From the IMG/VR virus record IMGVR_UViG_3300008261_000042: DNA of 64,000 nt; one strand, 5' to 3'. The translations under genes and the position numbers were made by a program. The notes below the pieces were generated by a model. The model ran no database searches. It was given only the letters and a program-made list of their open reading frames with translations, and was not told where the DNA came from. Shown here in pieces: positions 1 through 64,000 of this stretch (positions are counted from its first letter, which is position 1; each line of letters starts with the position of its first letter). The DNA is from a virus.

Positions 1-1
1 G

Positions 2-680
<679 letters not shown>

Positions 681-681
681 T

Positions 682-706
682 AGGGGGTCAATGACCCCCT
701 TTTTTT
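682..706 (+). terminator. Rho-independent terminator after psbA
   Basis: AGGGGGTCAATGACCCCCT hairpin followed by a T run. Confidence 0.9.
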
Positions 707-786
707 ATTGGTGATTAACGAAAGCACTCCATACAAGATGACTGAGATCATTCGTGACACTTGGCCAAACCTGTACCGTCCTCCCC

Positions 787-815
787 TTGACAAACTGCCA
801 AATACCAACTACAAT
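787..815 (+). promoter_or_regulatory. Sigma70-type early promoter for glutaredoxin
   Basis: TTGACA (787-792), 17 bp, TACAAT (810-815). Confidence 0.8.
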
Positions 816-839
816 AGCAAAGCGATCACCCCGACTACA

Positions 840-1088
840 ATGGACATTCAAATTTACAAAAAACCTGGATGTGGTTACTGTGTTAAGATTGATGAATTGA
901 TGGCTCGTGCAAACATGCAGGCACATGTTATCATGATTGGTAAAGACATTACGGTAGAAGAATTCAAAGCTGATTATCCTAATGCAAAAGGAGTTCCCCA
1001 TGTAGTTATTGATGGAAAAGAGATTGGCGGTCTAGTTGAGACCGTTAAATACTTTGTAGAAAAAGGTCTTGTATCTTCCAAGAAATAA
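840..1088 (+). CDS. Glutaredoxin (NrdC-like)
   Basis: MDIQIYKKPGCGYC...GVPHVVIDGKEIGG. The ATG at 840 follows a promoter; the frame is open back to 708. Confidence 0.92.
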   Translation: MDIQIYKKPGCGYCVKIDELMARANMQAHVIMIGKDITVEEFKADYPNAKGVPHVVIDGKEIGGLVETVKYFVEKGLVSSKK

Positions 1089-1453
1089 TGAACGAAGCTT
1101 ACCCAATCGTAGAGAATGCAATCGATCAAGCGTTTGTTCATGATCGATACATACTAAATTTTTATGAGTATCTAAAAATTAATGAGGCAAAACGAGTTGA
1201 TGCAACTGAATTTATTAATAGCCAAACAGCATTTTCTCTCACTGAATTAATTCAAGAGTTAACTGAATATCTTGCTGGTGGCAATCAACAACTGATTGAA
1301 GCATACAAACATGTAAGTAAACCAAAAGCAAGGAAAATTAGGGACTACTTGGATAAAATTTTAACTGATGCAAAGCGTTACGAAGATGAACGAAAACCAG
1401 GAAGAAAGAAAGGATCCAAGAACAAAAAACGAAAGCAAACTGCAACTAAATAA
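1088..1453 (+). CDS. Conserved cyanophage hypothetical protein
   Basis: 121-aa ORF coupled to grx, with a basic C-terminal tail. Confidence 0.8.
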   Translation: MNEAYPIVENAIDQAFVHDRYILNFYEYLKINEAKRVDATEFINSQTAFSLTELIQELTEYLAGGNQQLIEAYKHVSKPKARKIRDYLDKILTDAKRYEDERKPGRKKGSKNKKRKQTATK

Positions 1454-1466
1454 AGGTGTAGAGCTA

Positions 1467-1586
1467 ATGCTCAGGAGGGTGAAAGAGAAATCAAAACAAA
1501 CAGGTTTCAAATTCAGCAAGAAATTTTCCCTCCGCAAAAAACAATTCTTTTTTAATATTGAATTTTCGTGGGGGGACTTAGAGTAA
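1467..1586 (+). CDS. Small basic hypothetical protein
   Basis: ATG at 1467 follows a CTAAATA late-promoter motif (1446-1452); MLRRVKEKSK... Confidence 0.55.
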   Translation: MLRRVKEKSKQTGFKFSKKFSLRKKQFFFNIEFSWGDLE

Positions 1587-1610
1587 ACGAAGTCACACGG
1601 AGAAAGAACA

Positions 1611-1841
1611 ATGGAAGCAACCTCACTATTTTTTTCGGGATGTTTTATGGTTCTGTTTATGATTGTTGGGATCATAGCTGGGTGGCATATCAATGACATC
1701 GTTTATAATCTTTACAACAGAAACTCTCCTCAACTCCATCCTGAGATGTATGATGACGACGGCATCATGATTAACGAAGAGTTGTTATCAGTACGATTTA
1801 TTGACGAGGAAGAAGAGGAAGAGGAGGATGATTATTATTGA
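1611..1841 (+). CDS. Small membrane protein with acidic tail
   Basis: GGAG RBS, N-terminal TM helix, HPEMYDDDG motif. Confidence 0.8.
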   Translation: MEATSLFFSGCFMVLFMIVGIIAGWHINDIVYNLYNRNSPQLHPEMYDDDGIMINEELLSVRFIDEEEEEEEDDYY

Positions 1842-2688
1842 TATGAATCAGATTATGATTAGTAATCTGATGACACAATTAAAACATGATTTCTTGAATG
1901 AGAAATTAGTTAGGCACATGGTCCTAACAAGTTTGCGAATGTATGAAAAACAATACTCTCCAGAATATGGTGAGATTGTATTAGCATATGATTCTAAACA
2001 TTACTGGAGAAAAGATTACTTCCAGTACTACAAACAGAATAGAAAGAAAGATCGAGAAAGATCTGGACATGATTGGGGTGGTATCTTTGATGTTCTTAAT
2101 AAAATTAGGGACGAGATTAAGGAATACTTTCCCTGGAAAGTTATTGAAGTTATTGGTGCTGAGGCAGATGATGTGATCTCTACACTATGTAAGAATAAAG
2201 ATAAAGGTAAAGTCCTTATTCTTTCTGGTGATAAAGATTTCATTCAGCTTCAGAAGTATCCTGGAGTATATCAATTTAATCCAACAACTAAAAAATACAT
2301 TACATCAGATGATCCATATGCTTTTGTTAAAGAGCATGTAATTAAAGGAGATAAATCTGATGGCATTCCAAACTTTCTATCGCCAGACGACACATTTGTA
2401 TCTGGTTTGAGACAAAAACCAATTAGTCAAAAGAAATTAAATACTTGGGTAGATCAGGAACCAGAAAAGTTTTGTGAAACTCAAGAACAATATATAAACT
2501 TCTGTCGTAACAGAACCTTAATTGATTTTGATTACGTGCCAGAGGATATTGAAACTAAAATTATGGAGGAATATGAGTCGCTAAATAGCAATAAGAAAAT
2601 AATTCCTTTGGAATACTTCCAGAAGCATCAGTTAAACGATTTGATGGAAGAATTCTTCTTTCGTACTTCATCGCCATTTAAAAAATGA
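1828..2688 (+). CDS. rnh: T4-like RNase H (5'-3' exonuclease)
   Basis: MIIIDMNQ, EADD, ILSGDKDFIQLQ and GDKSDGIPN motifs; GAGGA-rich RBS before ATG 1828. Confidence 0.95.
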   Translation: MIIIDMNQIMISNLMTQLKHDFLNEKLVRHMVLTSLRMYEKQYSPEYGEIVLAYDSKHYWRKDYFQYYKQNRKKDRERSGHDWGGIFDVLNKIRDEIKEYFPWKVIEVIGAEADDVISTLCKNKDKGKVLILSGDKDFIQLQKYPGVYQFNPTTKKYITSDDPYAFVKEHVIKGDKSDGIPNFLSPDDTFVSGLRQKPISQKKLNTWVDQEPEKFCETQEQYINFCRNRTLIDFDYVPEDIETKIMEEYESLNSNKKIIPLEYFQKHQLNDLMEEFFFRTSSPFKK

Positions 2689-3119
2689 AACTACTAATTT
2701 CCGAAGTGCTCCAAAAAGTGAGCAATGCTAAGACCAAAGCAGAAAAAATTAAACTGCTACATGACCATAATAGTAATGCTCTTCGTGCAATCTTAATTGC
2801 AAACTTTGACGAAAGTATTATCTCACTTCTTCCCGAAGGAGAAGTACCTTTTGAAGCAAACGATGCACCTAAAGGTACAGAACATACTGTGCTAGAAAAA
2901 GAATATCGTAAACTATATTTGTTCTTCAAGGGTGGTAGTTCTTCCCTCAAGCAATTGCAACGTGAAAATTTATTCATTCAAATGCTTGAAGGACTTCATG
3001 AAGAAGAAGCTAATCTTCTTGTATTAGTTAAAGACAAAGCACTTGGTAAAAAATATAAAATTACTCGTGCGTGTGTTGAAGAAGCGTTCCCACAAATTAA
3101 ATGGGGAGGACGTACCTGA
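2685..3119 (+). CDS. Conserved T4-like hypothetical protein
   Basis: LLPEGEVPF and RENLFIQMLEGLH motifs, typical of the gene following rnh. Confidence 0.85.
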   Translation: MKLLISEVLQKVSNAKTKAEKIKLLHDHNSNALRAILIANFDESIISLLPEGEVPFEANDAPKGTEHTVLEKEYRKLYLFFKGGSSSLKQLQRENLFIQMLEGLHEEEANLLVLVKDKALGKKYKITRACVEEAFPQIKWGGRT

Positions 3120-3376
3120 TGAAATTTCTCCATCAAAAATGTGATCCCGAACTGGCAAGTGATCGTAATTTGCCTTACACTGCATACATTGTAACTTATG
3201 AGGAGGATGGAGAAGTTTCTTATGATATTGTTATTTGTAACAAGAGAGTAGAAATTTTTGATTACTATTGGGATAAATATCGTGAGGGTCTTATTGGATT
3301 CAAACAAACAGAAGGTAGAGTTAACCCTAAACTTTGGGGAGCTAAACCTCCTAAAGAAGAAAAAAGGAAACGATAA
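3119..3376 (+). CDS. Conserved cyanophage hypothetical protein
   Basis: TGATG coupling; FDYYWDKY...GRVNPKLWG. Confidence 0.8.
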   Translation: MKFLHQKCDPELASDRNLPYTAYIVTYEEDGEVSYDIVICNKRVEIFDYYWDKYREGLIGFKQTEGRVNPKLWGAKPPKEEKRKR

Positions 3377-3624
3377 TGGAAAGTAGTTATAAAAATACTT
3401 TTTGTATTCAGTATTGGAAGTTAACTGACATTGCTGATGTAAAAGTTCTTCGTAGAATTAATAAAAACGGAGTACCAGTTTCCACCAAAAAATATAGTGA
3501 AGTATTTTTCTATGCTAAATTGCAAGATGCCATGCCAGATGCCAGACATCTTATGGAGAATGGATATGACATCAAGATTAGAAAGTGCTGTCAAGCTAAA
3601 AACGATTCATTCTGGCTGATGTAA
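3376..3624 (+). CDS. Hypothetical protein
   Basis: TAATG-coupled 82-aa ORF. Confidence 0.7.
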   Translation: MESSYKNTFCIQYWKLTDIADVKVLRRINKNGVPVSTKKYSEVFFYAKLQDAMPDARHLMENGYDIKIRKCCQAKNDSFWLM

Positions 3625-3951
3625 ATGGGCAAGCATTACTTATTAAATTTGTACGGATGCTCGTTGTCTCTTCTTGACAACGAGTTTTTTCTATGCGATC
3701 TATTAGAGAACGCAGCAGAAGCATGTGGAGCACACGTTCTGCAAACTATGTCGCACCAATTTAAACCGCAAGGTGTGACTGCTATTTGTTTACTTTCAGA
3801 AAGCCATATTAGTATTCATACCTGGCCAGAGAAAGGAGAAGCAGCAGTAGATGTATTTACTTGTGGACAATCTGAACCTAAAATTGCCTGTGATATTATT
3901 ATCGAGCAACTTCATGCCACACAGTATGATCTAGAATATATTGCTAGATAA
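3625..3951 (+). CDS. speD: S-adenosylmethionine decarboxylase proenzyme
   Basis: GKH...F.PQGVT...LSESHISIHTWPE...VDVFTCG motifs. Confidence 0.95.
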   Translation: MGKHYLLNLYGCSLSLLDNEFFLCDLLENAAEACGAHVLQTMSHQFKPQGVTAICLLSESHISIHTWPEKGEAAVDVFTCGQSEPKIACDIIIEQLHATQYDLEYIAR

Positions 3952-4008
3952 ATGGTATTGAATGATACAGAATTTAATCAATATATAATTTAAATTTTGA
4001 GAATTCTA

Positions 4009-4155
4009 ATGTCACAAGCAACATATCGTGGTGCCAAGTATGACACCGATACTCGTAAAAATGAAATGGCTTCTAATTGGTTAGAACTTATTCGATCGCA
4101 AATCGAAAAAGAAAATAAACTAAAAGAAGCACAACTTGCAATGGCAATGAAATAA
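4009..4155 (+). CDS. Small YRG-motif peptide (DUF4278-like), 48 aa
   Basis: Translated by hand: MSQATYRGAKYDTDTRKNEMASNWLELIRSQIEKENKLKEAQLAMAMK; followed by a terminator. Confidence 0.75.
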   Translation: MSQATYRGAKYDTDTRKNEMASNWLELIRSQIEKENKLKEAQLAMAMK

Positions 4156-4160
4156 ATCAA

Positions 4161-4186
4161 AGAGGGGTTGACACCCCTCTTTTTTT
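4161..4186 (+). terminator. Terminator hairpin whose loop is a -35 box
   Basis: AGAGGGG-TTGACA-CCCCTCT followed by a T run. Confidence 0.9.
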
Positions 4187-4196
4187 GTGTTATGAT
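4168..4196 (+). promoter_or_regulatory. Sigma70-type promoter
   Basis: TTGACA (4168-4173), 17 bp, TATGAT (4191-4196). Confidence 0.85.
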
Positions 4197-4218
4197 ATGC
4201 TGGTAAACACGGAGGGAA

Positions 4219-4554
4219 ATGCAGACAAACACTCCAACATCTTTGAACCAGTACATTAAGTGGTTACGCAACGCTGTTGATAAAGGTCATCTTTATGACA
4301 GCGACGAATACTATCGTATTAAAAAAGAACTTTACGAAGCATTAGAAGTTCGTAATAAACTCAAACATCTTGAAAAAGCACAACGAGGTTTTGGATACAC
4401 TTATGACCAATCAATCTTCCAACAGTCCAGTGAAACTGATCTCAGTGACACCCGAAGCGGAACAGACGATGGGGTATATAGCGAGGGTGAGCAACCCAGC
4501 GAATCAGGAGAACCCAAACGTAGCGGGACTACTGAAGTACTGCATCAAGCATAA
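4219..4554 (+). CDS. Hypothetical protein overlapping the thyX 5' end
   Basis: Strong GGAGG RBS and an upstream promoter; the 3' ~150 nt overlap thyX in another frame. Confidence 0.75.
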   Translation: MQTNTPTSLNQYIKWLRNAVDKGHLYDSDEYYRIKKELYEALEVRNKLKHLEKAQRGFGYTYDQSIFQQSSETDLSDTRSGTDDGVYSEGEQPSESGEPKRSGTTEVLHQA

Positions 4555-5059
4555 TCATTGGTCTGTATTTGAACAAGCTACCATGACATTGGAAATTGAA
4601 ACCAATCGTGGTATCGCAGCACAAATTTTGCGTCACCGTTCATTTACATATCAAGAATTTTCACAACGATATGCCGACACTAAGCTATTGTCTCAGCATA
4701 TTCCTATTCCAGAACTTCGTCGTCAAGATGAAAAGAATCGGCAGAACTCTACCGATGATCTTGATGGTTATTTAAAACTAGTACTTGAATCTGAAATTCA
4801 AGAGCACTTTGCTAAAGCACAACAGCTTTACAATCGTCTTCTAAATCAGGGTGTGGCAAAGGAATGTGCTAGGTTTGTATTGCCACTCGCAGTCCCAACC
4901 AAAATTTATATGACGGGATCGTGCAGGTCATGGATCCACTATATATCTTTGAGATCTGCTAACGGAACTCAACTGGAACACATGCGAATCGCAGAAGCTT
5001 GTAAGCAGATTTTCTGTGAACAATTTCCTACTGTTGCTGAAGCTTTGGAGTGGAACTAA
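4403..5059 (+). CDS. thyX: Flavin-dependent thymidylate synthase
   Basis: HWSVFE and RHRSFTYQEFSQRY ThyX motifs, ECARFVLP; start placed at ATG 4403. Confidence 0.96.
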   Translation: MTNQSSNSPVKLISVTPEAEQTMGYIARVSNPANQENPNVAGLLKYCIKHNHWSVFEQATMTLEIETNRGIAAQILRHRSFTYQEFSQRYADTKLLSQHIPIPELRRQDEKNRQNSTDDLDGYLKLVLESEIQEHFAKAQQLYNRLLNQGVAKECARFVLPLAVPTKIYMTGSCRSWIHYISLRSANGTQLEHMRIAEACKQIFCEQFPTVAEALEWN

Positions 5060-5298
5060 TGCCTACTTATCCTGTTAAACATAAAGAAACTGGAGAGACA
5101 CAAGAACTCTACATGACAATGAAAGAGTATGAGCAATGGAAGATCGACAATCCCAATTGGGATAAAGATTGGTCTGCAGGTGTTGCTGGAGTTGGCGAAG
5201 CAGGTGACTGGAGAAACAAAATGAACAAAACCCATCCTGGATGGGGAGAGATCATGACCAGAGCATCTAAGCTTCCTGGCTCAAACGTACAATGGTAA
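5059..5298 (+). CDS. Conserved hypothetical protein (MPTY-type)
   Basis: MPTYPVKHKETGE; usual position between thyX and phoH. Confidence 0.8.
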   Translation: MPTYPVKHKETGETQELYMTMKEYEQWKIDNPNWDKDWSAGVAGVGEAGDWRNKMNKTHPGWGEIMTRASKLPGSNVQW

Positions 5299-5316
5299 TC
5301 TAACTAAGTAAAAACT

Positions 5317-6069
5317 ATGCCAAGAGCAAGAAAGAAACTGACACCAGACATCAATGGTATGAGTGCAAAACAACTAAAGAGAAGGAAGCCAATTAATTCT
5401 AATTACCTTCTAAACATTGAGCCACTGACAGATAATCAGCGCATCTTGTTTGAAGAGTATGGCAAAGGACAACATCTATTTGTTTATGGATGTGCAGGAA
5501 CTGGTAAAACGTTTGTTGCTCTGTACCTTGCATTGAGAGATGTACTTGATGAGAACTCTCCTTATGAAAAGATTTACATTGTTAGATCGCTAGTTGCAAC
5601 ACGAGAGATTGGTTTCCTTCCTGGTACACATGAAGATAAATCTTCTCTCTATCAGATTCCATACAAGAACATGGTAAAATACATGTTTGAAATGCCTGAT
5701 GATGCATCATTTGAAATGCTGTATGAGAATCTAAAAGCACAAGAAACTGTTAGTTTCTGGAGCACTTCTTTCCTTCGTGGTTCTACTCTTGATAAAGCAA
5801 TTGTCATTGTAGATGAATGCCAAAACTTGAACTTCCACGAACTTGACTCTATCATTACTCGTGTTGGTGAAGATACCAAGATTATGTTCTGTGGTGATGC
5901 TAACCAGTCAGACCTACAGAAATCAAACGAACGAACTGGTATCGTTGACTTCCAAAAGATTCTCGATAACATGGAAGAGTTTTCTCTTATTGAATTTGGT
6001 ATCGAAGATATCGTTCGTTCTGGACTTGTGAAGTCCTATATTATTAGCAAACTTAACTTGGGATTCTAA
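5317..6069 (+). CDS. phoH: PhoH-like ATPase
   Basis: GCAGTGKT Walker A, REIGFLPG, RGSTL, DECQN, GDANQSD. Confidence 0.96.
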   Translation: MPRARKKLTPDINGMSAKQLKRRKPINSNYLLNIEPLTDNQRILFEEYGKGQHLFVYGCAGTGKTFVALYLALRDVLDENSPYEKIYIVRSLVATREIGFLPGTHEDKSSLYQIPYKNMVKYMFEMPDDASFEMLYENLKAQETVSFWSTSFLRGSTLDKAIVIVDECQNLNFHELDSIITRVGEDTKIMFCGDANQSDLQKSNERTGIVDFQKILDNMEEFSLIEFGIEDIVRSGLVKSYIISKLNLGF

Positions 6070-6758
6070 TGAAACTATTTGATCATGTGGGACTGAATGC
6101 CATTGAATTAGATACTGTTACCATTGACGGCAAGAGATATTATGTTACCCCAACTGGTGGCAATTATCCTTCAGTCACCACCGTGATCAGTGGTAATGCT
6201 AAGAAGCAAGCTGGACTTGCTAAGTGGAGAGCAAAGGTTGGTAAAGAAAAAGCCCAAGCAGTATCTAATCGTGCTGCTGGGCGTGGCACTCGATACCACA
6301 AACTGGTTGAAGATTATCTTAACAATGAACTTGATACTACAAAATACAAGGATCAACCTTTGCCTTGGATTATGTTCAATTCCTCACGAGATATTCTGAA
6401 TCGTATAAATAATATTTACCTTCAGGAAGCAGCACTCTATTCTGATTACTTACAAATTGCAGGACGAGTGGACTGCATTGCAGAATATGAGGGAGAACTT
6501 GCTATCATTGATTTTAAAACATCAGCTGAACCAAAAAAGGAAGAATATCTTTACGATTATTATGTTCAAGAATGTGCATACGCTTGTATGCTACAGGAAC
6601 GATACAAATTGGAAGTTATCAAATTAGTTACCATTGTGTCGTGTGAAAACGGCGATACCCAAGTCAGCGTGGTGCCTCCTAGGAAGGAATATTTTGTTAC
6701 GTTACAAGAATACATCAAGGAGTACCAAGAAAAACATGCTAAACAATCTGGAGGATAA
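6069..6758 (+). CDS. PD-(D/E)XK exonuclease (Cas4-like phage exonuclease)
   Basis: YPSVTTV, RGTRYH, AGRVDCIAEYEG, IIDFKTS, Q..AYA. Confidence 0.9.
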   Translation: MKLFDHVGLNAIELDTVTIDGKRYYVTPTGGNYPSVTTVISGNAKKQAGLAKWRAKVGKEKAQAVSNRAAGRGTRYHKLVEDYLNNELDTTKYKDQPLPWIMFNSSRDILNRINNIYLQEAALYSDYLQIAGRVDCIAEYEGELAIIDFKTSAEPKKEEYLYDYYVQECAYACMLQERYKLEVIKLVTIVSCENGDTQVSVVPPRKEYFVTLQEYIKEYQEKHAKQSGG

Positions 6759-6981
6759 ATTTATGACCGCTGCGAAATTCTCGCAGGAAGTTGAACAAAT
6801 TGCATATGAAAATTCGATGAACTACATCGATGCTATTATTCACTACTGTGAAACAAATGAAATTGAACTGGAATCAGTGCCCAAATTGATTTCAAAACCA
6901 TTGAAAGAAAAACTAAAGTATGATGCACAAAAACTTAATTACATAAAGAAAACAAGTAGAGCAAAACTGATGTTAGTATGA
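6736..6981 (+). CDS. gp33: Late promoter transcription coactivator gp33
   Basis: NYIDAIIHYCE...LISKPLKEKLKYDAQKLNY; an alternative start at 6763 follows GGAGGA. Confidence 0.88.
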   Translation: MLNNLEDKFMTAAKFSQEVEQIAYENSMNYIDAIIHYCETNEIELESVPKLISKPLKEKLKYDAQKLNYIKKTSRAKLMLV

Positions 6982-7319
6982 GTCAATTTTTTAAATCCGA
7001 AATGGTCCGTGGTGACATTCAAGAAATGGCAGAGCTACAGCAGTTCTGTATGAGATCAATGGTTGCTTTTCCCGTTCTTCCACCTGAAAAGAAAATGGAA
7101 TACTTCAATGTACTTGAGACGTTGATTGAAAAGCAAAAGATTTTTTATGCTCGTCTCAGTTTGAGTGATGATCCAGAAGCAATTGAAATGGCAGAATCTA
7201 TGCGTGATGCTGTAGTTATGCTTGGTGCTTCACCTAATGATAATATCACTTCAATGTTTGATGACCTACTTAAAAAGGTGGGTATGATGAAAGAAAAATT
7301 AGAGGCAGAGGGGGGTTGA
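6978..7319 (+). CDS. DUF1825-like cyanobacterial/cyanophage protein
   Basis: FFKSEMV...QKIFYARLSLSDDPEA motif. Confidence 0.8.
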   Translation: MSQFFKSEMVRGDIQEMAELQQFCMRSMVAFPVLPPEKKMEYFNVLETLIEKQKIFYARLSLSDDPEAIEMAESMRDAVVMLGASPNDNITSMFDDLLKKVGMMKEKLEAEGG

Positions 7320-7344
7320 CTCGATCCTCTGCCCATGCTATGAT
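7316..7344 (+). promoter_or_regulatory. Sigma70-type promoter for gp32
   Basis: TTGACT, 17 bp, TATGAT with an extended TG; the -35 box is flanked by the inverted repeat GGCAGAGG/CCTCTGCC. Confidence 0.8.
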
Positions 7345-7395
7345 GTCTAAGTGATCCGAGTCACACAAACCAAATCCTAACTATCCAAGAATCCT

Positions 7396-8295
7396 ATGTC
7401 TTTTGCAGATCTTAAGCGCAAGTCCCAGAGCAACTTCGAGTTCCTTCAGAAAGAACTTGAGAAGTCCAGCAGCACTTCTAGTGGTGCCGACGAGCGACTC
7501 TGGAAGCCCAAGCTTGACGCTTCTGGTAATGGCTATGCCGTTATCCGTTTCCTGCCCGCTCCTGAAGGCGAGAACGTACCCTGGGCGAAGCTTTACAACC
7601 ACGCCTTCCAAGGTCCAGGTGGTTGGCTGATTGAAAACTGTCCTACCACTAAAGGTGAACAGTGTCCTATCTGTGCTTCAAATAATAAACTGTGGAACAG
7701 TGGTCATGAGTCGGACAAAGATGTTGTTCGTAACCGTAAGCGTAAGCTTTCTTACTACAGCAACGTTTATGTTCTGAATGATTCTGCGAACCCCGATAAC
7801 AATGGTAAGGTGTTGTTGTTTAAGTATGGTAAGAAGATTCATGACAAGATCCTTGCTGCCATGCAACCTGAATTTCAAGATGAAACTCCTATCAATCCTT
7901 TTGATCTTTGGGAAGGTGCCAACTTCAAACTGAAGATTCGTACCGTTGCTGGTTACTGGAACTATGATGCATCTGAATTCGCTGCTCCCATGGCACTGAA
8001 CAAAGATGATGATGAGCTGGAAGCAATCTGGCGTCAAGCACATTCACTTGAAGCATTCACTGCTCCTTCTGAATTTAAATCTTATGATGATCTTGAAGGT
8101 CGCCTTGATCTGGTGCTTGGTAACAAAGTTTCTCAGCGTCGCATCGATCAAGATGTAGCAGACGAAGATGAAGAAGTGTATGCTGCTCCTAAGCAAGAGC
8201 CTGTGTTTGCATCTAGCAAGCCTTCGTTCAACAGCAGCAACGATGATGATGACGATGCACTGAGTTACTTTGCTCGTCTTGCTGAAGAAGATTGA
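7396..8295 (+). CDS. gp32: Single-stranded DNA-binding protein gp32
   Basis: GNGYAVIRFLP, HAFQGPGGW, CP..C zinc site, acidic tail ending ALSYFARLAEED. Confidence 0.97.
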   Translation: MSFADLKRKSQSNFEFLQKELEKSSSTSSGADERLWKPKLDASGNGYAVIRFLPAPEGENVPWAKLYNHAFQGPGGWLIENCPTTKGEQCPICASNNKLWNSGHESDKDVVRNRKRKLSYYSNVYVLNDSANPDNNGKVLLFKYGKKIHDKILAAMQPEFQDETPINPFDLWEGANFKLKIRTVAGYWNYDASEFAAPMALNKDDDELEAIWRQAHSLEAFTAPSEFKSYDDLEGRLDLVLGNKVSQRRIDQDVADEDEEVYAAPKQEPVFASSKPSFNSSNDDDDDALSYFARLAEED

Positions 8296-8362
8296 TTCCA
8301 AATTCAAAATCTAAAACCTTGAATCTAGGAAAAAATTTTCCGCCAAAAAATTGCTAAAAAAG
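8296..8362. repeat. A-tract intergenic element, copy 1
   Basis: TTCCAAATTCAA...GGAAAAAATTTTCCGCCAAAAAATTGCTAAAAAAG; a near copy lies at 27423-27489. Confidence 0.75.
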
Positions 8363-8364
8363 AT

Positions 8365-8389
8365 GGGGGGTTAATGACCCCCCTTTTTT
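8365..8389. terminator. Terminator between convergent gp32 and gp53
   Basis: GGGGGG-TTAATGA-CCCCCC followed by a T run, with an A run upstream. Confidence 0.85.
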
Positions 8390-9041
8390 ATATCCCTGTT
8401 TTCTTTAGAGTAGAACTGATATAATCCTTTGACTTCTGGTATAGATTTGTTTTCCTGAAGTTATCTAGAAATGGTTCTAGGTAAGAAGGCTTTAGTAAAA
8501 ATATTTCTCTTTTCTTTTCATTCTTCTCTTGTTCATCCTCAAATATTGTAACTGGAGTTGATATTACACCACCAGAAATATTTTTTACTTGATTTGTATC
8601 CCAATATGAATACGTTCCATTATAAAATGTTTCATCTACAATTAAATTTTCTTTTATAATTGGTGTGCCATCATCCTTAAGAACTTTTACGGTCCTGTAA
8701 AATTTGATTGTTCCATATGGATCATCGTAATTTTTTTCGCAGTATTTACGAAGATCATATTCAGACAGAGGCCAGTCAAATTGTGGGTTAACTAAATTAT
8801 TTGATAATATAATAACCCAATCGAGGAATGGATCGTTGTATGCCTTCTCTGCTACTTGGTAAATCTTTTCTCCTTCTACTACAGCATACTTTTTAAAGAA
8901 CACTGCGTAAGAAAATACATCTGGATTGACTTGATATCTTCTGAAGAAGTTTTTCGCTACAACATATTCTGATTCTGAAAATGGATACTGTATTGGTTTT
9001 GTATCGTATTCTATATTGGGGATGTTTCTGAAGTATGACAT
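8388..9041 (-). CDS. gp53: Baseplate wedge component gp53
   Basis: MSYFRNIPNIEY, WVIILSNNLVNPQFDWPL, NEKKREIFLLKP. Confidence 0.9.
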   Translation of the reverse strand: MSYFRNIPNIEYDTKPIQYPFSESEYVVAKNFFRRYQVNPDVFSYAVFFKKYAVVEGEKIYQVAEKAYNDPFLDWVIILSNNLVNPQFDWPLSEYDLRKYCEKNYDDPYGTIKFYRTVKVLKDDGTPIIKENLIVDETFYNGTYSYWDTNQVKNISGGVISTPVTIFEDEQEKNEKKREIFLLKPSYLEPFLDNFRKTNLYQKSKDYISSTLKKTGI

Positions 9042-10165
9042 TAGTATGATGGTCCTGACTCTACGATTTCTTCTGCGAATATATTCTTCATCTCTTTAAA
9101 TGATACTGTTAGTTCAGTAGCTACTGGAGATCCGTCTTCATATGTGGCATACGATCCATCAGCAGTATAGTTTATACTTACATTATCTATAGCACATGTT
9201 TTATATTGACTCAAGTATGGATGCACAGAATTACCCTGCATAAAAGTAACTTGACAGATTTTTGGTACTGTAATTAGATTTGTTGCTGTTGTAGTTCCAA
9301 ATATTGCTTGTCCTCCAAATGAAGGAAGCATTGCTTTCTTAAATGTATTACAAATCTTTCTTATTTCTTGTGCTTCTCCAGTGGAAAATGGGACTAGCTT
9401 AAACTTTAAATTAAACGTTCTAATATTTGGACCATCATACATCATTTCAGTATTTGGATTCATGATAGTTCCAGAAATTCCACCTAAAGTTTGGTTGAGT
9501 GATATATTGGAGCCAGATAATTTGTTTGTTAATTCTTGGATACCTTTGAAAGCTCCAGTTTTTATTATATCATCTATACTGTTGACTGCAGTTTCTAAAT
9601 TTACAGATTGTCCTGCAGTTTTAAGCAATCCTGCAGCAAAGGATCCAAAATCAGCTCCTCCCCATTTTTGGCTATACACAGATTGAATATCTTCTGGCAT
9701 GTATAGTAAAATTGATGGCAAATCTGCTGGAGTTTTTGCTACAATAGATTGGTTATAATCTTTATATCCTGAGGTTGGATTTCCAGTAAATGCTCCTGCT
9801 ACCGTAGGAGGTTCTCCTTTTTCTGGGCTTCCAAAAGGTGGATTGTAATCATAGAATTCAAATATTACATAATCACTCTTGGAATCTATCTGTCTTTCTT
9901 TGGGATATCTCAATGCTTTTCCAGTAGCATCAGCAGATGCACTTACTTTTGGTGCTTTAATAACTACTCTTCCTTCGTTGGTTGGACTTACAGTTTGTCC
10001 TACCGTTCCATCTGCCGCTACATTGGTAGCCCCAACTCTTTCTCCATTAACTCCAGTTGCCAAGCCACCTGGAGTTGTTGCTGGAAGTCCTAATTCTCCT
10101 GGTCTAAATGACCCATTGGCTGGAGTACTTGCTCCTAAGCCCAATTCTCCTGGGTTATATGGCAT
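9041..10165 (-). CDS. gp48: Baseplate tail tube cap gp48
   Basis: LRYP, ILLYMP, NPNTEMMYDGP..RTFNLKFKL, V+INYT...YEDGSP. Confidence 0.85.
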   Translation of the reverse strand: MPYNPGELGLGASTPANGSFRPGELGLPATTPGGLATGVNGERVGATNVAADGTVGQTVSPTNEGRVVIKAPKVSASADATGKALRYPKERQIDSKSDYVIFEFYDYNPPFGSPEKGEPPTVAGAFTGNPTSGYKDYNQSIVAKTPADLPSILLYMPEDIQSVYSQKWGGADFGSFAAGLLKTAGQSVNLETAVNSIDDIIKTGAFKGIQELTNKLSGSNISLNQTLGGISGTIMNPNTEMMYDGPNIRTFNLKFKLVPFSTGEAQEIRKICNTFKKAMLPSFGGQAIFGTTTATNLITVPKICQVTFMQGNSVHPYLSQYKTCAIDNVSINYTADGSYATYEDGSPVATELTVSFKEMKNIFAEEIVESGPSY

Positions 10166-10168
10166 TAA

Positions 10169-10990
10169 TTAAATCCTCTTGACTGCTGCTTTTAATCGTT
10201 TAGTTTTGGTATTGGTTTCTTCCCAAACTAATTCATTATCATATGTGTTTTCTTTGCCATTCTTTAACTTCAATACAAAGTCATCAACTGGTAGCATAGC
10301 AGCGGATTCCCACTCATATGTCGCAAGATCAAGGAACAAACCTTTGCACTCTCTAATGAGATATTTATGTAGTATATGTAAAGGAACGTCAATACGACCT
10401 TTTTCTAGTTTACTAATTGCTATTGCTCTACGTTTGTAATCAAGATAGTGGAAGTTGATACCATAGAAATGATCCGATGCTCTTTTTAAAACATAGACCA
10501 TGGGTAATCTATCATAGTATGGTATATTAGATATTGCATGGTAAGTAAAGAAATACATGTGTCCAGGGAACACAGTTCTTCTTAGTTCATTTTCATCCTG
10601 GTTTACCATGTTTTGAACAGAATCCATCTTCTGTTCTATGGTCATTCTAGCTGGATATGATTTTACTTTTGTTGATAGCTTAGCAAGCTGTTGTCTATAC
10701 CATAAAAAAGTTTTTGATTCTCCATTTGTTTCTTCACGAATAAGTTCAAACAAAGTTTTCCTTGTTTTCTTTCCTGCTTGTTTGTAACCTTCGCTTTCAG
10801 TGATCTTTTCAATAACTTCCTCGGCAGTCATTTTGGAAGCATTTTTAATTTCATACTTCGCTGCTATACCACGCAGTTGATCCCTGGTATAATCTTGTAA
10901 AGAATCTAATTCGTGACCAGACAGGTGAGACCACCTATCAATATTGGTCTTGGCATAAGCTTTTGGCTTTAGGTTATTCTTCTTTGCCAT
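10169..10990 (-). CDS. gp2: DNA end protector gp2-like protein with N-terminal extension
   Basis: PGHMYFFTY, PYYDRLP, GINFHYL, HKYL motifs; synteny next to gp4. Confidence 0.8.
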   Translation of the reverse strand: MAKKNNLKPKAYAKTNIDRWSHLSGHELDSLQDYTRDQLRGIAAKYEIKNASKMTAEEVIEKITESEGYKQAGKKTRKTLFELIREETNGESKTFLWYRQQLAKLSTKVKSYPARMTIEQKMDSVQNMVNQDENELRRTVFPGHMYFFTYHAISNIPYYDRLPMVYVLKRASDHFYGINFHYLDYKRRAIAISKLEKGRIDVPLHILHKYLIRECKGLFLDLATYEWESAAMLPVDDFVLKLKNGKENTYDNELVWEETNTKTKRLKAAVKRI

Positions 10991-11427
10991 TATACTTTAA
11001 GGTGGTCCTCTGTTAGAATTAGAAATTTCATTTGACGATCCTCACAGAACTCTCTTGCTGCATTCCACTTTGCTTGATTCTTAATGAATGTATTGACTTC
11101 TCTTTTCCAAGCAGCGGTTTTTCTTTTGGGTGTTCTGTTTGGACCTTCAACTTGTTTCTTTGGTTTGATTTCTATGATATACTTTTGGGTTAGATCATCT
11201 TTATTTTTTACTTTGATATAAAAATCTGGAAAGTATCTATGTGCTCTTCCATCCGTGGGACAACGATAAGGAACAATCACTTCTTCACTCCCCCACTCTA
11301 CAATACTGGGAGTATTATCACAGAAGATCATGAACTTTTTCTCCCACATAGAACGATAGATAATCCGAGTGGGGTTACCCCTATACTTTTCAGGGTGAGT
11401 TGGTTTGTAGATCCCAGAATATGCCAT
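10990..11427 (-). CDS. gp4: Head completion nuclease gp4
   Basis: MAYSGIYKP...YRSMWE...WGSEE...HRYFPDF...EIKP...NQAKW. Confidence 0.93.
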   Translation of the reverse strand: MAYSGIYKPTHPEKYRGNPTRIIYRSMWEKKFMIFCDNTPSIVEWGSEEVIVPYRCPTDGRAHRYFPDFYIKVKNKDDLTQKYIIEIKPKKQVEGPNRTPKRKTAAWKREVNTFIKNQAKWNAAREFCEDRQMKFLILTEDHLKV

Positions 11428-11457
11428 AAATATATTATACCCAACACTAATATTTAG
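11426..11457. promoter_or_regulatory. Face-to-face late promoters for the divergent gp4 and tube-initiator operons
   Basis: ATAAATA on + (11426-11432) and CTAAATA on - (11457-11451). Confidence 0.7.
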
Positions 11458-11458
11458 A

Positions 11459-12151
11459 GTGGCAGGATCAATCAGCAACTTTATGGCAGCCATCAGTGCA
11501 AATGGTGGCATGTCCATGACCAATGGTTATGATGTGCAATTTGATTTGTCAAAAAATAGTAAATTGTCTAGTATTTTAAAAGACATTGGAATTGATATAA
11601 ATTCTGCTAACGATAGTGGAAAACCAGGATCATTGGTTAATATGTTTTGTGATGAAGCACAACTTCCTGGTATGCAATTTGCTACTGGGCAAATCAATGG
11701 TAGATATCTCGGCAGAGGTAATTTAAATTATGCTCATACTAGATTGATTACTGACTTTAGTTTGACATGGATGTGTGATGCTAACATGGCACCATATAAA
11801 TTCTTGCTTGCTTGGTATAATTTTATGCAAGGAACTACATTATTTAAAGATAGTTCTGATAGGCTAAAGAATTTTAAATCAAATACAATACCTGTAGCTC
11901 AAAATTTGAGCATGAGAATGCAGTATCCTAATGAATATCAAGCAACATTACGTATAGCAAAGACAGAAAAAGGTGCTAATGCGCCAAACTCAAGAACACC
12001 ATTAGTACATTTGATGACGGGAGTTTATCCATATAGTATTGATGCTGTGCCACTATCATATGGAACATCACAGATTACCAGGGTAAGTGCAAGTTTTTAT
12101 TATGATCAGATGAGGACTACTGTAGCAGACATTCGTAAGTATAAGGGATAA
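11459..12151 (+). CDS. Tail tube initiator-like protein (gp54/gp19 family)
   Basis: GGMSMTNGYDV, CDEAQLPG, YPYSIDAVPLSYG; synteny between gp4 and gp26. Confidence 0.75.
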   Translation: MAGSISNFMAAISANGGMSMTNGYDVQFDLSKNSKLSSILKDIGIDINSANDSGKPGSLVNMFCDEAQLPGMQFATGQINGRYLGRGNLNYAHTRLITDFSLTWMCDANMAPYKFLLAWYNFMQGTTLFKDSSDRLKNFKSNTIPVAQNLSMRMQYPNEYQATLRIAKTEKGANAPNSRTPLVHLMTGVYPYSIDAVPLSYGTSQITRVSASFYYDQMRTTVADIRKYKG

Positions 12152-12178
12152 ATAATATTACGAATTGATTTAGTTTAA

Positions 12179-12892
12179 ATGGCATTACCTAAGGTTGGTT
12201 ATCCAACATACGAATTGGAGTTACCCTCAAATGGGAAGACAATTAAATATAGACCTTTTATTGTAAAAGAAGAAAAGGTATTACTACTTGCTTTGGAATC
12301 TGAGGATGAGAAAGAAGTAAAGCAAGCGGTAAAAGATTTGATTAAGAACTGTGTTCTTACAAGAATTAAAGTAGAAGAACTTCCTTCCTTTGATCTTGAG
12401 TATATTTTCATGAAGATTCGTGCTGCTGCCGTGGGTGAAGTTATTACAATGAATGTAACTTGTAGAGATGATGGCAAGACGCAGGTAGAAAAAAAGATTA
12501 ATATTAATGACATTGAAGTATTCAAACCAGAAGGTCATACCAATAAGATCATGCTGACTAATACTATGGGTATCATGATGAAGTATCCAAGCATGGATAG
12601 ATTTATTGAAACAGAATTCCTTGATAAGTCGGTGAAGACTGAAGAAGTATTTGAATTTATTGCTGAATCTATTGATCAAATCTTTGATGTAGAAGAGGTG
12701 TGGGATTCTTCTACTACATCCAAAAAAGAAATGGTTGAATGGGTAGAAACTCTTACTGCTAAACAGTTTGAAGAGATTCAAAAATTTTATGAGACTATGC
12801 CTAAACTACAGCATAAGTTTACCGTGAAGAATCCTAATACTGGAGAGGAATCTGATTATGTTATCGAGGGTCTGCAGAATTTTTTCGCATAG
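12179..12892 (+). CDS. gp26: Baseplate hub assembly protein gp26
   Basis: MALPK..PTYEL, YRPFIVKEEKVLL, FDLEYIF...R...VGE, MPKL, GLQNFF. Confidence 0.92.
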   Translation: MALPKVGYPTYELELPSNGKTIKYRPFIVKEEKVLLLALESEDEKEVKQAVKDLIKNCVLTRIKVEELPSFDLEYIFMKIRAAAVGEVITMNVTCRDDGKTQVEKKININDIEVFKPEGHTNKIMLTNTMGIMMKYPSMDRFIETEFLDKSVKTEEVFEFIAESIDQIFDVEEVWDSSTTSKKEMVEWVETLTAKQFEEIQKFYETMPKLQHKFTVKNPNTGEESDYVIEGLQNFFA

Positions 12893-13071
12893 CACTCTTC
12901 CAAGAAAGTTTGGAAGGGTATTATAAAACTAACTTTGCTTTGATGCAGTATCATAAATACTCTTTGACTGAGATTGAAAACCTCATACCATGGGAGAGGG
13001 ATGTTTACATTGCATTGTTGAAACAACATATTAAAGAAGAGAAAGCAAAGCAAGAAGCAGCTAATCAATGA
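12880..13071 (+). CDS. gp51: gp51-like hub assembly catalyst (no good start; probably the -1 frameshift extension of gp26)
   Basis: -1 frame reads ...QESLEGYYKTNFALMQYHKYSLTEIENLIPWERDVYIALLKQHIKEE; TTG at 12910, first ATG only at 12943. Confidence 0.8.
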   Translation, partial: FFRIALFQESLEGYYKTNFALMQYHKYSLTEIENLIPWERDVYIALLKQHIKEEKAKQEAANQ

Positions 13072-16000
13072 TACCACCAAAGGCTATAAAGAAAGTTAAG
13101 AATGAGATCCATCTAGAAATTGCTGCTGGATCTCTCATAGCCTATGGTGTATTCCCACAAACAAGTGAAGGAATACAGAAAGCAAAAGAAACTGCTGCTA
13201 GTAAAGATACATGGTTAGCACCATCAGATCTTCCTGAATATTATGATACTATTGAAAATGATTTAATAATCGGAAAAGAAACGGAAGGCATTCGTGCTAT
13301 TCGTAGACACCTAAAAGAATTTTATGATATCTCTTCTGCTGGTGCTGAAGTTGCGGTTGATACTAGAGTATCGGCTCCAGCACCAGCAGAAAAGAAAAAC
13401 AATAGACCAGCAACTCCTGCTGGTATACAAATACATTGGTTTTCGCTTAATCAAGTTGGACCAAGTGTTTGGGAAACGTTAAAAGCACAACTTACTGGGA
13501 AAGGTTATTTTTCTGAGGTAGATTTATCAGAAAAAGATGCTGATAAATTGATCGCTAATATTAAGAAGAGTGGAGAGTTTCCCTCACTTGAAGATCAATC
13601 GGGAATACACAACGAAGTATATCAAAACTGGTTAGTAGATACATATCTACCTGAATATAGAACAAAGAAAATTTATGAACAACCAGAAAAAATAGTAGTA
13701 AATGATAAACCAAAAGAAGAAAAAGAAGTAGCAGTCAAAAAGAATGTAAACCACCCAAAATTACCTTTACATTTACAAAAAGTTCATACCCATTATCTTT
13801 GGGGAAACAGAGGAAAATATAGTGTATATTTTGAATCTGATATTGATAAAGCCATTTATCATTCTCTTGTTAAATCAACAGATAAAGAAGGTTACTATAG
13901 TAAAACCACTCAACAAAAAACAATAGATTTTAGAACGTGGTTATTTGAAGCTACTGGCTTATCGATACATGATATGAAAGATTATGATATAATTAAATCT
14001 TATAAGAAAAAAATTCTTGAAACGATACGAGAAATACTAAACAATGATGATGTAGGTGAAATAGAAGTTCCTCCTGTTTATGATGGGTTTTATCAAGATC
14101 CAGAAGAGTATGAAGAAGAAGAAGAGGAAGATGAAGAAGATTATGATGAAATGGATGAAGAAGAGGATGATGAAGAAGAGGATGATGATCTTTATGGCAA
14201 CAGCTTAGATGATCTTCTTGGAAATGTAAGGGATGAAGAAGCGGAAGATCCAGAAGATCCAGAAGAACTTAAGGATCAGATTGAAGAGAAGAAAAAAGAG
14301 CTAGAAGATGCTGTAGAAGAAGAACAAAGTACAACTCGTCGTAAGACACTTGCTGAACGAATGCAGGAAGCATTTGAAGGTAAATTTGGAGAAGATTTTG
14401 AAGAAGATGAAGATGATGACGATTTTGAAGAAATAGATTATGAAGAAGATGATGGCATGGGATCGGAGGAAACTATCCCAGATGAAGTATTAGATGATTC
14501 TATTGATCCAACAACACTAGAAGAAGTACTCAACAAAAAAAGAAAGAAAACAGGAACTAAAGAAAGAAAATCTTACTACGTTTCTAATACTAAACTACTG
14601 CAAGGCATTACCAAAAGTTTAGCAGCAGTTACTGGACAGCTTGAGCAAGTAAATCAATCTTTGCTTGAGCAGAATGATTTAATTAGAACAAATATTGAAA
14701 TAAGTACAGCGTCACTTGAAGCATTACAAGCTCAGGACGATATCCTTACAAGAAAATTTGATGCTATTTTAAATGCTTTTCAGAAACAATATGAACAATC
14801 TGAAAAAGCAAAAGAAGATATTGATAGATTAAAAGCAGAGCAAAAATTAGAAGGACAGTATGATTCTGCTGGGATAGAAGTTCCTGAAGATTTAACTAAA
14901 GAAAAACCTGGCAAAAAAAGAACTAATAGAATACAACAATATTATAGACAAAAATTAGTACGTAATTTATACAGAAAACTTCCTAAGAGATTAAGATCAT
15001 TAAGAACTGCTGGAAGAAAAGTACAAAGAGTTCCTGGTAAAGCAGTTGGTAGAATTAGTAATGCAGCTGCTGGTAAAATCAATAGAATGCTTCCAGCAAA
15101 AGCAGCAAATTTTGGTAAGAATATAGCTTCAGCTAGATCTGCTGCTCAAGGAATGGGTGGAGTATCCAAAATAAAAGGTGTTGGTAGAAATGTTCCTGGA
15201 TTAAAACAGGCACTTGCTGTTTGGGAATATGGTGATAGAAAATCAGCAGGACAAAGTGATGTACAGGCAGCTGTAGGTGTCGGTGGTGGTCTTGCTGGTG
15301 CTGCTGCTGGTGCGGCGATAGGCACCATGCTGTTCCCTGGTGTAGGAACCTTAGCTGGTCTTCTAATTGGCGCTGCGTTCAGTGCTGCTGGTGGTTATGC
15401 TGGGGCTAAAATTGCTGATACAGTTACTGGAGCTGATAAAAAACAATATGAAATGGGCACAGAAGAAGCAAAACCAGGAACTGCTATTCTTCACGGCACA
15501 GAAATGCTGATTGATAAAGATAAAGCAGATCAATTCAATCCATTTAATTCAGCTGGAGGAATTTTAGTTTCTGCTGCATCCAAATTTATTAATGGTCTTG
15601 GTCCTGCTGGTGCTTCTATTGCTCCAATGTTTGAACAAAAAGCAGCACCGTTAATTAAATTATTTGGACTTCCATCAACGACAGCACAGACAAATGTTGG
15701 GGGTAGTTTCTCTTATCTTGGAGGAACATTTAATGGAATCAAAAATAAAAAGAAAAAGCAATCAATGAAAGATGGATTTGAGGGTATGTCCCGTGAAGAA
15801 ATAGAAGCATTGCAGGGAGATCCTGAGAGTTTTGCTGAAAAATTACTGAAGATGATAGATCCAGAAGACAAGTTTAAAAATTTCTTGGATAACTTAGCAA
15901 AGAAAATAAGAAATCCATTTGCTCCATTAGAAGATTATGATGGTACTGGTATTGAAGGAGATCTTAAAGGTAATATTGTAAATCCAATGGAACAAGGTGA

Positions 16001-16943
16001 ACTACAAGATTATCCTGGTGCTATGTTTGGTGCTCCTAGAGATGGTGGAAGGAGACATATGGGTAGAGACATAATTGGCCCTCCTGGAATGAAATTTGTT
16101 TCCTCATTGCCAGGAAAGGTTACTCAAGTATTTGAAGTTGCTGATATTCCAGGGGGAGGAATTAGTTATGGAATTACAGTTGAACATGCTAATAATATTA
16201 AGACAAAATATTTACATGTTACTCCATCAGTTAAAGTTGGAGATCAAGTTAAAGCAGGACAAAAACTTGGTGTAATTACTAAGACGGATAACATTAGTAG
16301 TGCTCCTCACTTACACTTTGAAATGATTGTCAATGGAAAACATATTGATCCAGATAAAGCTGGTAGCAGTATTCTGAAAAAAGCACTTAAAATGGCTGAC
16401 ATACAAGCTGGTAAAATACCTGGATTATCATTAGATCCGAATGGATCTACTCCACTTGAAACATATGCAGGAACTCCAACTAGTGGTCAAGAAATCACAC
16501 AAAATTTTGGTATGAAAACTGGTCAAGAAAAAATGTTTACTTCTGGTGGTAAACAATATAAAGCACACAAAACAAAAAATGGATTTGAATTTTTTGATGG
16601 CATGATGCCAATACAAACAAGCGGTGGACAAAACAATGCATTAGTTAGAGATTTTATGGCATCTCAAGGAGTACAATTTGAAAAAGTTGATAATGATAAT
16701 CCAGCAGACATGTTTATGATGAAGAATAATATTACTCCTGATGTTCCTCCTGCTAAAAAGAATGAATTAATCAATGCATACGGCACAGATGAATCGAAAA
16801 TGTATATGGTAATTAATAATCAACAAATGCCGCCGCTACCACAAAATTATGGAGTTAGTTTTATACAATCAAATGGTAAGTGGATGACTGATAAAGAATA
16901 TGATGTAAGAACATTAGAAAAATTACGTCTATCCTTACAATAA
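13068..16943 (+). CDS. Large tail (tape-measure-like) protein with M23 peptidase domain
   Basis: Coiled-coil and GxxxG-rich segments; M23 motifs RRHMGRD, YLHV, VKVGDQVKAGQ, PHLHFE (~15980-16360). Confidence 0.8.
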   Translation: MIPPKAIKKVKNEIHLEIAAGSLIAYGVFPQTSEGIQKAKETAASKDTWLAPSDLPEYYDTIENDLIIGKETEGIRAIRRHLKEFYDISSAGAEVAVDTRVSAPAPAEKKNNRPATPAGIQIHWFSLNQVGPSVWETLKAQLTGKGYFSEVDLSEKDADKLIANIKKSGEFPSLEDQSGIHNEVYQNWLVDTYLPEYRTKKIYEQPEKIVVNDKPKEEKEVAVKKNVNHPKLPLHLQKVHTHYLWGNRGKYSVYFESDIDKAIYHSLVKSTDKEGYYSKTTQQKTIDFRTWLFEATGLSIHDMKDYDIIKSYKKKILETIREILNNDDVGEIEVPPVYDGFYQDPEEYEEEEEEDEEDYDEMDEEEDDEEEDDDLYGNSLDDLLGNVRDEEAEDPEDPEELKDQIEEKKKELEDAVEEEQSTTRRKTLAERMQEAFEGKFGEDFEEDEDDDDFEEIDYEEDDGMGSEETIPDEVLDDSIDPTTLEEVLNKKRKKTGTKERKSYYVSNTKLLQGITKSLAAVTGQLEQVNQSLLEQNDLIRTNIEISTASLEALQAQDDILTRKFDAILNAFQKQYEQSEKAKEDIDRLKAEQKLEGQYDSAGIEVPEDLTKEKPGKKRTNRIQQYYRQKLVRNLYRKLPKRLRSLRTAGRKVQRVPGKAVGRISNAAAGKINRMLPAKAANFGKNIASARSAAQGMGGVSKIKGVGRNVPGLKQALAVWEYGDRKSAGQSDVQAAVGVGGGLAGAAAGAAIGTMLFPGVGTLAGLLIGAAFSAAGGYAGAKIADTVTGADKKQYEMGTEEAKPGTAILHGTEMLIDKDKADQFNPFNSAGGILVSAASKFINGLGPAGASIAPMFEQKAAPLIKLFGLPSTTAQTNVGGSFSYLGGTFNGIKNKKKKQSMKDGFEGMSREEIEALQGDPESFAEKLLKMIDPEDKFKNFLDNLAKKIRNPFAPLEDYDGTGIEGDLKGNIVNPMEQGELQDYPGAMFGAPRDGGRRHMGRDIIGPPGMKFVSSLPGKVTQVFEVADIPGGGISYGITVEHANNIKTKYLHVTPSVKVGDQVKAGQKLGVITKTDNISSAPHLHFEMIVNGKHIDPDKAGSSILKKALKMADIQAGKIPGLSLDPNGSTPLETYAGTPTSGQEITQNFGMKTGQEKMFTSGGKQYKAHKTKNGFEFFDGMMPIQTSGGQNNALVRDFMASQGVQFEKVDNDNPADMFMMKNNITPDVPPAKKNELINAYGTDESKMYMVINNQQMPPLPQNYGVSFIQSNGKWMTDKEYDVRTLEKLRLSLQ

Positions 16944-16966
16944 ATATCAGTAGGAAGGTATAACAA

Positions 16967-19579
16967 ATGGCAGCAGGGTTTGAAACCGCAGTAGATACGA
17001 GAGGAGATTCTACAATCCTCAAAGATTCTATGGGAGCAATGATCTCCAAAGTTCTTGCTGCCAAAGTGATGGCAGATAAAGAACGTGCTTATGCCAAAAA
17101 AGAAGCATGGAAACAGGGTATTGATGAGGCTCAATTTGATGCAATGAATCCACCTGGATTCTTTTTCAGGAAAGCATTGATAGGTGAGTTTGGTGGCTTC
17201 GCTATCAAGAAAAAGAAACAGGAACTTGCTGCACTTTATAGGAAAGGATTACTTCTTGGTAAGATATCTAAGAATAAACAATTACGTGGAAAAGTTATTG
17301 GTCAACTAAAACAATCATTAATATATTCTAAAGCAAATTTAAAGAACGCTAAGAAGTTTCGTAGTCAGTTTGATTATAATGATTATGATGAAATGTTTGC
17401 TCCACAAAGTGAAAAGGTTCCTAGCACGAGAAAGAAAGTTCAAAATGCTATTGGTGGAGGAACTGGTAAAAGAGTTTCAAGAGAACAAATTATTGAATCT
17501 ATTGATGCTATTGCAAAATCAATTGAAAAAACAGCGCAATCGATTACACAATCATCTGCTTCTGTTTATGGAACACTGATTACTGCCAATCAGTTACAAG
17601 CAGATGTTGCACAAGATCTTAAGGTTAGAAATACTACACTCGAAGATAAACTACAAAAATTAGTTGATGTAATTTCTAATCAAACCCAAGTACAAAAAGA
17701 TTTTATTGACAAGAAAGAAGATATACAACAAGAAAGTAAATTAGAAGGAAAGAGAGCTGCTGCTGGAGCAGAAACACCAGATGATTTGAGAACAATAGTC
17801 AACGAAAGTAGAAGTTTTTCTACCTTTGCTAATGAGCAAGCAATGATGGATCCTTACTTGAGGCAACCACCTGAAGTAAAACCAGTTAATAGCATGGTAA
17901 ATGATACTGCTTCTATGGAAGCTTATGGTTATCCTAAGGCAGAAAGGGGTGGAATGTTTGGTAAAGGTGGAGTGGAGTTACATGGCACGGAAGCACTGGC
18001 ATCTGATCGTGGTGTTAAAATTGTATCTGGTCCTGACAGTGGATATCTACATAAAATTGATGAGCCAAGTGAAGTAATTCCAATTGATAATAATTTTACA
18101 CAAGGACAAAAGAGTGCAGTGACTGGTAAAATAGAACCAAAACCAAAAACTCCCATGATTAATAATATTCAAAAGTTTGAAATGGGTACTAAAAATAATT
18201 TTGCTCCTGCAGCTCTCAATATAAACACCGATGCGTCACAACCATTGATAGATGCTATGGAATTAATACCAATGGCTGCTGGAGGTGGTGCTCTTGCTTT
18301 GACATCGGAATATGTTAAAGTTTTGGGAGAATCTGCTGGACAAGATATTGCTCCTGAAATGAGTAAACTACAACGTCCTCTCGCTAGTGTATTTGGTTTA
18401 AATTCGTCTATTATTACCAAAGCAACAGGAACAAAAACAATAGCTAAGAAAACAGAAGAGGAAGATAAATCTAAAGAAGGTGATGGAGAAAAGAAAAAAG
18501 GAATATTTGATAAACTGAAAGAAGGTTTTGGGAAGTTTATGGAACTTCTTGGTAAAAAGATTAATGATGTAGATACTTCAGGTGATGGTGGTGCAGGCGG
18601 AGATGGTATGGGTGGTGGTGGAACAGGTGCTGGTGGATCTGGGCAAGATTTTGCTACACTTGCTACGGTAGCTGCACTTGAATCTGGATCTGCTCAAGGA
18701 AGAGCTGATGTAGCTCAGTCAGTTTATAATAGATTGGGGGATGGATCATATGGTAGTTCTATTACAGATATTCTTACAAGACAAGGACAATATCAAGTAG
18801 CATTTAAAGATCCAAAAGCATCTAGTGGAGCTGGAACACAAATAGCTGATGTATTTAAAAATATAAAAACAGAAGATGATGCAGTGAAAGCAATTATGTA
18901 CTATTACAAGGCTAGAGGTCAGTCTATTACTGCAGATAGAGCAAGAAAAATGTATCGAGAATCTGCTTCTGCTATTTCCGATCCTAAATTAAGACAAAAT
19001 GCATCTGCATATGTACAAGGAAGAACAGAATTTCGTGGATATCGTACTGGAACATCTGGAGAAGTTCATCGAGGAGGAAAAAGTGATAATTATTTTTCTG
19101 TTCAGTATGGTTCTGGTAAGCAGATAGCAAGAGGAGCAGTGGCTGCCCCATCTGGATTATTTAATAAACCATCTACAACTCCAACAACTTCAATAGCAGG
19201 TAATCCACCTGGAGCATTAGCAAATGGACAAAGACCAGATATAATACCATCAGCAGAACAACAAAGAGTTGCTATTGCTGCTAGAGCCGAAGCAGATAGA
19301 TTGGGATTAAAAGGTAAAGAAAAAGAAAAATTCGTTGCTGAAAAAGTAATGGCAGTTCCGAGTCCTATATTCCAAAGACCATCACAGCAATCAAAAGTGG
19401 AAACTCTCGGAGAAATCTCTACAAATCCAAGACAGAATGTTAAACCACAAATTGTTGCATTAAATACTGGTGGAAATACTACTCAGACAGCTGGAGCAGC
19501 AACACCACCATCATTAGGTGATAGCACAATTCCATCAGGTAGAAACCCACTAAAAGATTCTGGATTATACATAGGATAA
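16967..19579 (+). CDS. Large tail protein with cell-wall hydrolase (SleB/Hydrolase_2-like) domain
   Basis: ALESG..QGRADVAQSVYNR...SITDILTRQGQYQ (~18650-19110); preceded by ATAAATA. Confidence 0.75.
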   Translation: MAAGFETAVDTRGDSTILKDSMGAMISKVLAAKVMADKERAYAKKEAWKQGIDEAQFDAMNPPGFFFRKALIGEFGGFAIKKKKQELAALYRKGLLLGKISKNKQLRGKVIGQLKQSLIYSKANLKNAKKFRSQFDYNDYDEMFAPQSEKVPSTRKKVQNAIGGGTGKRVSREQIIESIDAIAKSIEKTAQSITQSSASVYGTLITANQLQADVAQDLKVRNTTLEDKLQKLVDVISNQTQVQKDFIDKKEDIQQESKLEGKRAAAGAETPDDLRTIVNESRSFSTFANEQAMMDPYLRQPPEVKPVNSMVNDTASMEAYGYPKAERGGMFGKGGVELHGTEALASDRGVKIVSGPDSGYLHKIDEPSEVIPIDNNFTQGQKSAVTGKIEPKPKTPMINNIQKFEMGTKNNFAPAALNINTDASQPLIDAMELIPMAAGGGALALTSEYVKVLGESAGQDIAPEMSKLQRPLASVFGLNSSIITKATGTKTIAKKTEEEDKSKEGDGEKKKGIFDKLKEGFGKFMELLGKKINDVDTSGDGGAGGDGMGGGGTGAGGSGQDFATLATVAALESGSAQGRADVAQSVYNRLGDGSYGSSITDILTRQGQYQVAFKDPKASSGAGTQIADVFKNIKTEDDAVKAIMYYYKARGQSITADRARKMYRESASAISDPKLRQNASAYVQGRTEFRGYRTGTSGEVHRGGKSDNYFSVQYGSGKQIARGAVAAPSGLFNKPSTTPTTSIAGNPPGALANGQRPDIIPSAEQQRVAIAARAEADRLGLKGKEKEKFVAEKVMAVPSPIFQRPSQQSKVETLGEISTNPRQNVKPQIVALNTGGNTTQTAGAATPPSLGDSTIPSGRNPLKDSGLYIG

Positions 19580-21000
19580 TGTCACAGTTACCATACGCAG
19601 CAAGTTTTAAAATAAAATCAATTTTAATTTATCAGGTAGAAAGTAATAAGTCATTTGATATAACTGATCTTGCTATAAAATTTGATTACTTTGAGAATAT
19701 ACATTATCCTACTATATCAGCGAGGTTAATGTTAGTTGATAGTGTAGAGAATTTAATTGCATCTTTGCCTATCCAAGGATTTGAAAAGGTAGAGATTACT
19801 TTAGAAATGGGTAACAAAGAAACCTATGAATATTCTTTTAGAGTATATAAAATTGATAATAGATTTGGTGCTGACAGATTCCAGACATATACTCTAGGTC
19901 TTATATCAACAGAAGCATTATTGAATGAGGGTATTCGTGTAGCGAAAACTTTACGTGGTAAGCCAGATGCTATTGTGCAAGAGATACTACAATCATATCT
20001 CAAGACGGAGAAAGAAATTACTGTAGATAAATCTGTCTATAATATGGTCTTCCAACCAGGAAAGAAAAGTCCATTCTCGATCATCAATGCTATCAAAACT
20101 AAAGCAGTTCCAGAAGGAACATCGGTGAAGTCAAAAGGTAAATCATCCACAGCAAAATCTGGTAGCAGTGAGGGTGGAGCATCTGATATTGCTGCTACAG
20201 ATAAAGCAGATTATCAATCAGCTGGTGGCACGGCAGGTTACTTCTTCTATGAAAATAGAGATGGATACTTCTTCAAATCTGTTGATTCGTTATGTTCTTC
20301 TGACAAATTTAATGGAGAGAAACCCGTAGCAACATACATTCAAGAGAATGCAAACGTTGGTGGTTCACCTGATAGAAAGATTCTAGATATTGATTTCAAT
20401 AATGAGATTGATATCATGAGCAAACTTAGAATGGGTGCTTACTCATCTTTAATTTGTTTCTATAACTATAGCACTGGTGCTTATGAAGAATATGTTTACT
20501 CACTAGCAAAAGAATATGAAAACATGGGACATATGGGATCACAAAAAGGATTGCCATATGGTCAGAAAGAATTGTCTAAGTATCCCACCAGAATTATGAG
20601 TGTTCTTCTTGATCACGAGACATGGTTTGATGGAGAAGAAACTGCATCGCCAGAAGAGAGAGACGGAGCAAATGGAAAAACAAGTGGCTATCCAGATTTT
20701 CAAAAGTATTATATATCTCAGTCAATATCTAGATATCATTCACTAGAAAATCAGAAAGTAAATTTAACTGTGACTGGCAATCCAGAATTGAAAGTCGGTG
20801 ATAAGATAGAGATTTTAATACCAAATCAGATCCCAACAGGTAAAAGAGCACAAGCATTGTATGATAGTGAGCATAGCGGAACGTATTTGATCTCGGAAGT
20901 GAACCATGCATTCAGTCCAAAGGATCAGAAATGCACCACCTATCTCACACTAATTAGAGATTCATATGGAAGACAAGATAGTGCTTCCAATGTTAAATAA
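19579..21000 (+). CDS. Baseplate hub/tail protein (gp27-like)
   Basis: LPIQGFEKV, GYFFYENRDGYFFKS, GNPELKVGD, SGTYLISEVNH, LIRDS. Confidence 0.75.
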   Translation: MSQLPYAASFKIKSILIYQVESNKSFDITDLAIKFDYFENIHYPTISARLMLVDSVENLIASLPIQGFEKVEITLEMGNKETYEYSFRVYKIDNRFGADRFQTYTLGLISTEALLNEGIRVAKTLRGKPDAIVQEILQSYLKTEKEITVDKSVYNMVFQPGKKSPFSIINAIKTKAVPEGTSVKSKGKSSTAKSGSSEGGASDIAATDKADYQSAGGTAGYFFYENRDGYFFKSVDSLCSSDKFNGEKPVATYIQENANVGGSPDRKILDIDFNNEIDIMSKLRMGAYSSLICFYNYSTGAYEEYVYSLAKEYENMGHMGSQKGLPYGQKELSKYPTRIMSVLLDHETWFDGEETASPEERDGANGKTSGYPDFQKYYISQSISRYHSLENQKVNLTVTGNPELKVGDKIEILIPNQIPTGKRAQALYDSEHSGTYLISEVNHAFSPKDQKCTTYLTLIRDSYGRQDSASNVK

Positions 21001-21023
21001 ATAGGTAATAAACCTCCTTTAGT

Positions 21024-24000
21024 ATGGATCCAGTATTAACATCACTATTTCCTGTTCATCAGATTGGTGCTGACGGATTCAATTGGTGGATCGGTCAGAT
21101 CGAATCAAATAAGAATGACGATCCAAAGAATTCTGGAAGGTATCGAGTAAGGATCGTTGGCCAGCATTTAAAGACGTGTGATGCTACACCAACAGAAGAA
21201 TTGCCATGGGCAAATGTAGTGATGCCCGTCACAACTCCATGGTCTGATGGTGGTGTTACTGGAGCATCAGTTAATCTCAATCAAGGTAACTGGGTAGTAG
21301 GATTTTATCTTGATAATGATAAACAGAAACCAATTATCATGGGTTCTGTTGGTCATACAGCTGGTGCTACGTTACTAAAGAATGTAGAGGAAGATCCATC
21401 TCCAGGAGAAACTTGCAAGTCATTTACCACATTCCTTTCTCCTGATAGGGATCCATATAAGCATGAACCTTTACCAGAAAAAGATAAAACAAATGGTACA
21501 GTAGAAGCAGCTGCAAATTCTGCTACTGCTGCAGTTAAAGCAACTACCATAGGTCAGGCTGGTCTTCCAGCTAATGCTGTACCAGAAAAACATGCAGCTA
21601 ATTTTTATGCGTTGTTTGCAGAAAATTCAGAAACAAATCCTAATGGTGCTAAGATTTGTGTAGAAATTGCTGATCCAAAATGTGGATCTGAATCTGATTT
21701 AAAGGGAGGATTGACTAACATTCTTGGTGGTATGCTAGCTGCTAATCAACAATCAGGTGGACAACTTGGGGATTTTTATGTTAGTAAAGTTAGTGGGGAA
21801 CTAACAAGATATTTGGATGTAGGTAGATACCACGCTAACAGAGCTATTAGATTAGTTAAAAGCTTTATTGCTAGAGTTAAAGGTGAGCTAATTAAACTCA
21901 TTAGACAGGGAGTAGATTTCTTAATTGAAAATGCATTGACAGTAGAAGCTGCAGCAACAGATGCACTGGGGAATGTAAACACTGGTCCTGTAGCACCTGA
22001 TCTTGGCATTGAACCTTTCCAACCAATTGTAAAAAAAGAATCTAGATTAAAATCTATTCAAGAATTTTTAGATAAAACATTAGCAGAACTTGGATGCAGC
22101 ATTGAAGATATTACGGATAGAATTGCTCAGTGGTTAACTGATTTATTACTTGGCTTCTTAATGGATGCATTTAATGCTGCTACTTGCTTAGTAGATACTT
22201 TAGTTAATGGTATTATAAATCAGATTGTTTCGCTACTCGAAACATTAATTTCTAGTATTCTGGGACCACTGCAAGCAATTCTTTCTATTGCAGCAGCACC
22301 TTTAAATTTAATTGGCTCTGCAATTAATACTGTATTAGGTTTGCTTGGTATTTCTTGTGATGGTCCAGCAGAACAATGTCAAAAAATTAAAAAGGAATGC
22401 ACTGAATGTGACACCGAAGAGACGGAAGATTGGTTGGATAAATTAATTAATCAAATTGAAGATGGAGAATCTGCTGGTGATTCTGTTTGTTCTGATGCAA
22501 AGAAGTTCCCTACAATCAGAAAAACAAATGTAGTTGCTGTTGGTGGTGTATTTACTCCAGCTCCTGGCTCTAATATTCCTGGCACTACAACTACTGGACC
22601 TTCTGGAGGAACGACTAGCACTCCTGGCTCTGGTGGTGGAATAACACTAAGTACAGTTAATAGTATTTCTTATAGCTGTTCTGATATTACGGTTACTGAG
22701 GGTAATTTTGCTGTGTTTAATATAACTAGAGCTGGTAATACATTGTTCACATCAAGTTTGTCTTATACTATCACTGATTTAACAGCAAAATATAATGAAG
22801 ATTATACTGGTGTCGTAGTTGGTACAGTAGGATTTGCTAGAGGAGAAAGATCAAAAACTATTCAGATTAGAACTTTTAGAGATAGAAAAACGGAAGGCGT
22901 TGAAGAATTTCAGCTTGTATTAGTACCAGCATCTACTCCTGCTGGAATTACACCTAGATTTCCCAATGGAAATACATTTAAGTGTGCTATTACTGACTTT
23001 AAAAATAATAATTACGGTCCAGTTGTTGGATCTACTCCATCCATACCACCTCAAACAACAACAGTAGTTCCTGTAACACCAATTACATTAAGTCCATCAA
23101 CAAATCCGTTGAGGAAAACATATAAAATATCATCAGACAAATCTTACTATTATAATGGTGAAGTTATCACGTTTACAATTAATACTACAAATGTGGCTAA
23201 CAATACTGTATTAAGCTATGAAGTTGATGGCTCTATTAATGCTGCTGACGTTGCAGAAAGTTTAACAGGTCAAGTTACTATAGTAAACAATACTGCTACA
23301 TTAAAATTTACTACAGTTGATGATACAGATGCAACAAATGAAACATTAACTTTAAGTTTACTCAATACTCCAGCATTCAAAACAGTTTCTATTATTGCAG
23401 ATAGTATTCCAACATATGATGTTATAGCTGATAGAACTGTTGCTGAAGAGGGTAACAAGATTACATATACTATTACTACAGCTAATGTGGCTAATGGCAC
23501 TATATTAAATTATACTTTATCTGGTGGAATAGATCGTTTAGATATCATTGGATATAGTTTAACAGGTTCATTTGAAATTCAAAACGATAAAGCAACAGTA
23601 GAAATTCAGTTAACTAAAGATGGAACAATAGAACAAAGTGAATTGCTTACATTTACTATTGATAACACAACAGCTTCAGTTGATGTTATTGTTCTACCTG
23701 ACATACAAATTTTAACAGACCCAGATTTAACTAGAGTAACTGTAACCACTGACAAATTAAATTATGATGAAGGAGAAACTATAACTTACACAATTACTAC
23801 TAATAATATACCAGATGGAACTGTATTCCAATATTCTTTATTTGGGGAGTCAATTACTCCATCTGATATTTCTGGTGGATCTTTGTATGGTACATTCACA
23901 ATCTTAAACAACCAAGCAAAGGTTTATGTTGGTATTGAAGATGATACTCAAATAGAAAAGGATGAGACATTAACATTTAGTGTTAATGGAACTGGAGCAT

Positions 24001-24605
24001 CAGCTCAGGTTATTATTAATACAGATCCTAGTGATGAGATAGAAGATGATCCAGATATCGCAGTTCCTTGCGTAACTCCACCAACATTTGGAACACCAAT
24101 CACCGATGCAAAAGGATCGATCATTAGTATTCCTATTGTGGAAAGAGGATGCCCATACCAAACACCACCAACTATTATTATTTCTGGTAATGGATATGGT
24201 TCTAGAGCTATTCCTTTACTTGATGATAAAGGTTATGTTACTGAAGTTAGATTAACAAAGACAGGAACTAATTACCTGAAGAATCTACCAGATCCTAATC
24301 TCCGTTGTGTTATTGATTCATTTACATTATTGAATCCAGGAAGAGATTATACTTCTGCTCCTAAAGTAATCATCAATGGAGAAAAAGATCTTGCAGAAGC
24401 ATTGGTAAATAGTGATGGTTACGTTTATAGTGTAAGAATACTTGATAGATCTAAAGAGTATTACGAAATTCCATCTATCATTATCCAAGGTGGTGGTGGA
24501 TCTGGAGCTAGAGTCCTTCCTAATATTGTTTGTAAGGATCCTCTCGAACTTGAAAGTATTGGTTATGCTAAGATTGGAACAGGTAAGTATATTGATTGCC
24601 CATAA
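21024..24605 (+). CDS. gp5: gp5-like baseplate hub protein (OB-fold N-terminus) with Calx-beta/Ig-like repeats
   Basis: GADGFNWWIGQIE, GRYRVRIVGQH, LPWA, VVGFYLD...QKPIIMG; tandem beta-sandwich repeats follow. Confidence 0.85.
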   Translation: MDPVLTSLFPVHQIGADGFNWWIGQIESNKNDDPKNSGRYRVRIVGQHLKTCDATPTEELPWANVVMPVTTPWSDGGVTGASVNLNQGNWVVGFYLDNDKQKPIIMGSVGHTAGATLLKNVEEDPSPGETCKSFTTFLSPDRDPYKHEPLPEKDKTNGTVEAAANSATAAVKATTIGQAGLPANAVPEKHAANFYALFAENSETNPNGAKICVEIADPKCGSESDLKGGLTNILGGMLAANQQSGGQLGDFYVSKVSGELTRYLDVGRYHANRAIRLVKSFIARVKGELIKLIRQGVDFLIENALTVEAAATDALGNVNTGPVAPDLGIEPFQPIVKKESRLKSIQEFLDKTLAELGCSIEDITDRIAQWLTDLLLGFLMDAFNAATCLVDTLVNGIINQIVSLLETLISSILGPLQAILSIAAAPLNLIGSAINTVLGLLGISCDGPAEQCQKIKKECTECDTEETEDWLDKLINQIEDGESAGDSVCSDAKKFPTIRKTNVVAVGGVFTPAPGSNIPGTTTTGPSGGTTSTPGSGGGITLSTVNSISYSCSDITVTEGNFAVFNITRAGNTLFTSSLSYTITDLTAKYNEDYTGVVVGTVGFARGERSKTIQIRTFRDRKTEGVEEFQLVLVPASTPAGITPRFPNGNTFKCAITDFKNNNYGPVVGSTPSIPPQTTTVVPVTPITLSPSTNPLRKTYKISSDKSYYYNGEVITFTINTTNVANNTVLSYEVDGSINAADVAESLTGQVTIVNNTATLKFTTVDDTDATNETLTLSLLNTPAFKTVSIIADSIPTYDVIADRTVAEEGNKITYTITTANVANGTILNYTLSGGIDRLDIIGYSLTGSFEIQNDKATVEIQLTKDGTIEQSELLTFTIDNTTASVDVIVLPDIQILTDPDLTRVTVTTDKLNYDEGETITYTITTNNIPDGTVFQYSLFGESITPSDISGGSLYGTFTILNNQAKVYVGIEDDTQIEKDETLTFSVNGTGASAQVIINTDPSDEIEDDPDIAVPCVTPPTFGTPITDAKGSIISIPIVERGCPYQTPPTIIISGNGYGSRAIPLLDDKGYVTEVRLTKTGTNYLKNLPDPNLRCVIDSFTLLNPGRDYTSAPKVIINGEKDLAEALVNSDGYVYSVRILDRSKEYYEIPSIIIQGGGGSGARVLPNIVCKDPLELESIGYAKIGTGKYIDCP

Positions 24606-25792
24606 TGTCATTAACTAATAAACCAGTATCGGAAGATACAGCAACAAAACTATCAGGTAACGTTCCTAAAGGTGAAGGTGAATATTCTGGACAGTATGGT
24701 GGTCCAGTAATAGATGCTTTCATGGAAATGGGAGCTGCATCTATTGCTAGCTATAAATTTCCAGATGGTTCGGATGGATTTGCTATCTTTTCTAAGTCTT
24801 GGGCATTCCATGTAGATAACAATAACAATTTTATCTTTACTGCTGGTCCTCCATCTCAAGGTGGTTGTGGTGGTAAATTAATTCAAAAAAGCGAAGCAAT
24901 TGTTCAAAAAACAGGATCAGTTTCTACTCATGTTACTGGTAGAAAAGATGATGGTGTTGCAAAACAAGAAGTAAAAGATGGTGGTATAGAAGAAACAAAA
25001 CTACCTGCATATTCACTTAAAGTTGAAGGAGATATTCTTCTAGAATCAGTTGGGGGTGAAGTTGCTATTAAGGGTGATAATATTACACTTAACGCACTTA
25101 ATACTCTTAACTTAAAATCTGGTAAAGATATTAACATTCAAGCTGGAGATCAAAGTGGCAAGATCACAATGAACTGTAGTAAGTTTGATCTCAATGCTGC
25201 ATTTTTCAATAAAAATATATCTGGTGGTGAATACTCAAAGGGTTCTGGAGAAACACAGGTAGAACAATACAATCCAGGAGCAACAAATGAAATAGCAACT
25301 CCAGGTAGTATTAAATATACAGTTAATGGTGATTATGAAGTAGGTGTTACGGGTGACTATAAACAAATTGTAAATGGTCACTATAGTATTTCAGTTGATA
25401 AAGATTTTGCTACATCAGTTAAAGGTGATTACTCTATGAAGGTAGAGGGCAAAGCAAAATCTGTATTCAGTGGTATCAACAAAACATCTGCACAAAAAGA
25501 AACATATATTCTTGAGGTTGGCGCAGCTGCAAAAGAAATTCCTTCTTACTTTATTACTTCTGGTTCTGGTGTTAAGATTGAAACATTAACTGATGGATTC
25601 TTACTTGAAACAGCAAAGCAAGCAAGTAAATTTGAACTAACAGAAAAAGAATTGATAGCATCTGTTGGTAAGAAACTAGGAGAACTATCAATTACAGCAA
25701 AAGAATCAAAGCTGAGCTTTGGAGAAACATCTACGGTCACAGCTGACGCTAAGGGTGTGACAGTTAAAGGAACGGCTATCTATTTGAACTAG
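24605..25792 (+). CDS. gp5 C-terminal beta-helix spike-like protein
   Basis: Repeated VxGDY/VxG motifs, ending in ...TAIYLN. Confidence 0.7.
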   Translation: MSLTNKPVSEDTATKLSGNVPKGEGEYSGQYGGPVIDAFMEMGAASIASYKFPDGSDGFAIFSKSWAFHVDNNNNFIFTAGPPSQGGCGGKLIQKSEAIVQKTGSVSTHVTGRKDDGVAKQEVKDGGIEETKLPAYSLKVEGDILLESVGGEVAIKGDNITLNALNTLNLKSGKDINIQAGDQSGKITMNCSKFDLNAAFFNKNISGGEYSKGSGETQVEQYNPGATNEIATPGSIKYTVNGDYEVGVTGDYKQIVNGHYSISVDKDFATSVKGDYSMKVEGKAKSVFSGINKTSAQKETYILEVGAAAKEIPSYFITSGSGVKIETLTDGFLLETAKQASKFELTEKELIASVGKKLGELSITAKESKLSFGETSTVTADAKGVTVKGTAIYLN

Positions 25793-25795
25793 GGG

Positions 25796-25829
25796 TTGAC
25801 AAGCCAGCCATCTCGTGCTATACTAAATA
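25796..25829 (+). promoter_or_regulatory. Overlapping early (sigma70) and late promoters
   Basis: TTGACA, 17 bp, TATACT (25819-25824), overlapping CTAAATA (25823-25829). Confidence 0.75.
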
Positions 25830-25852
25830 AGTACAAGGGTCGAGGCAGTCGA

Positions 25853-25984
25853 ATGACTATTCCAAATTGGCAACACCACAGCAAGAAAGAACAGAAGCGA
25901 CACCTCAAGCCTCAAGCTTTACGTGACGCTAGGAAGCGCAGACAAGCACTAAAAAATCGCTTGACAGCAACGGGTCGAATATGA
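25853..25984 (+). CDS. Small basic conserved cyanophage protein
   Basis: GAGG RBS; MTIPNWQHHSKKEQKRHLKPQALR. Confidence 0.7.
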   Translation: MTIPNWQHHSKKEQKRHLKPQALRDARKRRQALKNRLTATGRI

Positions 25985-26008
25985 TACGATAGGTTCGTAT
26001 CAATTCAT

Positions 26009-26080
26009 GGGACTGTCGCCTATTGGTTAAGGCCCACTGCTTATAACGGTGTGAACTGTGTTCAATTCACAGCAGTCCTA
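26009..26080 (+). tRNA. tRNA-Ile (anticodon TAT)
   Basis: Acceptor GGGACTG/CAGTCCT, anticodon arm CACTG-CTTATAA-CGGTG, T arm with GTTCAATTC. Confidence 0.88.
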
Positions 26081-26086
26081 CTTGTT

Positions 26087-26159
26087 GCTGGTTTAGCTCT
26101 CTGGCGAAAGCACCGAACTCATAATTCGACTAAGGTGGGTTCGATCCCCACAACCAGCA
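26087..26159 (+). tRNA. tRNA with CAT anticodon (elongator Met or Ile2)
   Basis: Acceptor GCTGGTT/AACCAGC, loop CTCATAA, T arm GTGGG-TTCGATC-CCCAC. Confidence 0.85.
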
Positions 26160-26160
26160 C

Positions 26161-26189
26161 TTGACAATCTCAGCAATCCATGCTATGAT
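26161..26189 (+). promoter_or_regulatory. Sigma70-type promoter upstream of tRNA-Leu
   Basis: TTGACA, 17 bp, TATGAT with an extended TG. Confidence 0.8.
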
Positions 26190-26202
26190 TGTCTCATACC
26201 AC

Positions 26203-26286
26203 GGGGATGTGGTGGAAGTGGTAGACACACCAGACTTAAAATCTGTTGGGAGCAATCCCGTGGGGGTTCAAGTCCCCCCGTCCCTA
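26203..26286 (+). tRNA. tRNA-Leu (TAA)
   Basis: GGGGATG/CGTCCCT acceptor, loop CTTAAAA, long variable arm. Confidence 0.93.
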
Positions 26287-26321
26287 TTCTCACACTAAAT
26301 ATATTGTGTGGGATTTAACAC

Positions 26322-26594
26322 ATGAAATACAAGTACACCCTATCTCAACAATATTGTTTTTACATGGGGGAAGTTGTGCGTATGTATTTCATACAAGGTA
26401 TGCCATATACCTTTGACGAACTACCTCAAATAGTTCAAGATCATCCTTCTGTACAAGCAGAAGCACTACAACATCCAGATTATGATGATGAATGGCTTTA
26501 TATGGCATCAAATTATTTGATGACAGAAGCAGCTCATCCTCTTATGTTTGATATTGAAGTTGACAATCCAGATTTATTACCAAAAGATGATTGA
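26322..26594 (+). CDS. Conserved cyanophage hypothetical protein
   Basis: VVRMYFIQGMPYTFDELP; preceded by CTAAATA (26296-26302). Confidence 0.8.
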   Translation: MKYKYTLSQQYCFYMGEVVRMYFIQGMPYTFDELPQIVQDHPSVQAEALQHPDYDDEWLYMASNYLMTEAAHPLMFDIEVDNPDLLPKDD

Positions 26595-27111
26595 AGAATT
26601 CAAAGAACTTTTAGTTGGCAAATTTGAAAACAAACTTCAGGCTTTTAAAAATCCAAGTAAGTTTGCTTATATCAGAATTACTCATGTTGATATTGGTGAT
26701 GGTCTTTACTACGGTGAACAAGCATACAACTATAATTTAAAATCTCCTTATCGTCAGTTTATTCTTGAACCTATTCAAGAAGAAAATCAAATTCGTATTC
26801 TTAACTACGAAGTTGAAGATAAGAATCAATTTAAAAATTGTCAAAACCTTGACAAGATTAATAGAAGTATGCTAAAATTAAAGAGTGGTTGTGACGTAGT
26901 TGTGACTAAAGATCAAGATTCATTTAAAGGTGGTCTTACTGGTTGTGAATGTTATGTAGATTGGATGGGTAGAAATACTTATCTTCAAAATCAAATTGAA
27001 TTGAACTCTACTCATTATTATGTAATTGACAAAGGATTTTGTGCAGAACACAATCATCAAATTTGGGGTTCTAAATATGGTAGATTTGAATTTGCAAGAA
27101 TGCCACTTTAG
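26587..27111 (+). CDS. cpeT: CpeT/CpcT-like (T-type) phycobiliprotein lyase
   Basis: GKFENKLQAFKNP, YGEQAY...PYRQ, GCDV, C.V, DKGF, QIWGSKYGRFEF motifs. Confidence 0.9.
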   Translation: MIEEFKELLVGKFENKLQAFKNPSKFAYIRITHVDIGDGLYYGEQAYNYNLKSPYRQFILEPIQEENQIRILNYEVEDKNQFKNCQNLDKINRSMLKLKSGCDVVVTKDQDSFKGGLTGCECYVDWMGRNTYLQNQIELNSTHYYVIDKGFCAEHNHQIWGSKYGRFEFARMPL

Positions 27112-27175
27112 CTCAGCTGGATAGAGCAACGGTTTTGTAAACCGTAGGTCGTCGGTTCAAGTCCGACATGTGGCT
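27102..27175 (+). tRNA. tRNA-Thr (TGT)
   Basis: Anticodon arm ACGGT-TTTGTAA-ACCGT, canonical D and T arms; 5' end overlaps the cpeT stop. Confidence 0.93.
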
Positions 27176-27177
27176 TC

Positions 27178-27246
27178 CGCTATTTCATGCGCTGGAAAGA
27201 TAAACCAGAATGCCGTTATAGCGTCGGGGTGGGCACTGTCCACCCC
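27178..27246 (+). ncRNA. Candidate structured ncRNA between tRNAs
   Basis: CGCTAT/ATAGCG stem enclosing CTGG-AAAGATAAA-CCAG, then a GGGGTGG-GCACTGT-CCACCCC hairpin. Confidence 0.4.
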
Positions 27247-27250
27247 ATCT

Positions 27251-27322
27251 CCTCTGGTAGTCTATTGGTAAGGACGGGTGGACAACACACATGGAAACTA
27301 GGTTCGATTCCTAGACAGAGGT
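27251..27322 (+). ncRNA. tRNA-like element with degenerate anticodon arm
   Basis: Acceptor CCTCTG/CAGAGG, D arm GTC-TATTGGTAAG-GAC, perfect T arm CTAGG-TTCGATT-CCTAG; no U33 and no 5-bp anticodon stem. Confidence 0.7.
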
Positions 27323-27327
27323 AACAA

Positions 27328-27409
27328 GTCGATGTGGCGGAATTGGTAGACGCACTGGGTTTAGGTTCCAGTGTCTTCGGACGTGGAGGTTCAAGTCCTC
27401 TCATCGACA
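27328..27409 (+). tRNA. tRNA-Leu (TAG)
   Basis: GTCGATG/CATCGAC acceptor, loop TTTAGGT, variable arm GTC-TTCG-GAC. Confidence 0.93.
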
Positions 27410-27422
27410 TTGAATTTGGTTT

Positions 27423-27489
27423 TTCCAAATTCAACTTTTAAATCCACGAAACGGGGAAAAAATTCTCCGCCAAAAAATAGCCAAAAAAG
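27423..27489. repeat. A-tract intergenic element, copy 2
   Basis: TTCCAAATTCAA...GGAAAAAATTCTCCGCCAAAAAATAGCCAAAAAAG. Confidence 0.75.
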
Positions 27490-27502
27490 TTGAGGTAAAA
27501 AA

Positions 27503-27643
27503 ATGACGTTACTTTCAAAGAAAGATCACGAAATGGTTATCGAAGCACTTGAGGCATTAATTGAGCAAAAAGATGAAGATAATCGTTTTGAATATATGAA
27601 TCTTTTGCAGTGGGTTAAAATTAAATCAAAAGATAGCTTTTGA
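27503..27643 (+). CDS. Small hypothetical protein (46 aa)
   Basis: GAGGT RBS; MTLLSKKDHEMVIEALE...LLQWVKIK. Confidence 0.7.
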   Translation: MTLLSKKDHEMVIEALEALIEQKDEDNRFEYMNLLQWVKIKSKDSF

Positions 27644-27649
27644 TTATAT

Positions 27650-27721
<72 letters not shown>

Positions 27722-27760
27722 TTGGCGATACTGCCAAGAACCAACCCTTCCGTGTGACTT

Positions 27761-27789
27761 TAAAACCTCCCTTATCCAGGGGGGTTTTA
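27761..27789 (+). terminator. Terminator closing the tRNA island
   Basis: AAAACCTCCC...GGGGGTTTT hairpin. Confidence 0.6.
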
Positions 27790-27792
27790 TTG

Positions 27793-27800
27793 TATAAATA
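27793..27800 (+). promoter_or_regulatory. T4-type late promoter
   Basis: Perfect TATAAATA 40 nt upstream of ATG 27841. Confidence 0.85.
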
Positions 27801-27840
27801 CATTCAAGAAGAAAACACGCAGCCCAGGGTTTCGGTAATT

Positions 27841-27915
27841 ATGGCTCTTACAAGACTTGATAACCTTTACTCAAGTAAGACAGGAAAATACAAGATTCTC
27901 GTATCTTCCAGGTAA
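27841..27915 (+). pseudogene. Out-of-frame N-terminal fragment of the giant structural gene
   Basis: MALTRLDNLYSSKTGKY is the recognisable start of this cyanophage protein family, but it hits a stop at 27913-27915. Confidence 0.7.
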
Positions 27916-30900
27916 AGATAACGATAGATTCGACCAGTTTAGCATCATGTTGATGCCTGGTGATCACTATATTGATAACCGTCCTGGTCTTGTTGACCTT
28001 GATGATTCTGATAGACAGCGTTATTTTGATGCCAGAAATCTCATCAATGCCAATAGAGATGAGATTGTTGATAGAGCGTTTGCTCAAATCATGCTTGATT
28101 ATCGTGAAGATCTCTGGGGAACTAATTGGGTTGTTCCTGGTGATGATGTAACTGATGAATTTTCACGTTATAAAGATGCATATCGTCTAATTCAAAAAAA
28201 TAGACAACAAATTATTGATACTGCTTATGCAGAAATTGCTATTCAGCATCCTACATTTGTAAACCCAAATCCAGTAAAGTGCCAAAGAGATATTGGATAC
28301 TTTATTGATGCAGTTTCTCTTGATATTTCTCTTGGTGGTGCTAATAAGTACACCAGAAAATTCCTACAAAATTACTTCTCTGGCAACACTTGGAAATCTA
28401 ACACTCTTGAAGGAGAAGAGGTAGAATCCAATACTGCATTTACTAAAGCATCTGCTTTGATGAAGCAAGCAGTTGCTAATCAACTAGTTTATAAGGATCT
28501 TACTATTACTCCAGATCCTTCATATGGATCGAATACAAATCCAGGAGTTTGTGGTAACGTTCAAACAGCTATTGATACCCTTAAAATTTTAGTAACTTCA
28601 TATGTTACTCAGGGTAATATCGATGATCTTGATACAGAAGCACCAGAAACAGTTCCAGAAGCTGGTGCTGGAATGTCTAAGTGTAAGCGTGATATTGGCT
28701 ATATTGTAGATGCTGTTGCTTCTGATATCGGTAATGGTGGTAATGCTAGTGTCATTGCTGCAACTAAAGCATATTTTAATGCAAATGGTACTCCAATTTC
28801 CAATGGATTAGTTGGTGAAGTAACTCAATCCGTTATTGCATTTAATTCTGCCAAGCTAATGATGCAGAAGGCAGTAACAAATCAGCTATATGTTAAAGAT
28901 TTAACATTATCTGAAGGTCCAGCTGATTATTCTGCTGGTGGTGCTGCAATTCCAAATCTACCATCAGGAAATCCAGCAACTTGTGTTGATGTACAAGCAT
29001 CTATTGCAACTCTAGTTAACATTATTACTTCTTCAATTGAAGATGGTAATTTAGATGGTCTTGCTGATCTAGAAATTAGTGGTGATATTCCTGTATTCTA
29101 TTTTGATCAGGCAAAGCAAGAATGGAATGATCAATCAGTATTGGATCTTTCCAACCCAGATAACGTACTATATAAGTTCAATGCTTCTACGGGTGGTGCT
29201 ATCGTACCTAGAGGCTGTTCACTCGTTGGTTATGACCTTCGTAGAACTATTGTACGTCCTCTTTATGTTCCAGATCCTGCTGACGGAACACAAGGAAGAA
29301 CATCAATCTTTAATCTAACTGGTGGTTGCTATATTTGGCAGTTTACTATCAAAGATGGTGATCTATCAGAAAATTCACCTCTATATGATGCAAATGATAG
29401 AGTTGGTAAAGTATATTTCCAGAAGGGTAACAATAGTCAGCTAGCGATTCCTGAGTATTCGCACCATAAGATTACAATTATGGAATATGCGGAGGACTTT
29501 GAACTTGAAAAGTATTACCAGAAAGTTGGTAAGGCGTTCTCTCTATTCCAGCCAACAATTGATAATGGCGATTTTGAAGCACTTCCTCAAGAAAATAGAA
29601 TTGTTGGACCTCTTTCTGATACCAGAAGCATTGTAAATCTACGTCTTGTTTCACAATCACAATCTGGTGGAAGAGATAAAACTCTTATTGAAGCTACCAC
29701 AAAAATTCCTCACGGATATTTTGTGGGCCAATCTATTGCAATTATTGATACTCAAATAAGCGATCTTTTAAATGGAACTTTTAAGGTTGCTGCAGTTGAT
29801 GATACAGATCCAAAGAAATTCCGTTACGAGGTAGAAGCAACTCCTACTATTCTTGGTCTTGAAATTAATGCTGAAGGATATGATGCTGGATCAACCCCAG
29901 CATTAAGTGTCAACTGTAGAGCACAAGCAGAAATTGACTCTGTAGAATCTGCATCACCATATGTCTTCAACTGCTCAATCAGATCCACCTGGGGTCTCTG
30001 TGGCATGTGGGCAGATGGTGCTAAGGCAACTGGTTTCCGTTCGATGGTTGTTGCACAGTATACTGGTGTTTCTCTGCAGAAAGATGACCGTGCTTTCATC
30101 CGTTACGACGAATTTAGCAACACATGGAACCAAGCATCACTAACTGATGCTTTTGCTACTGTTCCTTATCACACCAAGGGCGATGCTTATTGGAAGGATG
30201 ACTGGAGAAACTTCCACATTCGTGCTTCTAATGATGCATTCATTCAGTGCGTTTCGGTCTTCGCTGTTGGATTCTTTGATCACTTCTTGATGGAGTCTGG
30301 TGGTGACATGTCCATCACCAACTCTAACTCAAACTTCGGTAACACTTCTCTACACGCTATTGGTCATAAAGGATTTGCTTTTAACCAAGATAAAGGTGGT
30401 TATATTACTGATATTATTCCTGTCAAGGAAATTGATGATAGTGCTTTCAATCAAGAAGATCAAAAGTATTATTCTATTGCTATTCAACCAACCAAAGACC
30501 CTTCAAATAAGACAAAATTATACTACGGCACAGACGAAGCATATAATCCTTTCTTAAAGCCAGCTACATCTATTAATGGTTATAGATTGGGTGCTAAAAC
30601 TAATGAAAAGTTATTTGTAAAAATTAAATCAAGTGTAGGAACGACTATTCCATTTGAAAGCACTGTTTCTCCATCTGGATTTAAGCGTTATACAGTTGCT
30701 TTACAAACATTAAACCCAGATGGTATTGTTATCAACAATTTAGCACAAGATGCTGCTAATTTAATTGAAGATAATAAGGCATTTATTCAAAAAGAAGCAT
30801 ATGGATATATTACAGCAAAATATCCAGATCTTTTAACAAATACTAATATTACTATTTCAAAGTGTGAAAGAGATATTGGTTATTTTGTTGATGCTGTAGT

Positions 30901-33900
30901 TTCTGACCTAAGATTAGGTGGAAATATTAATACAATTCAAGCAGCGGAAGGTTATTATGTTGGTGGTCAGCTTGCATATATTCAAAATGAACTTAATGAA
31001 TCGTTAGAAGCATACGATTATGTTAAGAATTTGTGCATTTCTGCGATGAGAAACTTTGATTATCTCATCCGTAATTGCACTACTATTGCTGGCTCTGCTA
31101 TTGTTGATATTGGAGATACTACTGGTATTGTTATTGGTATGAAAGCTACTCAATATGAGTATAATACTACCAATTTTACTAATGGTAAATTAAACACAAA
31201 TGCAACTCCAATTACATCTGCAATTCCATCTGGTGCTTATGTAAAAAGAATTATTGATAGCTCAAGAATTGAATTAGGTGTTCAAGGAAGCTATTTGAAT
31301 ACAGGAACTACGGTAACAGCTAATATTTCTACTGGATCTGCATATATTTACTTTGAACTTCCTAAAACAGCAAGTTTAACTGATAACGAAAATCTTCTTT
31401 CTGGTGTTTGGTCATCAGTAAATGCTAAGCGTGATCCAACAGTAATTCAAGATGCTACAGCATGGGAAATTAGTGATCCTGATGGATATCCAGAGTGCAG
31501 TGGAGTTGCTACTACTATTATTGGCTATTTTACTAATATTTCTCTAATTTTAAGTCAGGGACTTACTCCAGTTGGTGGTAGATGGGTAGACGCATCAAAT
31601 CTTATTTTAGCCAACAAGAATTTAATTGCTAATGAAGCAGTTGCTAGAATGTTAGCAGCAAATCCAGGATTCTCTGTTCCTGGTGGTAATCAAAATTGTA
31701 TTGATGATGTATTACAAATTATCGATGCTTTAGCATTTAACGTAAAATATGGTAGCAATAATAGAATTTATGATGCTGCAAAAATTTATGTAGAACAACC
31801 AAATCTTCTATCTGGAGAAAGAGAACAATCAGTAGAAGTATATCTTGAAGTTAGAAATATGGCTATCCAAGCCATGAGAAATGAAACAATCAATATACAA
31901 GGATCTCATGGTTTAACCCAAACTATTGATAATAGTGTACTACTTGAGTATGATGGAAATGGTAATTTAGTAACACCAGCTTGTGCTGATGTAGCTAGTG
32001 CTATTACTACACTAATGGCAATTATTACGAATGCTATTGGTACAGAAGCAGATCCAGGTGATTTAATCGGTATTGTTAGAACTGCTCCTACATTTACTAA
32101 TATTACTAGAGTAGAGCCTGTTCTTGATACAGCAAACCTTGCCGCAAGATCAACCATCTTTACCGTAAATACTGGTCAAGGTTCTTCTAACCCTCATAAT
32201 TTTGAAACTGGAACTCCAGTTCGTCTCGTTCCTAAGGCAAGAGAGGGTACAAATCCTGACAAGAGAGTTATTAGACTTCCCAGAGGATTTGAAACAAATA
32301 CAATTTATTATGTAATTGCTCCTGGTAGAAAAACAACCCCAGAAGACTATTCAAATTCTGCTAAGTATCAAGATATTTTCACTGCAGATGCTTCAACTCG
32401 TTTGATGCTTGCATCTACTAAAGAAAATGCTGCTGCTGGTATTTACATCTATTCATCTGAAACTGATGCAATTGATCCAGATGTTCAGATTGAATTGCAA
32501 CAATATGTATTAGATGACAGTTATGATCTACATCAATATTTGTGTAATTTTGCAACTGGTCAAACTGATGTAATCCAAACCGATGTTCCACATATCTTTG
32601 ATGTTCCAGGATCTATAAACACAGTTCATAAAGTATTCTTTAGAACTTTCGGAGATCCCAATGAGTCGGAACTTCCTCAAATCTCTTCTGGAGGAACGAA
32701 TGCTGAGGTAGATCCTAATAGATATTACTACGTTAGATATGTAACTAATAAGACTTTTGCTGTATTTGAAACTGCTGCTCAAGCTATTGCTGGAACACCA
32801 AGAATTACATTTACTCCAGGATTTGGACAAAATTTCTATGTATTCTCCGACAAGAGAGAAAGCCCAGTAAGATTTGATGCAGCACTTCAAAATGACGACA
32901 CTTCAACTGGACAATGGTATGTTAATGTATTAGATGAAACATCAAGTACTAATAATATTATTGCTAGATTCCAAGAGCTTGGTGATACATTAAAAGATAG
33001 TAGAAGTAAAAATACTTTCTTCACACGTCTTGTCGATAATAGAGAAAAAGAAGATAGAATTTATCGTTTACGTTATGTAATTCCACAATATGCTGATGGT
33101 GTTCGTGATCCATTAAATGGATTTGTACTAAAAGCAAGAACTGATACAACAAGAAAACTTCTTCCTCAGCGTATTGTTTTAAGTCCAGTATCTTCTGGCT
33201 CCCCAGATCTTGCTTATTTTGAAATTCAACTTCCAACAGAAGCTGGTGGAACTATTGCACAACAGCTTGGATTACCAAAGAGTCAATTAGATCCAAACTT
33301 CTCTTATGATCCATATAATGTTAATAGTGTAAAAATTGTATCTAGTGACAAAACTTCTAGTAAAGTTTCATTTAGTATTCAGTCTGCTAGACAAGTAAAT
33401 GTAAATGGTGATAATTTATTAGAATTAACTGTATTTGATCATACGATTACTAATGATGCCTTAAAAAATGAAACTTTCGTAACAGTTAAAATCGAAGCAC
33501 CACAAGAAGGTACATTTAGAGCTACTGAAGGATTCAATACCATTATTTGGAATGGAAACTCTTCTGGATCTGCTACAATTCAGGCATACTTCAATGTTCC
33601 TGAAACAAATGAGCATTATTTAATTTTAAGAGCTGTAACTGGTTCTATCAATTACAATCCATTAATTGATACCGTATTCTATCAACCACTACTTGATGTA
33701 AATAATGATCCTGTGCTTGATAATCAAAATCAACCAGTGCAGATTTATGCCAAGCTAATCAAAAAGCCAAATAGTGTTGGTAGTCCAAATGAATCTAAGA
33801 GTAAGTCAGAAAAAGCTGATTACTTATACAGCAACAAAGATGCTAATGTCTTAACTGTAACCCCTGGTGATATTATTGAGGATGACGATGCTACTCAGTA

Positions 33901-36900
33901 TAGAGTTATTTCTGTTGAAGATTCTGGAGAAATTGAAGATTCATTCTATATCTTTGATATCAATGAAATTCAAAGAAGAATTCCAAATCAACAGGAAGGT
34001 GTTTACTATTTAACTTGTGTTAAGGGTAATGTTTCTCCATTCCCAGTTGGAGCTGGTGTTGGTACAAACTTCAGAAACTTTAAGTTCTCTCAACCAATTT
34101 CACAACTATATCCACTTGATTACAAAAATGATCCATTATGGTTCCAAATTAGACCAGATGGTTCTAGAGACACCACATTAACAGATGTTCCTGCTACTAT
34201 TTGTGCTGCTGATAATTATGTTCATGGTTTGGTAAGAACTAATGATTATAAGAATAGTGAAACTAAAGAAGTTGTTCTAGATTTAGTTAATAATCCAGCA
34301 CTTGATCGTTATGATTATACTGGATTAATTTCGGCACAATCTGGTAATGCAACCTCTGGGTCTGAAGATCGTAAGATTTCAATTGCTGGAAATTCAGTAT
34401 ATCCAACAGAAGGTAGATTATATGTAGAACTTCGTCGTCCATCTATTGCTCGTTCTGGTAACCACACGTTTGAATATCTTGGTTTCGGTCCTGGTAACTA
34501 CTCAACTGGTTTCCCACTACGTCAAGAAGTTGTTCTTTCTGATATTCAAGATTTCTATGCTCAATCTAAGCGTGAAGATGGTGGTATTGTATTCTACACT
34601 GGTCTAAACTCTAATGGAGATCTTTACATTGGTAACAGAAAGATCAATGCCATTACTGGCGAAGAAACTTTCCTAGAAAGAGCTGAACTTATTTCTTCTG
34701 ATGATGACGGTGGAGATCTTGGTAATCTTGTTACTACATTTGAACTTCCAGTTGTATTTGAAAGAGACATTACCGTTGATGGCGATGCTACATTCAACAA
34801 TCCAGTAACAATTAATGTAGAGCCAAATGAACCAAATGCATTAACTGTTATCTCTAATATTGACGCAAACTCAGGCGAAGATACTTCACTTGATAGTGCT
34901 ACATTTGCTTTAAGCACCATCGAATCTGAAGGTAACATTACACTTCATAAGAATAAAATCTATGCTGGTGTATATGCATTTAACCCAAGAGGAAGTGTAA
35001 CTATTCCTGGTCAAAATTATAGCATTAGAACTCATGCAGACCAAACAAATGGCAATTTACCTTCAAATATTACTCCAAATCAAACAAATGGAAGTTTAGG
35101 TAAGCAAGTACAATATGGTCAGAAATCACCAAAAGCTGGTGATATCTTACTAAAAGGTGTTGAAGTTGGTAAGTCTGGATCATTAGGATGGATATTTGCT
35201 AATTTCTATACAAATAAAACATCTAATGTATTTACTGTAAGAGCTGATGGTAACTTATCAGTAACCTTTACAATGCAAATTGGTATTTCGCCTACCGATA
35301 TTGGTATTGCTCAAGGAACTGAAGTTAAATTTACTGGATTTAGTGGTAGATTCCAACCAGTAAATGGAGTTAGAACTGTTTCTGCAGTAACTGCAACTAC
35401 ATTTACTATCAATACACAAGTTATTGTAGCACAAAGTCCAGATGATCCAACACGTTTAGATCAAGAACAAACTAATGCATTGATTGAGGTTTCTTCTGTA
35501 CAGTGGAAAGAAGTTGGTGTTCTTGGAGCAGAAGCATTAAGAACAAATACGGATAATTATGGCGACTTTAGACTAGGTATTAATACTTTTGCAAGAGCTG
35601 ATCACATTGATCGCTTGAATGGATTTGTTTCCGCAGCTACTCAGCCAAGAGCAAATCTTGATATTGTTGGTACTGCATTTGTAAGTGGTAAGACACTCAC
35701 AACTTCGCCAGTTAATAGCTTTGTTTCAAATCCAACTGCAGCAAATAGAGTATTTAATAACGTAGGAAATGCATTCTTAGTTGGTGGTGATAGTGTAAAT
35801 CCAGATTCAAATGCAACTTTACGTGTTGCTACTACTAATAATGGTAGAGTTGGTATTAACACAAATCTAGGAAATCTAGATAGAACATTTGTTGTTTATG
35901 GTGATGCTAGAATTACAGATGAAGTAAGATTACAAAAGAATCTTGAGGTAAATGGTGGTAATATAACTACTACACAATCATCATTCAATTTAGCAGTTAC
36001 TAATGCAACTTCTGCCGCTGCATTTAGTGTTGCTAGAAATATTTCATTGGGTACACTTGTAAGTGCAGATCAGGTTATTACTCTAGGTATTAATCCAAGT
36101 TCACAGCAAGTTAATATTGGTACATTTACTCCAGATGGAGAATTTAATGTACACAGCAATGGATCAAAATCCATTATGAATTTGGGCACATCAAATAATA
36201 CAAGTACAGCAAGTATTAGTGTTATTACTATTGGTGGTGCATTTGCAAAGAATTCAAACTCTAAAGAAGATGGTTCTGTATTCAATGTAAAAAATAGATA
36301 TACAGAATTAGATGGTGATTTATCAATTGGTACTGGATTAGTAACAGGTACTGGAATTGCTAGATTGCAGTCTAATGCGTTGCAAGTTGAGATGTTTACG
36401 GTAAACACCTCAAGATTAAACTTTGCAACTGGTGTTGGTAGATTAAGCATTGGTTCCAAAGGTGGAACAACAACGATTAATAACTCATTAGTTGTTGAAG
36501 CAAATACTACCATGAAGGGTGATGTAACTCATCTAGGTGGTTTAAATGCTGGTCAATACCAAATTAGAAGAGGTTCTTTTGCAACTCCAACTTCAGCTCA
36601 TGTAAGAGGAAGTATTGATAATACTAACATTGACTTCTTCTCAAGAGTAACAATTGATAGAACAATTGATACCCAAGGTGCTGCTGTTTGGTCTGGTGCA
36701 GAATTTTTGGTTGATTCCAATGATCCAACAGAATACTATCTACCAATCGGTCAGGTTAGCACAAATATTCAATTTGAAGTTGGTGCTTATCTATTAATTG
36801 ATAGATCAGTTCAGGTTGATCAGCAAAACACTATAATTTCTCCAGTTGGAGAACAATACAGTGAGTTATTATTAGTTACAGAGTTAACTAACTTGAATAA

Positions 36901-38215
36901 CGTTTCTGATCTTCCACTACGTATTAAAGTTAAGAGGGCAAGAAACCGTCTTGATCAAAATGGTAATATGATTGTAGATGGTGCATCACCATCTGGCTAT
37001 AAGTATCTAAGAAATGATCACCCAGATAACGCTAAGATTATTAGATATAATCTTTCGGAAGATGTTAGCTTTATTGATAACGCTAATGGTCTTGCTAATG
37101 GCATTACTGGTGCATTAGAAAATCTTTCAACTGGAGTATTCAGTGGAACAATTAAACAAGGTGATATCTTCAGACTGAGTGATTCTGAACTTACTTTCAT
37201 TAATCAAATTAATGTCACCTCACCTCAAAGATTTGTTATTAATGATGGAGGAACACCATCAGTTGATGTGTTTACAGTAGATTCTACTACTGGTGACACA
37301 GAAATTCTAGGTAATCTTAGTGTTTATAAAGATATTCGTTTACTTGGTTCAAATACAGAAAATAATCAAAGATTGATTATTAGAGATCAAAGTAATAATG
37401 ATAGATTTGTAGTTGATAGTGCTACAGGTAAAACATATATCTTCGGAAATTTAAATGTTGGAAATTCTACAAATTATAATAGATTATTTGTTGATTCTTC
37501 CAGTGGAGATACTACAATTAGAGGTGGTGATCTATTAATCACTGCTGATAATATTGATAATACTAAATTATTCTTACATAATGGTACTGGTAACTTAACA
37601 ATAAGTGGACTATTTACATCACAAACTACTTCTGGTGAAAACGTATTTAATACTGACCTTAAAGTTAATGGTAATAACTTAACATTCAACAAAGTATTAA
37701 ATATCGGTGGTGAAGATACTGAAGTTAATCTATTCAAAGTTCGCTGGATTGAGCAAGCTACAAATAGACCTTCAGGTGGTGCAATTGATTTTGCTGGACA
37801 GCAAGGATTCTTTACACAAACTGGAGCTAGAAAGTGGCAATACATACAGGCTGGACAAGATGTTGTAACAGTACAATCTAATGTTAACTATTTTGTTTCA
37901 CCTACAGCTACTACTGTGCTTAAATTACCTTCTAATCCTCTTACTGGAGATACAATTAGAGTCGTTGATGTTGGCGGAAACTTAACATATAATGTATCAT
38001 TGAAGTTTAGAGCACCATCTGGTATTGCAATTCAAGGTGATACAACTAATTCTGGAGGAACACCAGATCCAGGAACTACATATAATGGGGGAGAACTAGT
38101 AGTTCAAACTCCAAATGCTGGATTAGGACTTGTATACGTTGGACCTGTTAATTATGATGGAACGTCTACTGGTGCTCCAGCATCGCAACAAGGTTGGTGG
38201 TTAATGGAAATCTAA
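27857..38215 (+). CDS. Giant virion structural/tail-fibre-like protein (~3450 aa) with phycobiliprotein-like helical repeats
   Basis: PGDHYIDNRPG, GGAIVPRGCSLVGYDLR, SASPYVFNCS, SMVVAQYTGVSLQKDD, ELRRPSIARSGNHTFEYLGFGPGNYSTG; fibre-like C-terminus LP..P..GD.IRVVD...GWWLMEI. Confidence 0.9.
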   Translation: MITFTQVRQENTRFSYLPGKDNDRFDQFSIMLMPGDHYIDNRPGLVDLDDSDRQRYFDARNLINANRDEIVDRAFAQIMLDYREDLWGTNWVVPGDDVTDEFSRYKDAYRLIQKNRQQIIDTAYAEIAIQHPTFVNPNPVKCQRDIGYFIDAVSLDISLGGANKYTRKFLQNYFSGNTWKSNTLEGEEVESNTAFTKASALMKQAVANQLVYKDLTITPDPSYGSNTNPGVCGNVQTAIDTLKILVTSYVTQGNIDDLDTEAPETVPEAGAGMSKCKRDIGYIVDAVASDIGNGGNASVIAATKAYFNANGTPISNGLVGEVTQSVIAFNSAKLMMQKAVTNQLYVKDLTLSEGPADYSAGGAAIPNLPSGNPATCVDVQASIATLVNIITSSIEDGNLDGLADLEISGDIPVFYFDQAKQEWNDQSVLDLSNPDNVLYKFNASTGGAIVPRGCSLVGYDLRRTIVRPLYVPDPADGTQGRTSIFNLTGGCYIWQFTIKDGDLSENSPLYDANDRVGKVYFQKGNNSQLAIPEYSHHKITIMEYAEDFELEKYYQKVGKAFSLFQPTIDNGDFEALPQENRIVGPLSDTRSIVNLRLVSQSQSGGRDKTLIEATTKIPHGYFVGQSIAIIDTQISDLLNGTFKVAAVDDTDPKKFRYEVEATPTILGLEINAEGYDAGSTPALSVNCRAQAEIDSVESASPYVFNCSIRSTWGLCGMWADGAKATGFRSMVVAQYTGVSLQKDDRAFIRYDEFSNTWNQASLTDAFATVPYHTKGDAYWKDDWRNFHIRASNDAFIQCVSVFAVGFFDHFLMESGGDMSITNSNSNFGNTSLHAIGHKGFAFNQDKGGYITDIIPVKEIDDSAFNQEDQKYYSIAIQPTKDPSNKTKLYYGTDEAYNPFLKPATSINGYRLGAKTNEKLFVKIKSSVGTTIPFESTVSPSGFKRYTVALQTLNPDGIVINNLAQDAANLIEDNKAFIQKEAYGYITAKYPDLLTNTNITISKCERDIGYFVDAVVSDLRLGGNINTIQAAEGYYVGGQLAYIQNELNESLEAYDYVKNLCISAMRNFDYLIRNCTTIAGSAIVDIGDTTGIVIGMKATQYEYNTTNFTNGKLNTNATPITSAIPSGAYVKRIIDSSRIELGVQGSYLNTGTTVTANISTGSAYIYFELPKTASLTDNENLLSGVWSSVNAKRDPTVIQDATAWEISDPDGYPECSGVATTIIGYFTNISLILSQGLTPVGGRWVDASNLILANKNLIANEAVARMLAANPGFSVPGGNQNCIDDVLQIIDALAFNVKYGSNNRIYDAAKIYVEQPNLLSGEREQSVEVYLEVRNMAIQAMRNETINIQGSHGLTQTIDNSVLLEYDGNGNLVTPACADVASAITTLMAIITNAIGTEADPGDLIGIVRTAPTFTNITRVEPVLDTANLAARSTIFTVNTGQGSSNPHNFETGTPVRLVPKAREGTNPDKRVIRLPRGFETNTIYYVIAPGRKTTPEDYSNSAKYQDIFTADASTRLMLASTKENAAAGIYIYSSETDAIDPDVQIELQQYVLDDSYDLHQYLCNFATGQTDVIQTDVPHIFDVPGSINTVHKVFFRTFGDPNESELPQISSGGTNAEVDPNRYYYVRYVTNKTFAVFETAAQAIAGTPRITFTPGFGQNFYVFSDKRESPVRFDAALQNDDTSTGQWYVNVLDETSSTNNIIARFQELGDTLKDSRSKNTFFTRLVDNREKEDRIYRLRYVIPQYADGVRDPLNGFVLKARTDTTRKLLPQRIVLSPVSSGSPDLAYFEIQLPTEAGGTIAQQLGLPKSQLDPNFSYDPYNVNSVKIVSSDKTSSKVSFSIQSARQVNVNGDNLLELTVFDHTITNDALKNETFVTVKIEAPQEGTFRATEGFNTIIWNGNSSGSATIQAYFNVPETNEHYLILRAVTGSINYNPLIDTVFYQPLLDVNNDPVLDNQNQPVQIYAKLIKKPNSVGSPNESKSKSEKADYLYSNKDANVLTVTPGDIIEDDDATQYRVISVEDSGEIEDSFYIFDINEIQRRIPNQQEGVYYLTCVKGNVSPFPVGAGVGTNFRNFKFSQPISQLYPLDYKNDPLWFQIRPDGSRDTTLTDVPATICAADNYVHGLVRTNDYKNSETKEVVLDLVNNPALDRYDYTGLISAQSGNATSGSEDRKISIAGNSVYPTEGRLYVELRRPSIARSGNHTFEYLGFGPGNYSTGFPLRQEVVLSDIQDFYAQSKREDGGIVFYTGLNSNGDLYIGNRKINAITGEETFLERAELISSDDDGGDLGNLVTTFELPVVFERDITVDGDATFNNPVTINVEPNEPNALTVISNIDANSGEDTSLDSATFALSTIESEGNITLHKNKIYAGVYAFNPRGSVTIPGQNYSIRTHADQTNGNLPSNITPNQTNGSLGKQVQYGQKSPKAGDILLKGVEVGKSGSLGWIFANFYTNKTSNVFTVRADGNLSVTFTMQIGISPTDIGIAQGTEVKFTGFSGRFQPVNGVRTVSAVTATTFTINTQVIVAQSPDDPTRLDQEQTNALIEVSSVQWKEVGVLGAEALRTNTDNYGDFRLGINTFARADHIDRLNGFVSAATQPRANLDIVGTAFVSGKTLTTSPVNSFVSNPTAANRVFNNVGNAFLVGGDSVNPDSNATLRVATTNNGRVGINTNLGNLDRTFVVYGDARITDEVRLQKNLEVNGGNITTTQSSFNLAVTNATSAAAFSVARNISLGTLVSADQVITLGINPSSQQVNIGTFTPDGEFNVHSNGSKSIMNLGTSNNTSTASISVITIGGAFAKNSNSKEDGSVFNVKNRYTELDGDLSIGTGLVTGTGIARLQSNALQVEMFTVNTSRLNFATGVGRLSIGSKGGTTTINNSLVVEANTTMKGDVTHLGGLNAGQYQIRRGSFATPTSAHVRGSIDNTNIDFFSRVTIDRTIDTQGAAVWSGAEFLVDSNDPTEYYLPIGQVSTNIQFEVGAYLLIDRSVQVDQQNTIISPVGEQYSELLLVTELTNLNNVSDLPLRIKVKRARNRLDQNGNMIVDGASPSGYKYLRNDHPDNAKIIRYNLSEDVSFIDNANGLANGITGALENLSTGVFSGTIKQGDIFRLSDSELTFINQINVTSPQRFVINDGGTPSVDVFTVDSTTGDTEILGNLSVYKDIRLLGSNTENNQRLIIRDQSNNDRFVVDSATGKTYIFGNLNVGNSTNYNRLFVDSSSGDTTIRGGDLLITADNIDNTKLFLHNGTGNLTISGLFTSQTTSGENVFNTDLKVNGNNLTFNKVLNIGGEDTEVNLFKVRWIEQATNRPSGGAIDFAGQQGFFTQTGARKWQYIQAGQDVVTVQSNVNYFVSPTATTVLKLPSNPLTGDTIRVVDVGGNLTYNVSLKFRAPSGIAIQGDTTNSGGTPDPGTTYNGGELVVQTPNAGLGLVYVGPVNYDGTSTGAPASQQGWWLMEI

Positions 38216-38216
38216 T

Positions 38217-39905
38217 ATGGCAGATTACGGAGCTATCAGAACAATGAAAGGGTTGCCCATTGGGTCGGTGCAACCCTGGGTTGGACCTCTAACACAAATA
38301 CCAAAAGGTTGGTTGTTAGCCAATGGAGCAGAATTGCAAGCAAGAGAATATCCTTTGCTTGCTAGAGTTTTAAAAGACACTTATGGTGGAGTAAATTTTT
38401 CTGGTGGATTTCCAAATTATGCAGGAACATTTAGATTACCTCCAACTAATCAAAAAGGATTAGCTGATATTAATATTTCTTATTTTAGTAACGATCCATT
38501 GTTAAGAAATAACAAAATGGATACAACTAAAGCTGCTGCTATAGTTCAACAATATATTGGAGATATTGGAGATCTTGGTACTCCATCTACAATATTTGCA
38601 AATACTGATATGAATTTTACATATGAGCCAGATCCAGATGGCGTTATTTTAACATTTCAATATACTGGCAATGCTCCAACCACAACAACTGCTCAAAGAT
38701 ATGAGTCTACTGAATTAACAATATCAAGTAATGGTAATGGAACAAATGCAACATTTCAAGTAGTTCAAAATACAAATTTAACATATTCAGTTAAAATCAT
38801 TAGTAGAGGTCAAGATTTTGCTCAAGGTGAAGTTATTACTATATTGGGAACATCATTCACAAAAGGAACAGCTGCTGGAACAACACCAGCTAATGATATT
38901 ACAATAACTGTTCAATCAACTGGAGATGGTTTTTTTGATGGTAGAATTGAAGGTCAATCAGTAATTCCTGGATTTGGTATTAAATCTGTTTATGTCGTTG
39001 GAAGAAAATTATCTAGAGAACATTTTCCTGCACATTTTCATCCAGGTCCAGAAGGAGGATATACTACAATCAACAAAGGAGATTCTGGAGATAATCCTGG
39101 TTTAGGTGTTGGTGTGTTTGATACGCCAGAAATAAGTTTAATCAGTTATTGGTATAGAAGAGTTCCATGTGAATTCGGTTCTCTTCAGTGTGATCCAGAT
39201 GAAAGGAGACAGAACAGATCAACTCCTAAAAGTGTAGAAATAAGATGGGGAAGTGAAACTGGTCCGACTACAGAAGGACTAGATAATGTAGTTAGTGGAG
39301 CAGGAATGGTACAACCATTTGCTATAGGTGCTGGAAGATATGCACTAGCTTCTATTGAAGGTTCTATTCCCATTAGAAATCATAGACCAGAAAGAAGTTC
39401 TATTGATAGACATGGAGTTGGAAAATCTTGGTTCAATCAAGCTAAAAAATTGAGAGTAACTGATAGTATTACAAGTTCAGGAACTCCATATTTGACTAGT
39501 TTAATTAGTGATAGTAAATTAATTGCTGGAACATCTAGAATTCCATTTTCGGATGAAGCTAATGCTGTTTCTGCACCAAACTATGATAATGGGGGAGGTG
39601 GTGCATCAAATGGTTTAAGTGATGGTGTTGTTAGTCCTCCAACTCAAGTATTATTTAATAGTGCAGCAGTTGATTATAATGTTACACAAAATCAAGGTGG
39701 TAATGTAGTTAGAACAATACAACCACATGATCATGGTTCGGAATTCAATATCAGTTATAACGGCGATGCAATATCACTCACCCCAAGAATTTCTGCAAAA
39801 GTACAACCAGTAGTTACTCCAGATAATGTAGAAAATGCATTTCAAATGACATTTACTGTAACCTCACCTTCACTTTCTTGTATTCATTTAGTAAGAGCTT
39901 ATTAA
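38217..39905 (+). CDS. Tail collar domain protein (short-fibre-like)
   Basis: PIGSVQPW...IPKGWLLANG...YPLL...TYGG...FRLP; HxH motifs. Confidence 0.85.
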   Translation: MADYGAIRTMKGLPIGSVQPWVGPLTQIPKGWLLANGAELQAREYPLLARVLKDTYGGVNFSGGFPNYAGTFRLPPTNQKGLADINISYFSNDPLLRNNKMDTTKAAAIVQQYIGDIGDLGTPSTIFANTDMNFTYEPDPDGVILTFQYTGNAPTTTTAQRYESTELTISSNGNGTNATFQVVQNTNLTYSVKIISRGQDFAQGEVITILGTSFTKGTAAGTTPANDITITVQSTGDGFFDGRIEGQSVIPGFGIKSVYVVGRKLSREHFPAHFHPGPEGGYTTINKGDSGDNPGLGVGVFDTPEISLISYWYRRVPCEFGSLQCDPDERRQNRSTPKSVEIRWGSETGPTTEGLDNVVSGAGMVQPFAIGAGRYALASIEGSIPIRNHRPERSSIDRHGVGKSWFNQAKKLRVTDSITSSGTPYLTSLISDSKLIAGTSRIPFSDEANAVSAPNYDNGGGGASNGLSDGVVSPPTQVLFNSAAVDYNVTQNQGGNVVRTIQPHDHGSEFNISYNGDAISLTPRISAKVQPVVTPDNVENAFQMTFTVTSPSLSCIHLVRAY

Positions 39906-39907
39906 AA

Positions 39908-40768
39908 ATGACTGTTTACTATTCAAAACAAAGAGCAAAATTTGGTGGAGTTACTGGAACTATTATTCCATATCCAATTGCATTATCCGATAGCGTAAAA
40001 GAAAATTTTCTTCCAGCTGGATTTTTAAAATGTGATGGCTCTATCTTAAAAGCATCAGTATATCCAGCTTTAGCAAGAACTATAGGTGTAGGAGCTAATT
40101 GTAGATTTGCAAAAGATCCTAATGATATTGGTGCCGATGAAATACAACTACCAGATTTGGGATCAAAATATATTAGAGCTTCTTCTTCATCTGGACAATA
40201 TTTAAATACAACATTAGAACAAGATCCAACAATTACTAAAGTTGGCACTGAAGTTGAAGTTATTTCTTTGGTTGGAGATACTACAGAAATTTCATACTCT
40301 GGTTATTTTGAAGTTTTGGGTAAAAATAACATAAGTTTTATCGGAACTCCAGTTTTTGAAACTGATACTGGATTTACTTTATCCGATAGTTTAAATGAAG
40401 AAAACTTCCAAGCACATGGACATTATGCTGACGTAGGAGTTTTTACTTATCTTGGCAAGTGGGCAGATAATATTTTTGTTGAGGGATACGCTAGAGGTGG
40501 CAATGAAGCCCAGACAGAAGGATCTAATAATTTAGTTCAAATAGAACCACCAGACCAATCATCAACTACAGTTTCACATAATCATAGAATCAACTTGCCA
40601 GGTAGTACGCAATTGAAAGCTAATAATACATTAAATTATTCTTTCTCAAATACACAAATACCAGCAGATGGTTTAAAAAGCGAAATTATTATTACAACAA
40701 GTAATGTTAAAAAATTGGATGATATTATATCTCCATATATTTTAGTAGAGTATATAATTAAAATATAA
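39908..40768 (+). CDS. Tail collar domain protein
   Basis: GTIIP...LPAGFLKCDGS...YPALA...LPDLGSK; HGH, HNH; PYILVEYIIK. Confidence 0.85.
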   Translation: MTVYYSKQRAKFGGVTGTIIPYPIALSDSVKENFLPAGFLKCDGSILKASVYPALARTIGVGANCRFAKDPNDIGADEIQLPDLGSKYIRASSSSGQYLNTTLEQDPTITKVGTEVEVISLVGDTTEISYSGYFEVLGKNNISFIGTPVFETDTGFTLSDSLNEENFQAHGHYADVGVFTYLGKWADNIFVEGYARGGNEAQTEGSNNLVQIEPPDQSSTTVSHNHRINLPGSTQLKANNTLNYSFSNTQIPADGLKSEIIITTSNVKKLDDIISPYILVEYIIKI

Positions 40769-40770
40769 AA

Positions 40771-42159
40771 ATGTCAATAGTAGATTCTACAAATTGGTCA
40801 ACAAGATCATTAAATATTTTCAATAATTATTATTCTTTACCGACCCAATATTCTGCTACTTGGGGAGTATTTTTAATTGATAATGCAATTCAAGATCAAG
40901 GTATCTATGAATTTGATATTAGATTTTTGGAGCAGGGAATTCAAGTATTTGGTACTGCTGCAGATGATGATTGTCAATTTTATATTGATGGGGAGTATCT
41001 AGGTGATTTTGGTCCATCTAATGATAATGTAAGAATATCAACGACAAAATATTATGATGTATTTACGGTACATCGTCTTACTTTCGTTAGGACTGATAGT
41101 GGAACAAAACCAACTGCAATTGCTGCTAGATGGATAAGAAGTGAATACAATGCAGTAGATATACGAGATTTTAATGCTGCGCCAAGAATACTTACCAACA
41201 CCACAAATACAACATTAAACTGGGATGTTGTAAACGCTAGAAAAATAGAAATAAATCAAAACGTTGGAGATGTTACTGGAAAAATACAACAAGCGGTAAA
41301 TACTAGATTACAATCTAATGTTGGAACAAATTCTCCTGCTTCAAAAATATATACTTTAACTGCTTACGGAAATGCTCCGTCAGATATAGAAACAGCTACT
41401 GTCGAAGTTCTAGTTTTTAACGACAATACACCTAATAATATTGAAATACCAAATTTTTACAATAGAGAACCTAACGAAATTATAACATATAATCTACCAG
41501 CTTTAACTGGAATTGATGCTCCAATAACTGTATCGGGAGATGATTATGTTTTAGTTACTTCTGGAGCATCCGAATCATACACTAAAAGTATCACAGTATC
41601 TAATAATGCAGTTATCAAATTAAGATTTCGTGCTCCTGATTTTAGCCAAGATCCAGAAACTTTGGATAATTCAGCAGAATATTATGTTAATTTTGGTACT
41701 TTAAGAAGATATTTTACGGTAGTTACTAGAGCACCAAATGATAATGAAAGTTTTGATTTTGGAGATGTAAAAAATTCTGTACCTTATCCAGCTCCTCCTG
41801 GTAATGATGAAACACCACCGCAGTACCTAGTTTCTCCAGATACAGTAGAACCAACAGCAGAACAATGGCAAGTTGAATTGCAATATCCAAACAATGTTAC
41901 ATTACAATCTGGGGTGGAAGTTAAAACCACATATAATGATAAAACTCAGGTTAGAGTCAAACCATTCGGTGGTTCTTGGGGTTCATGGATAAATACAGAA
42001 TATCTATATGATGAAATAGTCGATCCTGGTCCAAGAACTGTTGAAAATATGAATTGGAGTACTCTTACTACTAGAAGTAGTGGAACTATTAATAATACTA
42101 CTCCAAGATCTATTAATACAAGATCAGCTGGTGTTTTAACAGGAAAAAATATAGTTTAA
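40771..42159 (+). CDS. Virion structural protein (paralog 1; PA14-like N-terminus)
   Basis: AADD...FYIDG N-terminus plus the shared YTLTA/NDNTP/TRAP/FDFGD module. Confidence 0.7.
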   Translation: MSIVDSTNWSTRSLNIFNNYYSLPTQYSATWGVFLIDNAIQDQGIYEFDIRFLEQGIQVFGTAADDDCQFYIDGEYLGDFGPSNDNVRISTTKYYDVFTVHRLTFVRTDSGTKPTAIAARWIRSEYNAVDIRDFNAAPRILTNTTNTTLNWDVVNARKIEINQNVGDVTGKIQQAVNTRLQSNVGTNSPASKIYTLTAYGNAPSDIETATVEVLVFNDNTPNNIEIPNFYNREPNEIITYNLPALTGIDAPITVSGDDYVLVTSGASESYTKSITVSNNAVIKLRFRAPDFSQDPETLDNSAEYYVNFGTLRRYFTVVTRAPNDNESFDFGDVKNSVPYPAPPGNDETPPQYLVSPDTVEPTAEQWQVELQYPNNVTLQSGVEVKTTYNDKTQVRVKPFGGSWGSWINTEYLYDEIVDPGPRTVENMNWSTLTTRSSGTINNTTPRSINTRSAGVLTGKNIV

Positions 42160-42164
42160 AAGAT

Positions 42165-44111
42165 ATGCCATACGAAATAAGATATGGAACTGCTGGAGGT
42201 TTAGGATTTGAAGGAGAAAATAGTTCTGTAACTTTTAATGCTCCCACAAATATAGTAAGAATATCTTATATCTGTTTAGGAGCTGGTGGTGGAGGTGGAC
42301 CATCTGGTGCTGGAGATCCATCTGGTGGTGGAGGAGGCGGAGGGGGTTTATCTCAAGGAACCTTACAAGTTGATCCACTAGGAGAAATACGAATTAGAGC
42401 TGGTGGTGGTGGGCAAGGAAGTACATCTCTTGGTAGTGGTTCTGAATCTGGTACTGATGGTAAAGATAGTTTAGTTAAAACAAGTTATGGTGAAAGAAGT
42501 GGCAAAGGTGGCAAAGGTGGAGAAACTTTTAATGGTGGTTCTGGAGGAAATGGTAATGTAAGAGATGGTCAAAATGGAGAAAATCCAGCAATATACGTTC
42601 CTGGAGGAATATTTGGAGGGGGGTCAACTCCTTGTCGAGGTGGTGGAGCTGCTGGATTAAATTCTGTTGCAGGAAGAGGATCTATCCCTGGTGCTGGAGG
42701 AAATGGTGTTAATTTTGTTTTCAATTCTTCTGGTTTTAGTACAACTATAGTAAATTCTAGTGGTCTTGATGGAGCTAATTATGGCGGTGGTGGTGGAGGA
42801 AGTGTAGATACAATTGAAATAGATTATGGTGGTGGTGATCAAGCACCTGTCGGTAACCAAGTTAATGTAAGTAGACCAGGCGGTGGTGGCGGAGGTATTT
42901 CATTTGCTGGTTGGGTAACTTTAACTACTCCAAAAACAATTGTTAGATCTGGAGAGCCTATCACAATTGAATATTCTGATTCTTTAAACAATACAGGAAC
43001 AGTAACTACATCTTTCACAAATGAAACTGAACAGAATATTAATCAAGAATATACATACACGGATGCTTTGGATGCAAAATCAAAAATAATTTTTACAGTA
43101 TTACCAAAAGTAAAAATTAAAAGTTTAACAGCAAGTCCAAATCCACAAACAAGTGGTGAAGATGGTATACCAAATTATAATACTTTTTTAATTTGGGAAG
43201 GAATTAGCGTATTATCTGCTGTTGCAACTAGAGATGACAATGCAGTATCTGCAACATGGGAACAAAAAACACAACCAACTGACGTAACTCAACCTCCAAA
43301 TTTTTATTCTTCTGGAAGTAAATCAGTTACAAATTTATATCAATCAGTAGCAACTGGATCTTCACAACCTGGATCAAATACAACTTACACGTTAACTGCT
43401 ACTGATGGATTTAATACGGCTACTGCTACAGTAACGGTTAAAGCATATAATGATAATTGTCCAGATACAATTTCTATACCAGATCAATTAGGAAAAGAAC
43501 CTGGAGAAGAAATAAAAATATCAACATCTCCTATTACAGGGATAGATATGGTCACTTCTGTAGTATGTGGTTCGGGAGTTGAAGTCATAGGTAGTGGAGG
43601 GATTGGATATACAACTTCAACTACTATAGTTTCTGGTAGTACTTTAAATGTTCGTGTATATGCAGAACCTTTTAATACAGATGAAAATGGATTAGTTAAT
43701 GAAAAAACTGTTTCTTTAACTGTCGGTTGCCAAACAATTTCTTTTAAAGTTCAAACAAGAGCACCAGTTGTTCAAGAAATATTTGATTTTGGTGATAATC
43801 AATTTGGTTATCCATATCCAAAAGTTGATACAAGGCTAGTTGGAGAGCAATTACCAGATGGAGGAACATATCAAACTCCGTTGGAATATTTAAATTCACC
43901 AACTATCGTAGAACCAACATCAACTGCATGGGAAGTAGAACTAGAAAAACCATATGGTGTACAAATAAAAGCAAAAGATATAAGATATTCTCCACCAACT
44001 ACTACATCTTATACTGATATTAGTTCACAAAATGATACAGATTTGGAAGTTAATGTCAAACGTCAAGGAGAACAACCAAATATTACATGGACAAAACCAA
44101 ATATTATTTAA
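42165..44111 (+). CDS. Glycine-rich virion protein (paralog 2)
   Basis: GAGGGGG repeats plus the shared C-terminal module. Confidence 0.75.
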   Translation: MPYEIRYGTAGGLGFEGENSSVTFNAPTNIVRISYICLGAGGGGGPSGAGDPSGGGGGGGGLSQGTLQVDPLGEIRIRAGGGGQGSTSLGSGSESGTDGKDSLVKTSYGERSGKGGKGGETFNGGSGGNGNVRDGQNGENPAIYVPGGIFGGGSTPCRGGGAAGLNSVAGRGSIPGAGGNGVNFVFNSSGFSTTIVNSSGLDGANYGGGGGGSVDTIEIDYGGGDQAPVGNQVNVSRPGGGGGGISFAGWVTLTTPKTIVRSGEPITIEYSDSLNNTGTVTTSFTNETEQNINQEYTYTDALDAKSKIIFTVLPKVKIKSLTASPNPQTSGEDGIPNYNTFLIWEGISVLSAVATRDDNAVSATWEQKTQPTDVTQPPNFYSSGSKSVTNLYQSVATGSSQPGSNTTYTLTATDGFNTATATVTVKAYNDNCPDTISIPDQLGKEPGEEIKISTSPITGIDMVTSVVCGSGVEVIGSGGIGYTTSTTIVSGSTLNVRVYAEPFNTDENGLVNEKTVSLTVGCQTISFKVQTRAPVVQEIFDFGDNQFGYPYPKVDTRLVGEQLPDGGTYQTPLEYLNSPTIVEPTSTAWEVELEKPYGVQIKAKDIRYSPPTTTSYTDISSQNDTDLEVNVKRQGEQPNITWTKPNII

Positions 44112-44141
44112 TTTTTCAATAAATATTTTTAAAAATATATT

Positions 44142-45713
44142 ATGGCTTCTCAATCAGTAGTTAATACTTATAATTCATCATCTTCTATTCAAATTCCAGA
44201 TAACGCTACCAATGTTAGAATTTATATTCGTGGTGCAAGCGGAGGTGGCGGTGGTGTTGATGGAGGTAGTGTTGGAGGAGGTTTTGGATATTCAAGATCT
44301 GGAACTTTTCAATATAAAACAAATTTTGTATCTAGAAATATAACAGCAGTTATTGGTACTATTGGAGGAAATGGTGGTAATAACTCAACTGGTGGTGGTA
44401 GTGGATCTGCTGGCTCTAGTATTTTAGCTTCTGGTGGTAGAGGAGGTAATGCTGGAGGAGGAAGAGGTTATTCTGGTGGTGGTGGTGGCGGTGGAGGAGC
44501 ATCTGCCATTTTAAATAGTTCTGGCACTGCAATATTAGTTGCTGGTGGAGGTGGTGGCGGAGGTGGAGCATCCTGGGATAGAAATGGCAACAAAGGAAAT
44601 GATGCAGGAGGTTGGGTATCTTCTGTTGGTACTGTAAGTGTTGGGGGAACTGGAGGTGATGTTGGTTTCGATGGTGGCGGCGGTGGCGGCGGTGGAGGTG
44701 GATCTCCTGGTGGAAATGGAGGATCGCCTGGATCGGACCAAAGCACTGGCGGGGGAGCTGGTGGTGGTGGTGGCTGTGCTTATAATTCTAGCATTTTTGA
44801 TATACTAAATTTTGGTCAATTAGATTCTGGAAATGGAGCTATAAGTATTTCATATGATTTATGGACACCAACTATAAATTCATTTGAAATTTCTCCAGAT
44901 CCACAAGATAGTTCGAGTGGAGTTCCTAGCGACACTGTAACAATATCTTGGTCTGTTTCAAATGCAACTAGTGTAACAATTACAGATTTGGGATCAGTAA
45001 ATTCTTCTGGTAGTTCTACAATAAACACTGGATTGCAGTCAGTTGCTGGTTCAAATTCACCAGCAACAAAAGTATATACATTAACTGCATGTGCTGGTTC
45101 TGTTTGTGATACAGCAACAGTAACCGCACAAGTTTATAATGATAATACTCCAGCTATATTTAAAATTCCTGATCAATTAAATAAAAATCCAAATACAGAA
45201 TTAACCATAAGTAATCTACAAATTACTGAAATTGATATGCCATCATTTGTAATTTGTGGTCCAGGAGTAACTGTAGAAACTGTTAGTGGTAGTTTTACTA
45301 CGCAAAGATTAGTAACTAATTCTCAATCATTGACTTTTAAAGTTACTACAGAGCCATTCAACACAGATGAAAATGGCTTAGTTAATGATAAAAATTGTTA
45401 TGTTACAATAGGAACAGTTACATATAATTTTTTAGTTCAAACAAGAGCACCAAATGTGTTGGAAATATTTGATTTTGGCGATAATCAATTTTCTGTTCCA
45501 TACCCCAAAATTGATACTACAGATGTTGTTCCATCTCCTTATTTAAAATCTCCAACTATAGTTGAAGAAGCATTAAGTGATTGGGAAATCGAATTGGAAA
45601 ATCCTTATGGAGTTCAAATAAAATCAGATAACACAAATTTAGAAGTAAATGTCAAAAGACAAGGTGATATAGATTTTGATGATGCAAATTGGAAAACACC
45701 AAATTCTATTTAA
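44142..45713 (+). CDS. Glycine-rich virion protein (paralog 3)
   Basis: Poly-Gly domain plus the shared C-terminal module; ATAAATA upstream. Confidence 0.75.
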   Translation: MASQSVVNTYNSSSSIQIPDNATNVRIYIRGASGGGGGVDGGSVGGGFGYSRSGTFQYKTNFVSRNITAVIGTIGGNGGNNSTGGGSGSAGSSILASGGRGGNAGGGRGYSGGGGGGGGASAILNSSGTAILVAGGGGGGGGASWDRNGNKGNDAGGWVSSVGTVSVGGTGGDVGFDGGGGGGGGGGSPGGNGGSPGSDQSTGGGAGGGGGCAYNSSIFDILNFGQLDSGNGAISISYDLWTPTINSFEISPDPQDSSSGVPSDTVTISWSVSNATSVTITDLGSVNSSGSSTINTGLQSVAGSNSPATKVYTLTACAGSVCDTATVTAQVYNDNTPAIFKIPDQLNKNPNTELTISNLQITEIDMPSFVICGPGVTVETVSGSFTTQRLVTNSQSLTFKVTTEPFNTDENGLVNDKNCYVTIGTVTYNFLVQTRAPNVLEIFDFGDNQFSVPYPKIDTTDVVPSPYLKSPTIVEEALSDWEIELENPYGVQIKSDNTNLEVNVKRQGDIDFDDANWKTPNSI

Positions 45714-45728
45714 TAAATAAAGATAAAA

Positions 45729-45950
45729 ATGGAAAGACGATTAGAATCTATCACAATTAGATATTGGCAAAAATATTTGGATGATGGTGGAGAAGTTAAA
45801 AATATACCACAAGTGATAGTTACATATAAAAATATTGTGGAGGGAATTCCACAAACAGTTGATACAATTGTAATCGGAAAAGATACTGATTATTCATCAC
45901 ACGAAGAAAAAGTACAACAATTTTGTCAAATTGCATTTGAGGGACTATGA
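45729..45950 (+). CDS. Small hypothetical protein
   Basis: 73-aa ORF after ATAAATA. Confidence 0.7.
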   Translation: MERRLESITIRYWQKYLDDGGEVKNIPQVIVTYKNIVEGIPQTVDTIVIGKDTDYSSHEEKVQQFCQIAFEGL

Positions 45951-46126
45951 GTAATTTTGCAGATAAGAGAGCAACAAATCTAAAACCAGATGACATGTTT
46001 TATTCTAGATTAATTACAGTTGATGATCTTCCTTCGGGAGAATTGCATGAAATTAAATCAGATAAACCAATTCAAGTAAGAGTAAACAATGGAGAGTGGA
46101 TTACTATTGATCCATCGGAGCTATAA
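45947..46126 (+). CDS. Small hypothetical protein (59 aa)
   Basis: ATGA overlap; ...EIKSDKPIQVRVNNGEW resembles the C-termini of the upstream paralogs. Confidence 0.65.
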   Translation: MSNFADKRATNLKPDDMFYSRLITVDDLPSGELHEIKSDKPIQVRVNNGEWITIDPSEL

Positions 46127-46129
46127 ATA
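46122..46129 (+). promoter_or_regulatory. T4-type late promoter
   Basis: TATAAATA upstream of ATG 46166. Confidence 0.8.
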
Positions 46130-46165
46130 CTTATTGAGAATATAATCTGATTTTGTAGACATTAA

Positions 46166-49100
46166 ATGGCTAGAATTTTAGTAGGCAAAGGGGATCAAAT
46201 ACAAATCAGATATCCCACTCCATCAACTTGGAACACACGAACTACAGTACAAGTTAAAATTGGAACTGGATTAGATCCTACTGACGTAACTTTTGGTACT
46301 AGAATTCCTGATGCAAAACCAGATCAGTTTAATTTTACTAATCAAAGTGGATCATTAACTCCTGGAGGAACATCACTTACTAGTTTTGAAAAAAATACAT
46401 TTTATTATTCAAATTCAATTCTAGTTAGTGGCATTGAAATTTTTGTTCCAGCTAGTATTTCGGTGACTACTTCTGGCCCAAGAAATTTATCTGCAAATGC
46501 AAGTCAAGCAGCTTTTGAAGTTAATAATAGTGGAACTTGGGTAACATCAGCGCAAGTTAGAAATGGAGATAGAATCAGATTAAGAATAAAAACTGAAAAT
46601 TGGTATACTACTACAACTAATGTAACTCTTAGTGTATCTGATGAAACATGGGGAGGTAATTTAGGATTAACTCCAACTACTACCGTTGATACTTGGTCAA
46701 TTACAACTAGACCTCAAGTTCAAAATGTTCCTCAATTTTCATTCCTTGATTATATTGATGTTACAGCTGATGAGTTTGGATCATACAAAACCACTACTAT
46801 TCCCGTAAGTAATATTGATAATGATGCAGTTTTAAGAGCAACTTCAACTGCAAATGTTCAAATTTCTAAAGATAATATTAATTGGTCTCAGTCATTGACT
46901 GGATTAATTTTAGGGGATACAGTTTATACTAGAATTGCTATAGGTTCTTATACTACAAAAACTACAGGTATAGTGAGGGTATATGCAGTTGCTGACGAAA
47001 CTTATACTCGTAATGGTAATAATTATGACAATAATACTCCAGGAACTTATGGTAGACCAGATTTAAGTGTAAGTGAAAGATATACAGTAACACAAACACT
47101 AGGGGATGTAACAGATAATTGGCAAGTTTGGACAGAAGTTGATAGATATCCAGATTCGATTGCGTTAGAACCAATTTATACAATTTCTGATGGAGAAAAA
47201 GTATTTGTTTCTAGTCAACATTCTTACTCTAGAGCAGAAGCTTCTGAAAATGGGGCAGAATTTTGGTATTATGCTGATTTTAATATTACTGGCCTTGGAG
47301 TCGAATATACATCTGGAACATATTCAGATTTAGAGGAGCCATTTAGCTATACATCTACAGGAAAACCACAGTTACCTATTGATACTTCAATTGTAAATGG
47401 AAGAAATGTAGAAATTAATTGTAGAATTGCTCAAGGTAATGGATCATTACGAAAAAATGATACAGGGGAATGGGTTCAATCTTTATACGTAAAAAATGGT
47501 GATAAAGTTACAGTAAGACAAAAATCCAGTGAATTTTATAATCAACAGTTTACAACAAAAGTTATTTTAGATGGTCCTCCTGATGGCGGTCCTTCCCCAT
47601 ACTCAAATCCAACAAATGGTCCAAGCGCAGCTAATAGATCATTTCCAAATTTAGAAGATACAATTACAATAAGAACAAGATTAGCAAGAGAAACTCCGTA
47701 TCCATTTAAAGGATCTAATGTTTATTCTGCAGATCCTGGAGAGTCTTTGTTAATTGGCATTCCTTTAGATGGATATGATATTCCAGTAGATGCAACTATT
47801 GTATCGCAATCTGCTGCAGCTGCAGCACAAATAAGTTATGATGGATCCAATTTTTCTTCTTCTACATTAACGGATATTCCACTTAGTGCAACTACACTAA
47901 GTTTAAGATTTTCTGCTTCTACTAGTTATGGTGGAGTAGCTTTTGTCACATATAGTATAGGTAGTTATACTGATACCGTATATGCATATACGGTAAAAAG
48001 AGGATGGATTTATAGTGTATTTTCTGGTAATGTTAATAGAACTCAACCAGAAAATTTTGTTGTTCCAGATTATGCAGAAAACTTTGATTTTGTTTTAGTT
48101 GGAGCAGGTGGAGGAAATGGTGGTGATGATGCTCCGAACAGTTATGGGGGGAGAGGAGGATTTGGAAATCTTTTACGTGGTTCTATTGCACTACCAGATT
48201 CATTCTTCCTAGGAAATGATTTCAGTGTGAAATTCTACCCAGGTTCTAGAGGAGGGACAGGAATTAATTTTACTGGTAACGCTCCAGGAGGTACTGGTGG
48301 TTGGGGATATGCAACTGGAGGAAATGGAGGATCTTCAGGTTTAGGGGATAATTCTGGATCTGGTGGCGGTGGTGGTGGTGCTACAGCAATTGCATTTAAT
48401 GATGGTACTTTAATTGCTCTTGCTGGTGGCGGTGCTGGTGGTGGAGGTGCTGGTAACGATACTGAAGTACAAAAAGAAACACAAAATGGAAATTATAATG
48501 GTTTTGGTACATTAAAAAGTACTTTAGATGGTTTAAATTTAGATGGTATTGATGGAGAAAATAATGATTCTCAAGGTGGAGGTGCTGGTGGTGCTGGTGG
48601 CGGATTTGGTACTGCAGGAATTGTACCGTCTAATAAATTAGACGAATTTGGTGAAATTATACAAACAGATGATTTAGATGCCACTGGAGGAACTGGGGGA
48701 GGAGCATATTACGATCCAAATTTAGTTAACTTAACGGTAACAAATAATTTTTCAAATTTTGGTGCTGGTAGTGAAAGAAATGGATTAATTGTAGTAGGAA
48801 TTCCTCCTCAGGATAGAACACCAAATCCATTTGCATTTACATCTGTTTTATCTGCTTCCCCAAATACAATATATGAATCAGAAAAAGTAGAAATTACTGG
48901 CATTACTGGAAGAGTTTTAGTTACTGCTTTTGAAAGTCAATCAAAAATTAGAGTATGTGGTACAAATCAACAAAATTGTAGTGCTTATACTTCCACTTCT
49001 CAATATGTAAGGAATGGAGAATGGATTCAAGTACAAATGACAACAGGTTTAGATTATTATACTACGTATCCAGTTAGAGTTGTTGTTGGTGATACAGAAG

Positions 49101-51580
49101 CCTATTGGATTGTAGAAACTGGAGAACCACCAGATACATTACCAAATCCTTTTGAAATCCCAGATAAGATTAATGTAGAATTAGATACATTAATTGATAG
49201 TGATGAAGTAGAAATTAGTGGTATTAATACCTTAGTTGACGTTACAGCAACTGGAGGAGCTTTAATTTCAATTTGTTCTTCTCCTGGAGTTTGTAGTTCT
49301 TTTGCTCCAAGTCCACAACAAATTGGCAATAATCAATCATTTAAGATTAGATTGAGATCATCAGATCAATATTTAACAACAGTAGGGACCACTGTAGTAG
49401 TAGGAGATTCTAACGGAGAAGCATTTAATTTAACAACAATTAAAGAACCAGATAGAGATCCAAACTCGTTTATATTTTTTGAACTCACTAAACAACCATT
49501 AGAGACTCAAGTAAAATCAAAGAATTCTGTTGTAATACAAGGCATTGATTCTCCAGTTACATTTGCTATTACTAGAGATGACGGTCAACAACCAAATGCT
49601 ACAATTATTTTGAATGGTGTTGATACTAATCAATCATCTATTCAAGTTCAATTATTTGATATAGTAAGATTAAAATATCTAACTTCAGATGTTCCAGGTG
49701 AAAGAGTAGAGTTTACAGTTACGGCTGGGGATTTTGAAACATCTTGGGCGGTGACTACAGATGGATCATTTGGCACAAATCCAACTCCATTTATTTTTAC
49801 TAATGTTTATGCAGATTCTTTACAATATGGAGTATCAAATGAAACAATTACTGTTTCTGGATTAGGAGTTTCCGCTGTTTCTATATACGGAACTAATGGA
49901 GCACAGTTTTCAATCAATGGTGGTCCATTTACAGAGTATACCGTAACATCTCCAGGGTCAATTTCAAATGGTCAAACATTTAAAGTTAGATTATTAGCAA
50001 GTGCTATTGAAGGATTTGATGTTGTTTCTGCTATTACTGTTGGATCATATATGACATCATTTTCTGTATTTGCAAATGCTGATGTAGAAGATCCTATTTT
50101 AGGACAGTGGTATAGTAGTGTTCAAACTATCAAACCAGCAGATGGAGGACAACAAATTAGATTCTCCACAAAATTTGAAGGTTTACCAATTGGTACAATT
50201 ATGCCAGTGTTCCAAGATTCCACAGAAACTGACAATTGGGGTAATTTAAGTGGAAAAGCAGACTCTAGATTCCATGGTTGGATATGGTGTAATGGTGATT
50301 TTATTAGCAATGAAGATTTTCCATTATTATATGAAATAATTGGTAAATCATACGGAGCTACATCAGTTGACGCAACTTTATTCAGGTTACCTGATTTTAG
50401 AAATAGGAAAGTATTAGGTACTGGTCCTATTGATGGAAATTCTGCATCATCGCCAATCGTAAATCCACTATATGGACCAGGAAAAACTGGTATTAATGCG
50501 AGTGGTAATATTCCAGGATCGCAAGGTGGTATGTGGTTTGTTGATAAAATTGCAGATCCTGGTGTTGATACAACAGGAAACAACAATGAATTTGAACAAG
50601 TAGAAAAACCAGCAACTGGACAGCCTGCTCAGTCAAGTGATTATTTTGCTATCGCTAATATTAGAACTAGTGGTTACGAGCAAATTACTGGAAACATTGA
50701 ATTTACTACGTCTGGTTCAATTAGTGGTAATGTATCATTAAGTGACACTAGAATATTTGAAGTTCCTAGACATACTCACGAAATGGTAAGTGGTCAACCA
50801 GATCCAGGTAGATCAAAAGGATATGTTTCCTGGGGAGGAAGAGGAGGTTTTGGTGGTCAACTTCCAGTAACAAGTAGAGCAGGAGAAGATGGACCAACAA
50901 TTCAAACAGATACATATAGATTTAATGTTTGGGGATATTGCACTGATGATTATGATATTCAAGCTGGAAGTGATGATGTTCCAAGAATATCCGTAAACGC
51001 AGATGATGGTGGAAATGTTCCAGTATTTGCAAAAACTCTTACTGAATGGGATGGAGAACCTCAAGGTAGTGGATACATTGGAGCATATGTCGGGGAAACG
51101 TATGAAAAATTAGAAGTAAGACAACCAAATATTAGAAAAGGTACTCCAGCATATAATGAAATAAATGAATATGTAAACTTAGAAACTTGGTCTGGTGGTG
51201 GATCTTCTTCATCTGGTGGATTATACAGATTTATAGGTGCAGTAGATATTCCAGAAAAATCAGTAACTGTTCAATCATATACACCAGAAAGAAAATCACA
51301 TTCCCATTATATTAGTTTAAGTAATCCTGGAAGTCAAAATACCACATTCAGTTGGGGTAAAGATGATGGCCCTGGAGTCATTACATCAGGAAGTCAATTT
51401 GCTACCGATTCTATCAGTGTTTCTTTCTCATCATTGGAAGTTGGTATTGAAGTATTACCTGGAACATTTACTTTAGCATCAACTAAGCAATTGATTCCAG
51501 TTCCTGAATTTGCACCTCAAACTGAAGTTCCACTTATATCACCATACATATGGGTTAAGTGGCTAATAAAAGCATTCTAA
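46166..51580 (+). CDS. Long tail-fibre-like protein with Gly-rich and tail collar domains
   Basis: Repeated PNPF.F Ig-like units, poly-Gly block, GLPIGTIMPV...GWIWCNG...FRLPD collar, PYIWVKWLIKAF end. Confidence 0.85.
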   Translation: MARILVGKGDQIQIRYPTPSTWNTRTTVQVKIGTGLDPTDVTFGTRIPDAKPDQFNFTNQSGSLTPGGTSLTSFEKNTFYYSNSILVSGIEIFVPASISVTTSGPRNLSANASQAAFEVNNSGTWVTSAQVRNGDRIRLRIKTENWYTTTTNVTLSVSDETWGGNLGLTPTTTVDTWSITTRPQVQNVPQFSFLDYIDVTADEFGSYKTTTIPVSNIDNDAVLRATSTANVQISKDNINWSQSLTGLILGDTVYTRIAIGSYTTKTTGIVRVYAVADETYTRNGNNYDNNTPGTYGRPDLSVSERYTVTQTLGDVTDNWQVWTEVDRYPDSIALEPIYTISDGEKVFVSSQHSYSRAEASENGAEFWYYADFNITGLGVEYTSGTYSDLEEPFSYTSTGKPQLPIDTSIVNGRNVEINCRIAQGNGSLRKNDTGEWVQSLYVKNGDKVTVRQKSSEFYNQQFTTKVILDGPPDGGPSPYSNPTNGPSAANRSFPNLEDTITIRTRLARETPYPFKGSNVYSADPGESLLIGIPLDGYDIPVDATIVSQSAAAAAQISYDGSNFSSSTLTDIPLSATTLSLRFSASTSYGGVAFVTYSIGSYTDTVYAYTVKRGWIYSVFSGNVNRTQPENFVVPDYAENFDFVLVGAGGGNGGDDAPNSYGGRGGFGNLLRGSIALPDSFFLGNDFSVKFYPGSRGGTGINFTGNAPGGTGGWGYATGGNGGSSGLGDNSGSGGGGGGATAIAFNDGTLIALAGGGAGGGGAGNDTEVQKETQNGNYNGFGTLKSTLDGLNLDGIDGENNDSQGGGAGGAGGGFGTAGIVPSNKLDEFGEIIQTDDLDATGGTGGGAYYDPNLVNLTVTNNFSNFGAGSERNGLIVVGIPPQDRTPNPFAFTSVLSASPNTIYESEKVEITGITGRVLVTAFESQSKIRVCGTNQQNCSAYTSTSQYVRNGEWIQVQMTTGLDYYTTYPVRVVVGDTEAYWIVETGEPPDTLPNPFEIPDKINVELDTLIDSDEVEISGINTLVDVTATGGALISICSSPGVCSSFAPSPQQIGNNQSFKIRLRSSDQYLTTVGTTVVVGDSNGEAFNLTTIKEPDRDPNSFIFFELTKQPLETQVKSKNSVVIQGIDSPVTFAITRDDGQQPNATIILNGVDTNQSSIQVQLFDIVRLKYLTSDVPGERVEFTVTAGDFETSWAVTTDGSFGTNPTPFIFTNVYADSLQYGVSNETITVSGLGVSAVSIYGTNGAQFSINGGPFTEYTVTSPGSISNGQTFKVRLLASAIEGFDVVSAITVGSYMTSFSVFANADVEDPILGQWYSSVQTIKPADGGQQIRFSTKFEGLPIGTIMPVFQDSTETDNWGNLSGKADSRFHGWIWCNGDFISNEDFPLLYEIIGKSYGATSVDATLFRLPDFRNRKVLGTGPIDGNSASSPIVNPLYGPGKTGINASGNIPGSQGGMWFVDKIADPGVDTTGNNNEFEQVEKPATGQPAQSSDYFAIANIRTSGYEQITGNIEFTTSGSISGNVSLSDTRIFEVPRHTHEMVSGQPDPGRSKGYVSWGGRGGFGGQLPVTSRAGEDGPTIQTDTYRFNVWGYCTDDYDIQAGSDDVPRISVNADDGGNVPVFAKTLTEWDGEPQGSGYIGAYVGETYEKLEVRQPNIRKGTPAYNEINEYVNLETWSGGGSSSSGGLYRFIGAVDIPEKSVTVQSYTPERKSHSHYISLSNPGSQNTTFSWGKDDGPGVITSGSQFATDSISVSFSSLEVGIEVLPGTFTLASTKQLIPVPEFAPQTEVPLISPYIWVKWLIKAF

Positions 51581-51602
51581 ATATTAAATAAAAGCTTCTG
51601 CC

Positions 51603-52544
51603 ATGGCAACTAATTTTAATCCTAGTGATTTTATATTACAGGAAATAGCACCACCAGAAAAAAGATCTACGATTTTAGAATACGATTCTAAATCAAGGAT
51701 GGTTTTAGTGCGTGTATTTAACAAAGAAAATGAAGTAAAGTATAATGCAATTTATCTTAGTGAGAAATTAAATCAAAATATTTTAACTAATATTCCATCT
51801 GAATTATCTGACGATAAAGATAGAATTGTTGTGTTTGGAATATATGATGATGGATCTTTTACTATGTTTAAAGAGAAGATGAAATATGATTTTGCTACAC
51901 AACAAGCAAAATGGGTTAAGTATGAAGTATTTGATGTTACTACAGAAGAAGCTAAAGAAATTTTTAATGTATTGAAATCTGCTGTATTTGTTCAACAAGT
52001 TTCTGATACCGAAGCTAGAAACAAAGCAGTATTAGAAATTTTAACCAAAGATGAATACATTAATGACTTATATAACAAAACAATTATAAAAAGAGATGAT
52101 TTATTAAGGACAAGTGACTATAGAGTGCTTCCAGATTATCCAGAACTATTTACTGGAGAAAAAGATTTGTGGATTAAATGGAGAGATGAATTAAGAAATT
52201 GTGTTAAATCTAGAGAAGATTTTGACGATGAACTAGATTATTTAATTTATGCTCAAGATTTCAAATGGCCAATTGATCCTTTAGTGTATTATTCAAAATA
52301 TCCTAATAATGAAGTGGAATATCTAAGCACAGAAGATCAATATGATATTATTCCAGAAAAAGTTTCAACTGAAGTACAAAATATCATTAGAAAAAATTCT
52401 GTAGCAATCATTAATCAACAAAAACTTAGAGATAATCAAGGAATTCCAGTTGAGAAGCAAATTTATGATGTAATTAAAAAATACAATTTAAATCAAGACC
52501 TTCTTGATTTTGATTTATCTCAACTTAATCTTGGGGGTGTATGA
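51603..52544 (+). CDS. Tail fibre assembly chaperone-like protein
   Basis: RDDLLRTSDYRVLPDYP...W..WRDELR...WP motif. Confidence 0.75.
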   Translation: MATNFNPSDFILQEIAPPEKRSTILEYDSKSRMVLVRVFNKENEVKYNAIYLSEKLNQNILTNIPSELSDDKDRIVVFGIYDDGSFTMFKEKMKYDFATQQAKWVKYEVFDVTTEEAKEIFNVLKSAVFVQQVSDTEARNKAVLEILTKDEYINDLYNKTIIKRDDLLRTSDYRVLPDYPELFTGEKDLWIKWRDELRNCVKSREDFDDELDYLIYAQDFKWPIDPLVYYSKYPNNEVEYLSTEDQYDIIPEKVSTEVQNIIRKNSVAIINQQKLRDNQGIPVEKQIYDVIKKYNLNQDLLDFDLSQLNLGGV

Positions 52545-52924
52545 TGATAGTACATGACTTTTTAGAATTTGCTAGATATATTACTGAAAGAGATCAATCA
52601 ACTCTAATGATTCTCAGAACAGTTGGACCAGACGGTGTTACAGATACACAAAAAGCAAATGAAATTTACTCAGCTTATCATTTAAATCTTGATCCTATTG
52701 GAGAAGGATTATTTGATAAATTACTATACAATGAATTTGTTTTTATTCACTTTGATTCTGAAGAAGAAGCATATAATTTTGCTTTAGAAAATCTACCAAT
52801 GAATAAAAAAAATATTGATTCTGATTACTTTGTTCAATTTTATATCTTTCATAATGGTGAGTTTGCATATGGTAATAATAGTGTTAAAGGATTAACAGAG
52901 TTACCATATTCATCTGAACCCTGA
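52541..52924 (+). CDS. Hypothetical protein
   Basis: ATGA-coupled 127-aa ORF at the end of the fibre operon. Confidence 0.75.
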   Translation: MMIVHDFLEFARYITERDQSTLMILRTVGPDGVTDTQKANEIYSAYHLNLDPIGEGLFDKLLYNEFVFIHFDSEEEAYNFALENLPMNKKNIDSDYFVQFYIFHNGEFAYGNNSVKGLTELPYSSEP

Positions 52925-52983
52925 CAGAGTTATTCTACTGGGTTTCTTGAGATCTGTCAAGTCCAGTTACCAAACCGACACAC

Positions 52984-53017
52984 GGGGGTTGACAGCCCCC
53001 TTTTTTCATGCCATACT
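52984..53017 (+). promoter_or_regulatory. Terminator hairpin fused with a sigma70 promoter
   Basis: GGGGG-TTGACA-GCCCCC-TTTTTT; TTGACA (52989-52994), 17 bp, CATACT (53012-53017). Confidence 0.8.
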
Positions 53018-53039
53018 AACGACATCCAAACGCACTCCC

Positions 53040-54266
53040 ATGAAACTTCGTCCCCACCAAGAACGAGCACTCGCCGCCATGACTCGCCACCAGTTCGGTC
53101 AGATCATTGCTCCGACTGGTGCTGGCAAGACCTTGATCATGATTTTTGACATCATGCGTCGTATGCGTGAGGCTACCACACCACAGACTATTGTTGTCTG
53201 TGCTCCTCGTATTCTTCTTGCAGAACAGCTATCTAGTGAGTTTCTTGAGTTTATTGATAATGCTAACGTTCTTCACGTTCACAGTGGAGAAACGCACCAC
53301 AAAAGCACAACTAACCCGCAGGTAATTGCTGCTTGGGATTCTATTGTTGACAACCACAAATTAATCTTTACCACATACAATTCTCTCCGTCGTGTGAACG
53401 AGTCGGGTATTCACCTTGATGTTGCTTACTACGACGAAGCTCACAACGCTACCAAAAAGAATTTTATTGTCAGTGTTGGTGAGTGTTGTGCTACTAATTA
53501 CTACTACTTTACTGCCACTCCTAAGCATAGTCGTTCTCCTTATGGCAATGGCATGAATAACAAAATTGTGTTTGGAGAAATCATTTCTAACATTTCTGCT
53601 CCCGAACTTGTTGAGCAAGGCAATATCCTTTCTCCAACTATTGAAGTTCATGAAGTAGATTACGAACGCCAGAAGGGTCTCAGTGCTGCTGACAACGACC
53701 ACAGCACCCTGCTCGATATGATCGACGGACTGGACTCTAGAAACGCCCAGAAGGTGCTTGTAGCCGCTCCTAGCAGTAAAGTACTGTGGCAGATGCTTTC
53801 TCGCACCACGGTCATTGCAGACCTTGCTGAGCGTGGCTATGATGTTCTTCACATCACCAGCAAGTTCGGTGCCTATGTCAATGGCACTAAAGTAAATCGT
53901 GAGACATTCTTCGACACCTTTAACACATGGGGTCAACAACCCGAGCGGAAGTTTATTATCTTCCACTACAGCATTCTGTCTGAAGGTATCAACGTTCACG
54001 GTCTGACTCATACAATTCTTCTTCGCAACCTTCCTGTTGTTGAGATGGCACAAACTATTGGTCGTGTCATTCGTCTCAACAAAGAAGACGCTAAAGATAT
54101 TGCTGCTGGTAAGATTGAAGCAGGCAACTTCCAAATGTATCGCAAACCAACTGGTTTTGTGACTGTGCCTGTGTTCAAAAACTACGGTAAGAAAACTCAG
54201 CGTCGTCTGGAAGAAGTTGTAGACACCATCTTTGTCAAAGGTCAACCCGCTATCGATGTTCGTTAA
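53040..54266 (+). CDS. SF2 DEAH helicase (ResIII-like)
   Basis: MKLRPHQ, APTGAGKT, DEAH, TATP, LSEGINV, QTIGR. Confidence 0.92.
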   Translation: MKLRPHQERALAAMTRHQFGQIIAPTGAGKTLIMIFDIMRRMREATTPQTIVVCAPRILLAEQLSSEFLEFIDNANVLHVHSGETHHKSTTNPQVIAAWDSIVDNHKLIFTTYNSLRRVNESGIHLDVAYYDEAHNATKKNFIVSVGECCATNYYYFTATPKHSRSPYGNGMNNKIVFGEIISNISAPELVEQGNILSPTIEVHEVDYERQKGLSAADNDHSTLLDMIDGLDSRNAQKVLVAAPSSKVLWQMLSRTTVIADLAERGYDVLHITSKFGAYVNGTKVNRETFFDTFNTWGQQPERKFIIFHYSILSEGINVHGLTHTILLRNLPVVEMAQTIGRVIRLNKEDAKDIAAGKIEAGNFQMYRKPTGFVTVPVFKNYGKKTQRRLEEVVDTIFVKGQPAIDVR

Positions 54267-54268
54267 TT

Positions 54269-54520
54269 ATGGCTACCACAAAACAACAAACTAAAGAAGA
54301 ATTTCTTTGCCCTGCTCCAGCTATTAATCCAGAAACAGACATGAGTTTTTTGGAGCTTGCTCTAACCAACAATTTAAATAACTTTGTAACTCATGCTGGA
54401 TACATCAACTCGATGGTAATCGGCGGTAAAATGAAAGCAGAAGAAGGTTACGAAGAAATCAAAAAGCTTTACAAAGCTATGAAATCGTCACGTAAATCAC
54501 TGCGAGGATCGTGGTTTTAA
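54269..54520 (+). CDS. Conserved hypothetical protein
   Basis: GGKM..EEGYEEIKKLYK.MK.SRK motif. Confidence 0.75.
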   Translation: MATTKQQTKEEFLCPAPAINPETDMSFLELALTNNLNNFVTHAGYINSMVIGGKMKAEEGYEEIKKLYKAMKSSRKSLRGSWF

Positions 54521-54547
54521 CCTAAATACCTCAGACGCAAACAAATT

Positions 54548-54865
54548 ATGCTCTCGACCGAAACTCGTCTTCGCCTAGAAGATATTGCTGCAAGGATTCA
54601 AGGTGGTCTAAGTGTTTCTTTTGAAGAAATGCAATGGGCACAGAAGTGGGCAACTCACAATAAAAGTGCAGAAGCAATTCTAAGAAAGGCGAGGAGGATA
54701 GCAATTCAGGGAGAAGCACCTAAAGGTAGTTTAGATGAATTGATGCAGGGATTAGATATTGGTGACCCAGACCCTTCAAATCATCTGATTGGTCCTCAAG
54801 ACCCTACCACACTTGCTGAGTGGTTTAAACAAGATAAATCAGATGATTGGAGGCAAAGAGACTGA
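54548..54865 (+). CDS. Conserved cyanophage hypothetical protein
   Basis: MLSTETRLRLE...GDPDPSNH...DDWRQRD. Confidence 0.85.
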   Translation: MLSTETRLRLEDIAARIQGGLSVSFEEMQWAQKWATHNKSAEAILRKARRIAIQGEAPKGSLDELMQGLDIGDPDPSNHLIGPQDPTTLAEWFKQDKSDDWRQRD

Positions 54866-55125
54866 TGTTGTATTACTATGCTATATTCACGGTATTTGCT
54901 ATAGTATGTTACATGATTGTCGTTGATAAAAATGTAGCTATATTCATAGAGCTTATGGTACGCTTTGCTTGGGTTCAAGTAAAACGTGCATGGTGGATTG
55001 TTAGGTTTCATCCAATCAATCCAATTCCACGCTGGACATTGAACTGGCGTATCGAACGCATGACTCGACAACTTGAAAAGGACTTAAAAGATGACTCATT
55101 ACGACAAACTGATCGACACGATTAA
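54865..55125 (+). CDS. Small membrane protein
   Basis: TGATG coupling; hydrophobic N-terminus; HPINP. Confidence 0.7.
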   Translation: MLYYYAIFTVFAIVCYMIVVDKNVAIFIELMVRFAWVQVKRAWWIVRFHPINPIPRWTLNWRIERMTRQLEKDLKDDSLRQTDRHD

Positions 55126-55267
55126 GCAAGAGCTATGGGAATTTTATGGTGATGTTGCCGTGTGGGATGAACAAAGAGCAGAAGTAGCAGCACACCGCAT
55201 CCTTGAGCATGTAGAAGAATTCCAAACAATTCGTAGTTTAGGTAAGCAATGGAGGGCAAGTGACTGA
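55091..55267 (+). CDS. Small hypothetical protein (58 aa)
   Basis: Translated by hand: MTHYDKLIDTIKQELWEFY...WRASD; fills the gap. Confidence 0.65.
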   Translation: MTHYDKLIDTIKQELWEFYGDVAVWDEQRAEVAAHRILEHVEEFQTIRSLGKQWRASD

Positions 55268-55850
55268 ATATAATAAATTAAGTGATTTTTATTACATCAA
55301 AGAAGATGCTTTAACAGAAGAATTTTGTCAACACTGTATTAAAAAATTCAAATTAGATCCTAATAAGACACAAGGGAAAACTGGTGGAGGGGTAATTTTA
55401 GATATAAAACAATCTACTGATATTAATATATCTAAATTTGATACCTGGAAAGAAGAGGATCAAACTTTTTTTGATTCCCTGACAAAAGCTTTGAATGAAT
55501 ATAGAGATTTACATAAAAGAAAGCTACTTTGGTTAAATACTGATAGGTATGATGATCATGGCTATCAGATACAGGAAACTCTTCCAGGTGGATTTTACAA
55601 GTGGCATCATGACTTTTTTTCTACGGAAAAACAAGCAAGATTTTTAACTTATCTTTGGTATTTAAATACAGTGGAAGAGGGTGGACATACCGAATTTATT
55701 GATGGTACAAAAATCCAACCAGAGACAGGTAAACTTATTATATTTCCTGCTGCTTGGCCATTTTATCATCAAGGAACTCCTCCAATAAAACAAACCAAAT
55801 ATGTTTGTACTGGATGGATATACTTAGATTCTTCTTTTCCAAATTCTTAA
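55260..55850 (+). CDS. 2OG-Fe(II) oxygenase (prolyl-4-hydroxylase-like)
   Basis: WHHD, LWYLN.VEEGG.TEF, GKLIIFP, distal H, KY..TGW. Confidence 0.92.
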   Translation: MTEYNKLSDFYYIKEDALTEEFCQHCIKKFKLDPNKTQGKTGGGVILDIKQSTDINISKFDTWKEEDQTFFDSLTKALNEYRDLHKRKLLWLNTDRYDDHGYQIQETLPGGFYKWHHDFFSTEKQARFLTYLWYLNTVEEGGHTEFIDGTKIQPETGKLIIFPAAWPFYHQGTPPIKQTKYVCTGWIYLDSSFPNS

Positions 55851-55851
55851 A

Positions 55852-56061
55852 ATGGACAAATTACATTCTGGTATAACAGTCAGATATATTGGCTGCTCTC
55901 AAGAACAAATTAATTGGGGCAGTAATGATGATCCAAGAGATATGTTAATTGTTGGTGATAAGTATTACATTGAACATGTAGAGCATCATGCTTATCATAC
56001 TAAAATAGAACTTCGTGGTGTAAAGGGTAAATTTAATTCTGTTTGTTTTGAATTATTGTAA
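55852..56061 (+). CDS. Hypothetical protein
   Basis: EQINWG..DDP...FNSVCF. Confidence 0.75.
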   Translation: MDKLHSGITVRYIGCSQEQINWGSNDDPRDMLIVGDKYYIEHVEHHAYHTKIELRGVKGKFNSVCFELL

Positions 56062-56063
56062 TT

Positions 56064-56339
56064 ATGACTGAAATTCATTTATTTGTGCAAGAAGGTTGTC
56101 GCCCTTGCATGTATGCCGAAACACAACTCAAGAAAGTAGAAGGATGGGAGAATGTTGTGACCATCACCAATGCTAAGCAGAATGGTGTGTGGTCTGACTT
56201 TGCTCGTGACTGTGGTGTTGATGCCACACCAACGCTCGTGGCATTGACGGATGGCGTGATCATTGCTAAAATGGCAGGGTCTCAGCACATGACTTCTGAT
56301 TTCTGGAGGACTACGGTAGAAAAGCATGGGAATGTTTGA
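56064..56339 (+). CDS. Thioredoxin/glutaredoxin-fold protein
   Basis: CRPC active site and GVDATPTLV cis-Pro motif. Confidence 0.8.
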   Translation: MTEIHLFVQEGCRPCMYAETQLKKVEGWENVVTITNAKQNGVWSDFARDCGVDATPTLVALTDGVIIAKMAGSQHMTSDFWRTTVEKHGNV

Positions 56340-56721
56340 TTATTTTCGCTCATCGTATGATTTGGGTGAACCATTTACTAATGTAGTGTGCCAAACCAAA
56401 GACATTGAAGATGGTCTTGGTGGTACAATGACTGACTACTGGTTAGATCCAGCTGGTCAGTTGTGGTATCCTGATTATAGAGGCGCAAGCACATACGAGG
56501 AAATTAAAGAGGATGATCCACGTTATGATCCTAAAAAACTATTTCTAAACTATGAATGGGTTCCAACTGGCAAGCATGGTAAATATGTGCCACACCATAT
56601 CACAAAATATGTTGAAGTATATCCTGAATGGTGGAAAGGAAAATGGGAAGATTGGCCACGGTGCCGATTGCATTTTAGATCTGGCAAACTACAAGATTTT
56701 CAGGATGTGACAGGACGATGA
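56326..56721 (+). CDS. Hypothetical protein (MGMFD family)
   Basis: MGMFDY...QTKD...YWLDP.G.L. Confidence 0.75.
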   Translation: MGMFDYFRSSYDLGEPFTNVVCQTKDIEDGLGGTMTDYWLDPAGQLWYPDYRGASTYEEIKEDDPRYDPKKLFLNYEWVPTGKHGKYVPHHITKYVEVYPEWWKGKWEDWPRCRLHFRSGKLQDFQDVTGR

Positions 56722-57092
56722 TTTTTTCACGAGAAGTTAAAGGAACATCACCAAACAAACCTAAAATGAGTTGGTGGGACTATTGGATTGGTCACTGCTG
56801 GTTTACTGGCTGGCAGAGCATCAATCATTCATTCCGTAACTGGGGTGATTTGATGACTGGAAACTGGAAGGATTATGCTCTCATGTTTTATGATGATCCT
56901 TTTGAAGAATGTCGTGATTGCTTCTGGTCTTATCTTGGTGATGATGATACACTACCAAAAGAGTTTCTGGAACATCTACAAGAAATGGTAGATCGTATTG
57001 ATCGTGGGGAAGAAAAACTTATTCCTATGGATTTAGACCAACTGAAACGCATGTCAGATCTTTTAGATAATCAGGAGTCAAATGATGAGTGA
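56718..57092 (+). CDS. Hypothetical protein
   Basis: ATGA overlap; Trp-rich. Confidence 0.7.
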   Translation: MIFSREVKGTSPNKPKMSWWDYWIGHCWFTGWQSINHSFRNWGDLMTGNWKDYALMFYDDPFEECRDCFWSYLGDDDTLPKEFLEHLQEMVDRIDRGEEKLIPMDLDQLKRMSDLLDNQESNDE

Positions 57093-57291
57093 TAGAGCAC
57101 AAAAATTAATGGATGCTATTTGGCACGAGCGTAACACATGGGCAGATACCGAGCAAAAGCTGGTTGCTGCCGTCATCCGCAAGACCTTGGAACATGTGAA
57201 AACCATGACAGCAGCAAAGCTTAACAACTTGACAGTGGTTGACCGAGGTGATATGATGGCACTGTCCAAAGAGATTGAGACCCTGAAATGA
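57082..57291 (+). CDS. Hypothetical protein
   Basis: GGAG RBS, coupled. Confidence 0.65.
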   Translation: MMSDRAQKLMDAIWHERNTWADTEQKLVAAVIRKTLEHVKTMTAAKLNNLTVVDRGDMMALSKEIETLK

Positions 57292-57449
57292 TCAAACCCA
57301 TCGACAAAACCCACTGGGAAGATCTTTATGCTCGTCTGCACGATGCTTATGCTGAGTGTTTGAAACACAACAACCCCACATATGAACAGAAGCTAGCACA
57401 GGTTCTGGATCATATGATTGTAAACAAAAAACATCTTTACATCCGATGA
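57288..57449 (+). CDS. Small hypothetical protein (53 aa)
   Basis: Translated by hand: MIKPIDKTHWEDLYARLHDAY...; ATGA overlaps at both ends. Confidence 0.65.
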   Translation: MIKPIDKTHWEDLYARLHDAYAECLKHNNPTYEQKLAQVLDHMIVNKKHLYIR

Positions 57450-57631
57450 CTTACCACATCACTAAAGAAATTAAAATTATTGACTATGAAGATGGTTTCA
57501 GTTATGATTTCTCCGCTGATGAGTATGGAACTGTTCGCTTTGGTGATGGGAATGGTGCAACTTGTCAGACCATTCACATTCCCAAAGATTGTATCCAACA
57601 TGTAATTGATGTATTGGAGCAATTCAAATGA
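57446..57631 (+). CDS. Hypothetical protein
   Basis: ATGA overlap. Confidence 0.65.
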   Translation: MTYHITKEIKIIDYEDGFSYDFSADEYGTVRFGDGNGATCQTIHIPKDCIQHVIDVLEQFK

Positions 57632-57810
57632 CTGTTGCTGAATGGATTGAAAAACTCAAAGAGTTTCCACTTGACCAAGAAGTAAGGATTACAGATGGGC
57701 ACAAATATCACTTTTATGAAGGTGATTTTGATTTTCAACTCTTTGAGGATGTTGATGGTTCTACCTTTGTAGATATTGGTATTGGTGGATTTGAGGAGGA
57801 TGAAGAATGA
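57628..57810 (+). CDS. Hypothetical protein
   Basis: MTVAEWIEKLKEFPLD; ATGA overlap. Confidence 0.7.
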   Translation: MTVAEWIEKLKEFPLDQEVRITDGHKYHFYEGDFDFQLFEDVDGSTFVDIGIGGFEEDEE

Positions 57811-58016
57811 CCTACGACGAACTCTACGAGCATGTGGTAAAGTATGTTGCTATGCCACATACTGCTATCACAAAGCATGATAAACGCCGTGCCTGTCTCA
57901 TTCTGGGAGCATTCATGGAGTTTATGTTAGATTGCGATGACGCTGGCATCATTGTCAGTGACATTGATATGACTGATTTTGTGAATGAAAAACTCGATCA
58001 ACTGGAGGCTAAATGA
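57807..58016 (+). CDS. Hypothetical protein
   Basis: ATGA overlap, GAGGA RBS. Confidence 0.65.
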   Translation: MTYDELYEHVVKYVAMPHTAITKHDKRRACLILGAFMEFMLDCDDAGIIVSDIDMTDFVNEKLDQLEAK

Positions 58017-58321
58017 GTTTCACCAAGACCATTTCAACTGTTGCTGCTCTTGCAAGTATCTTTGGTGCTGCTGCTGCTGGATGGAAACTTACTGAAGCAA
58101 ATTCACAACAACCACCAACTGTATTAGATCAGAAACTAAATGAGTTGGATCAAAAACTGGAAGATCTTTCTAAGACAGCTCCTGTTCCAGAACCAGAGCC
58201 AGAGCCACTGCCAGAGCCAGTTGCAGAACCTCCTGTGCTTGCTCCAGAGCCAAAACCTGCTATGATGCCACCTGTAGCACCTCCTCCCCCACCTGCACCG
58301 ACCACAAATGGCACTAATTGA
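58013..58321 (+). CDS. Membrane-anchored proline-rich protein
   Basis: N-terminal hydrophobic helix, short coiled coil, PEPEPE/PPPPP tail; GGAGG RBS. Confidence 0.75.
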   Translation: MSFTKTISTVAALASIFGAAAAGWKLTEANSQQPPTVLDQKLNELDQKLEDLSKTAPVPEPEPEPLPEPVAEPPVLAPEPKPAMMPPVAPPPPPAPTTNGTN

Positions 58322-58502
58322 TACTCTAAACTTTTTCATTCAAGATCAAGAAGGTCATCTTCAGTGTCTTGAATGGGACATTCGTGAGGAAACTAATCAA
58401 GAAAATCCAGATCTTGATTGGTATTGTGAGGAATATGATCTATGTAAAGAACGTATAGAAGATCTCCAACAAATCAAATTTATTATTGAGGCACAACAAT
58501 GA
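58308..58502 (+). CDS. Hypothetical protein
   Basis: Coupled small acidic ORF. Confidence 0.6.
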   Translation: MALIDTLNFFIQDQEGHLQCLEWDIREETNQENPDLDWYCEEYDLCKERIEDLQQIKFIIEAQQ

Positions 58503-58849
58503 GCGGCGGACATTTTGGTGACTGCGGTTATGATTACTACAAGGTAGCACAGTTTGCTGATGAGTTGGAAGTAGAAATCCAAAACAACAACAAAAAGCTA
58601 GATGAGTATGAGTATGCTCCCAATTTTTCACCAGAAACTATCAAGTATTTAAGGAAGCAACTTCGTCAGATGCGTAAGGTATCAGAAATCATGCGTCATA
58701 TTGATTATCTGTATTCTGGTGATCATGGTGAAGATAGTTTTATGTATCGTGTAAAAGAAGTGGAGAAACACTGGGAGGAGATTGAAGAGATAGTTACACG
58801 TATGGATAATCATCCAGATGGATGGAATGAAACTGGAGACGGAGTATGA
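58499..58849 (+). CDS. Hypothetical protein (MSGG family)
   Basis: MSGGHF...IDYLYSGDHGEDSF. Confidence 0.75.
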   Translation: MSGGHFGDCGYDYYKVAQFADELEVEIQNNNKKLDEYEYAPNFSPETIKYLRKQLRQMRKVSEIMRHIDYLYSGDHGEDSFMYRVKEVEKHWEEIEEIVTRMDNHPDGWNETGDGV

Positions 58850-59052
58850 CTGATAAAACTAAACTACTTAAAATGGTTGAAGATGCTATCGACCGATCAC
58901 CAGATAACAGTGAGATTATGGCACAGAATGTGATTGATGCTACTGCTGACTGGTTTGTGATTGTGTTAGAATCTATGGGCATCCAACCATCCTCCATCCC
59001 AACTCTGCTACGATGGCAAGCACACCAACACGAGTATCTTACCGATGACTGA
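58846..59052 (+). CDS. Hypothetical protein
   Basis: ATGA overlap. Confidence 0.6.
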   Translation: MTDKTKLLKMVEDAIDRSPDNSEIMAQNVIDATADWFVIVLESMGIQPSSIPTLLRWQAHQHEYLTDD

Positions 59053-59338
59053 CCTTGACGATCTTTTAAAACCAGAAAACAAGTTTGTTGTTCCAGTAAC
59101 AGTTGAACTTTCAAGTTATGACCAAGTAAAACTGCGAAAGTTCATCAACCTTCATTATCTTGGTGATGTGGATGCTAATGAATTTGTAGATGGAACTTAC
59201 AAAGCAAAGTATCCAGAGAAAGAAACTACAGAGTTCCAGAATGCAGTATGGAAAACTAATGTTGGTTATACAGTAAATCTTGCTGTAGAGTTTGATGAAA
59301 AAGGTGTCCCTACATTTGAGGTTGTGAAAAATGGTTGA
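59045..59338 (+). CDS. Hypothetical protein
   Basis: Coupled ORF. Confidence 0.65.
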   Translation: MTDLDDLLKPENKFVVPVTVELSSYDQVKLRKFINLHYLGDVDANEFVDGTYKAKYPEKETTEFQNAVWKTNVGYTVNLAVEFDEKGVPTFEVVKNG

Positions 59339-59516
59339 GAAGGTAAAATTTGTATCTGTCACTCGTGTAATTGACGACCGCAAAGGTATTCATTATCTTG
59401 ATGCTATTGATGAGAATGGACATCACTGGACAGCAGAGATGGATAATAAACAAGAGAAATGGTTAGTGTATTATAAACTGTGGACTAAAGACCCTCAACA
59501 ACCTTATGACCTATGA
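59331..59516 (+). CDS. Hypothetical protein
   Basis: GIHYLDAIDENGHHW motif. Confidence 0.7.
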   Translation: MVEKVKFVSVTRVIDDRKGIHYLDAIDENGHHWTAEMDNKQEKWLVYYKLWTKDPQQPYDL

Positions 59517-59614
59517 CTGAATGTGTTTCTGACCCTACAACTTGGATTGATGTTGCCCAACTTGCAGTTTTTATGGTTCCTGTCTCTATTTTTCTTTGGA
59601 GAGTATCACAATAA
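59513..59614 (+). CDS. Tiny membrane peptide (33 aa)
   Basis: MTECVSDPTTWIDVAQLAVFMVPVSIFLWRVSQ; coupled at both ends. Confidence 0.55.
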   Translation: MTECVSDPTTWIDVAQLAVFMVPVSIFLWRVSQ

Positions 59615-59826
59615 TGACTGACCTCAAACTCTGTAAAGATTGTAAGTGGTATAAGAAAGATTGGAATGCTCGTATCACTGGATTTGGAGACACATTTGAC
59701 TTATGCCTTCATCCTCTTGTGACTGAAAATGTTGTGACTGGAAAATCTAATGGTAAGTATTGTGATCAGGCGAGAAAGTATTATGGATGTGGTATGGAAG
59801 GTAAGTATTGGGAGGCACGGAAATGA
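59614..59826 (+). CDS. Small Cys-rich protein
   Basis: MTDLKLCKDCKWY...C.HP...C...R...CG.EG.YW. Confidence 0.75.
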   Translation: MTDLKLCKDCKWYKKDWNARITGFGDTFDLCLHPLVTENVVTGKSNGKYCDQARKYYGCGMEGKYWEARK

Positions 59827-59993
59827 TTGAAATTGAAAAGCAGTATAAACTCACACTCGCAGAAGACCAAGCACGACAACTCCATTCTATGCTAAAAGCT
59901 AATAAGGAACTATTGGATATTGGGTCTGGGTATGATGAACTGCGACCACTTTATCGGGAACTAAAAGAACTCTTTGATAATGGAATACGATGA
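59823..59993 (+). CDS. Hypothetical protein
   Basis: ATGA overlap, GGAGG RBS. Confidence 0.65.
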   Translation: MIEIEKQYKLTLAEDQARQLHSMLKANKELLDIGSGYDELRPLYRELKELFDNGIR

Positions 59994-60253
59994 CTGAATG
60001 GAAATCAACTGAAATCAACGAAGGACAACCAATAAATCCTGAATTGACGGTAGATCCTGAATGGTATAAAACTAAATTCCCAGACTATCAACTCATCACA
60101 CCAAAGATATCTAATTGGACTTGTTATCTATTTGGTGGTACTCCTGGTAATGGTATTCAATGGACACCACATGAAGGAAAAGTTCCTAATGCTTGGTATA
60201 GGTTCTGGATGAAAGTATTCTTTGATTGTAAATGGGTGAAATATGATGACTAA
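59990..60253 (+). CDS. Hypothetical protein
   Basis: SNWTCYLFG...PNAWYRFWMKVFFDCKW. Confidence 0.7.
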   Translation: MTEWKSTEINEGQPINPELTVDPEWYKTKFPDYQLITPKISNWTCYLFGGTPGNGIQWTPHEGKVPNAWYRFWMKVFFDCKWVKYDD

Positions 60254-60422
60254 CAGCGAAAAATTTGCACATCTCATCAAAGTTCTCAAAAATTACGCAC
60301 AACAACCAACTTGTTATAATCTAAATCCAGATTATGAATATCCACACCATAGTTGGGATATTTTTGAAGATGGTTCTGATTATGGTGAGATTATGTTTGC
60401 TCGCACATTATCCTTGGAGTGA
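60243..60422 (+). CDS. Small hypothetical protein (59 aa)
   Basis: Translated by hand: MMTNSEKFAHLIKVLK...DIFEDGSDYGEIMFAR. Confidence 0.6.
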   Translation: MMTNSEKFAHLIKVLKNYAQQPTCYNLNPDYEYPHHSWDIFEDGSDYGEIMFARTLSLE

Positions 60423-60437
60423 TGAATTGGAGAACCT

Positions 60438-61079
60438 ATGACTGCTTGTAAATACTGGGATTGTGGTTGGTGTTATGCTCCTAATTATCTGAAAACAAAC
60501 GCAATCAACAGCACTTGTGTTAATCCCTACAAATGCCCTATCTCTCCTCTATCTGAACCAGTACAATACGAAACTCCTATGACTGAAATTGAAGAAGTAA
60601 AAGCACAAATCAAAGTGCTTGAAAAGAAACTCTCATTCCTTGAAGAACTGGAAAAAACAAAATCACGAGTAGAAGAAGCATACAAAGATTGGTGGGGTGA
60701 GTATCCTGAAACTGGAACAACTGCTTCTAATACTGATGATGCAAGGTGGTTGGGTTTCCAAGCAGGTTACAATGCTGCTTATGAAGAAAAGGTAAGTGAA
60801 ACCGCACAAGAACGAGGAGAACGAGTTCATAATGAAATGGAAGAAACTATCAAAATCCACGATGGTTATGGTGTAGTTGATTACACTACGATGACTGAAC
60901 GCAACTTTAAACAAGAACTTGTACATTCCTGTTATTATGACATGGAATATGGCCACGACAGCGAAACAATTGATTATGATTGTCTGATTGGTATTATCAC
61001 CGAGTTGTGTGATAGGATTGAAAAACTTGAGGACAAAGTAGATGAACTTAACCCTAACCCGAGATGGAGTTTGGATTGA
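60438..61079 (+). CDS. Hypothetical mosaic protein
   Basis: GGAG RBS; appears built from several small-ORF modules. Confidence 0.65.
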   Translation: MTACKYWDCGWCYAPNYLKTNAINSTCVNPYKCPISPLSEPVQYETPMTEIEEVKAQIKVLEKKLSFLEELEKTKSRVEEAYKDWWGEYPETGTTASNTDDARWLGFQAGYNAAYEEKVSETAQERGERVHNEMEETIKIHDGYGVVDYTTMTERNFKQELVHSCYYDMEYGHDSETIDYDCLIGIITELCDRIEKLEDKVDELNPNPRWSLD

Positions 61080-61798
61080 TGACTGAACACAATCTACCAG
61101 ACAAGGATGATGCTCCTTGGTTAAACACACAATACGATGGATTTATGACACACGAAGAAATTCTTGAAGAAGCAGCACGACGAGAAGCAGAAAACAAAGC
61201 ATGGACAGCAGTAGAAAAACTTTATGCTGAAAATGGTGATGCTTTAAAAGAACTTGCTGATATCGAAAAGGAAGAACGAATGGATGCAATTAGAACTGCA
61301 ATTTCTGGTATCGGTAAGTATTCTGATGCTCTTAAAGAACTTCGTAAGATTGAGCATGAAGAACTGATTGAAGAACTGCAAGCAAAGAAGAAAGAAAACT
61401 TCCAACTGGTTGCTGATGCTTGTATGAAAGAGTATGAGCAGAAATATCATCGTGATGTATTCCCAGTAGATGAATACTGGGTGTATATGGTTTCTGAATA
61501 CTTCGGAACTGGTGAAGGTCAAACTGTGTGTGTTATGATGACACAGGCAAATCCTGGTCATGCAGAAGATTTTGAAACATCTACCAATAGATATGTTCCC
61601 TGCACTACAAAGCAATATCGTGCTGTGAGAGCATTCCATGAGCAGTTTGGCACTTGGTATCTTCATGGTCTCAGATTCCTCAGTAAAGAAGATTTCTTCA
61701 GTGAATATTCATATTACATTCCTCCAGCGATGATGAAACTCTCCAATAAGAGTTGCTACAAAGATTTTCACACTCATGTTCATTATAACTTCTCATGA
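61079..61798 (+). CDS. Hypothetical protein
   Basis: TGATG coupling; helical N-half, EYFGTGEG C-half. Confidence 0.7.
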   Translation: MTEHNLPDKDDAPWLNTQYDGFMTHEEILEEAARREAENKAWTAVEKLYAENGDALKELADIEKEERMDAIRTAISGIGKYSDALKELRKIEHEELIEELQAKKKENFQLVADACMKEYEQKYHRDVFPVDEYWVYMVSEYFGTGEGQTVCVMMTQANPGHAEDFETSTNRYVPCTTKQYRAVRAFHEQFGTWYLHGLRFLSKEDFFSEYSYYIPPAMMKLSNKSCYKDFHTHVHYNFS

Positions 61799-61998
61799 CA
61801 GACAAAGAACTCTACAACCCTGATGAGTTTCTGCTTGATAATATCAAAGCATATCATTATGAGGTGATGGATGAAGGACATCATGTGTGGATGGCATTCT
61901 ATTTTGAGAATGGTAACACAGGACACTTGAATATTTTCCTAAATGATGGTAAAATTAACACACGTTATGAGGAATGGGATGAAAGAGTGGCTCAGTGA
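61795..61998 (+). CDS. Hypothetical protein
   Basis: NPDE...HYEVMD...W..FY. Confidence 0.7.
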   Translation: MTDKELYNPDEFLLDNIKAYHYEVMDEGHHVWMAFYFENGNTGHLNIFLNDGKINTRYEEWDERVAQ

Positions 61999-62179
61999 TG
62001 CCTATTGGCATTGGCGTAATGTGTTTTATTTTAGATTCAATGAATACAATGATAGCATCGATAGTGGTGCTTTCTTTGAAGAATTAAACTATGGATGGTA
62101 TGAAATGTATATCGATCCATATGAGGATTGGTATACTCCTACAATCTCACCTGAACGCAAATTGAGGTTAGGTGAATGA
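61979..62179 (+). CDS. Hypothetical protein
   Basis: GAGGA RBS before MKEWLSDAYWHW. Confidence 0.6.
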   Translation: MKEWLSDAYWHWRNVFYFRFNEYNDSIDSGAFFEELNYGWYEMYIDPYEDWYTPTISPERKLRLGE

Positions 62180-62388
62180 TCATTCCTGTGTTCATTTATA
62201 AGAGATTGATCGGATTTAAACCGATTATGTACACGCCATTGTGGTGGTGGTTACGATTGATGATGCACCAAGGATTTAGATTTGATGATTATCACATTTG
62301 GGGATCATTCTGGTCGTCATTGAATGGTGGCTGGAATGATATGACATATAAATGGGTGTACAAAACTTATTGGGGAGAAGACAAATGA
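62176..62388 (+). CDS. Trp-rich hypothetical protein
   Basis: ATGA overlap. Confidence 0.6.
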   Translation: MIIPVFIYKRLIGFKPIMYTPLWWWLRLMMHQGFRFDDYHIWGSFWSSLNGGWNDMTYKWVYKTYWGEDK

Positions 62389-62570
62389 ATGTACCAACAC
62401 AATCTGAACTGATTCACCTTAAAATTCAAGCAGCAATGCGTGAACATATTTTTGAGGAAGATCAAATGAAATATCTTGGTATTCGTGAAGATAACCACTG
62501 GTATCTTGTCGGTGGAGAGCACGAAGTGCCTGTAACTGCTATCCAAATGTTTGAGATGCAAAATGATTGA
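62385..62570 (+). CDS. Hypothetical protein
   Basis: MNVPTQSELIHLKIQA...HWYLVGG.HEVP. Confidence 0.7.
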   Translation: MNVPTQSELIHLKIQAAMREHIFEEDQMKYLGIREDNHWYLVGGEHEVPVTAIQMFEMQND

Positions 62571-62718
62571 ATGTACAGAAAATGAAGATGGATCACTTCT
62601 CATCACATGGGATAAAGATGATCCTGTAGAATCAATGCTTAACACATGGACAGAGGAAGACTTTGTTCGTGCTATAATGGATGAAGCAAACTTGCATTTG
62701 AAAAATGAAACTGTTTAA
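62563..62718 (+). CDS. Small hypothetical protein (51 aa)
   Basis: Translated by hand: MIECTENEDGSLLITWDKDDP...WTEEDF. Confidence 0.65.
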   Translation: MIECTENEDGSLLITWDKDDPVESMLNTWTEEDFVRAIMDEANLHLKNETV

Positions 62719-62983
62719 ATTTGAATATCGTGAAGATTTTGGACATGAGTGGTATTTCAAGTTTTTGTTTAACAAGAACTGGGGACTGCTTCAACTGTCA
62801 ATTGATTGGGGTGAATTCCCAGGCTATCCATACATTCAGGTAACATCTGGTATGGGGAAGCTTTTTGGTATTCTACTCTGTCTGGGCAAATTCGGATTTT
62901 GTGCTGAGGTGCTTGCCAGAACCTGGCGTCTGTGCTATGATGACGTGAAGTTTGAACTTGAGGACTTGACCAATGGCAATTGA
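62705..62983 (+). CDS. Hypothetical protein
   Basis: EDFGHEWY...LLQLSIDWGE..PYIQ. Confidence 0.7.
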   Translation: MKLFKFEYREDFGHEWYFKFLFNKNWGLLQLSIDWGEFPGYPYIQVTSGMGKLFGILLCLGKFGFCAEVLARTWRLCYDDVKFELEDLTNGN

Positions 62984-63578
62984 AGGCTACGTCAAATTTG
63001 AATACTTTAGTAAAGGTGTTCAACCTTATTACAACAAAAGTATCTTTCCTGAACTTCTTGATGATGAAAATATTGTCATCAAGACACCTAACATTGAGAT
63101 GAGTTATCATCAATACTTTGGGTTGTTTAAGAAGTTCTTGATGTCTGTTGGTTTTAATGAAAAGAACATCATGCAAGGTGCATGTCATATCGCATTCAAT
63201 GAAGCGAATGACGAGAAAACAATGCGTGAGGTTGCTGAAGAGTATGATCTCATCATGTCTGAACAACTGCCTGAGATTATTGCAGACAGTAAAAAACAGG
63301 ATGAAGAATGGATTGAAAAGACTAATGACAGTTGGGAGCAACGATACTGGGCATTGTATCATAAAATGCAACAGCTTGAAGGTGATAGCTCAGAAAAATC
63401 ATTGGTAGATAGAGTTCAGGAAGGATATTCATATTGGAATAATCTTGTTCCTGGGTCACCAGAAGCAAGAGAGCAGGGATGCACTTGTCCTGTGCTAGAT
63501 AATATGGAAATGCCCGAAGATAAAAAATGGGTTAATAGCAAGTGTCCTATTCATGGTAAGAAAAACAAAGAAGAATAA
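62973..63578 (+). CDS. Hypothetical protein with C-terminal Cys/His module
   Basis: PGSPEA...GCTCPVLDN...CPIHG. Confidence 0.75.
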   Translation: MAIEGYVKFEYFSKGVQPYYNKSIFPELLDDENIVIKTPNIEMSYHQYFGLFKKFLMSVGFNEKNIMQGACHIAFNEANDEKTMREVAEEYDLIMSEQLPEIIADSKKQDEEWIEKTNDSWEQRYWALYHKMQQLEGDSSEKSLVDRVQEGYSYWNNLVPGSPEAREQGCTCPVLDNMEMPEDKKWVNSKCPIHGKKNKEE

Positions 63579-63822
63579 ATTTGAACCATTTAAATTTCCA
63601 TACGAGAAATTCCCTATTTGCTTACAGCATTATGAAAAGGAAGATCTTAGAACTTGTTGGTTTGAATGTGAAGAGCATTTCCAAAAGTATGTTTCTAGAT
63701 ACAATTTAAATCCAAATGAAATTACATTCAAGCATAAAGATGGTGTGGAGATGGTGGTCGAAAGCACTGGGGGAAAAAGCGTCCGAGTGCGACAACGAAG
63801 CAGACAAAGTAGCAGTGATTAG
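63553..63822 (+). CDS. Conserved cyanophage hypothetical protein
   Basis: FP...CWFECEEH..KY..RY. Confidence 0.7.
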   Translation: MVRKTKKNKFEPFKFPYEKFPICLQHYEKEDLRTCWFECEEHFQKYVSRYNLNPNEITFKHKDGVEMVVESTGGKSVRVRQRSRQSSSD

Positions 63823-64000
63823 GACATTTATATTTGCCACATATTTAATCACTAATGGTTTTATTGTGGCAAATGCTGTTCGTCACTGGAATGATAGAGA
63901 AATTAAAGTTGAGGTACAAATCTATGAAAATCCAAACTATGCAGAAGAGTTACACACAGAAGGATGGAACCGTGTGGGAGTGGAACGAAACTCCCGAATT
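63740..64000 (+). CDS. Small membrane protein (runs off window end)
   Basis: Translated by hand: MVWRWWSKALGEKA...EADKVAVIRTFIFATYLITNGFIVANAVRHW. Confidence 0.7.
   Translation, partial: MVWRWWSKALGEKASECDNEADKVAVIRTFIFATYLITNGFIVANAVRHWNDREIKVEVQIYENPNYAEELHTEGWNRVGVERNSRI

Follow-up and report, generated by a model that had tools for sequence, protein, structure and literature searches.

Among described bilin lyases, those of the T type are specific for Cys155 of phycobiliproteins and those of the S type or E/F type serve Cys84, and ApcE attaches its own bilin by itself (PMC2327270). The cpeT gene is found in phages of Prochlorococcus, hosts without intact phycobilisomes; its role has been called unresolved, and those of the phage-encoded bilin pathway genes a mystery (PMC3037559). 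Infection by phage S-PM2 raises host phycoerythrin, an effect attributed to cpeT (PMC2984593). Here, cpeT and its surroundings were analysed in a T4-like cyanomyovirus, within a stretch of 64,000 nt of record IMGVR_UViG_3300008261_000042 (the window). An earlier note on this DNA had proposed that phage CpeT, usually read as supporting host antennae, may instead be a morphogenesis factor for a giant virion protein encoded next to it.

Judged by these genes, the nearest isolate is Synechococcus phage Sf-FR1, with 56% identity in CpeT and 68% in the repeat region of the giant protein. The window and Sf-FR1 have a common order of gp5 hub genes, a 90-aa ORF, cpeT, tRNAs, the giant tail gene and collar-domain genes. 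The placement of cpeT within the virion-structural region was confirmed, with gp5 hub genes on one side and tail-fibre genes on the other. All features given below lie on the + strand. The 90-aa conserved hypothetical ORF (26322..26594; phrog_4134, E 3e-38) overlaps the start of cpeT (26587..27111, ATG to stop, 174 aa), an arrangement identical in Sf-FR1 and S-PM2.

The cpeT product matched Pfam CpeT (PF06206) with an E value of 2.3e-39 and 135.6 bits, above the curated cut-off of 21, and also matched phrog_488. Homology to Nostoc CpcT (PDB 4o4o; E 7e-22) extended across residues 9-172. Equivalents of CpcT Tyr65, Arg66, Cys116, Cys137, Asp163 and Trp175, which together with His33 we take to be bilin-pocket residues, were all present, and those of Tyr65, Cys116, Cys137, Asp163 and Trp175 were invariant across 21 relatives. 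The equivalent of His33 is a Tyr in the window CpeT, and numerous phage CpeTs have shortened open frames of 135 to 165 aa. Judged by homology, the cpeT of the window is a genuine T-type bilin lyase gene. The entry PDB 5hi8 ('antenna protein') is presumably the CpeT of phage P-HM1; Gasper reportedly found in 2017 that this protein bound PEB, transfer to host CpeB not being shown. No phage CpeS was detected above the cut-off in 35 records searched.

The motifs CTAAATA and ATAAATA were counted 20 times on the + strand of the window and twice on the − strand, a bias indicating that this late-type motif is not due to chance. The observation that cpeT follows a late CTAAATA was correct as to the motif, which is present at 26295..26301 and has a similar, about equally distant counterpart in most close relatives, but the first gene behind it is the 90-aa ORF, followed by cpeT. 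A sigma70-type (early/middle) promoter-like site, absent from the earlier note, is located at 26161..26189 (11/12 consensus match, extended TG), upstream of a tRNA-Leu, the 90-aa ORF and cpeT. Expression of cpeT in P-HM2 falls in the middle phase, along with psbA and other auxiliary genes, and g7 is a late gene (PMC5082946 S2 Table); g7 is the repeat-bearing gene in P-HM1, the sister phage of P-HM2. Strictly late expression of cpeT was rejected on this P-HM2 timing. Middle timing is compatible with an enzyme made ahead of its substrate.

The stretch from cpeT to the giant gene holds four tRNA calls (Thr, Leu, Leu and Asn; 27102..27722, ARAGORN), a terminator-like hairpin within this cluster (27410-27434), a second such hairpin (27766-27784) and a separate late motif, ATAAATA, belonging to the giant gene (27794-27800). 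These intervening elements rule out, as far as sequence can indicate, a lyase-substrate operon in the form of a single transcription unit, and the two genes are predicted to be separately transcribed. The giant gene (27841..38215; phrog_4527, short tail fibre) encodes a tail-fibre or virion protein, and its ATG at 27841 lies 730 nt past the cpeT stop at 27111, in agreement with the distance first reported. Relative to its relatives, this gene is missing 107 nt at 27890/27891, a frameshifting deletion that leaves the true ATG out of frame with the open frame of 3452 aa (27857-38215). The deleted region was intact in 7/7 distinct contigs or records compared; the deletion may be an assembly error or a real lesion. 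The 3452-aa frame matched PF00502 with 36.3 bits, above the cut-off.

The giant tail protein contains four phycobiliprotein-fold repeats, each with a Cys84-type (Cys1) and a Cys153/155-type (Cys2) cysteine. Repeat 1 (28169..28618) has these codons at 28280 and 28550, repeat 2 (28637..29050) at 28682 and 28982, repeat 3 (30746..31558), which is split by an insertion of ∼120 aa, at 30863 and 31496, and repeat 4 (31589..32044) at 31697 and 31982. A 98-row repeat profile matched phycocyanin and phycoerythrin subunits over residues 39-103 (E 1e-5), a region covering Cys84-x-Arg86-Asp87, and this site is included in the match to phycocyanin alpha 39-103. An AF2 model of repeat 1 (pLDDT 95) had as its best structural match residues 34-184 of phycoerythrin beta (5aqd_M; Z 15.9, rmsd 2.0, 134 residues aligned), compared with a Z of 14.2 for ApcE and of 10.9 or less for non-bilin globins. 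Among the Foldseek matches listed for this model, all were phycobiliproteins, with E values of 2e-3 or weaker. Sequence identity between repeats and phycobiliproteins is only 11 to 18%; a single-sequence search of the repeats against the PDB gave no match, relatives being found by profile and fold searches alone, and an ESM Atlas shape search with the repeat returned nothing informative. A complex prediction for CpeT with repeat 1 scored 0.01 and was counted neither for nor against an interaction.

The claim that each repeat keeps a beta-155-like Cys was upheld by global hhalign, which aligned the second cysteine (Cys129 of the repeat) to CpcB Cys153; in the AF2 model, this residue opens the last helix. 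The Cys84-type site, the better conserved of the two, is likewise present in every repeat and had been overlooked. In the 98 profile rows, Cys1 was conserved in 93, Arg86 in 83, Asp87 in 94 and Cys2 in 86. The Cys84-x-Arg86-Asp87 site is complete in repeats 1 to 3, and repeat 4 has Asp at the position of Arg86. Matches of the repeats begin at subunit residue 34 to 39, and hence the N-terminal helices for alpha-beta pairing are absent. This absence, together with the location in a 3452-aa tail protein, indicates phycobiliprotein-derived domains and not antenna subunits. Model and profile alignments thus show the repeats to be phycobiliprotein globin cores without pairing helices in which both bilin-attachment positions are kept.

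Searches with the repeat matched 350 phage records, all named cyanophages except one marine virus, and 1,537 representative proteins; the annotations of repeat-bearing proteins read tail fibre, gp7 or virion structural protein. The best 150 of the 1,537 proteins were bimodal, 54 keeping both cysteines and 96 having no Cys155-type residue in any repeat, and Cys-x-x-Asp was kept in 1449 of 1492 domains of these best 150. Cys1 and Cys2 were lost independently among repeats, ruling out an obligate Cys1-Cys2 disulfide. In P-SSM4, Cys1 is lost in every detected repeat and one Cys2 is kept, and some repeats are without both cysteines and without the Arg/Asp. Repeats of the one-Cys class occur in T4-like phages of 320 to 330 kb. 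Three such phages that are near-complete (92, 93 and 100%) have neither cpeT nor psbA, and two of the three have adjacent heme oxygenase and bilin reductase genes. A one-Cys repeat had no relative among prokaryote genomes in a single scan of low sensitivity. Abundant repeats in non-cyanobacterial phages without access to bilins had been named as a finding that would speak against the model. Repeats were indeed present in phages without a photosynthesis marker, but these phages mostly have a bilin supply of their own and lack the T-lyase site, a pattern that fits the model.

Co-occurrence of cpeT and repeats was examined in 29 isolate genomes, all searched with phrog_488 and with A1, the profile of the repeats, and 14 also with the one-Cys profile (A2); 28 were cyanophages and the remaining one was pelagiphage HTVC008M, which had neither trait. 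Absences of cpeT rest on phrog_488, because this profile found the cpeT of ACG-2014f and Pfam CpeT missed it. Among the 28 cyanophages, 14 had both traits, none had cpeT only, 4 had repeats only and 10 had neither, giving a Fisher p of 1.5e-4, although the isolates were hand-picked, partly from hit lists, and hence this value does not derive from a random sample. At least one Cys155-type site was kept in 14/14 cpeT-bearing isolates, and both traits were present, too, in three IMG/VR records that are complete or nearly so. Repeats with the Cys155-type residue but without detectable cpeT were present in B23, DSL-LC03, S-SKS1 and S-T4, and both traits were absent from P-SSM2, S-SSM7, S-SM2, S-CRM01, S-CAM9, P-TIM68, S-N03, S-SRM01, Bellamy and S-CREM2. 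In a tree built from the portal proteins of 30 genomes, without Bellamy and S-CREM2, cpeT needs 6 changes, 4 of them forced by starred branches, and the members of two sister pairs (S-SSM7/S-SCSM2R; S-SM2/S-SCSM1) differ in cpeT and repeats alike. A control for kinship yielded 3 to 4 independent pairs, on average 2.2 concordant and 0 discordant, and was not significant (sign test, p ∼0.5); with so few pairs, the co-occurrence may be due to shared ancestry. The predicted association was, therefore, found in the raw counts but did not reach significance after correction for kinship.

Proximity of lyase and substrate genes was not conserved across the family. In the S-PM2-like group, cpeT lies 0.1 to 2.2 kb before the repeat gene in 18 loci. 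Of the 14 cpeT-bearing isolates, only 2 have the two genes adjacent, and in the other 12 a distance of at least ∼29 kb separates them; cpeT is beside gp5 in both of the non-adjacent isolates whose neighbourhood was examined. Adjacency is confined to the S-PM2-like clade and is, therefore, a trait of that clade and not evidence of function. An argument for function from an operon or from adjacency was rejected, as the predicted transcription units are separate and the neighbours clade-limited. Genome-wide co-occurrence is real support for the repeats being a substrate; adjacency is not.

Taken together, these data suggest that a bilin is attached to the repeats, which we regard as likely, and we lean, by a small margin over even, to the proposal that phage CpeT loads bilin onto the Cys155-type sites of virion proteins. 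The repeats would be loaded during infection, probably with bilin of the host pool. For the Cys84-type site, the lyase would be a host enzyme of the S/U type, or attachment would be autonomous, as in ApcE; for the Cys155-type site, it would be phage CpeT, whose synthesis would start in the middle phase, before that of its late substrate. Phages with Cys155-type repeats but without cpeT might borrow a host T-type lyase. CpeT would then mature virion proteins instead of supporting host antennae, and would act in trans, making adjacency unnecessary. The earlier idea of CpeT as a factor for a virion protein retains the phycobiliprotein folds of the repeats, their Cys155-type sites, the 14/14 co-occurrence and the one-Cys phages without cpeT, but has lost adjacency and late timing. 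Besides the kinship test and the limited adjacency, the following points count against pairing CpeT with the repeats: the most conserved cysteine is of the 84 type, a site outside the range of T lyases, and no phage CpeS exceeded the cut-off in the records searched; P-HM2 expresses cpeT in the middle phase, as it does other auxiliary metabolic genes; and four isolates keep Cys155-type repeats without detectable cpeT.

The latter two points favour a classical auxiliary role, in which CpeT supports or regulates host phycoerythrin or phycocyanin and the repeats, acquired independently, use host lyases or self-attachment, with the co-occurrence reflecting shared ancestry. The sigma70-type promoter upstream of cpeT, the rise of host phycoerythrin in S-PM2 infection and the non-significant kinship-controlled test point the same way. 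This explanation is nevertheless rather unlikely, as 0/14 cpeT genomes are without repeats, with 4 or more gains or losses being forced on the portal tree, cpeT occurs in phages of Prochlorococcus with its lack of intact phycobilisomes, and P-HM1 CpeT is said to have bound PEB with no transfer to host CpeB shown. CpeT could also be a bilin carrier or scavenger, holding reactive bilin from degraded antennae and either delivering it to the repeats with no preference for a site or simply sequestering it. While the Tyr at the His33 position, the shortened frames of numerous phage CpeTs and the failure to find a phage S-type lyase for the Cys84-type site would suit such a role, we consider it improbable, since five pocket residues are invariant in the 21 relatives and what cpeT follows is the Cys2 class, not repeats as such. 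An equally low probability is given to pigment-free repeats, acting as pure structural helical spacers or as decoys for host proteins, with cysteines that are disulfides or relics. The P-SSM4 repeats without both cysteines and Arg/Asp and the low identity to phycobiliproteins agree with this possibility. It is opposed by the retention of Cys-x-x-Asp in nearly all domains of the best 150 proteins while most other positions are variable, by the independent loss of Cys1 and Cys2, which argues against an obligate disulfide pair, and by the heme oxygenase and bilin reductase genes adjacent in two of the three one-Cys jumbo phages without psbA.

If CpeT does load bilin onto virion proteins, the pigment on the particle could have a role in light-gated adsorption, photoprotection or host recognition. 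No dark adsorption occurs for P-HM1 and P-HM2, and P-SSM2 adsorbs in the dark, less than in the light; light-dependent adsorption of S-PM2 is independent of host photosynthesis, and light-sensitive receptors or tail fibres have been suggested (PMC6628666). In this set of four phages only, two of them near-identical, repeats and cpeT are present in P-HM1, P-HM2 and S-PM2 and neither is present in P-SSM2. A role for the repeats and their bilin in light-dependent adsorption is speculative and, in our estimation, doubtful. The same tentative standing applies to the wider idea that T4-like cyanophage particles are decorated with biliproteins, a phage lyase loading baseplate and tail-fibre domains whose pigments make adsorption light-dependent, as a virion-borne photoreceptor. 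The proposal bears on the purpose of cyanophage cpeT, a gene whose role has been called unresolved (PMC3037559), and on why some cyanophages adsorb only in light. If it is true, virus particles bear covalent pigments, and cpeT, counted among the photosynthesis auxiliary genes across hundreds of genomes and also in metabolic models (PMC13041748), is misfiled. Small monomeric bilin domains without pairing helices could, furthermore, serve as fluorescent tags.

Both cpeT and the repeats belong to known families, and the new part is their pairing as phage lyase and virion substrate; no paper describing the repeats or this pairing was found in a literature search mostly outside subscription journals, and chromophorylation of a virion, if shown, would be categorically new. 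Compared with phycobiliprotein beta subunits (CpcB, CpeB; PF00502), the repeats share the globin core, the Cys84-x-Arg-Asp motif and a Cys153/155 where the last helix begins, whereas the sequence around their Cys84 is alpha-like and they are tandem or nested, with up to 34 copies per protein, in proteins mostly of 1,000 to 8,000 aa. The bilin-binding domain of ApcE/Lcm (PDB 4xxi; Z 14.2) is likewise a phycobiliprotein domain inside a large structural protein, and its self-attachment is a precedent for the Cys84-type site of the repeats; ApcE differs in having one domain, in the phycobilisome core, and no Cys155-type site. The window CpeT resembles the T-type lyases CpcT and CpeT in full-length homology and in most pocket residues but is phage-encoded without cpeS/cpeR, has Tyr in place of His33, is located in the gp5 region beside tRNAs and has as its proposed substrate a virion protein instead of a phycobilisome subunit. 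Like the cyanophage bilin genes ho1, pebS and pcyA, cpeT is a phage-encoded bilin gene with a puzzling role. In cyanophages, the idea that the repeats are linked to phage bilin reductases was rejected, as P-SSM2 and S-SSM7 have a bilin reductase and no repeats and S-PM2 has repeats and no reductase; in the sampled genomes, only cpeT tracks the repeats.

The reading frame of the giant tail gene, which encodes four phycobiliprotein-fold repeats, was shifted by a 107-nt deletion located after codon 17 (window positions 27841 to 27891). This deletion was absent from the 5′ region of the gene in all of the relatives compared (seven distinct contigs or records). The lesion may have arisen through misassembly; otherwise, this variant of the gene is defective or has been restarted at the TTG at 27857.

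The 3′ end of cpeT, encoding the T-type bilin lyase homologue, shared 10 nt (27102 to 27111) with a tRNA-Thr gene, and in many cyanophages cpeT is abutted by a tRNA gene for Thr, Asp, Val or Gly. An atypical tRNA-like sequence at 27251 to 27322 was called tRNA-Leu(CAA) by ARAGORN, an identity that is doubtful. A tRNA-Ile with a TAT anticodon, a type rare in bacteria, was located at 26009 to 26081. Further upstream, the homologue of the hub gene gp5 (21024 to 24605; 1,193 amino acids) contained a Calx-beta domain (E value, 2.6e-9) and several repeated, beta-rich segments.

A 98%-complete phage genome (G002, L028) carried two cpeT genes, one of the long type and one of the short type, at 14618 to 15130 and 53278 to 53700, and at least two repeat-bearing genes, one of which adjoined the long-type cpeT. 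Cyanophage P-SSM4 has cpeT and a bilin reductase; in its repeats (L117, ∼70.5 to 75.7 kb), Cys84, Arg86 and Asp87 were gone, and despite this loss a Cys155-type site was still present in one nested domain. In ACG-2014g, cp12 and cpeT occurred together (L081, 2772 to 3441), with a tail gene on one side and gp5 on the other, indicating that auxiliary genes are also found within this structural region. Arrays of one-Cys phycobiliprotein repeats, which lack the Cys155-type site, were detected in three T4-like jumbo phages of 320 to 330 kb, namely, G004 (L079 and L126; 18 such repeats), G012 (L266) and G013 (L285). Neither psbA nor cpeT was present in these jumbo phages, two of which carried heme oxygenase and bilin reductase genes side by side.

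What the first reader, a model, noticed from the sequence alone, without database searches (positions are those of the whole stretch)
28019..32040. Four phycobiliprotein-like domains with bilin-site cysteines inside a giant virion protein
Seen in sequence: the 3.4-kaa late structural ORF has four helical repeats with the pattern DA.NLI..N...I...A...(Y/H/N)P...KC.RDIGY..DAV..D...GG...M..A..N...C..V...I. One unit, RWVDASNLILANKNLIANEAVARMLAANPGFSVPGGNQNCIDD, recalls beta-phycocyanin RLDAVN.I..NA..IV..AA..L....P.L..PGGN...CLRD. KCQRDIGYF, KCKRDIGYI and KCERDIGYF match the alpha-84 site KC.RDIGY. PECSGVATTIIGYF resembles the beta-153/155 site GDCS....E...YF. The first-type Cys codons are at 28280, 28682, 30863 and 31697; the second-type at 28550, 28982, 31496 and 31982. 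Inference: these are globin-like phycobiliprotein folds grafted into a tail protein, and they may carry covalently bound bilins, giving a pigmented or light-responsive virion or a mimic that binds host antenna. The similarity is by eye only.
Basis: partly seen in the sequence, partly recalled or inferred. Interest (0 to 1): 0.95.

Follow-up and report, generated by a model that had tools for sequence, protein, structure and literature searches.

The report
Pigment-protein domains in cyanophage tail fibre
A giant tail-fibre protein of a marine cyanobacterial virus carries four copies of the fold its host uses to hold light-harvesting pigments, each keeping both pigment-attachment sites, and the virus's own unexplained pigment-attaching enzyme is encoded just upstream, so it is now directly testable whether these virus particles are pigmented.

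Summary
Confirmed. The 3.4-kaa ORF is a T4-like cyanomyovirus short tail fibre (phrog_4527) with four true phycobiliprotein relatives: Pfam PF00502 above cut-off, and a template-free model matches beta-phycoerythrin (Z 17.4, rmsd 2.0 A over 143 residues). They are not simply tandem: repeat 2 is nested inside repeat 1, and relatives nest up to about 12. Both bilin cysteines and both aspartate counter-ions (beta-84 and beta-155 sites) are 97-99% conserved in 197 non-redundant domains. A sister subfamily in non-cyanophages keeps site 84 but loses the site-155 Cys and Asp together, which argues against a disulfide; its one complete genome lacks cpeT and carries heme oxygenase plus bilin reductase. 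The window's cpeT (a lyase type specific for Cys-155) lies 0.7 kb upstream, and cpeT and the domain co-occur in 15 of 16 cultured cyanomyoviruses. Best reading: a virion biliprotein and the missing substrate of phage CpeT (about 0.6). No bilin adduct is shown, and the pigment's purpose (light-gated adsorption, photoprotection, stabilisation) is open. I found no paper describing this; earlier notes of this scan reported the same domains on other DNA.

The parts
27857..38215 (+). Giant short-tail-fibre / virion structural ORF (3452 aa as read; probably about 3493 aa from ATG 27841 in the intact gene)
   Evidence: phrog_4527, 4103 bits; P0040 identical over the last 3440 residues; followed by collar and short-fibre genes
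28019..28105 (+). Repeat 1 (outer), helices A-B, with the beta-39-type Asp at 28028
28166..28615 (+). Repeat 2, a complete domain inserted in the B-E loop of repeat 1; Asp 28175, Cys 28280, Asp 28289, Cys 28550
   Evidence: model pTM 0.92; Z 16-17.6 to beta subunits
28661..29047 (+). Repeat 1 (outer), helices E-H; Cys 28682, Asp 28691, Cys 28982
30746..31564 (+). Repeat 3; Asp 30749, Cys 30863, Asp 30872; an insertion of about 130 aa (about 31073-31480) precedes helix H with Cys 31496
   Evidence: not folded on its own
31580..32041 (+). Repeat 4, contiguous; Asp 31589, Cys 31697, Asp 31706 (Arg of the motif replaced by Asp), Cys 31982
   Evidence: AlphaFold2 pLDDT 94; Z 17.4, rmsd 2.0 A, 143 aligned to 5aqd_M; Foldseek
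26587..27111 (+). cpeT, T-type phycobiliprotein lyase; proposed enzyme for the second (beta-155-type) cysteines
   Evidence: PF06206 135 bits, E 3e-39; synteny; co-occurrence
26294..26301 (+). Late-promoter-like ACTAAATA in front of the two-gene unit (26322-26594 plus cpeT)
   Evidence: TAAATA 284-304 nt upstream of cpeT in the closest loci, a perfect TATAAATA in S-PM2; motif match only
27793..27800 (+). T4 late promoter TATAAATA in front of the fibre gene
   Evidence: consensus from PMC2984593

Best explanation
The fibre is a phage-made biliprotein. Four X/Y-less, beta-type phycobiliprotein domains are inserted into loops of the fibre and into each other, so the chain runs out through helices A-B and back through E-H and the domains stack into an arm (shown by sequence and model). 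Late in infection the fibre is made together with CpeT (inferred from promoter motifs and position). Host or phage bilin is attached by thioether bonds: at the CxRD site by self-assembly or a host S-type lyase, at the helix-H cysteine by phage CpeT (inferred). The particle would carry up to eight bilins per fibre chain. What the pigment does is the least certain step. My rough split: light-gated adsorption 0.3, photoprotection or oxidant quenching of the free virion 0.3, bilin as a folding or stiffening cofactor 0.25, other 0.15.
For: Fold and homology. HHalign puts helix-A Asp, Cys1 and Cys2 on beta Asp39, Cys82 and Cys153. Conservation in 197 domains under 70% identity: Cys1 98%, Arg 89%, Asp 99%, Cys2 99%, helix-A Asp 97%. 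Sister subfamily, 88 proteins and 1168 domains: Cys1 98%, Arg 97%, Asp 99%, but Cys2 2% and helix-A Asp 18%, so the site-2 residues are lost as a unit. Its one complete genome has no psbA and no cpeT but has adjacent heme oxygenase and bilin reductase. In 16 cultured cyanomyoviruses: both present 8, both absent 7, domain only 1, cpeT only 0; Fisher p 0.0014. All 13 cpeT loci with 8 kb or more downstream (about 9 distinct) have a domain gene within 1-5 kb. T-type lyases are site-specific for Cys-155 (PMC2327270). CXRD globins bind bilin without a lyase (PMC10151467). Two domain-bearing ORFs of S-SCSM2R (104, 112) were found in CsCl-purified virions by mass spectrometry (PMC12801897).
Against: No adduct, spectrum or lyase assay exists. 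The 16 genomes were hand-picked and are not phylogenetically independent. The adjacency holds in one clade only: in P-HM2 cpeT is 35 kb from the nearest domain, and cpeT follows gp5 in any case. P-SSM2 and S-SSM7 encode a bilin reductase but no detectable domain, so the domain does not explain every phage bilin gene. S-SKS1 has a two-cysteine domain and no detected cpeT. Single repeats lose Cys1 or Cys2, and many replace the Arg. Only 2 of 28 sister-subfamily contigs showed bilin genes, though all but one are fragments, and a 73% complete one showed none. I found no report of coloured virions.
Confidence: 0.6

Rival explanations
1. Exapted scaffold: the globin domain is only a rigid building block, and the cysteines form disulfides (between domains or chains) or are kept for packing; cpeT serves host phycoerythrin.
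For: Nested insertion is a structural design. Some repeats lose a cysteine. An earlier, unchecked scan note (e1-5319967) reports wholly Cys-less copies in a jumbo phage. The published view is that phage cpeT supports the host antenna (PMC10452541).
Against: The sister subfamily keeps one Cys per domain at 98% with no partner. Cys1 and Cys2 are lost independently. In beta subunits the two sites lie about 30 A apart (own knowledge), and the model follows that fold at 2.0 A. Both Asp counter-ions are conserved, and one co-varies with its Cys. No cpeT-positive genome lacked the domain.
Confidence: 0.2
2. The domains carry bilin, but host lyases or self-assembly load both sites; phage CpeT has another job.
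For: Hosts have their own T- and S-type lyases (PMC2327270). CXRD globins self-assemble (PMC10151467). S-SKS1 keeps Cys2 without a detected cpeT.
Against: cpeT and the two-site domain co-occur, while the single-site subfamily lacks cpeT. cpeT sits in the structural module behind a late-type promoter.
Confidence: 0.15
3. Antenna mimic: the domains bind host phycobilisome parts or NblA, or sequester bilin inside the infected cell.
For: Same fold as the host antenna proteins.
Against: X/Y pairing helices are absent. The domains are buried in 3-7 kaa virion proteins. They occur in Prochlorococcus phages and in phages without psbA, whose hosts have no phycobilisome.
Confidence: 0.05

Closest known systems
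Phycobiliprotein beta subunits (CpeB, CpcB, cryptophyte beta; Pfam PF00502)
   Same: Helices A, B, E, F', F, G, H superpose (Z 17.4, rmsd 2.0 A); Cys84 with Asp87, Cys155 with Asp39; long G-H loop as in phycoerythrin beta.
   Different: No X/Y helices, no Cys50/61 site, no conserved Asn72 loop; 15-18% identity; repeated and nested inside a virion fibre. The helix-E sequence is closer to alpha subunits (HHalign 96% against 90%). Phage domains sit on a separate long branch, not inside alpha or beta (unrooted, quick method).
Bilin biosynthesis-associated globins, BBAG-1/3 (PMC10151467)
   Same: Non-antenna globins with CXRD, linked to bilin synthesis genes, binding bilin without a lyase; the nearest functional analogue of the single-site sister subfamily.
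   Different: BBAGs are small bacterial proteins in clusters with V4R and Fe-S genes and are photoinert; no second (155) site and no virion location are described.
Cyanomyovirus short tail fibre / virion structural proteins (phrog_4527; also 5342, 701, 18802, gp7-like wedge proteins)
   Same: The ORF is a member; the repeats are shared among these families.
   Different: [quoted passage not shown]
Phage CpeT and hemO/pcyX/pebS auxiliary genes
   Same: cpeT is present here; hemO plus a bilin reductase occur in sister-subfamily genomes.
   Different: They are usually read as supporting the host antenna, with the role called unresolved (PMC3037559) or light harvesting unlikely for non-cyanobacterial hosts (PMC11480375); here the acceptor would be the virion.

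Membership tests
Phycobiliprotein (PF00502) | Profile score above the curated cut-off | tested here: met
   36.3 bits against 22.2
Phycobiliprotein (PF00502) | Globin-type core A-B-E-F'-F-G-H | tested here: met
   Z 17.4, rmsd 2.0 A, 143 aligned; best non-phycobiliprotein Z 10.7; repeat 2 Z 16-17.6. Repeat 3 was not modelled.
Phycobiliprotein (PF00502) | Cys84 motif CxRD with Asp87 | tested here: met
   Cys and Asp in all four repeats, Arg in three; 98/89/99% in the family
Phycocyanin/phycoerythrin beta subunit | Cys155 with Asp39 | tested here: met
   In register with the beta profile; 99% and 97% conserved
Light-harvesting phycobiliprotein | N-terminal X/Y helices for alpha-beta pairing | tested here: not met
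   Structural alignments start at host residue about 32; the domains are internal to a fibre
Phycoerythrin beta subunit | Doubly linked Cys50/61 site; Asn72 loop | tested here: not met
   No Cys in helices A-B; the loop is short, variable and used as the insertion site
Light-harvesting phycobiliprotein | Covalently bound bilin | not testable with these tools
   Needs spectroscopy or mass spectrometry
BBAG-1/3 | Small CXRD globin in a pre-PcyA, V4R, Fe-S gene cluster | tested here: not met
   CXRD is present, but the domains are inside a fibre whose neighbours are baseplate, tRNA, cpeT and collar genes. No BBAG sequences were in the tree.
T4-like cyanomyovirus short tail fibre (phrog_4527) | Full-length profile match in the baseplate-fibre module behind a late promoter | tested here: met
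   4103 bits; same gene order as S-PM2; psbA in the window
T-type lyase (PF06206), gene 26587-27111 | Full-length profile match | tested here: met
   135 bits, profile positions 2-181 of 181
T-type lyase (PF06206), gene 26587-27111 | Transfers bilin to a Cys155-type site | not testable with these tools
   Needs a co-expression assay

The most novel reading that the evidence does not exclude
Many T4-like aquatic phages build pigmented particles. Fibre and baseplate proteins are arrays of bilin-loaded domains, matured by phage CpeT in cyanophages and supplied by phage hemO plus bilin reductase in phages of non-photosynthetic hosts, and the pigment lets the free virion respond to light, which would explain light-dependent adsorption. 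P-HM2 and S-PM2 (light-dependent) have the domains; P-SSM2, which adsorbs in the dark, lacks them.
Probability: 0.25. Interest if true: 0.97.

Novelty: new variant of a known kind. Interest (0 to 1): 0.82.

Why it matters
It gives a concrete, purifiable substrate for phage CpeT, whose role is called unresolved (PMC3037559), and a candidate acceptor for bilins made by phages of hosts without phycobilisomes (PMC11480375). It also gives a molecular candidate for light-dependent adsorption, which is attributed to light-sensitive receptors or tail fibres and does not need host photosynthesis (PMC6628666). If bilin is bound, these would be chromophore-bearing virus particles, and several so-called auxiliary metabolic genes would be virion maturation genes. 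The family is large (1428 clusters at 50% identity; 401 cultured-phage records), and cultured phages exist for every test.

Tried and rejected
phmmer of one repeat pair against PDB found nothing useful; only the family profile did. Complex prediction of CpeT with repeat 4 gave no verdict and is not used as evidence either way. The idea that the domain is cyanophage-specific was dropped after the sister subfamily appeared. The idea that it explains all phage bilin reductases was dropped because P-SSM2 and S-SSM7 lack it. The reverse test from a bilin reductase found only three further short contigs and was uninformative. Balanced nesting held in 15 of 27 cleanly parsed architectures, so it is common but not shown to be universal. 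The region between repeats 1 and 3 got no Pfam or named Atlas match; its likeness to a beta-helix is by eye only. Gasper et al. 2017 on phage CpeT was not held. Nine paper searches found no description of these domains; most subscription papers are not searchable.
Full report
Setting. The window is part of a T4-like cyanomyovirus: psbA at 44-655, baseplate hub genes, a tRNA cluster, then ORF 27857-38215 and collar and short-fibre genes. The ORF matches phrog_4527, short tail fibre, at 4103 bits, in the same gene order as S-PM2, behind a TATAAATA late promoter at 27793.

Observation. Pfam PF00502 scores 36.3 bits against a cut-off of 22.2. Profiles made only from host alpha or beta subunits score the ORF 24.9 and 10.7 bits against shuffle maxima of 5.1 and 3.3. 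A profile of 93 phage repeats hits 143 PDB sequences, and all 60 shown are phycobiliproteins. Nothing else in the window carries the domain.

Fold. A template-free AlphaFold2 model of repeat 4 (pLDDT 94) matches phycoerythrin beta chains best by Foldseek (TM about 0.7). In a search of 48,161 chains the top match is 5aqd_M at Z 17.4, rmsd 2.0 A over 143 residues; the first eight rows are phycobiliproteins or ApcE, and other globins score 10.7 or less. The alignment starts at host residue 32, so the X/Y pairing helices are absent. HHalign places the helix-A Asp, Cys1 and Cys2 on beta Asp39, Cys82 and Cys153. That Asp87 and Asp39 are the counter-ions of the beta-84 and beta-155 bilins is my own knowledge of phycocyanin structures.

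Architecture. Repeat 2 is inserted whole into the B-E loop of repeat 1; the nested pair models at pTM 0.92 and repeat 2 matches beta chains at Z 16-17.6. Relatives extend this like brackets, for example nine opening halves, one whole domain, then closing halves, about 12 domains in all. Of 27 cleanly parsed architectures 15 were balanced. Repeat 3 has an unrelated insertion before helix H.

Conservation and the disulfide rival. In 197 domains under 70% identity, Cys1 is 98%, Arg 89%, Asp 99%, Cys2 99% and the helix-A Asp 97% conserved (the set was seeded on these four repeats). A wider profile search found 1428 clusters, including a sister subfamily with up to 34 repeats per protein. There Cys1, Arg and Asp stay at 97-99% in 1168 domains, while Cys2 falls to 2% and the helix-A Asp to 18%. 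Total cysteine counts leave no partner for most Cys1. Single repeats in P-TIM40, P-SSM7 and S-SCSM2R lose one cysteine or the other. An obligate disulfide does not fit this; two independent bilin sites do.

Link to CpeT. The gene at 26587-27111 is a full-length T-type lyase, the class that is site-specific for Cys-155 (PMC2327270). All 13 cpeT loci with enough downstream DNA (about 9 distinct) have a domain gene within 1-5 kb, and the closest have a late-promoter motif about 290 nt upstream of cpeT. Among 16 cultured cyanomyoviruses, 8 have both, 7 have neither, S-SKS1 has one domain only, and none has cpeT alone (p 0.0014). These genomes were hand-picked and are related, and adjacency fails in P-HM2. 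The one complete genome of the single-site subfamily has no psbA and no cpeT, but has adjacent heme oxygenase and bilin reductase; a second, 65% complete contig shows the same. The other 26 contigs are fragments and showed neither gene. P-SSM2 and S-SSM7 have reductases without the domain.

Virion location. Two S-SCSM2R ORFs that carry the domains were detected in CsCl-purified particles, without the fold being recognised (PMC12801897). For this window's protein, location rests on family and gene context.

Origin. In a quick, unrooted tree both phage subfamilies lie on one side of a long branch (SH-aLRT 99), apart from alpha and beta. The donor cannot be named, since no allophycocyanin or BBAG sequences were included.

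Mechanism. Shown: homology, fold, nesting, conserved site residues, gene context. Inferred: bilin attachment (about 0.75) and CpeT as the site-2 lyase (about 0.6 overall). Speculative: purpose. Light-dependent adsorption is attributed to receptors or fibres and is independent of host photosynthesis (PMC6628666). P-HM2 and S-PM2 have the domains and P-SSM2 does not, but that is three phages, P-SSM2 still adsorbs less in the dark, and the related BBAGs are photoinert (PMC10151467).

Novelty. It is a member of the phycobiliprotein fold family but not a light-harvesting phycobiliprotein. Nine paper searches found no description (among them). Earlier AI notes of this scan reached similar readings on other genomes; my reading was written down before I saw them, and they are not independent support. 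Verdict: real; new variant of a known kind; interest 0.82.

Noticed in passing
window 27841-27920: The ATG frame of the fibre gene stops after 24 codons; 107 nt (35 codons plus 2) present in the otherwise identical P0040 and in L001/L002 orthologues are missing. Assembly gap or real lesion is unresolved.
   Followed up: partly
window 26009-27722: Seven tRNA genes flank cpeT. One called tRNA-Ile has the unusual anticodon TAT, and tRNA-Thr overlaps the cpeT stop region, as in related phages.
   Followed up: no
G020:C1:112182-126047 (L053): In this sister-subfamily protein, repeats of about 108 aa cover helices A-G only, and helix-H pieces are grouped elsewhere, including before them: a different nesting point or a circular permutation.
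   Followed up: no
P-SSM7 NC_015290 13407-14535 (L114): cpeT lies directly next to the bilin reductase gene.
   Followed up: no
S-SKS1 NC_020851 17301-17780 (L086): A single two-cysteine domain in a 928-aa open frame, in a genome with no detected cpeT.
   Followed up: partly
window 27857-28018 and 29051-30700: The sequence around repeats 1-2 looks by eye like a right-handed beta-helix interrupted by the pigment domains; no Pfam or named Atlas match confirmed it.
   Followed up: partly
S-PM2 NC_006820 165928-177267 (L078): The record lists 16 tRNAs inside the orthologous fibre CDS, probably an annotation carry-over.
   Followed up: no
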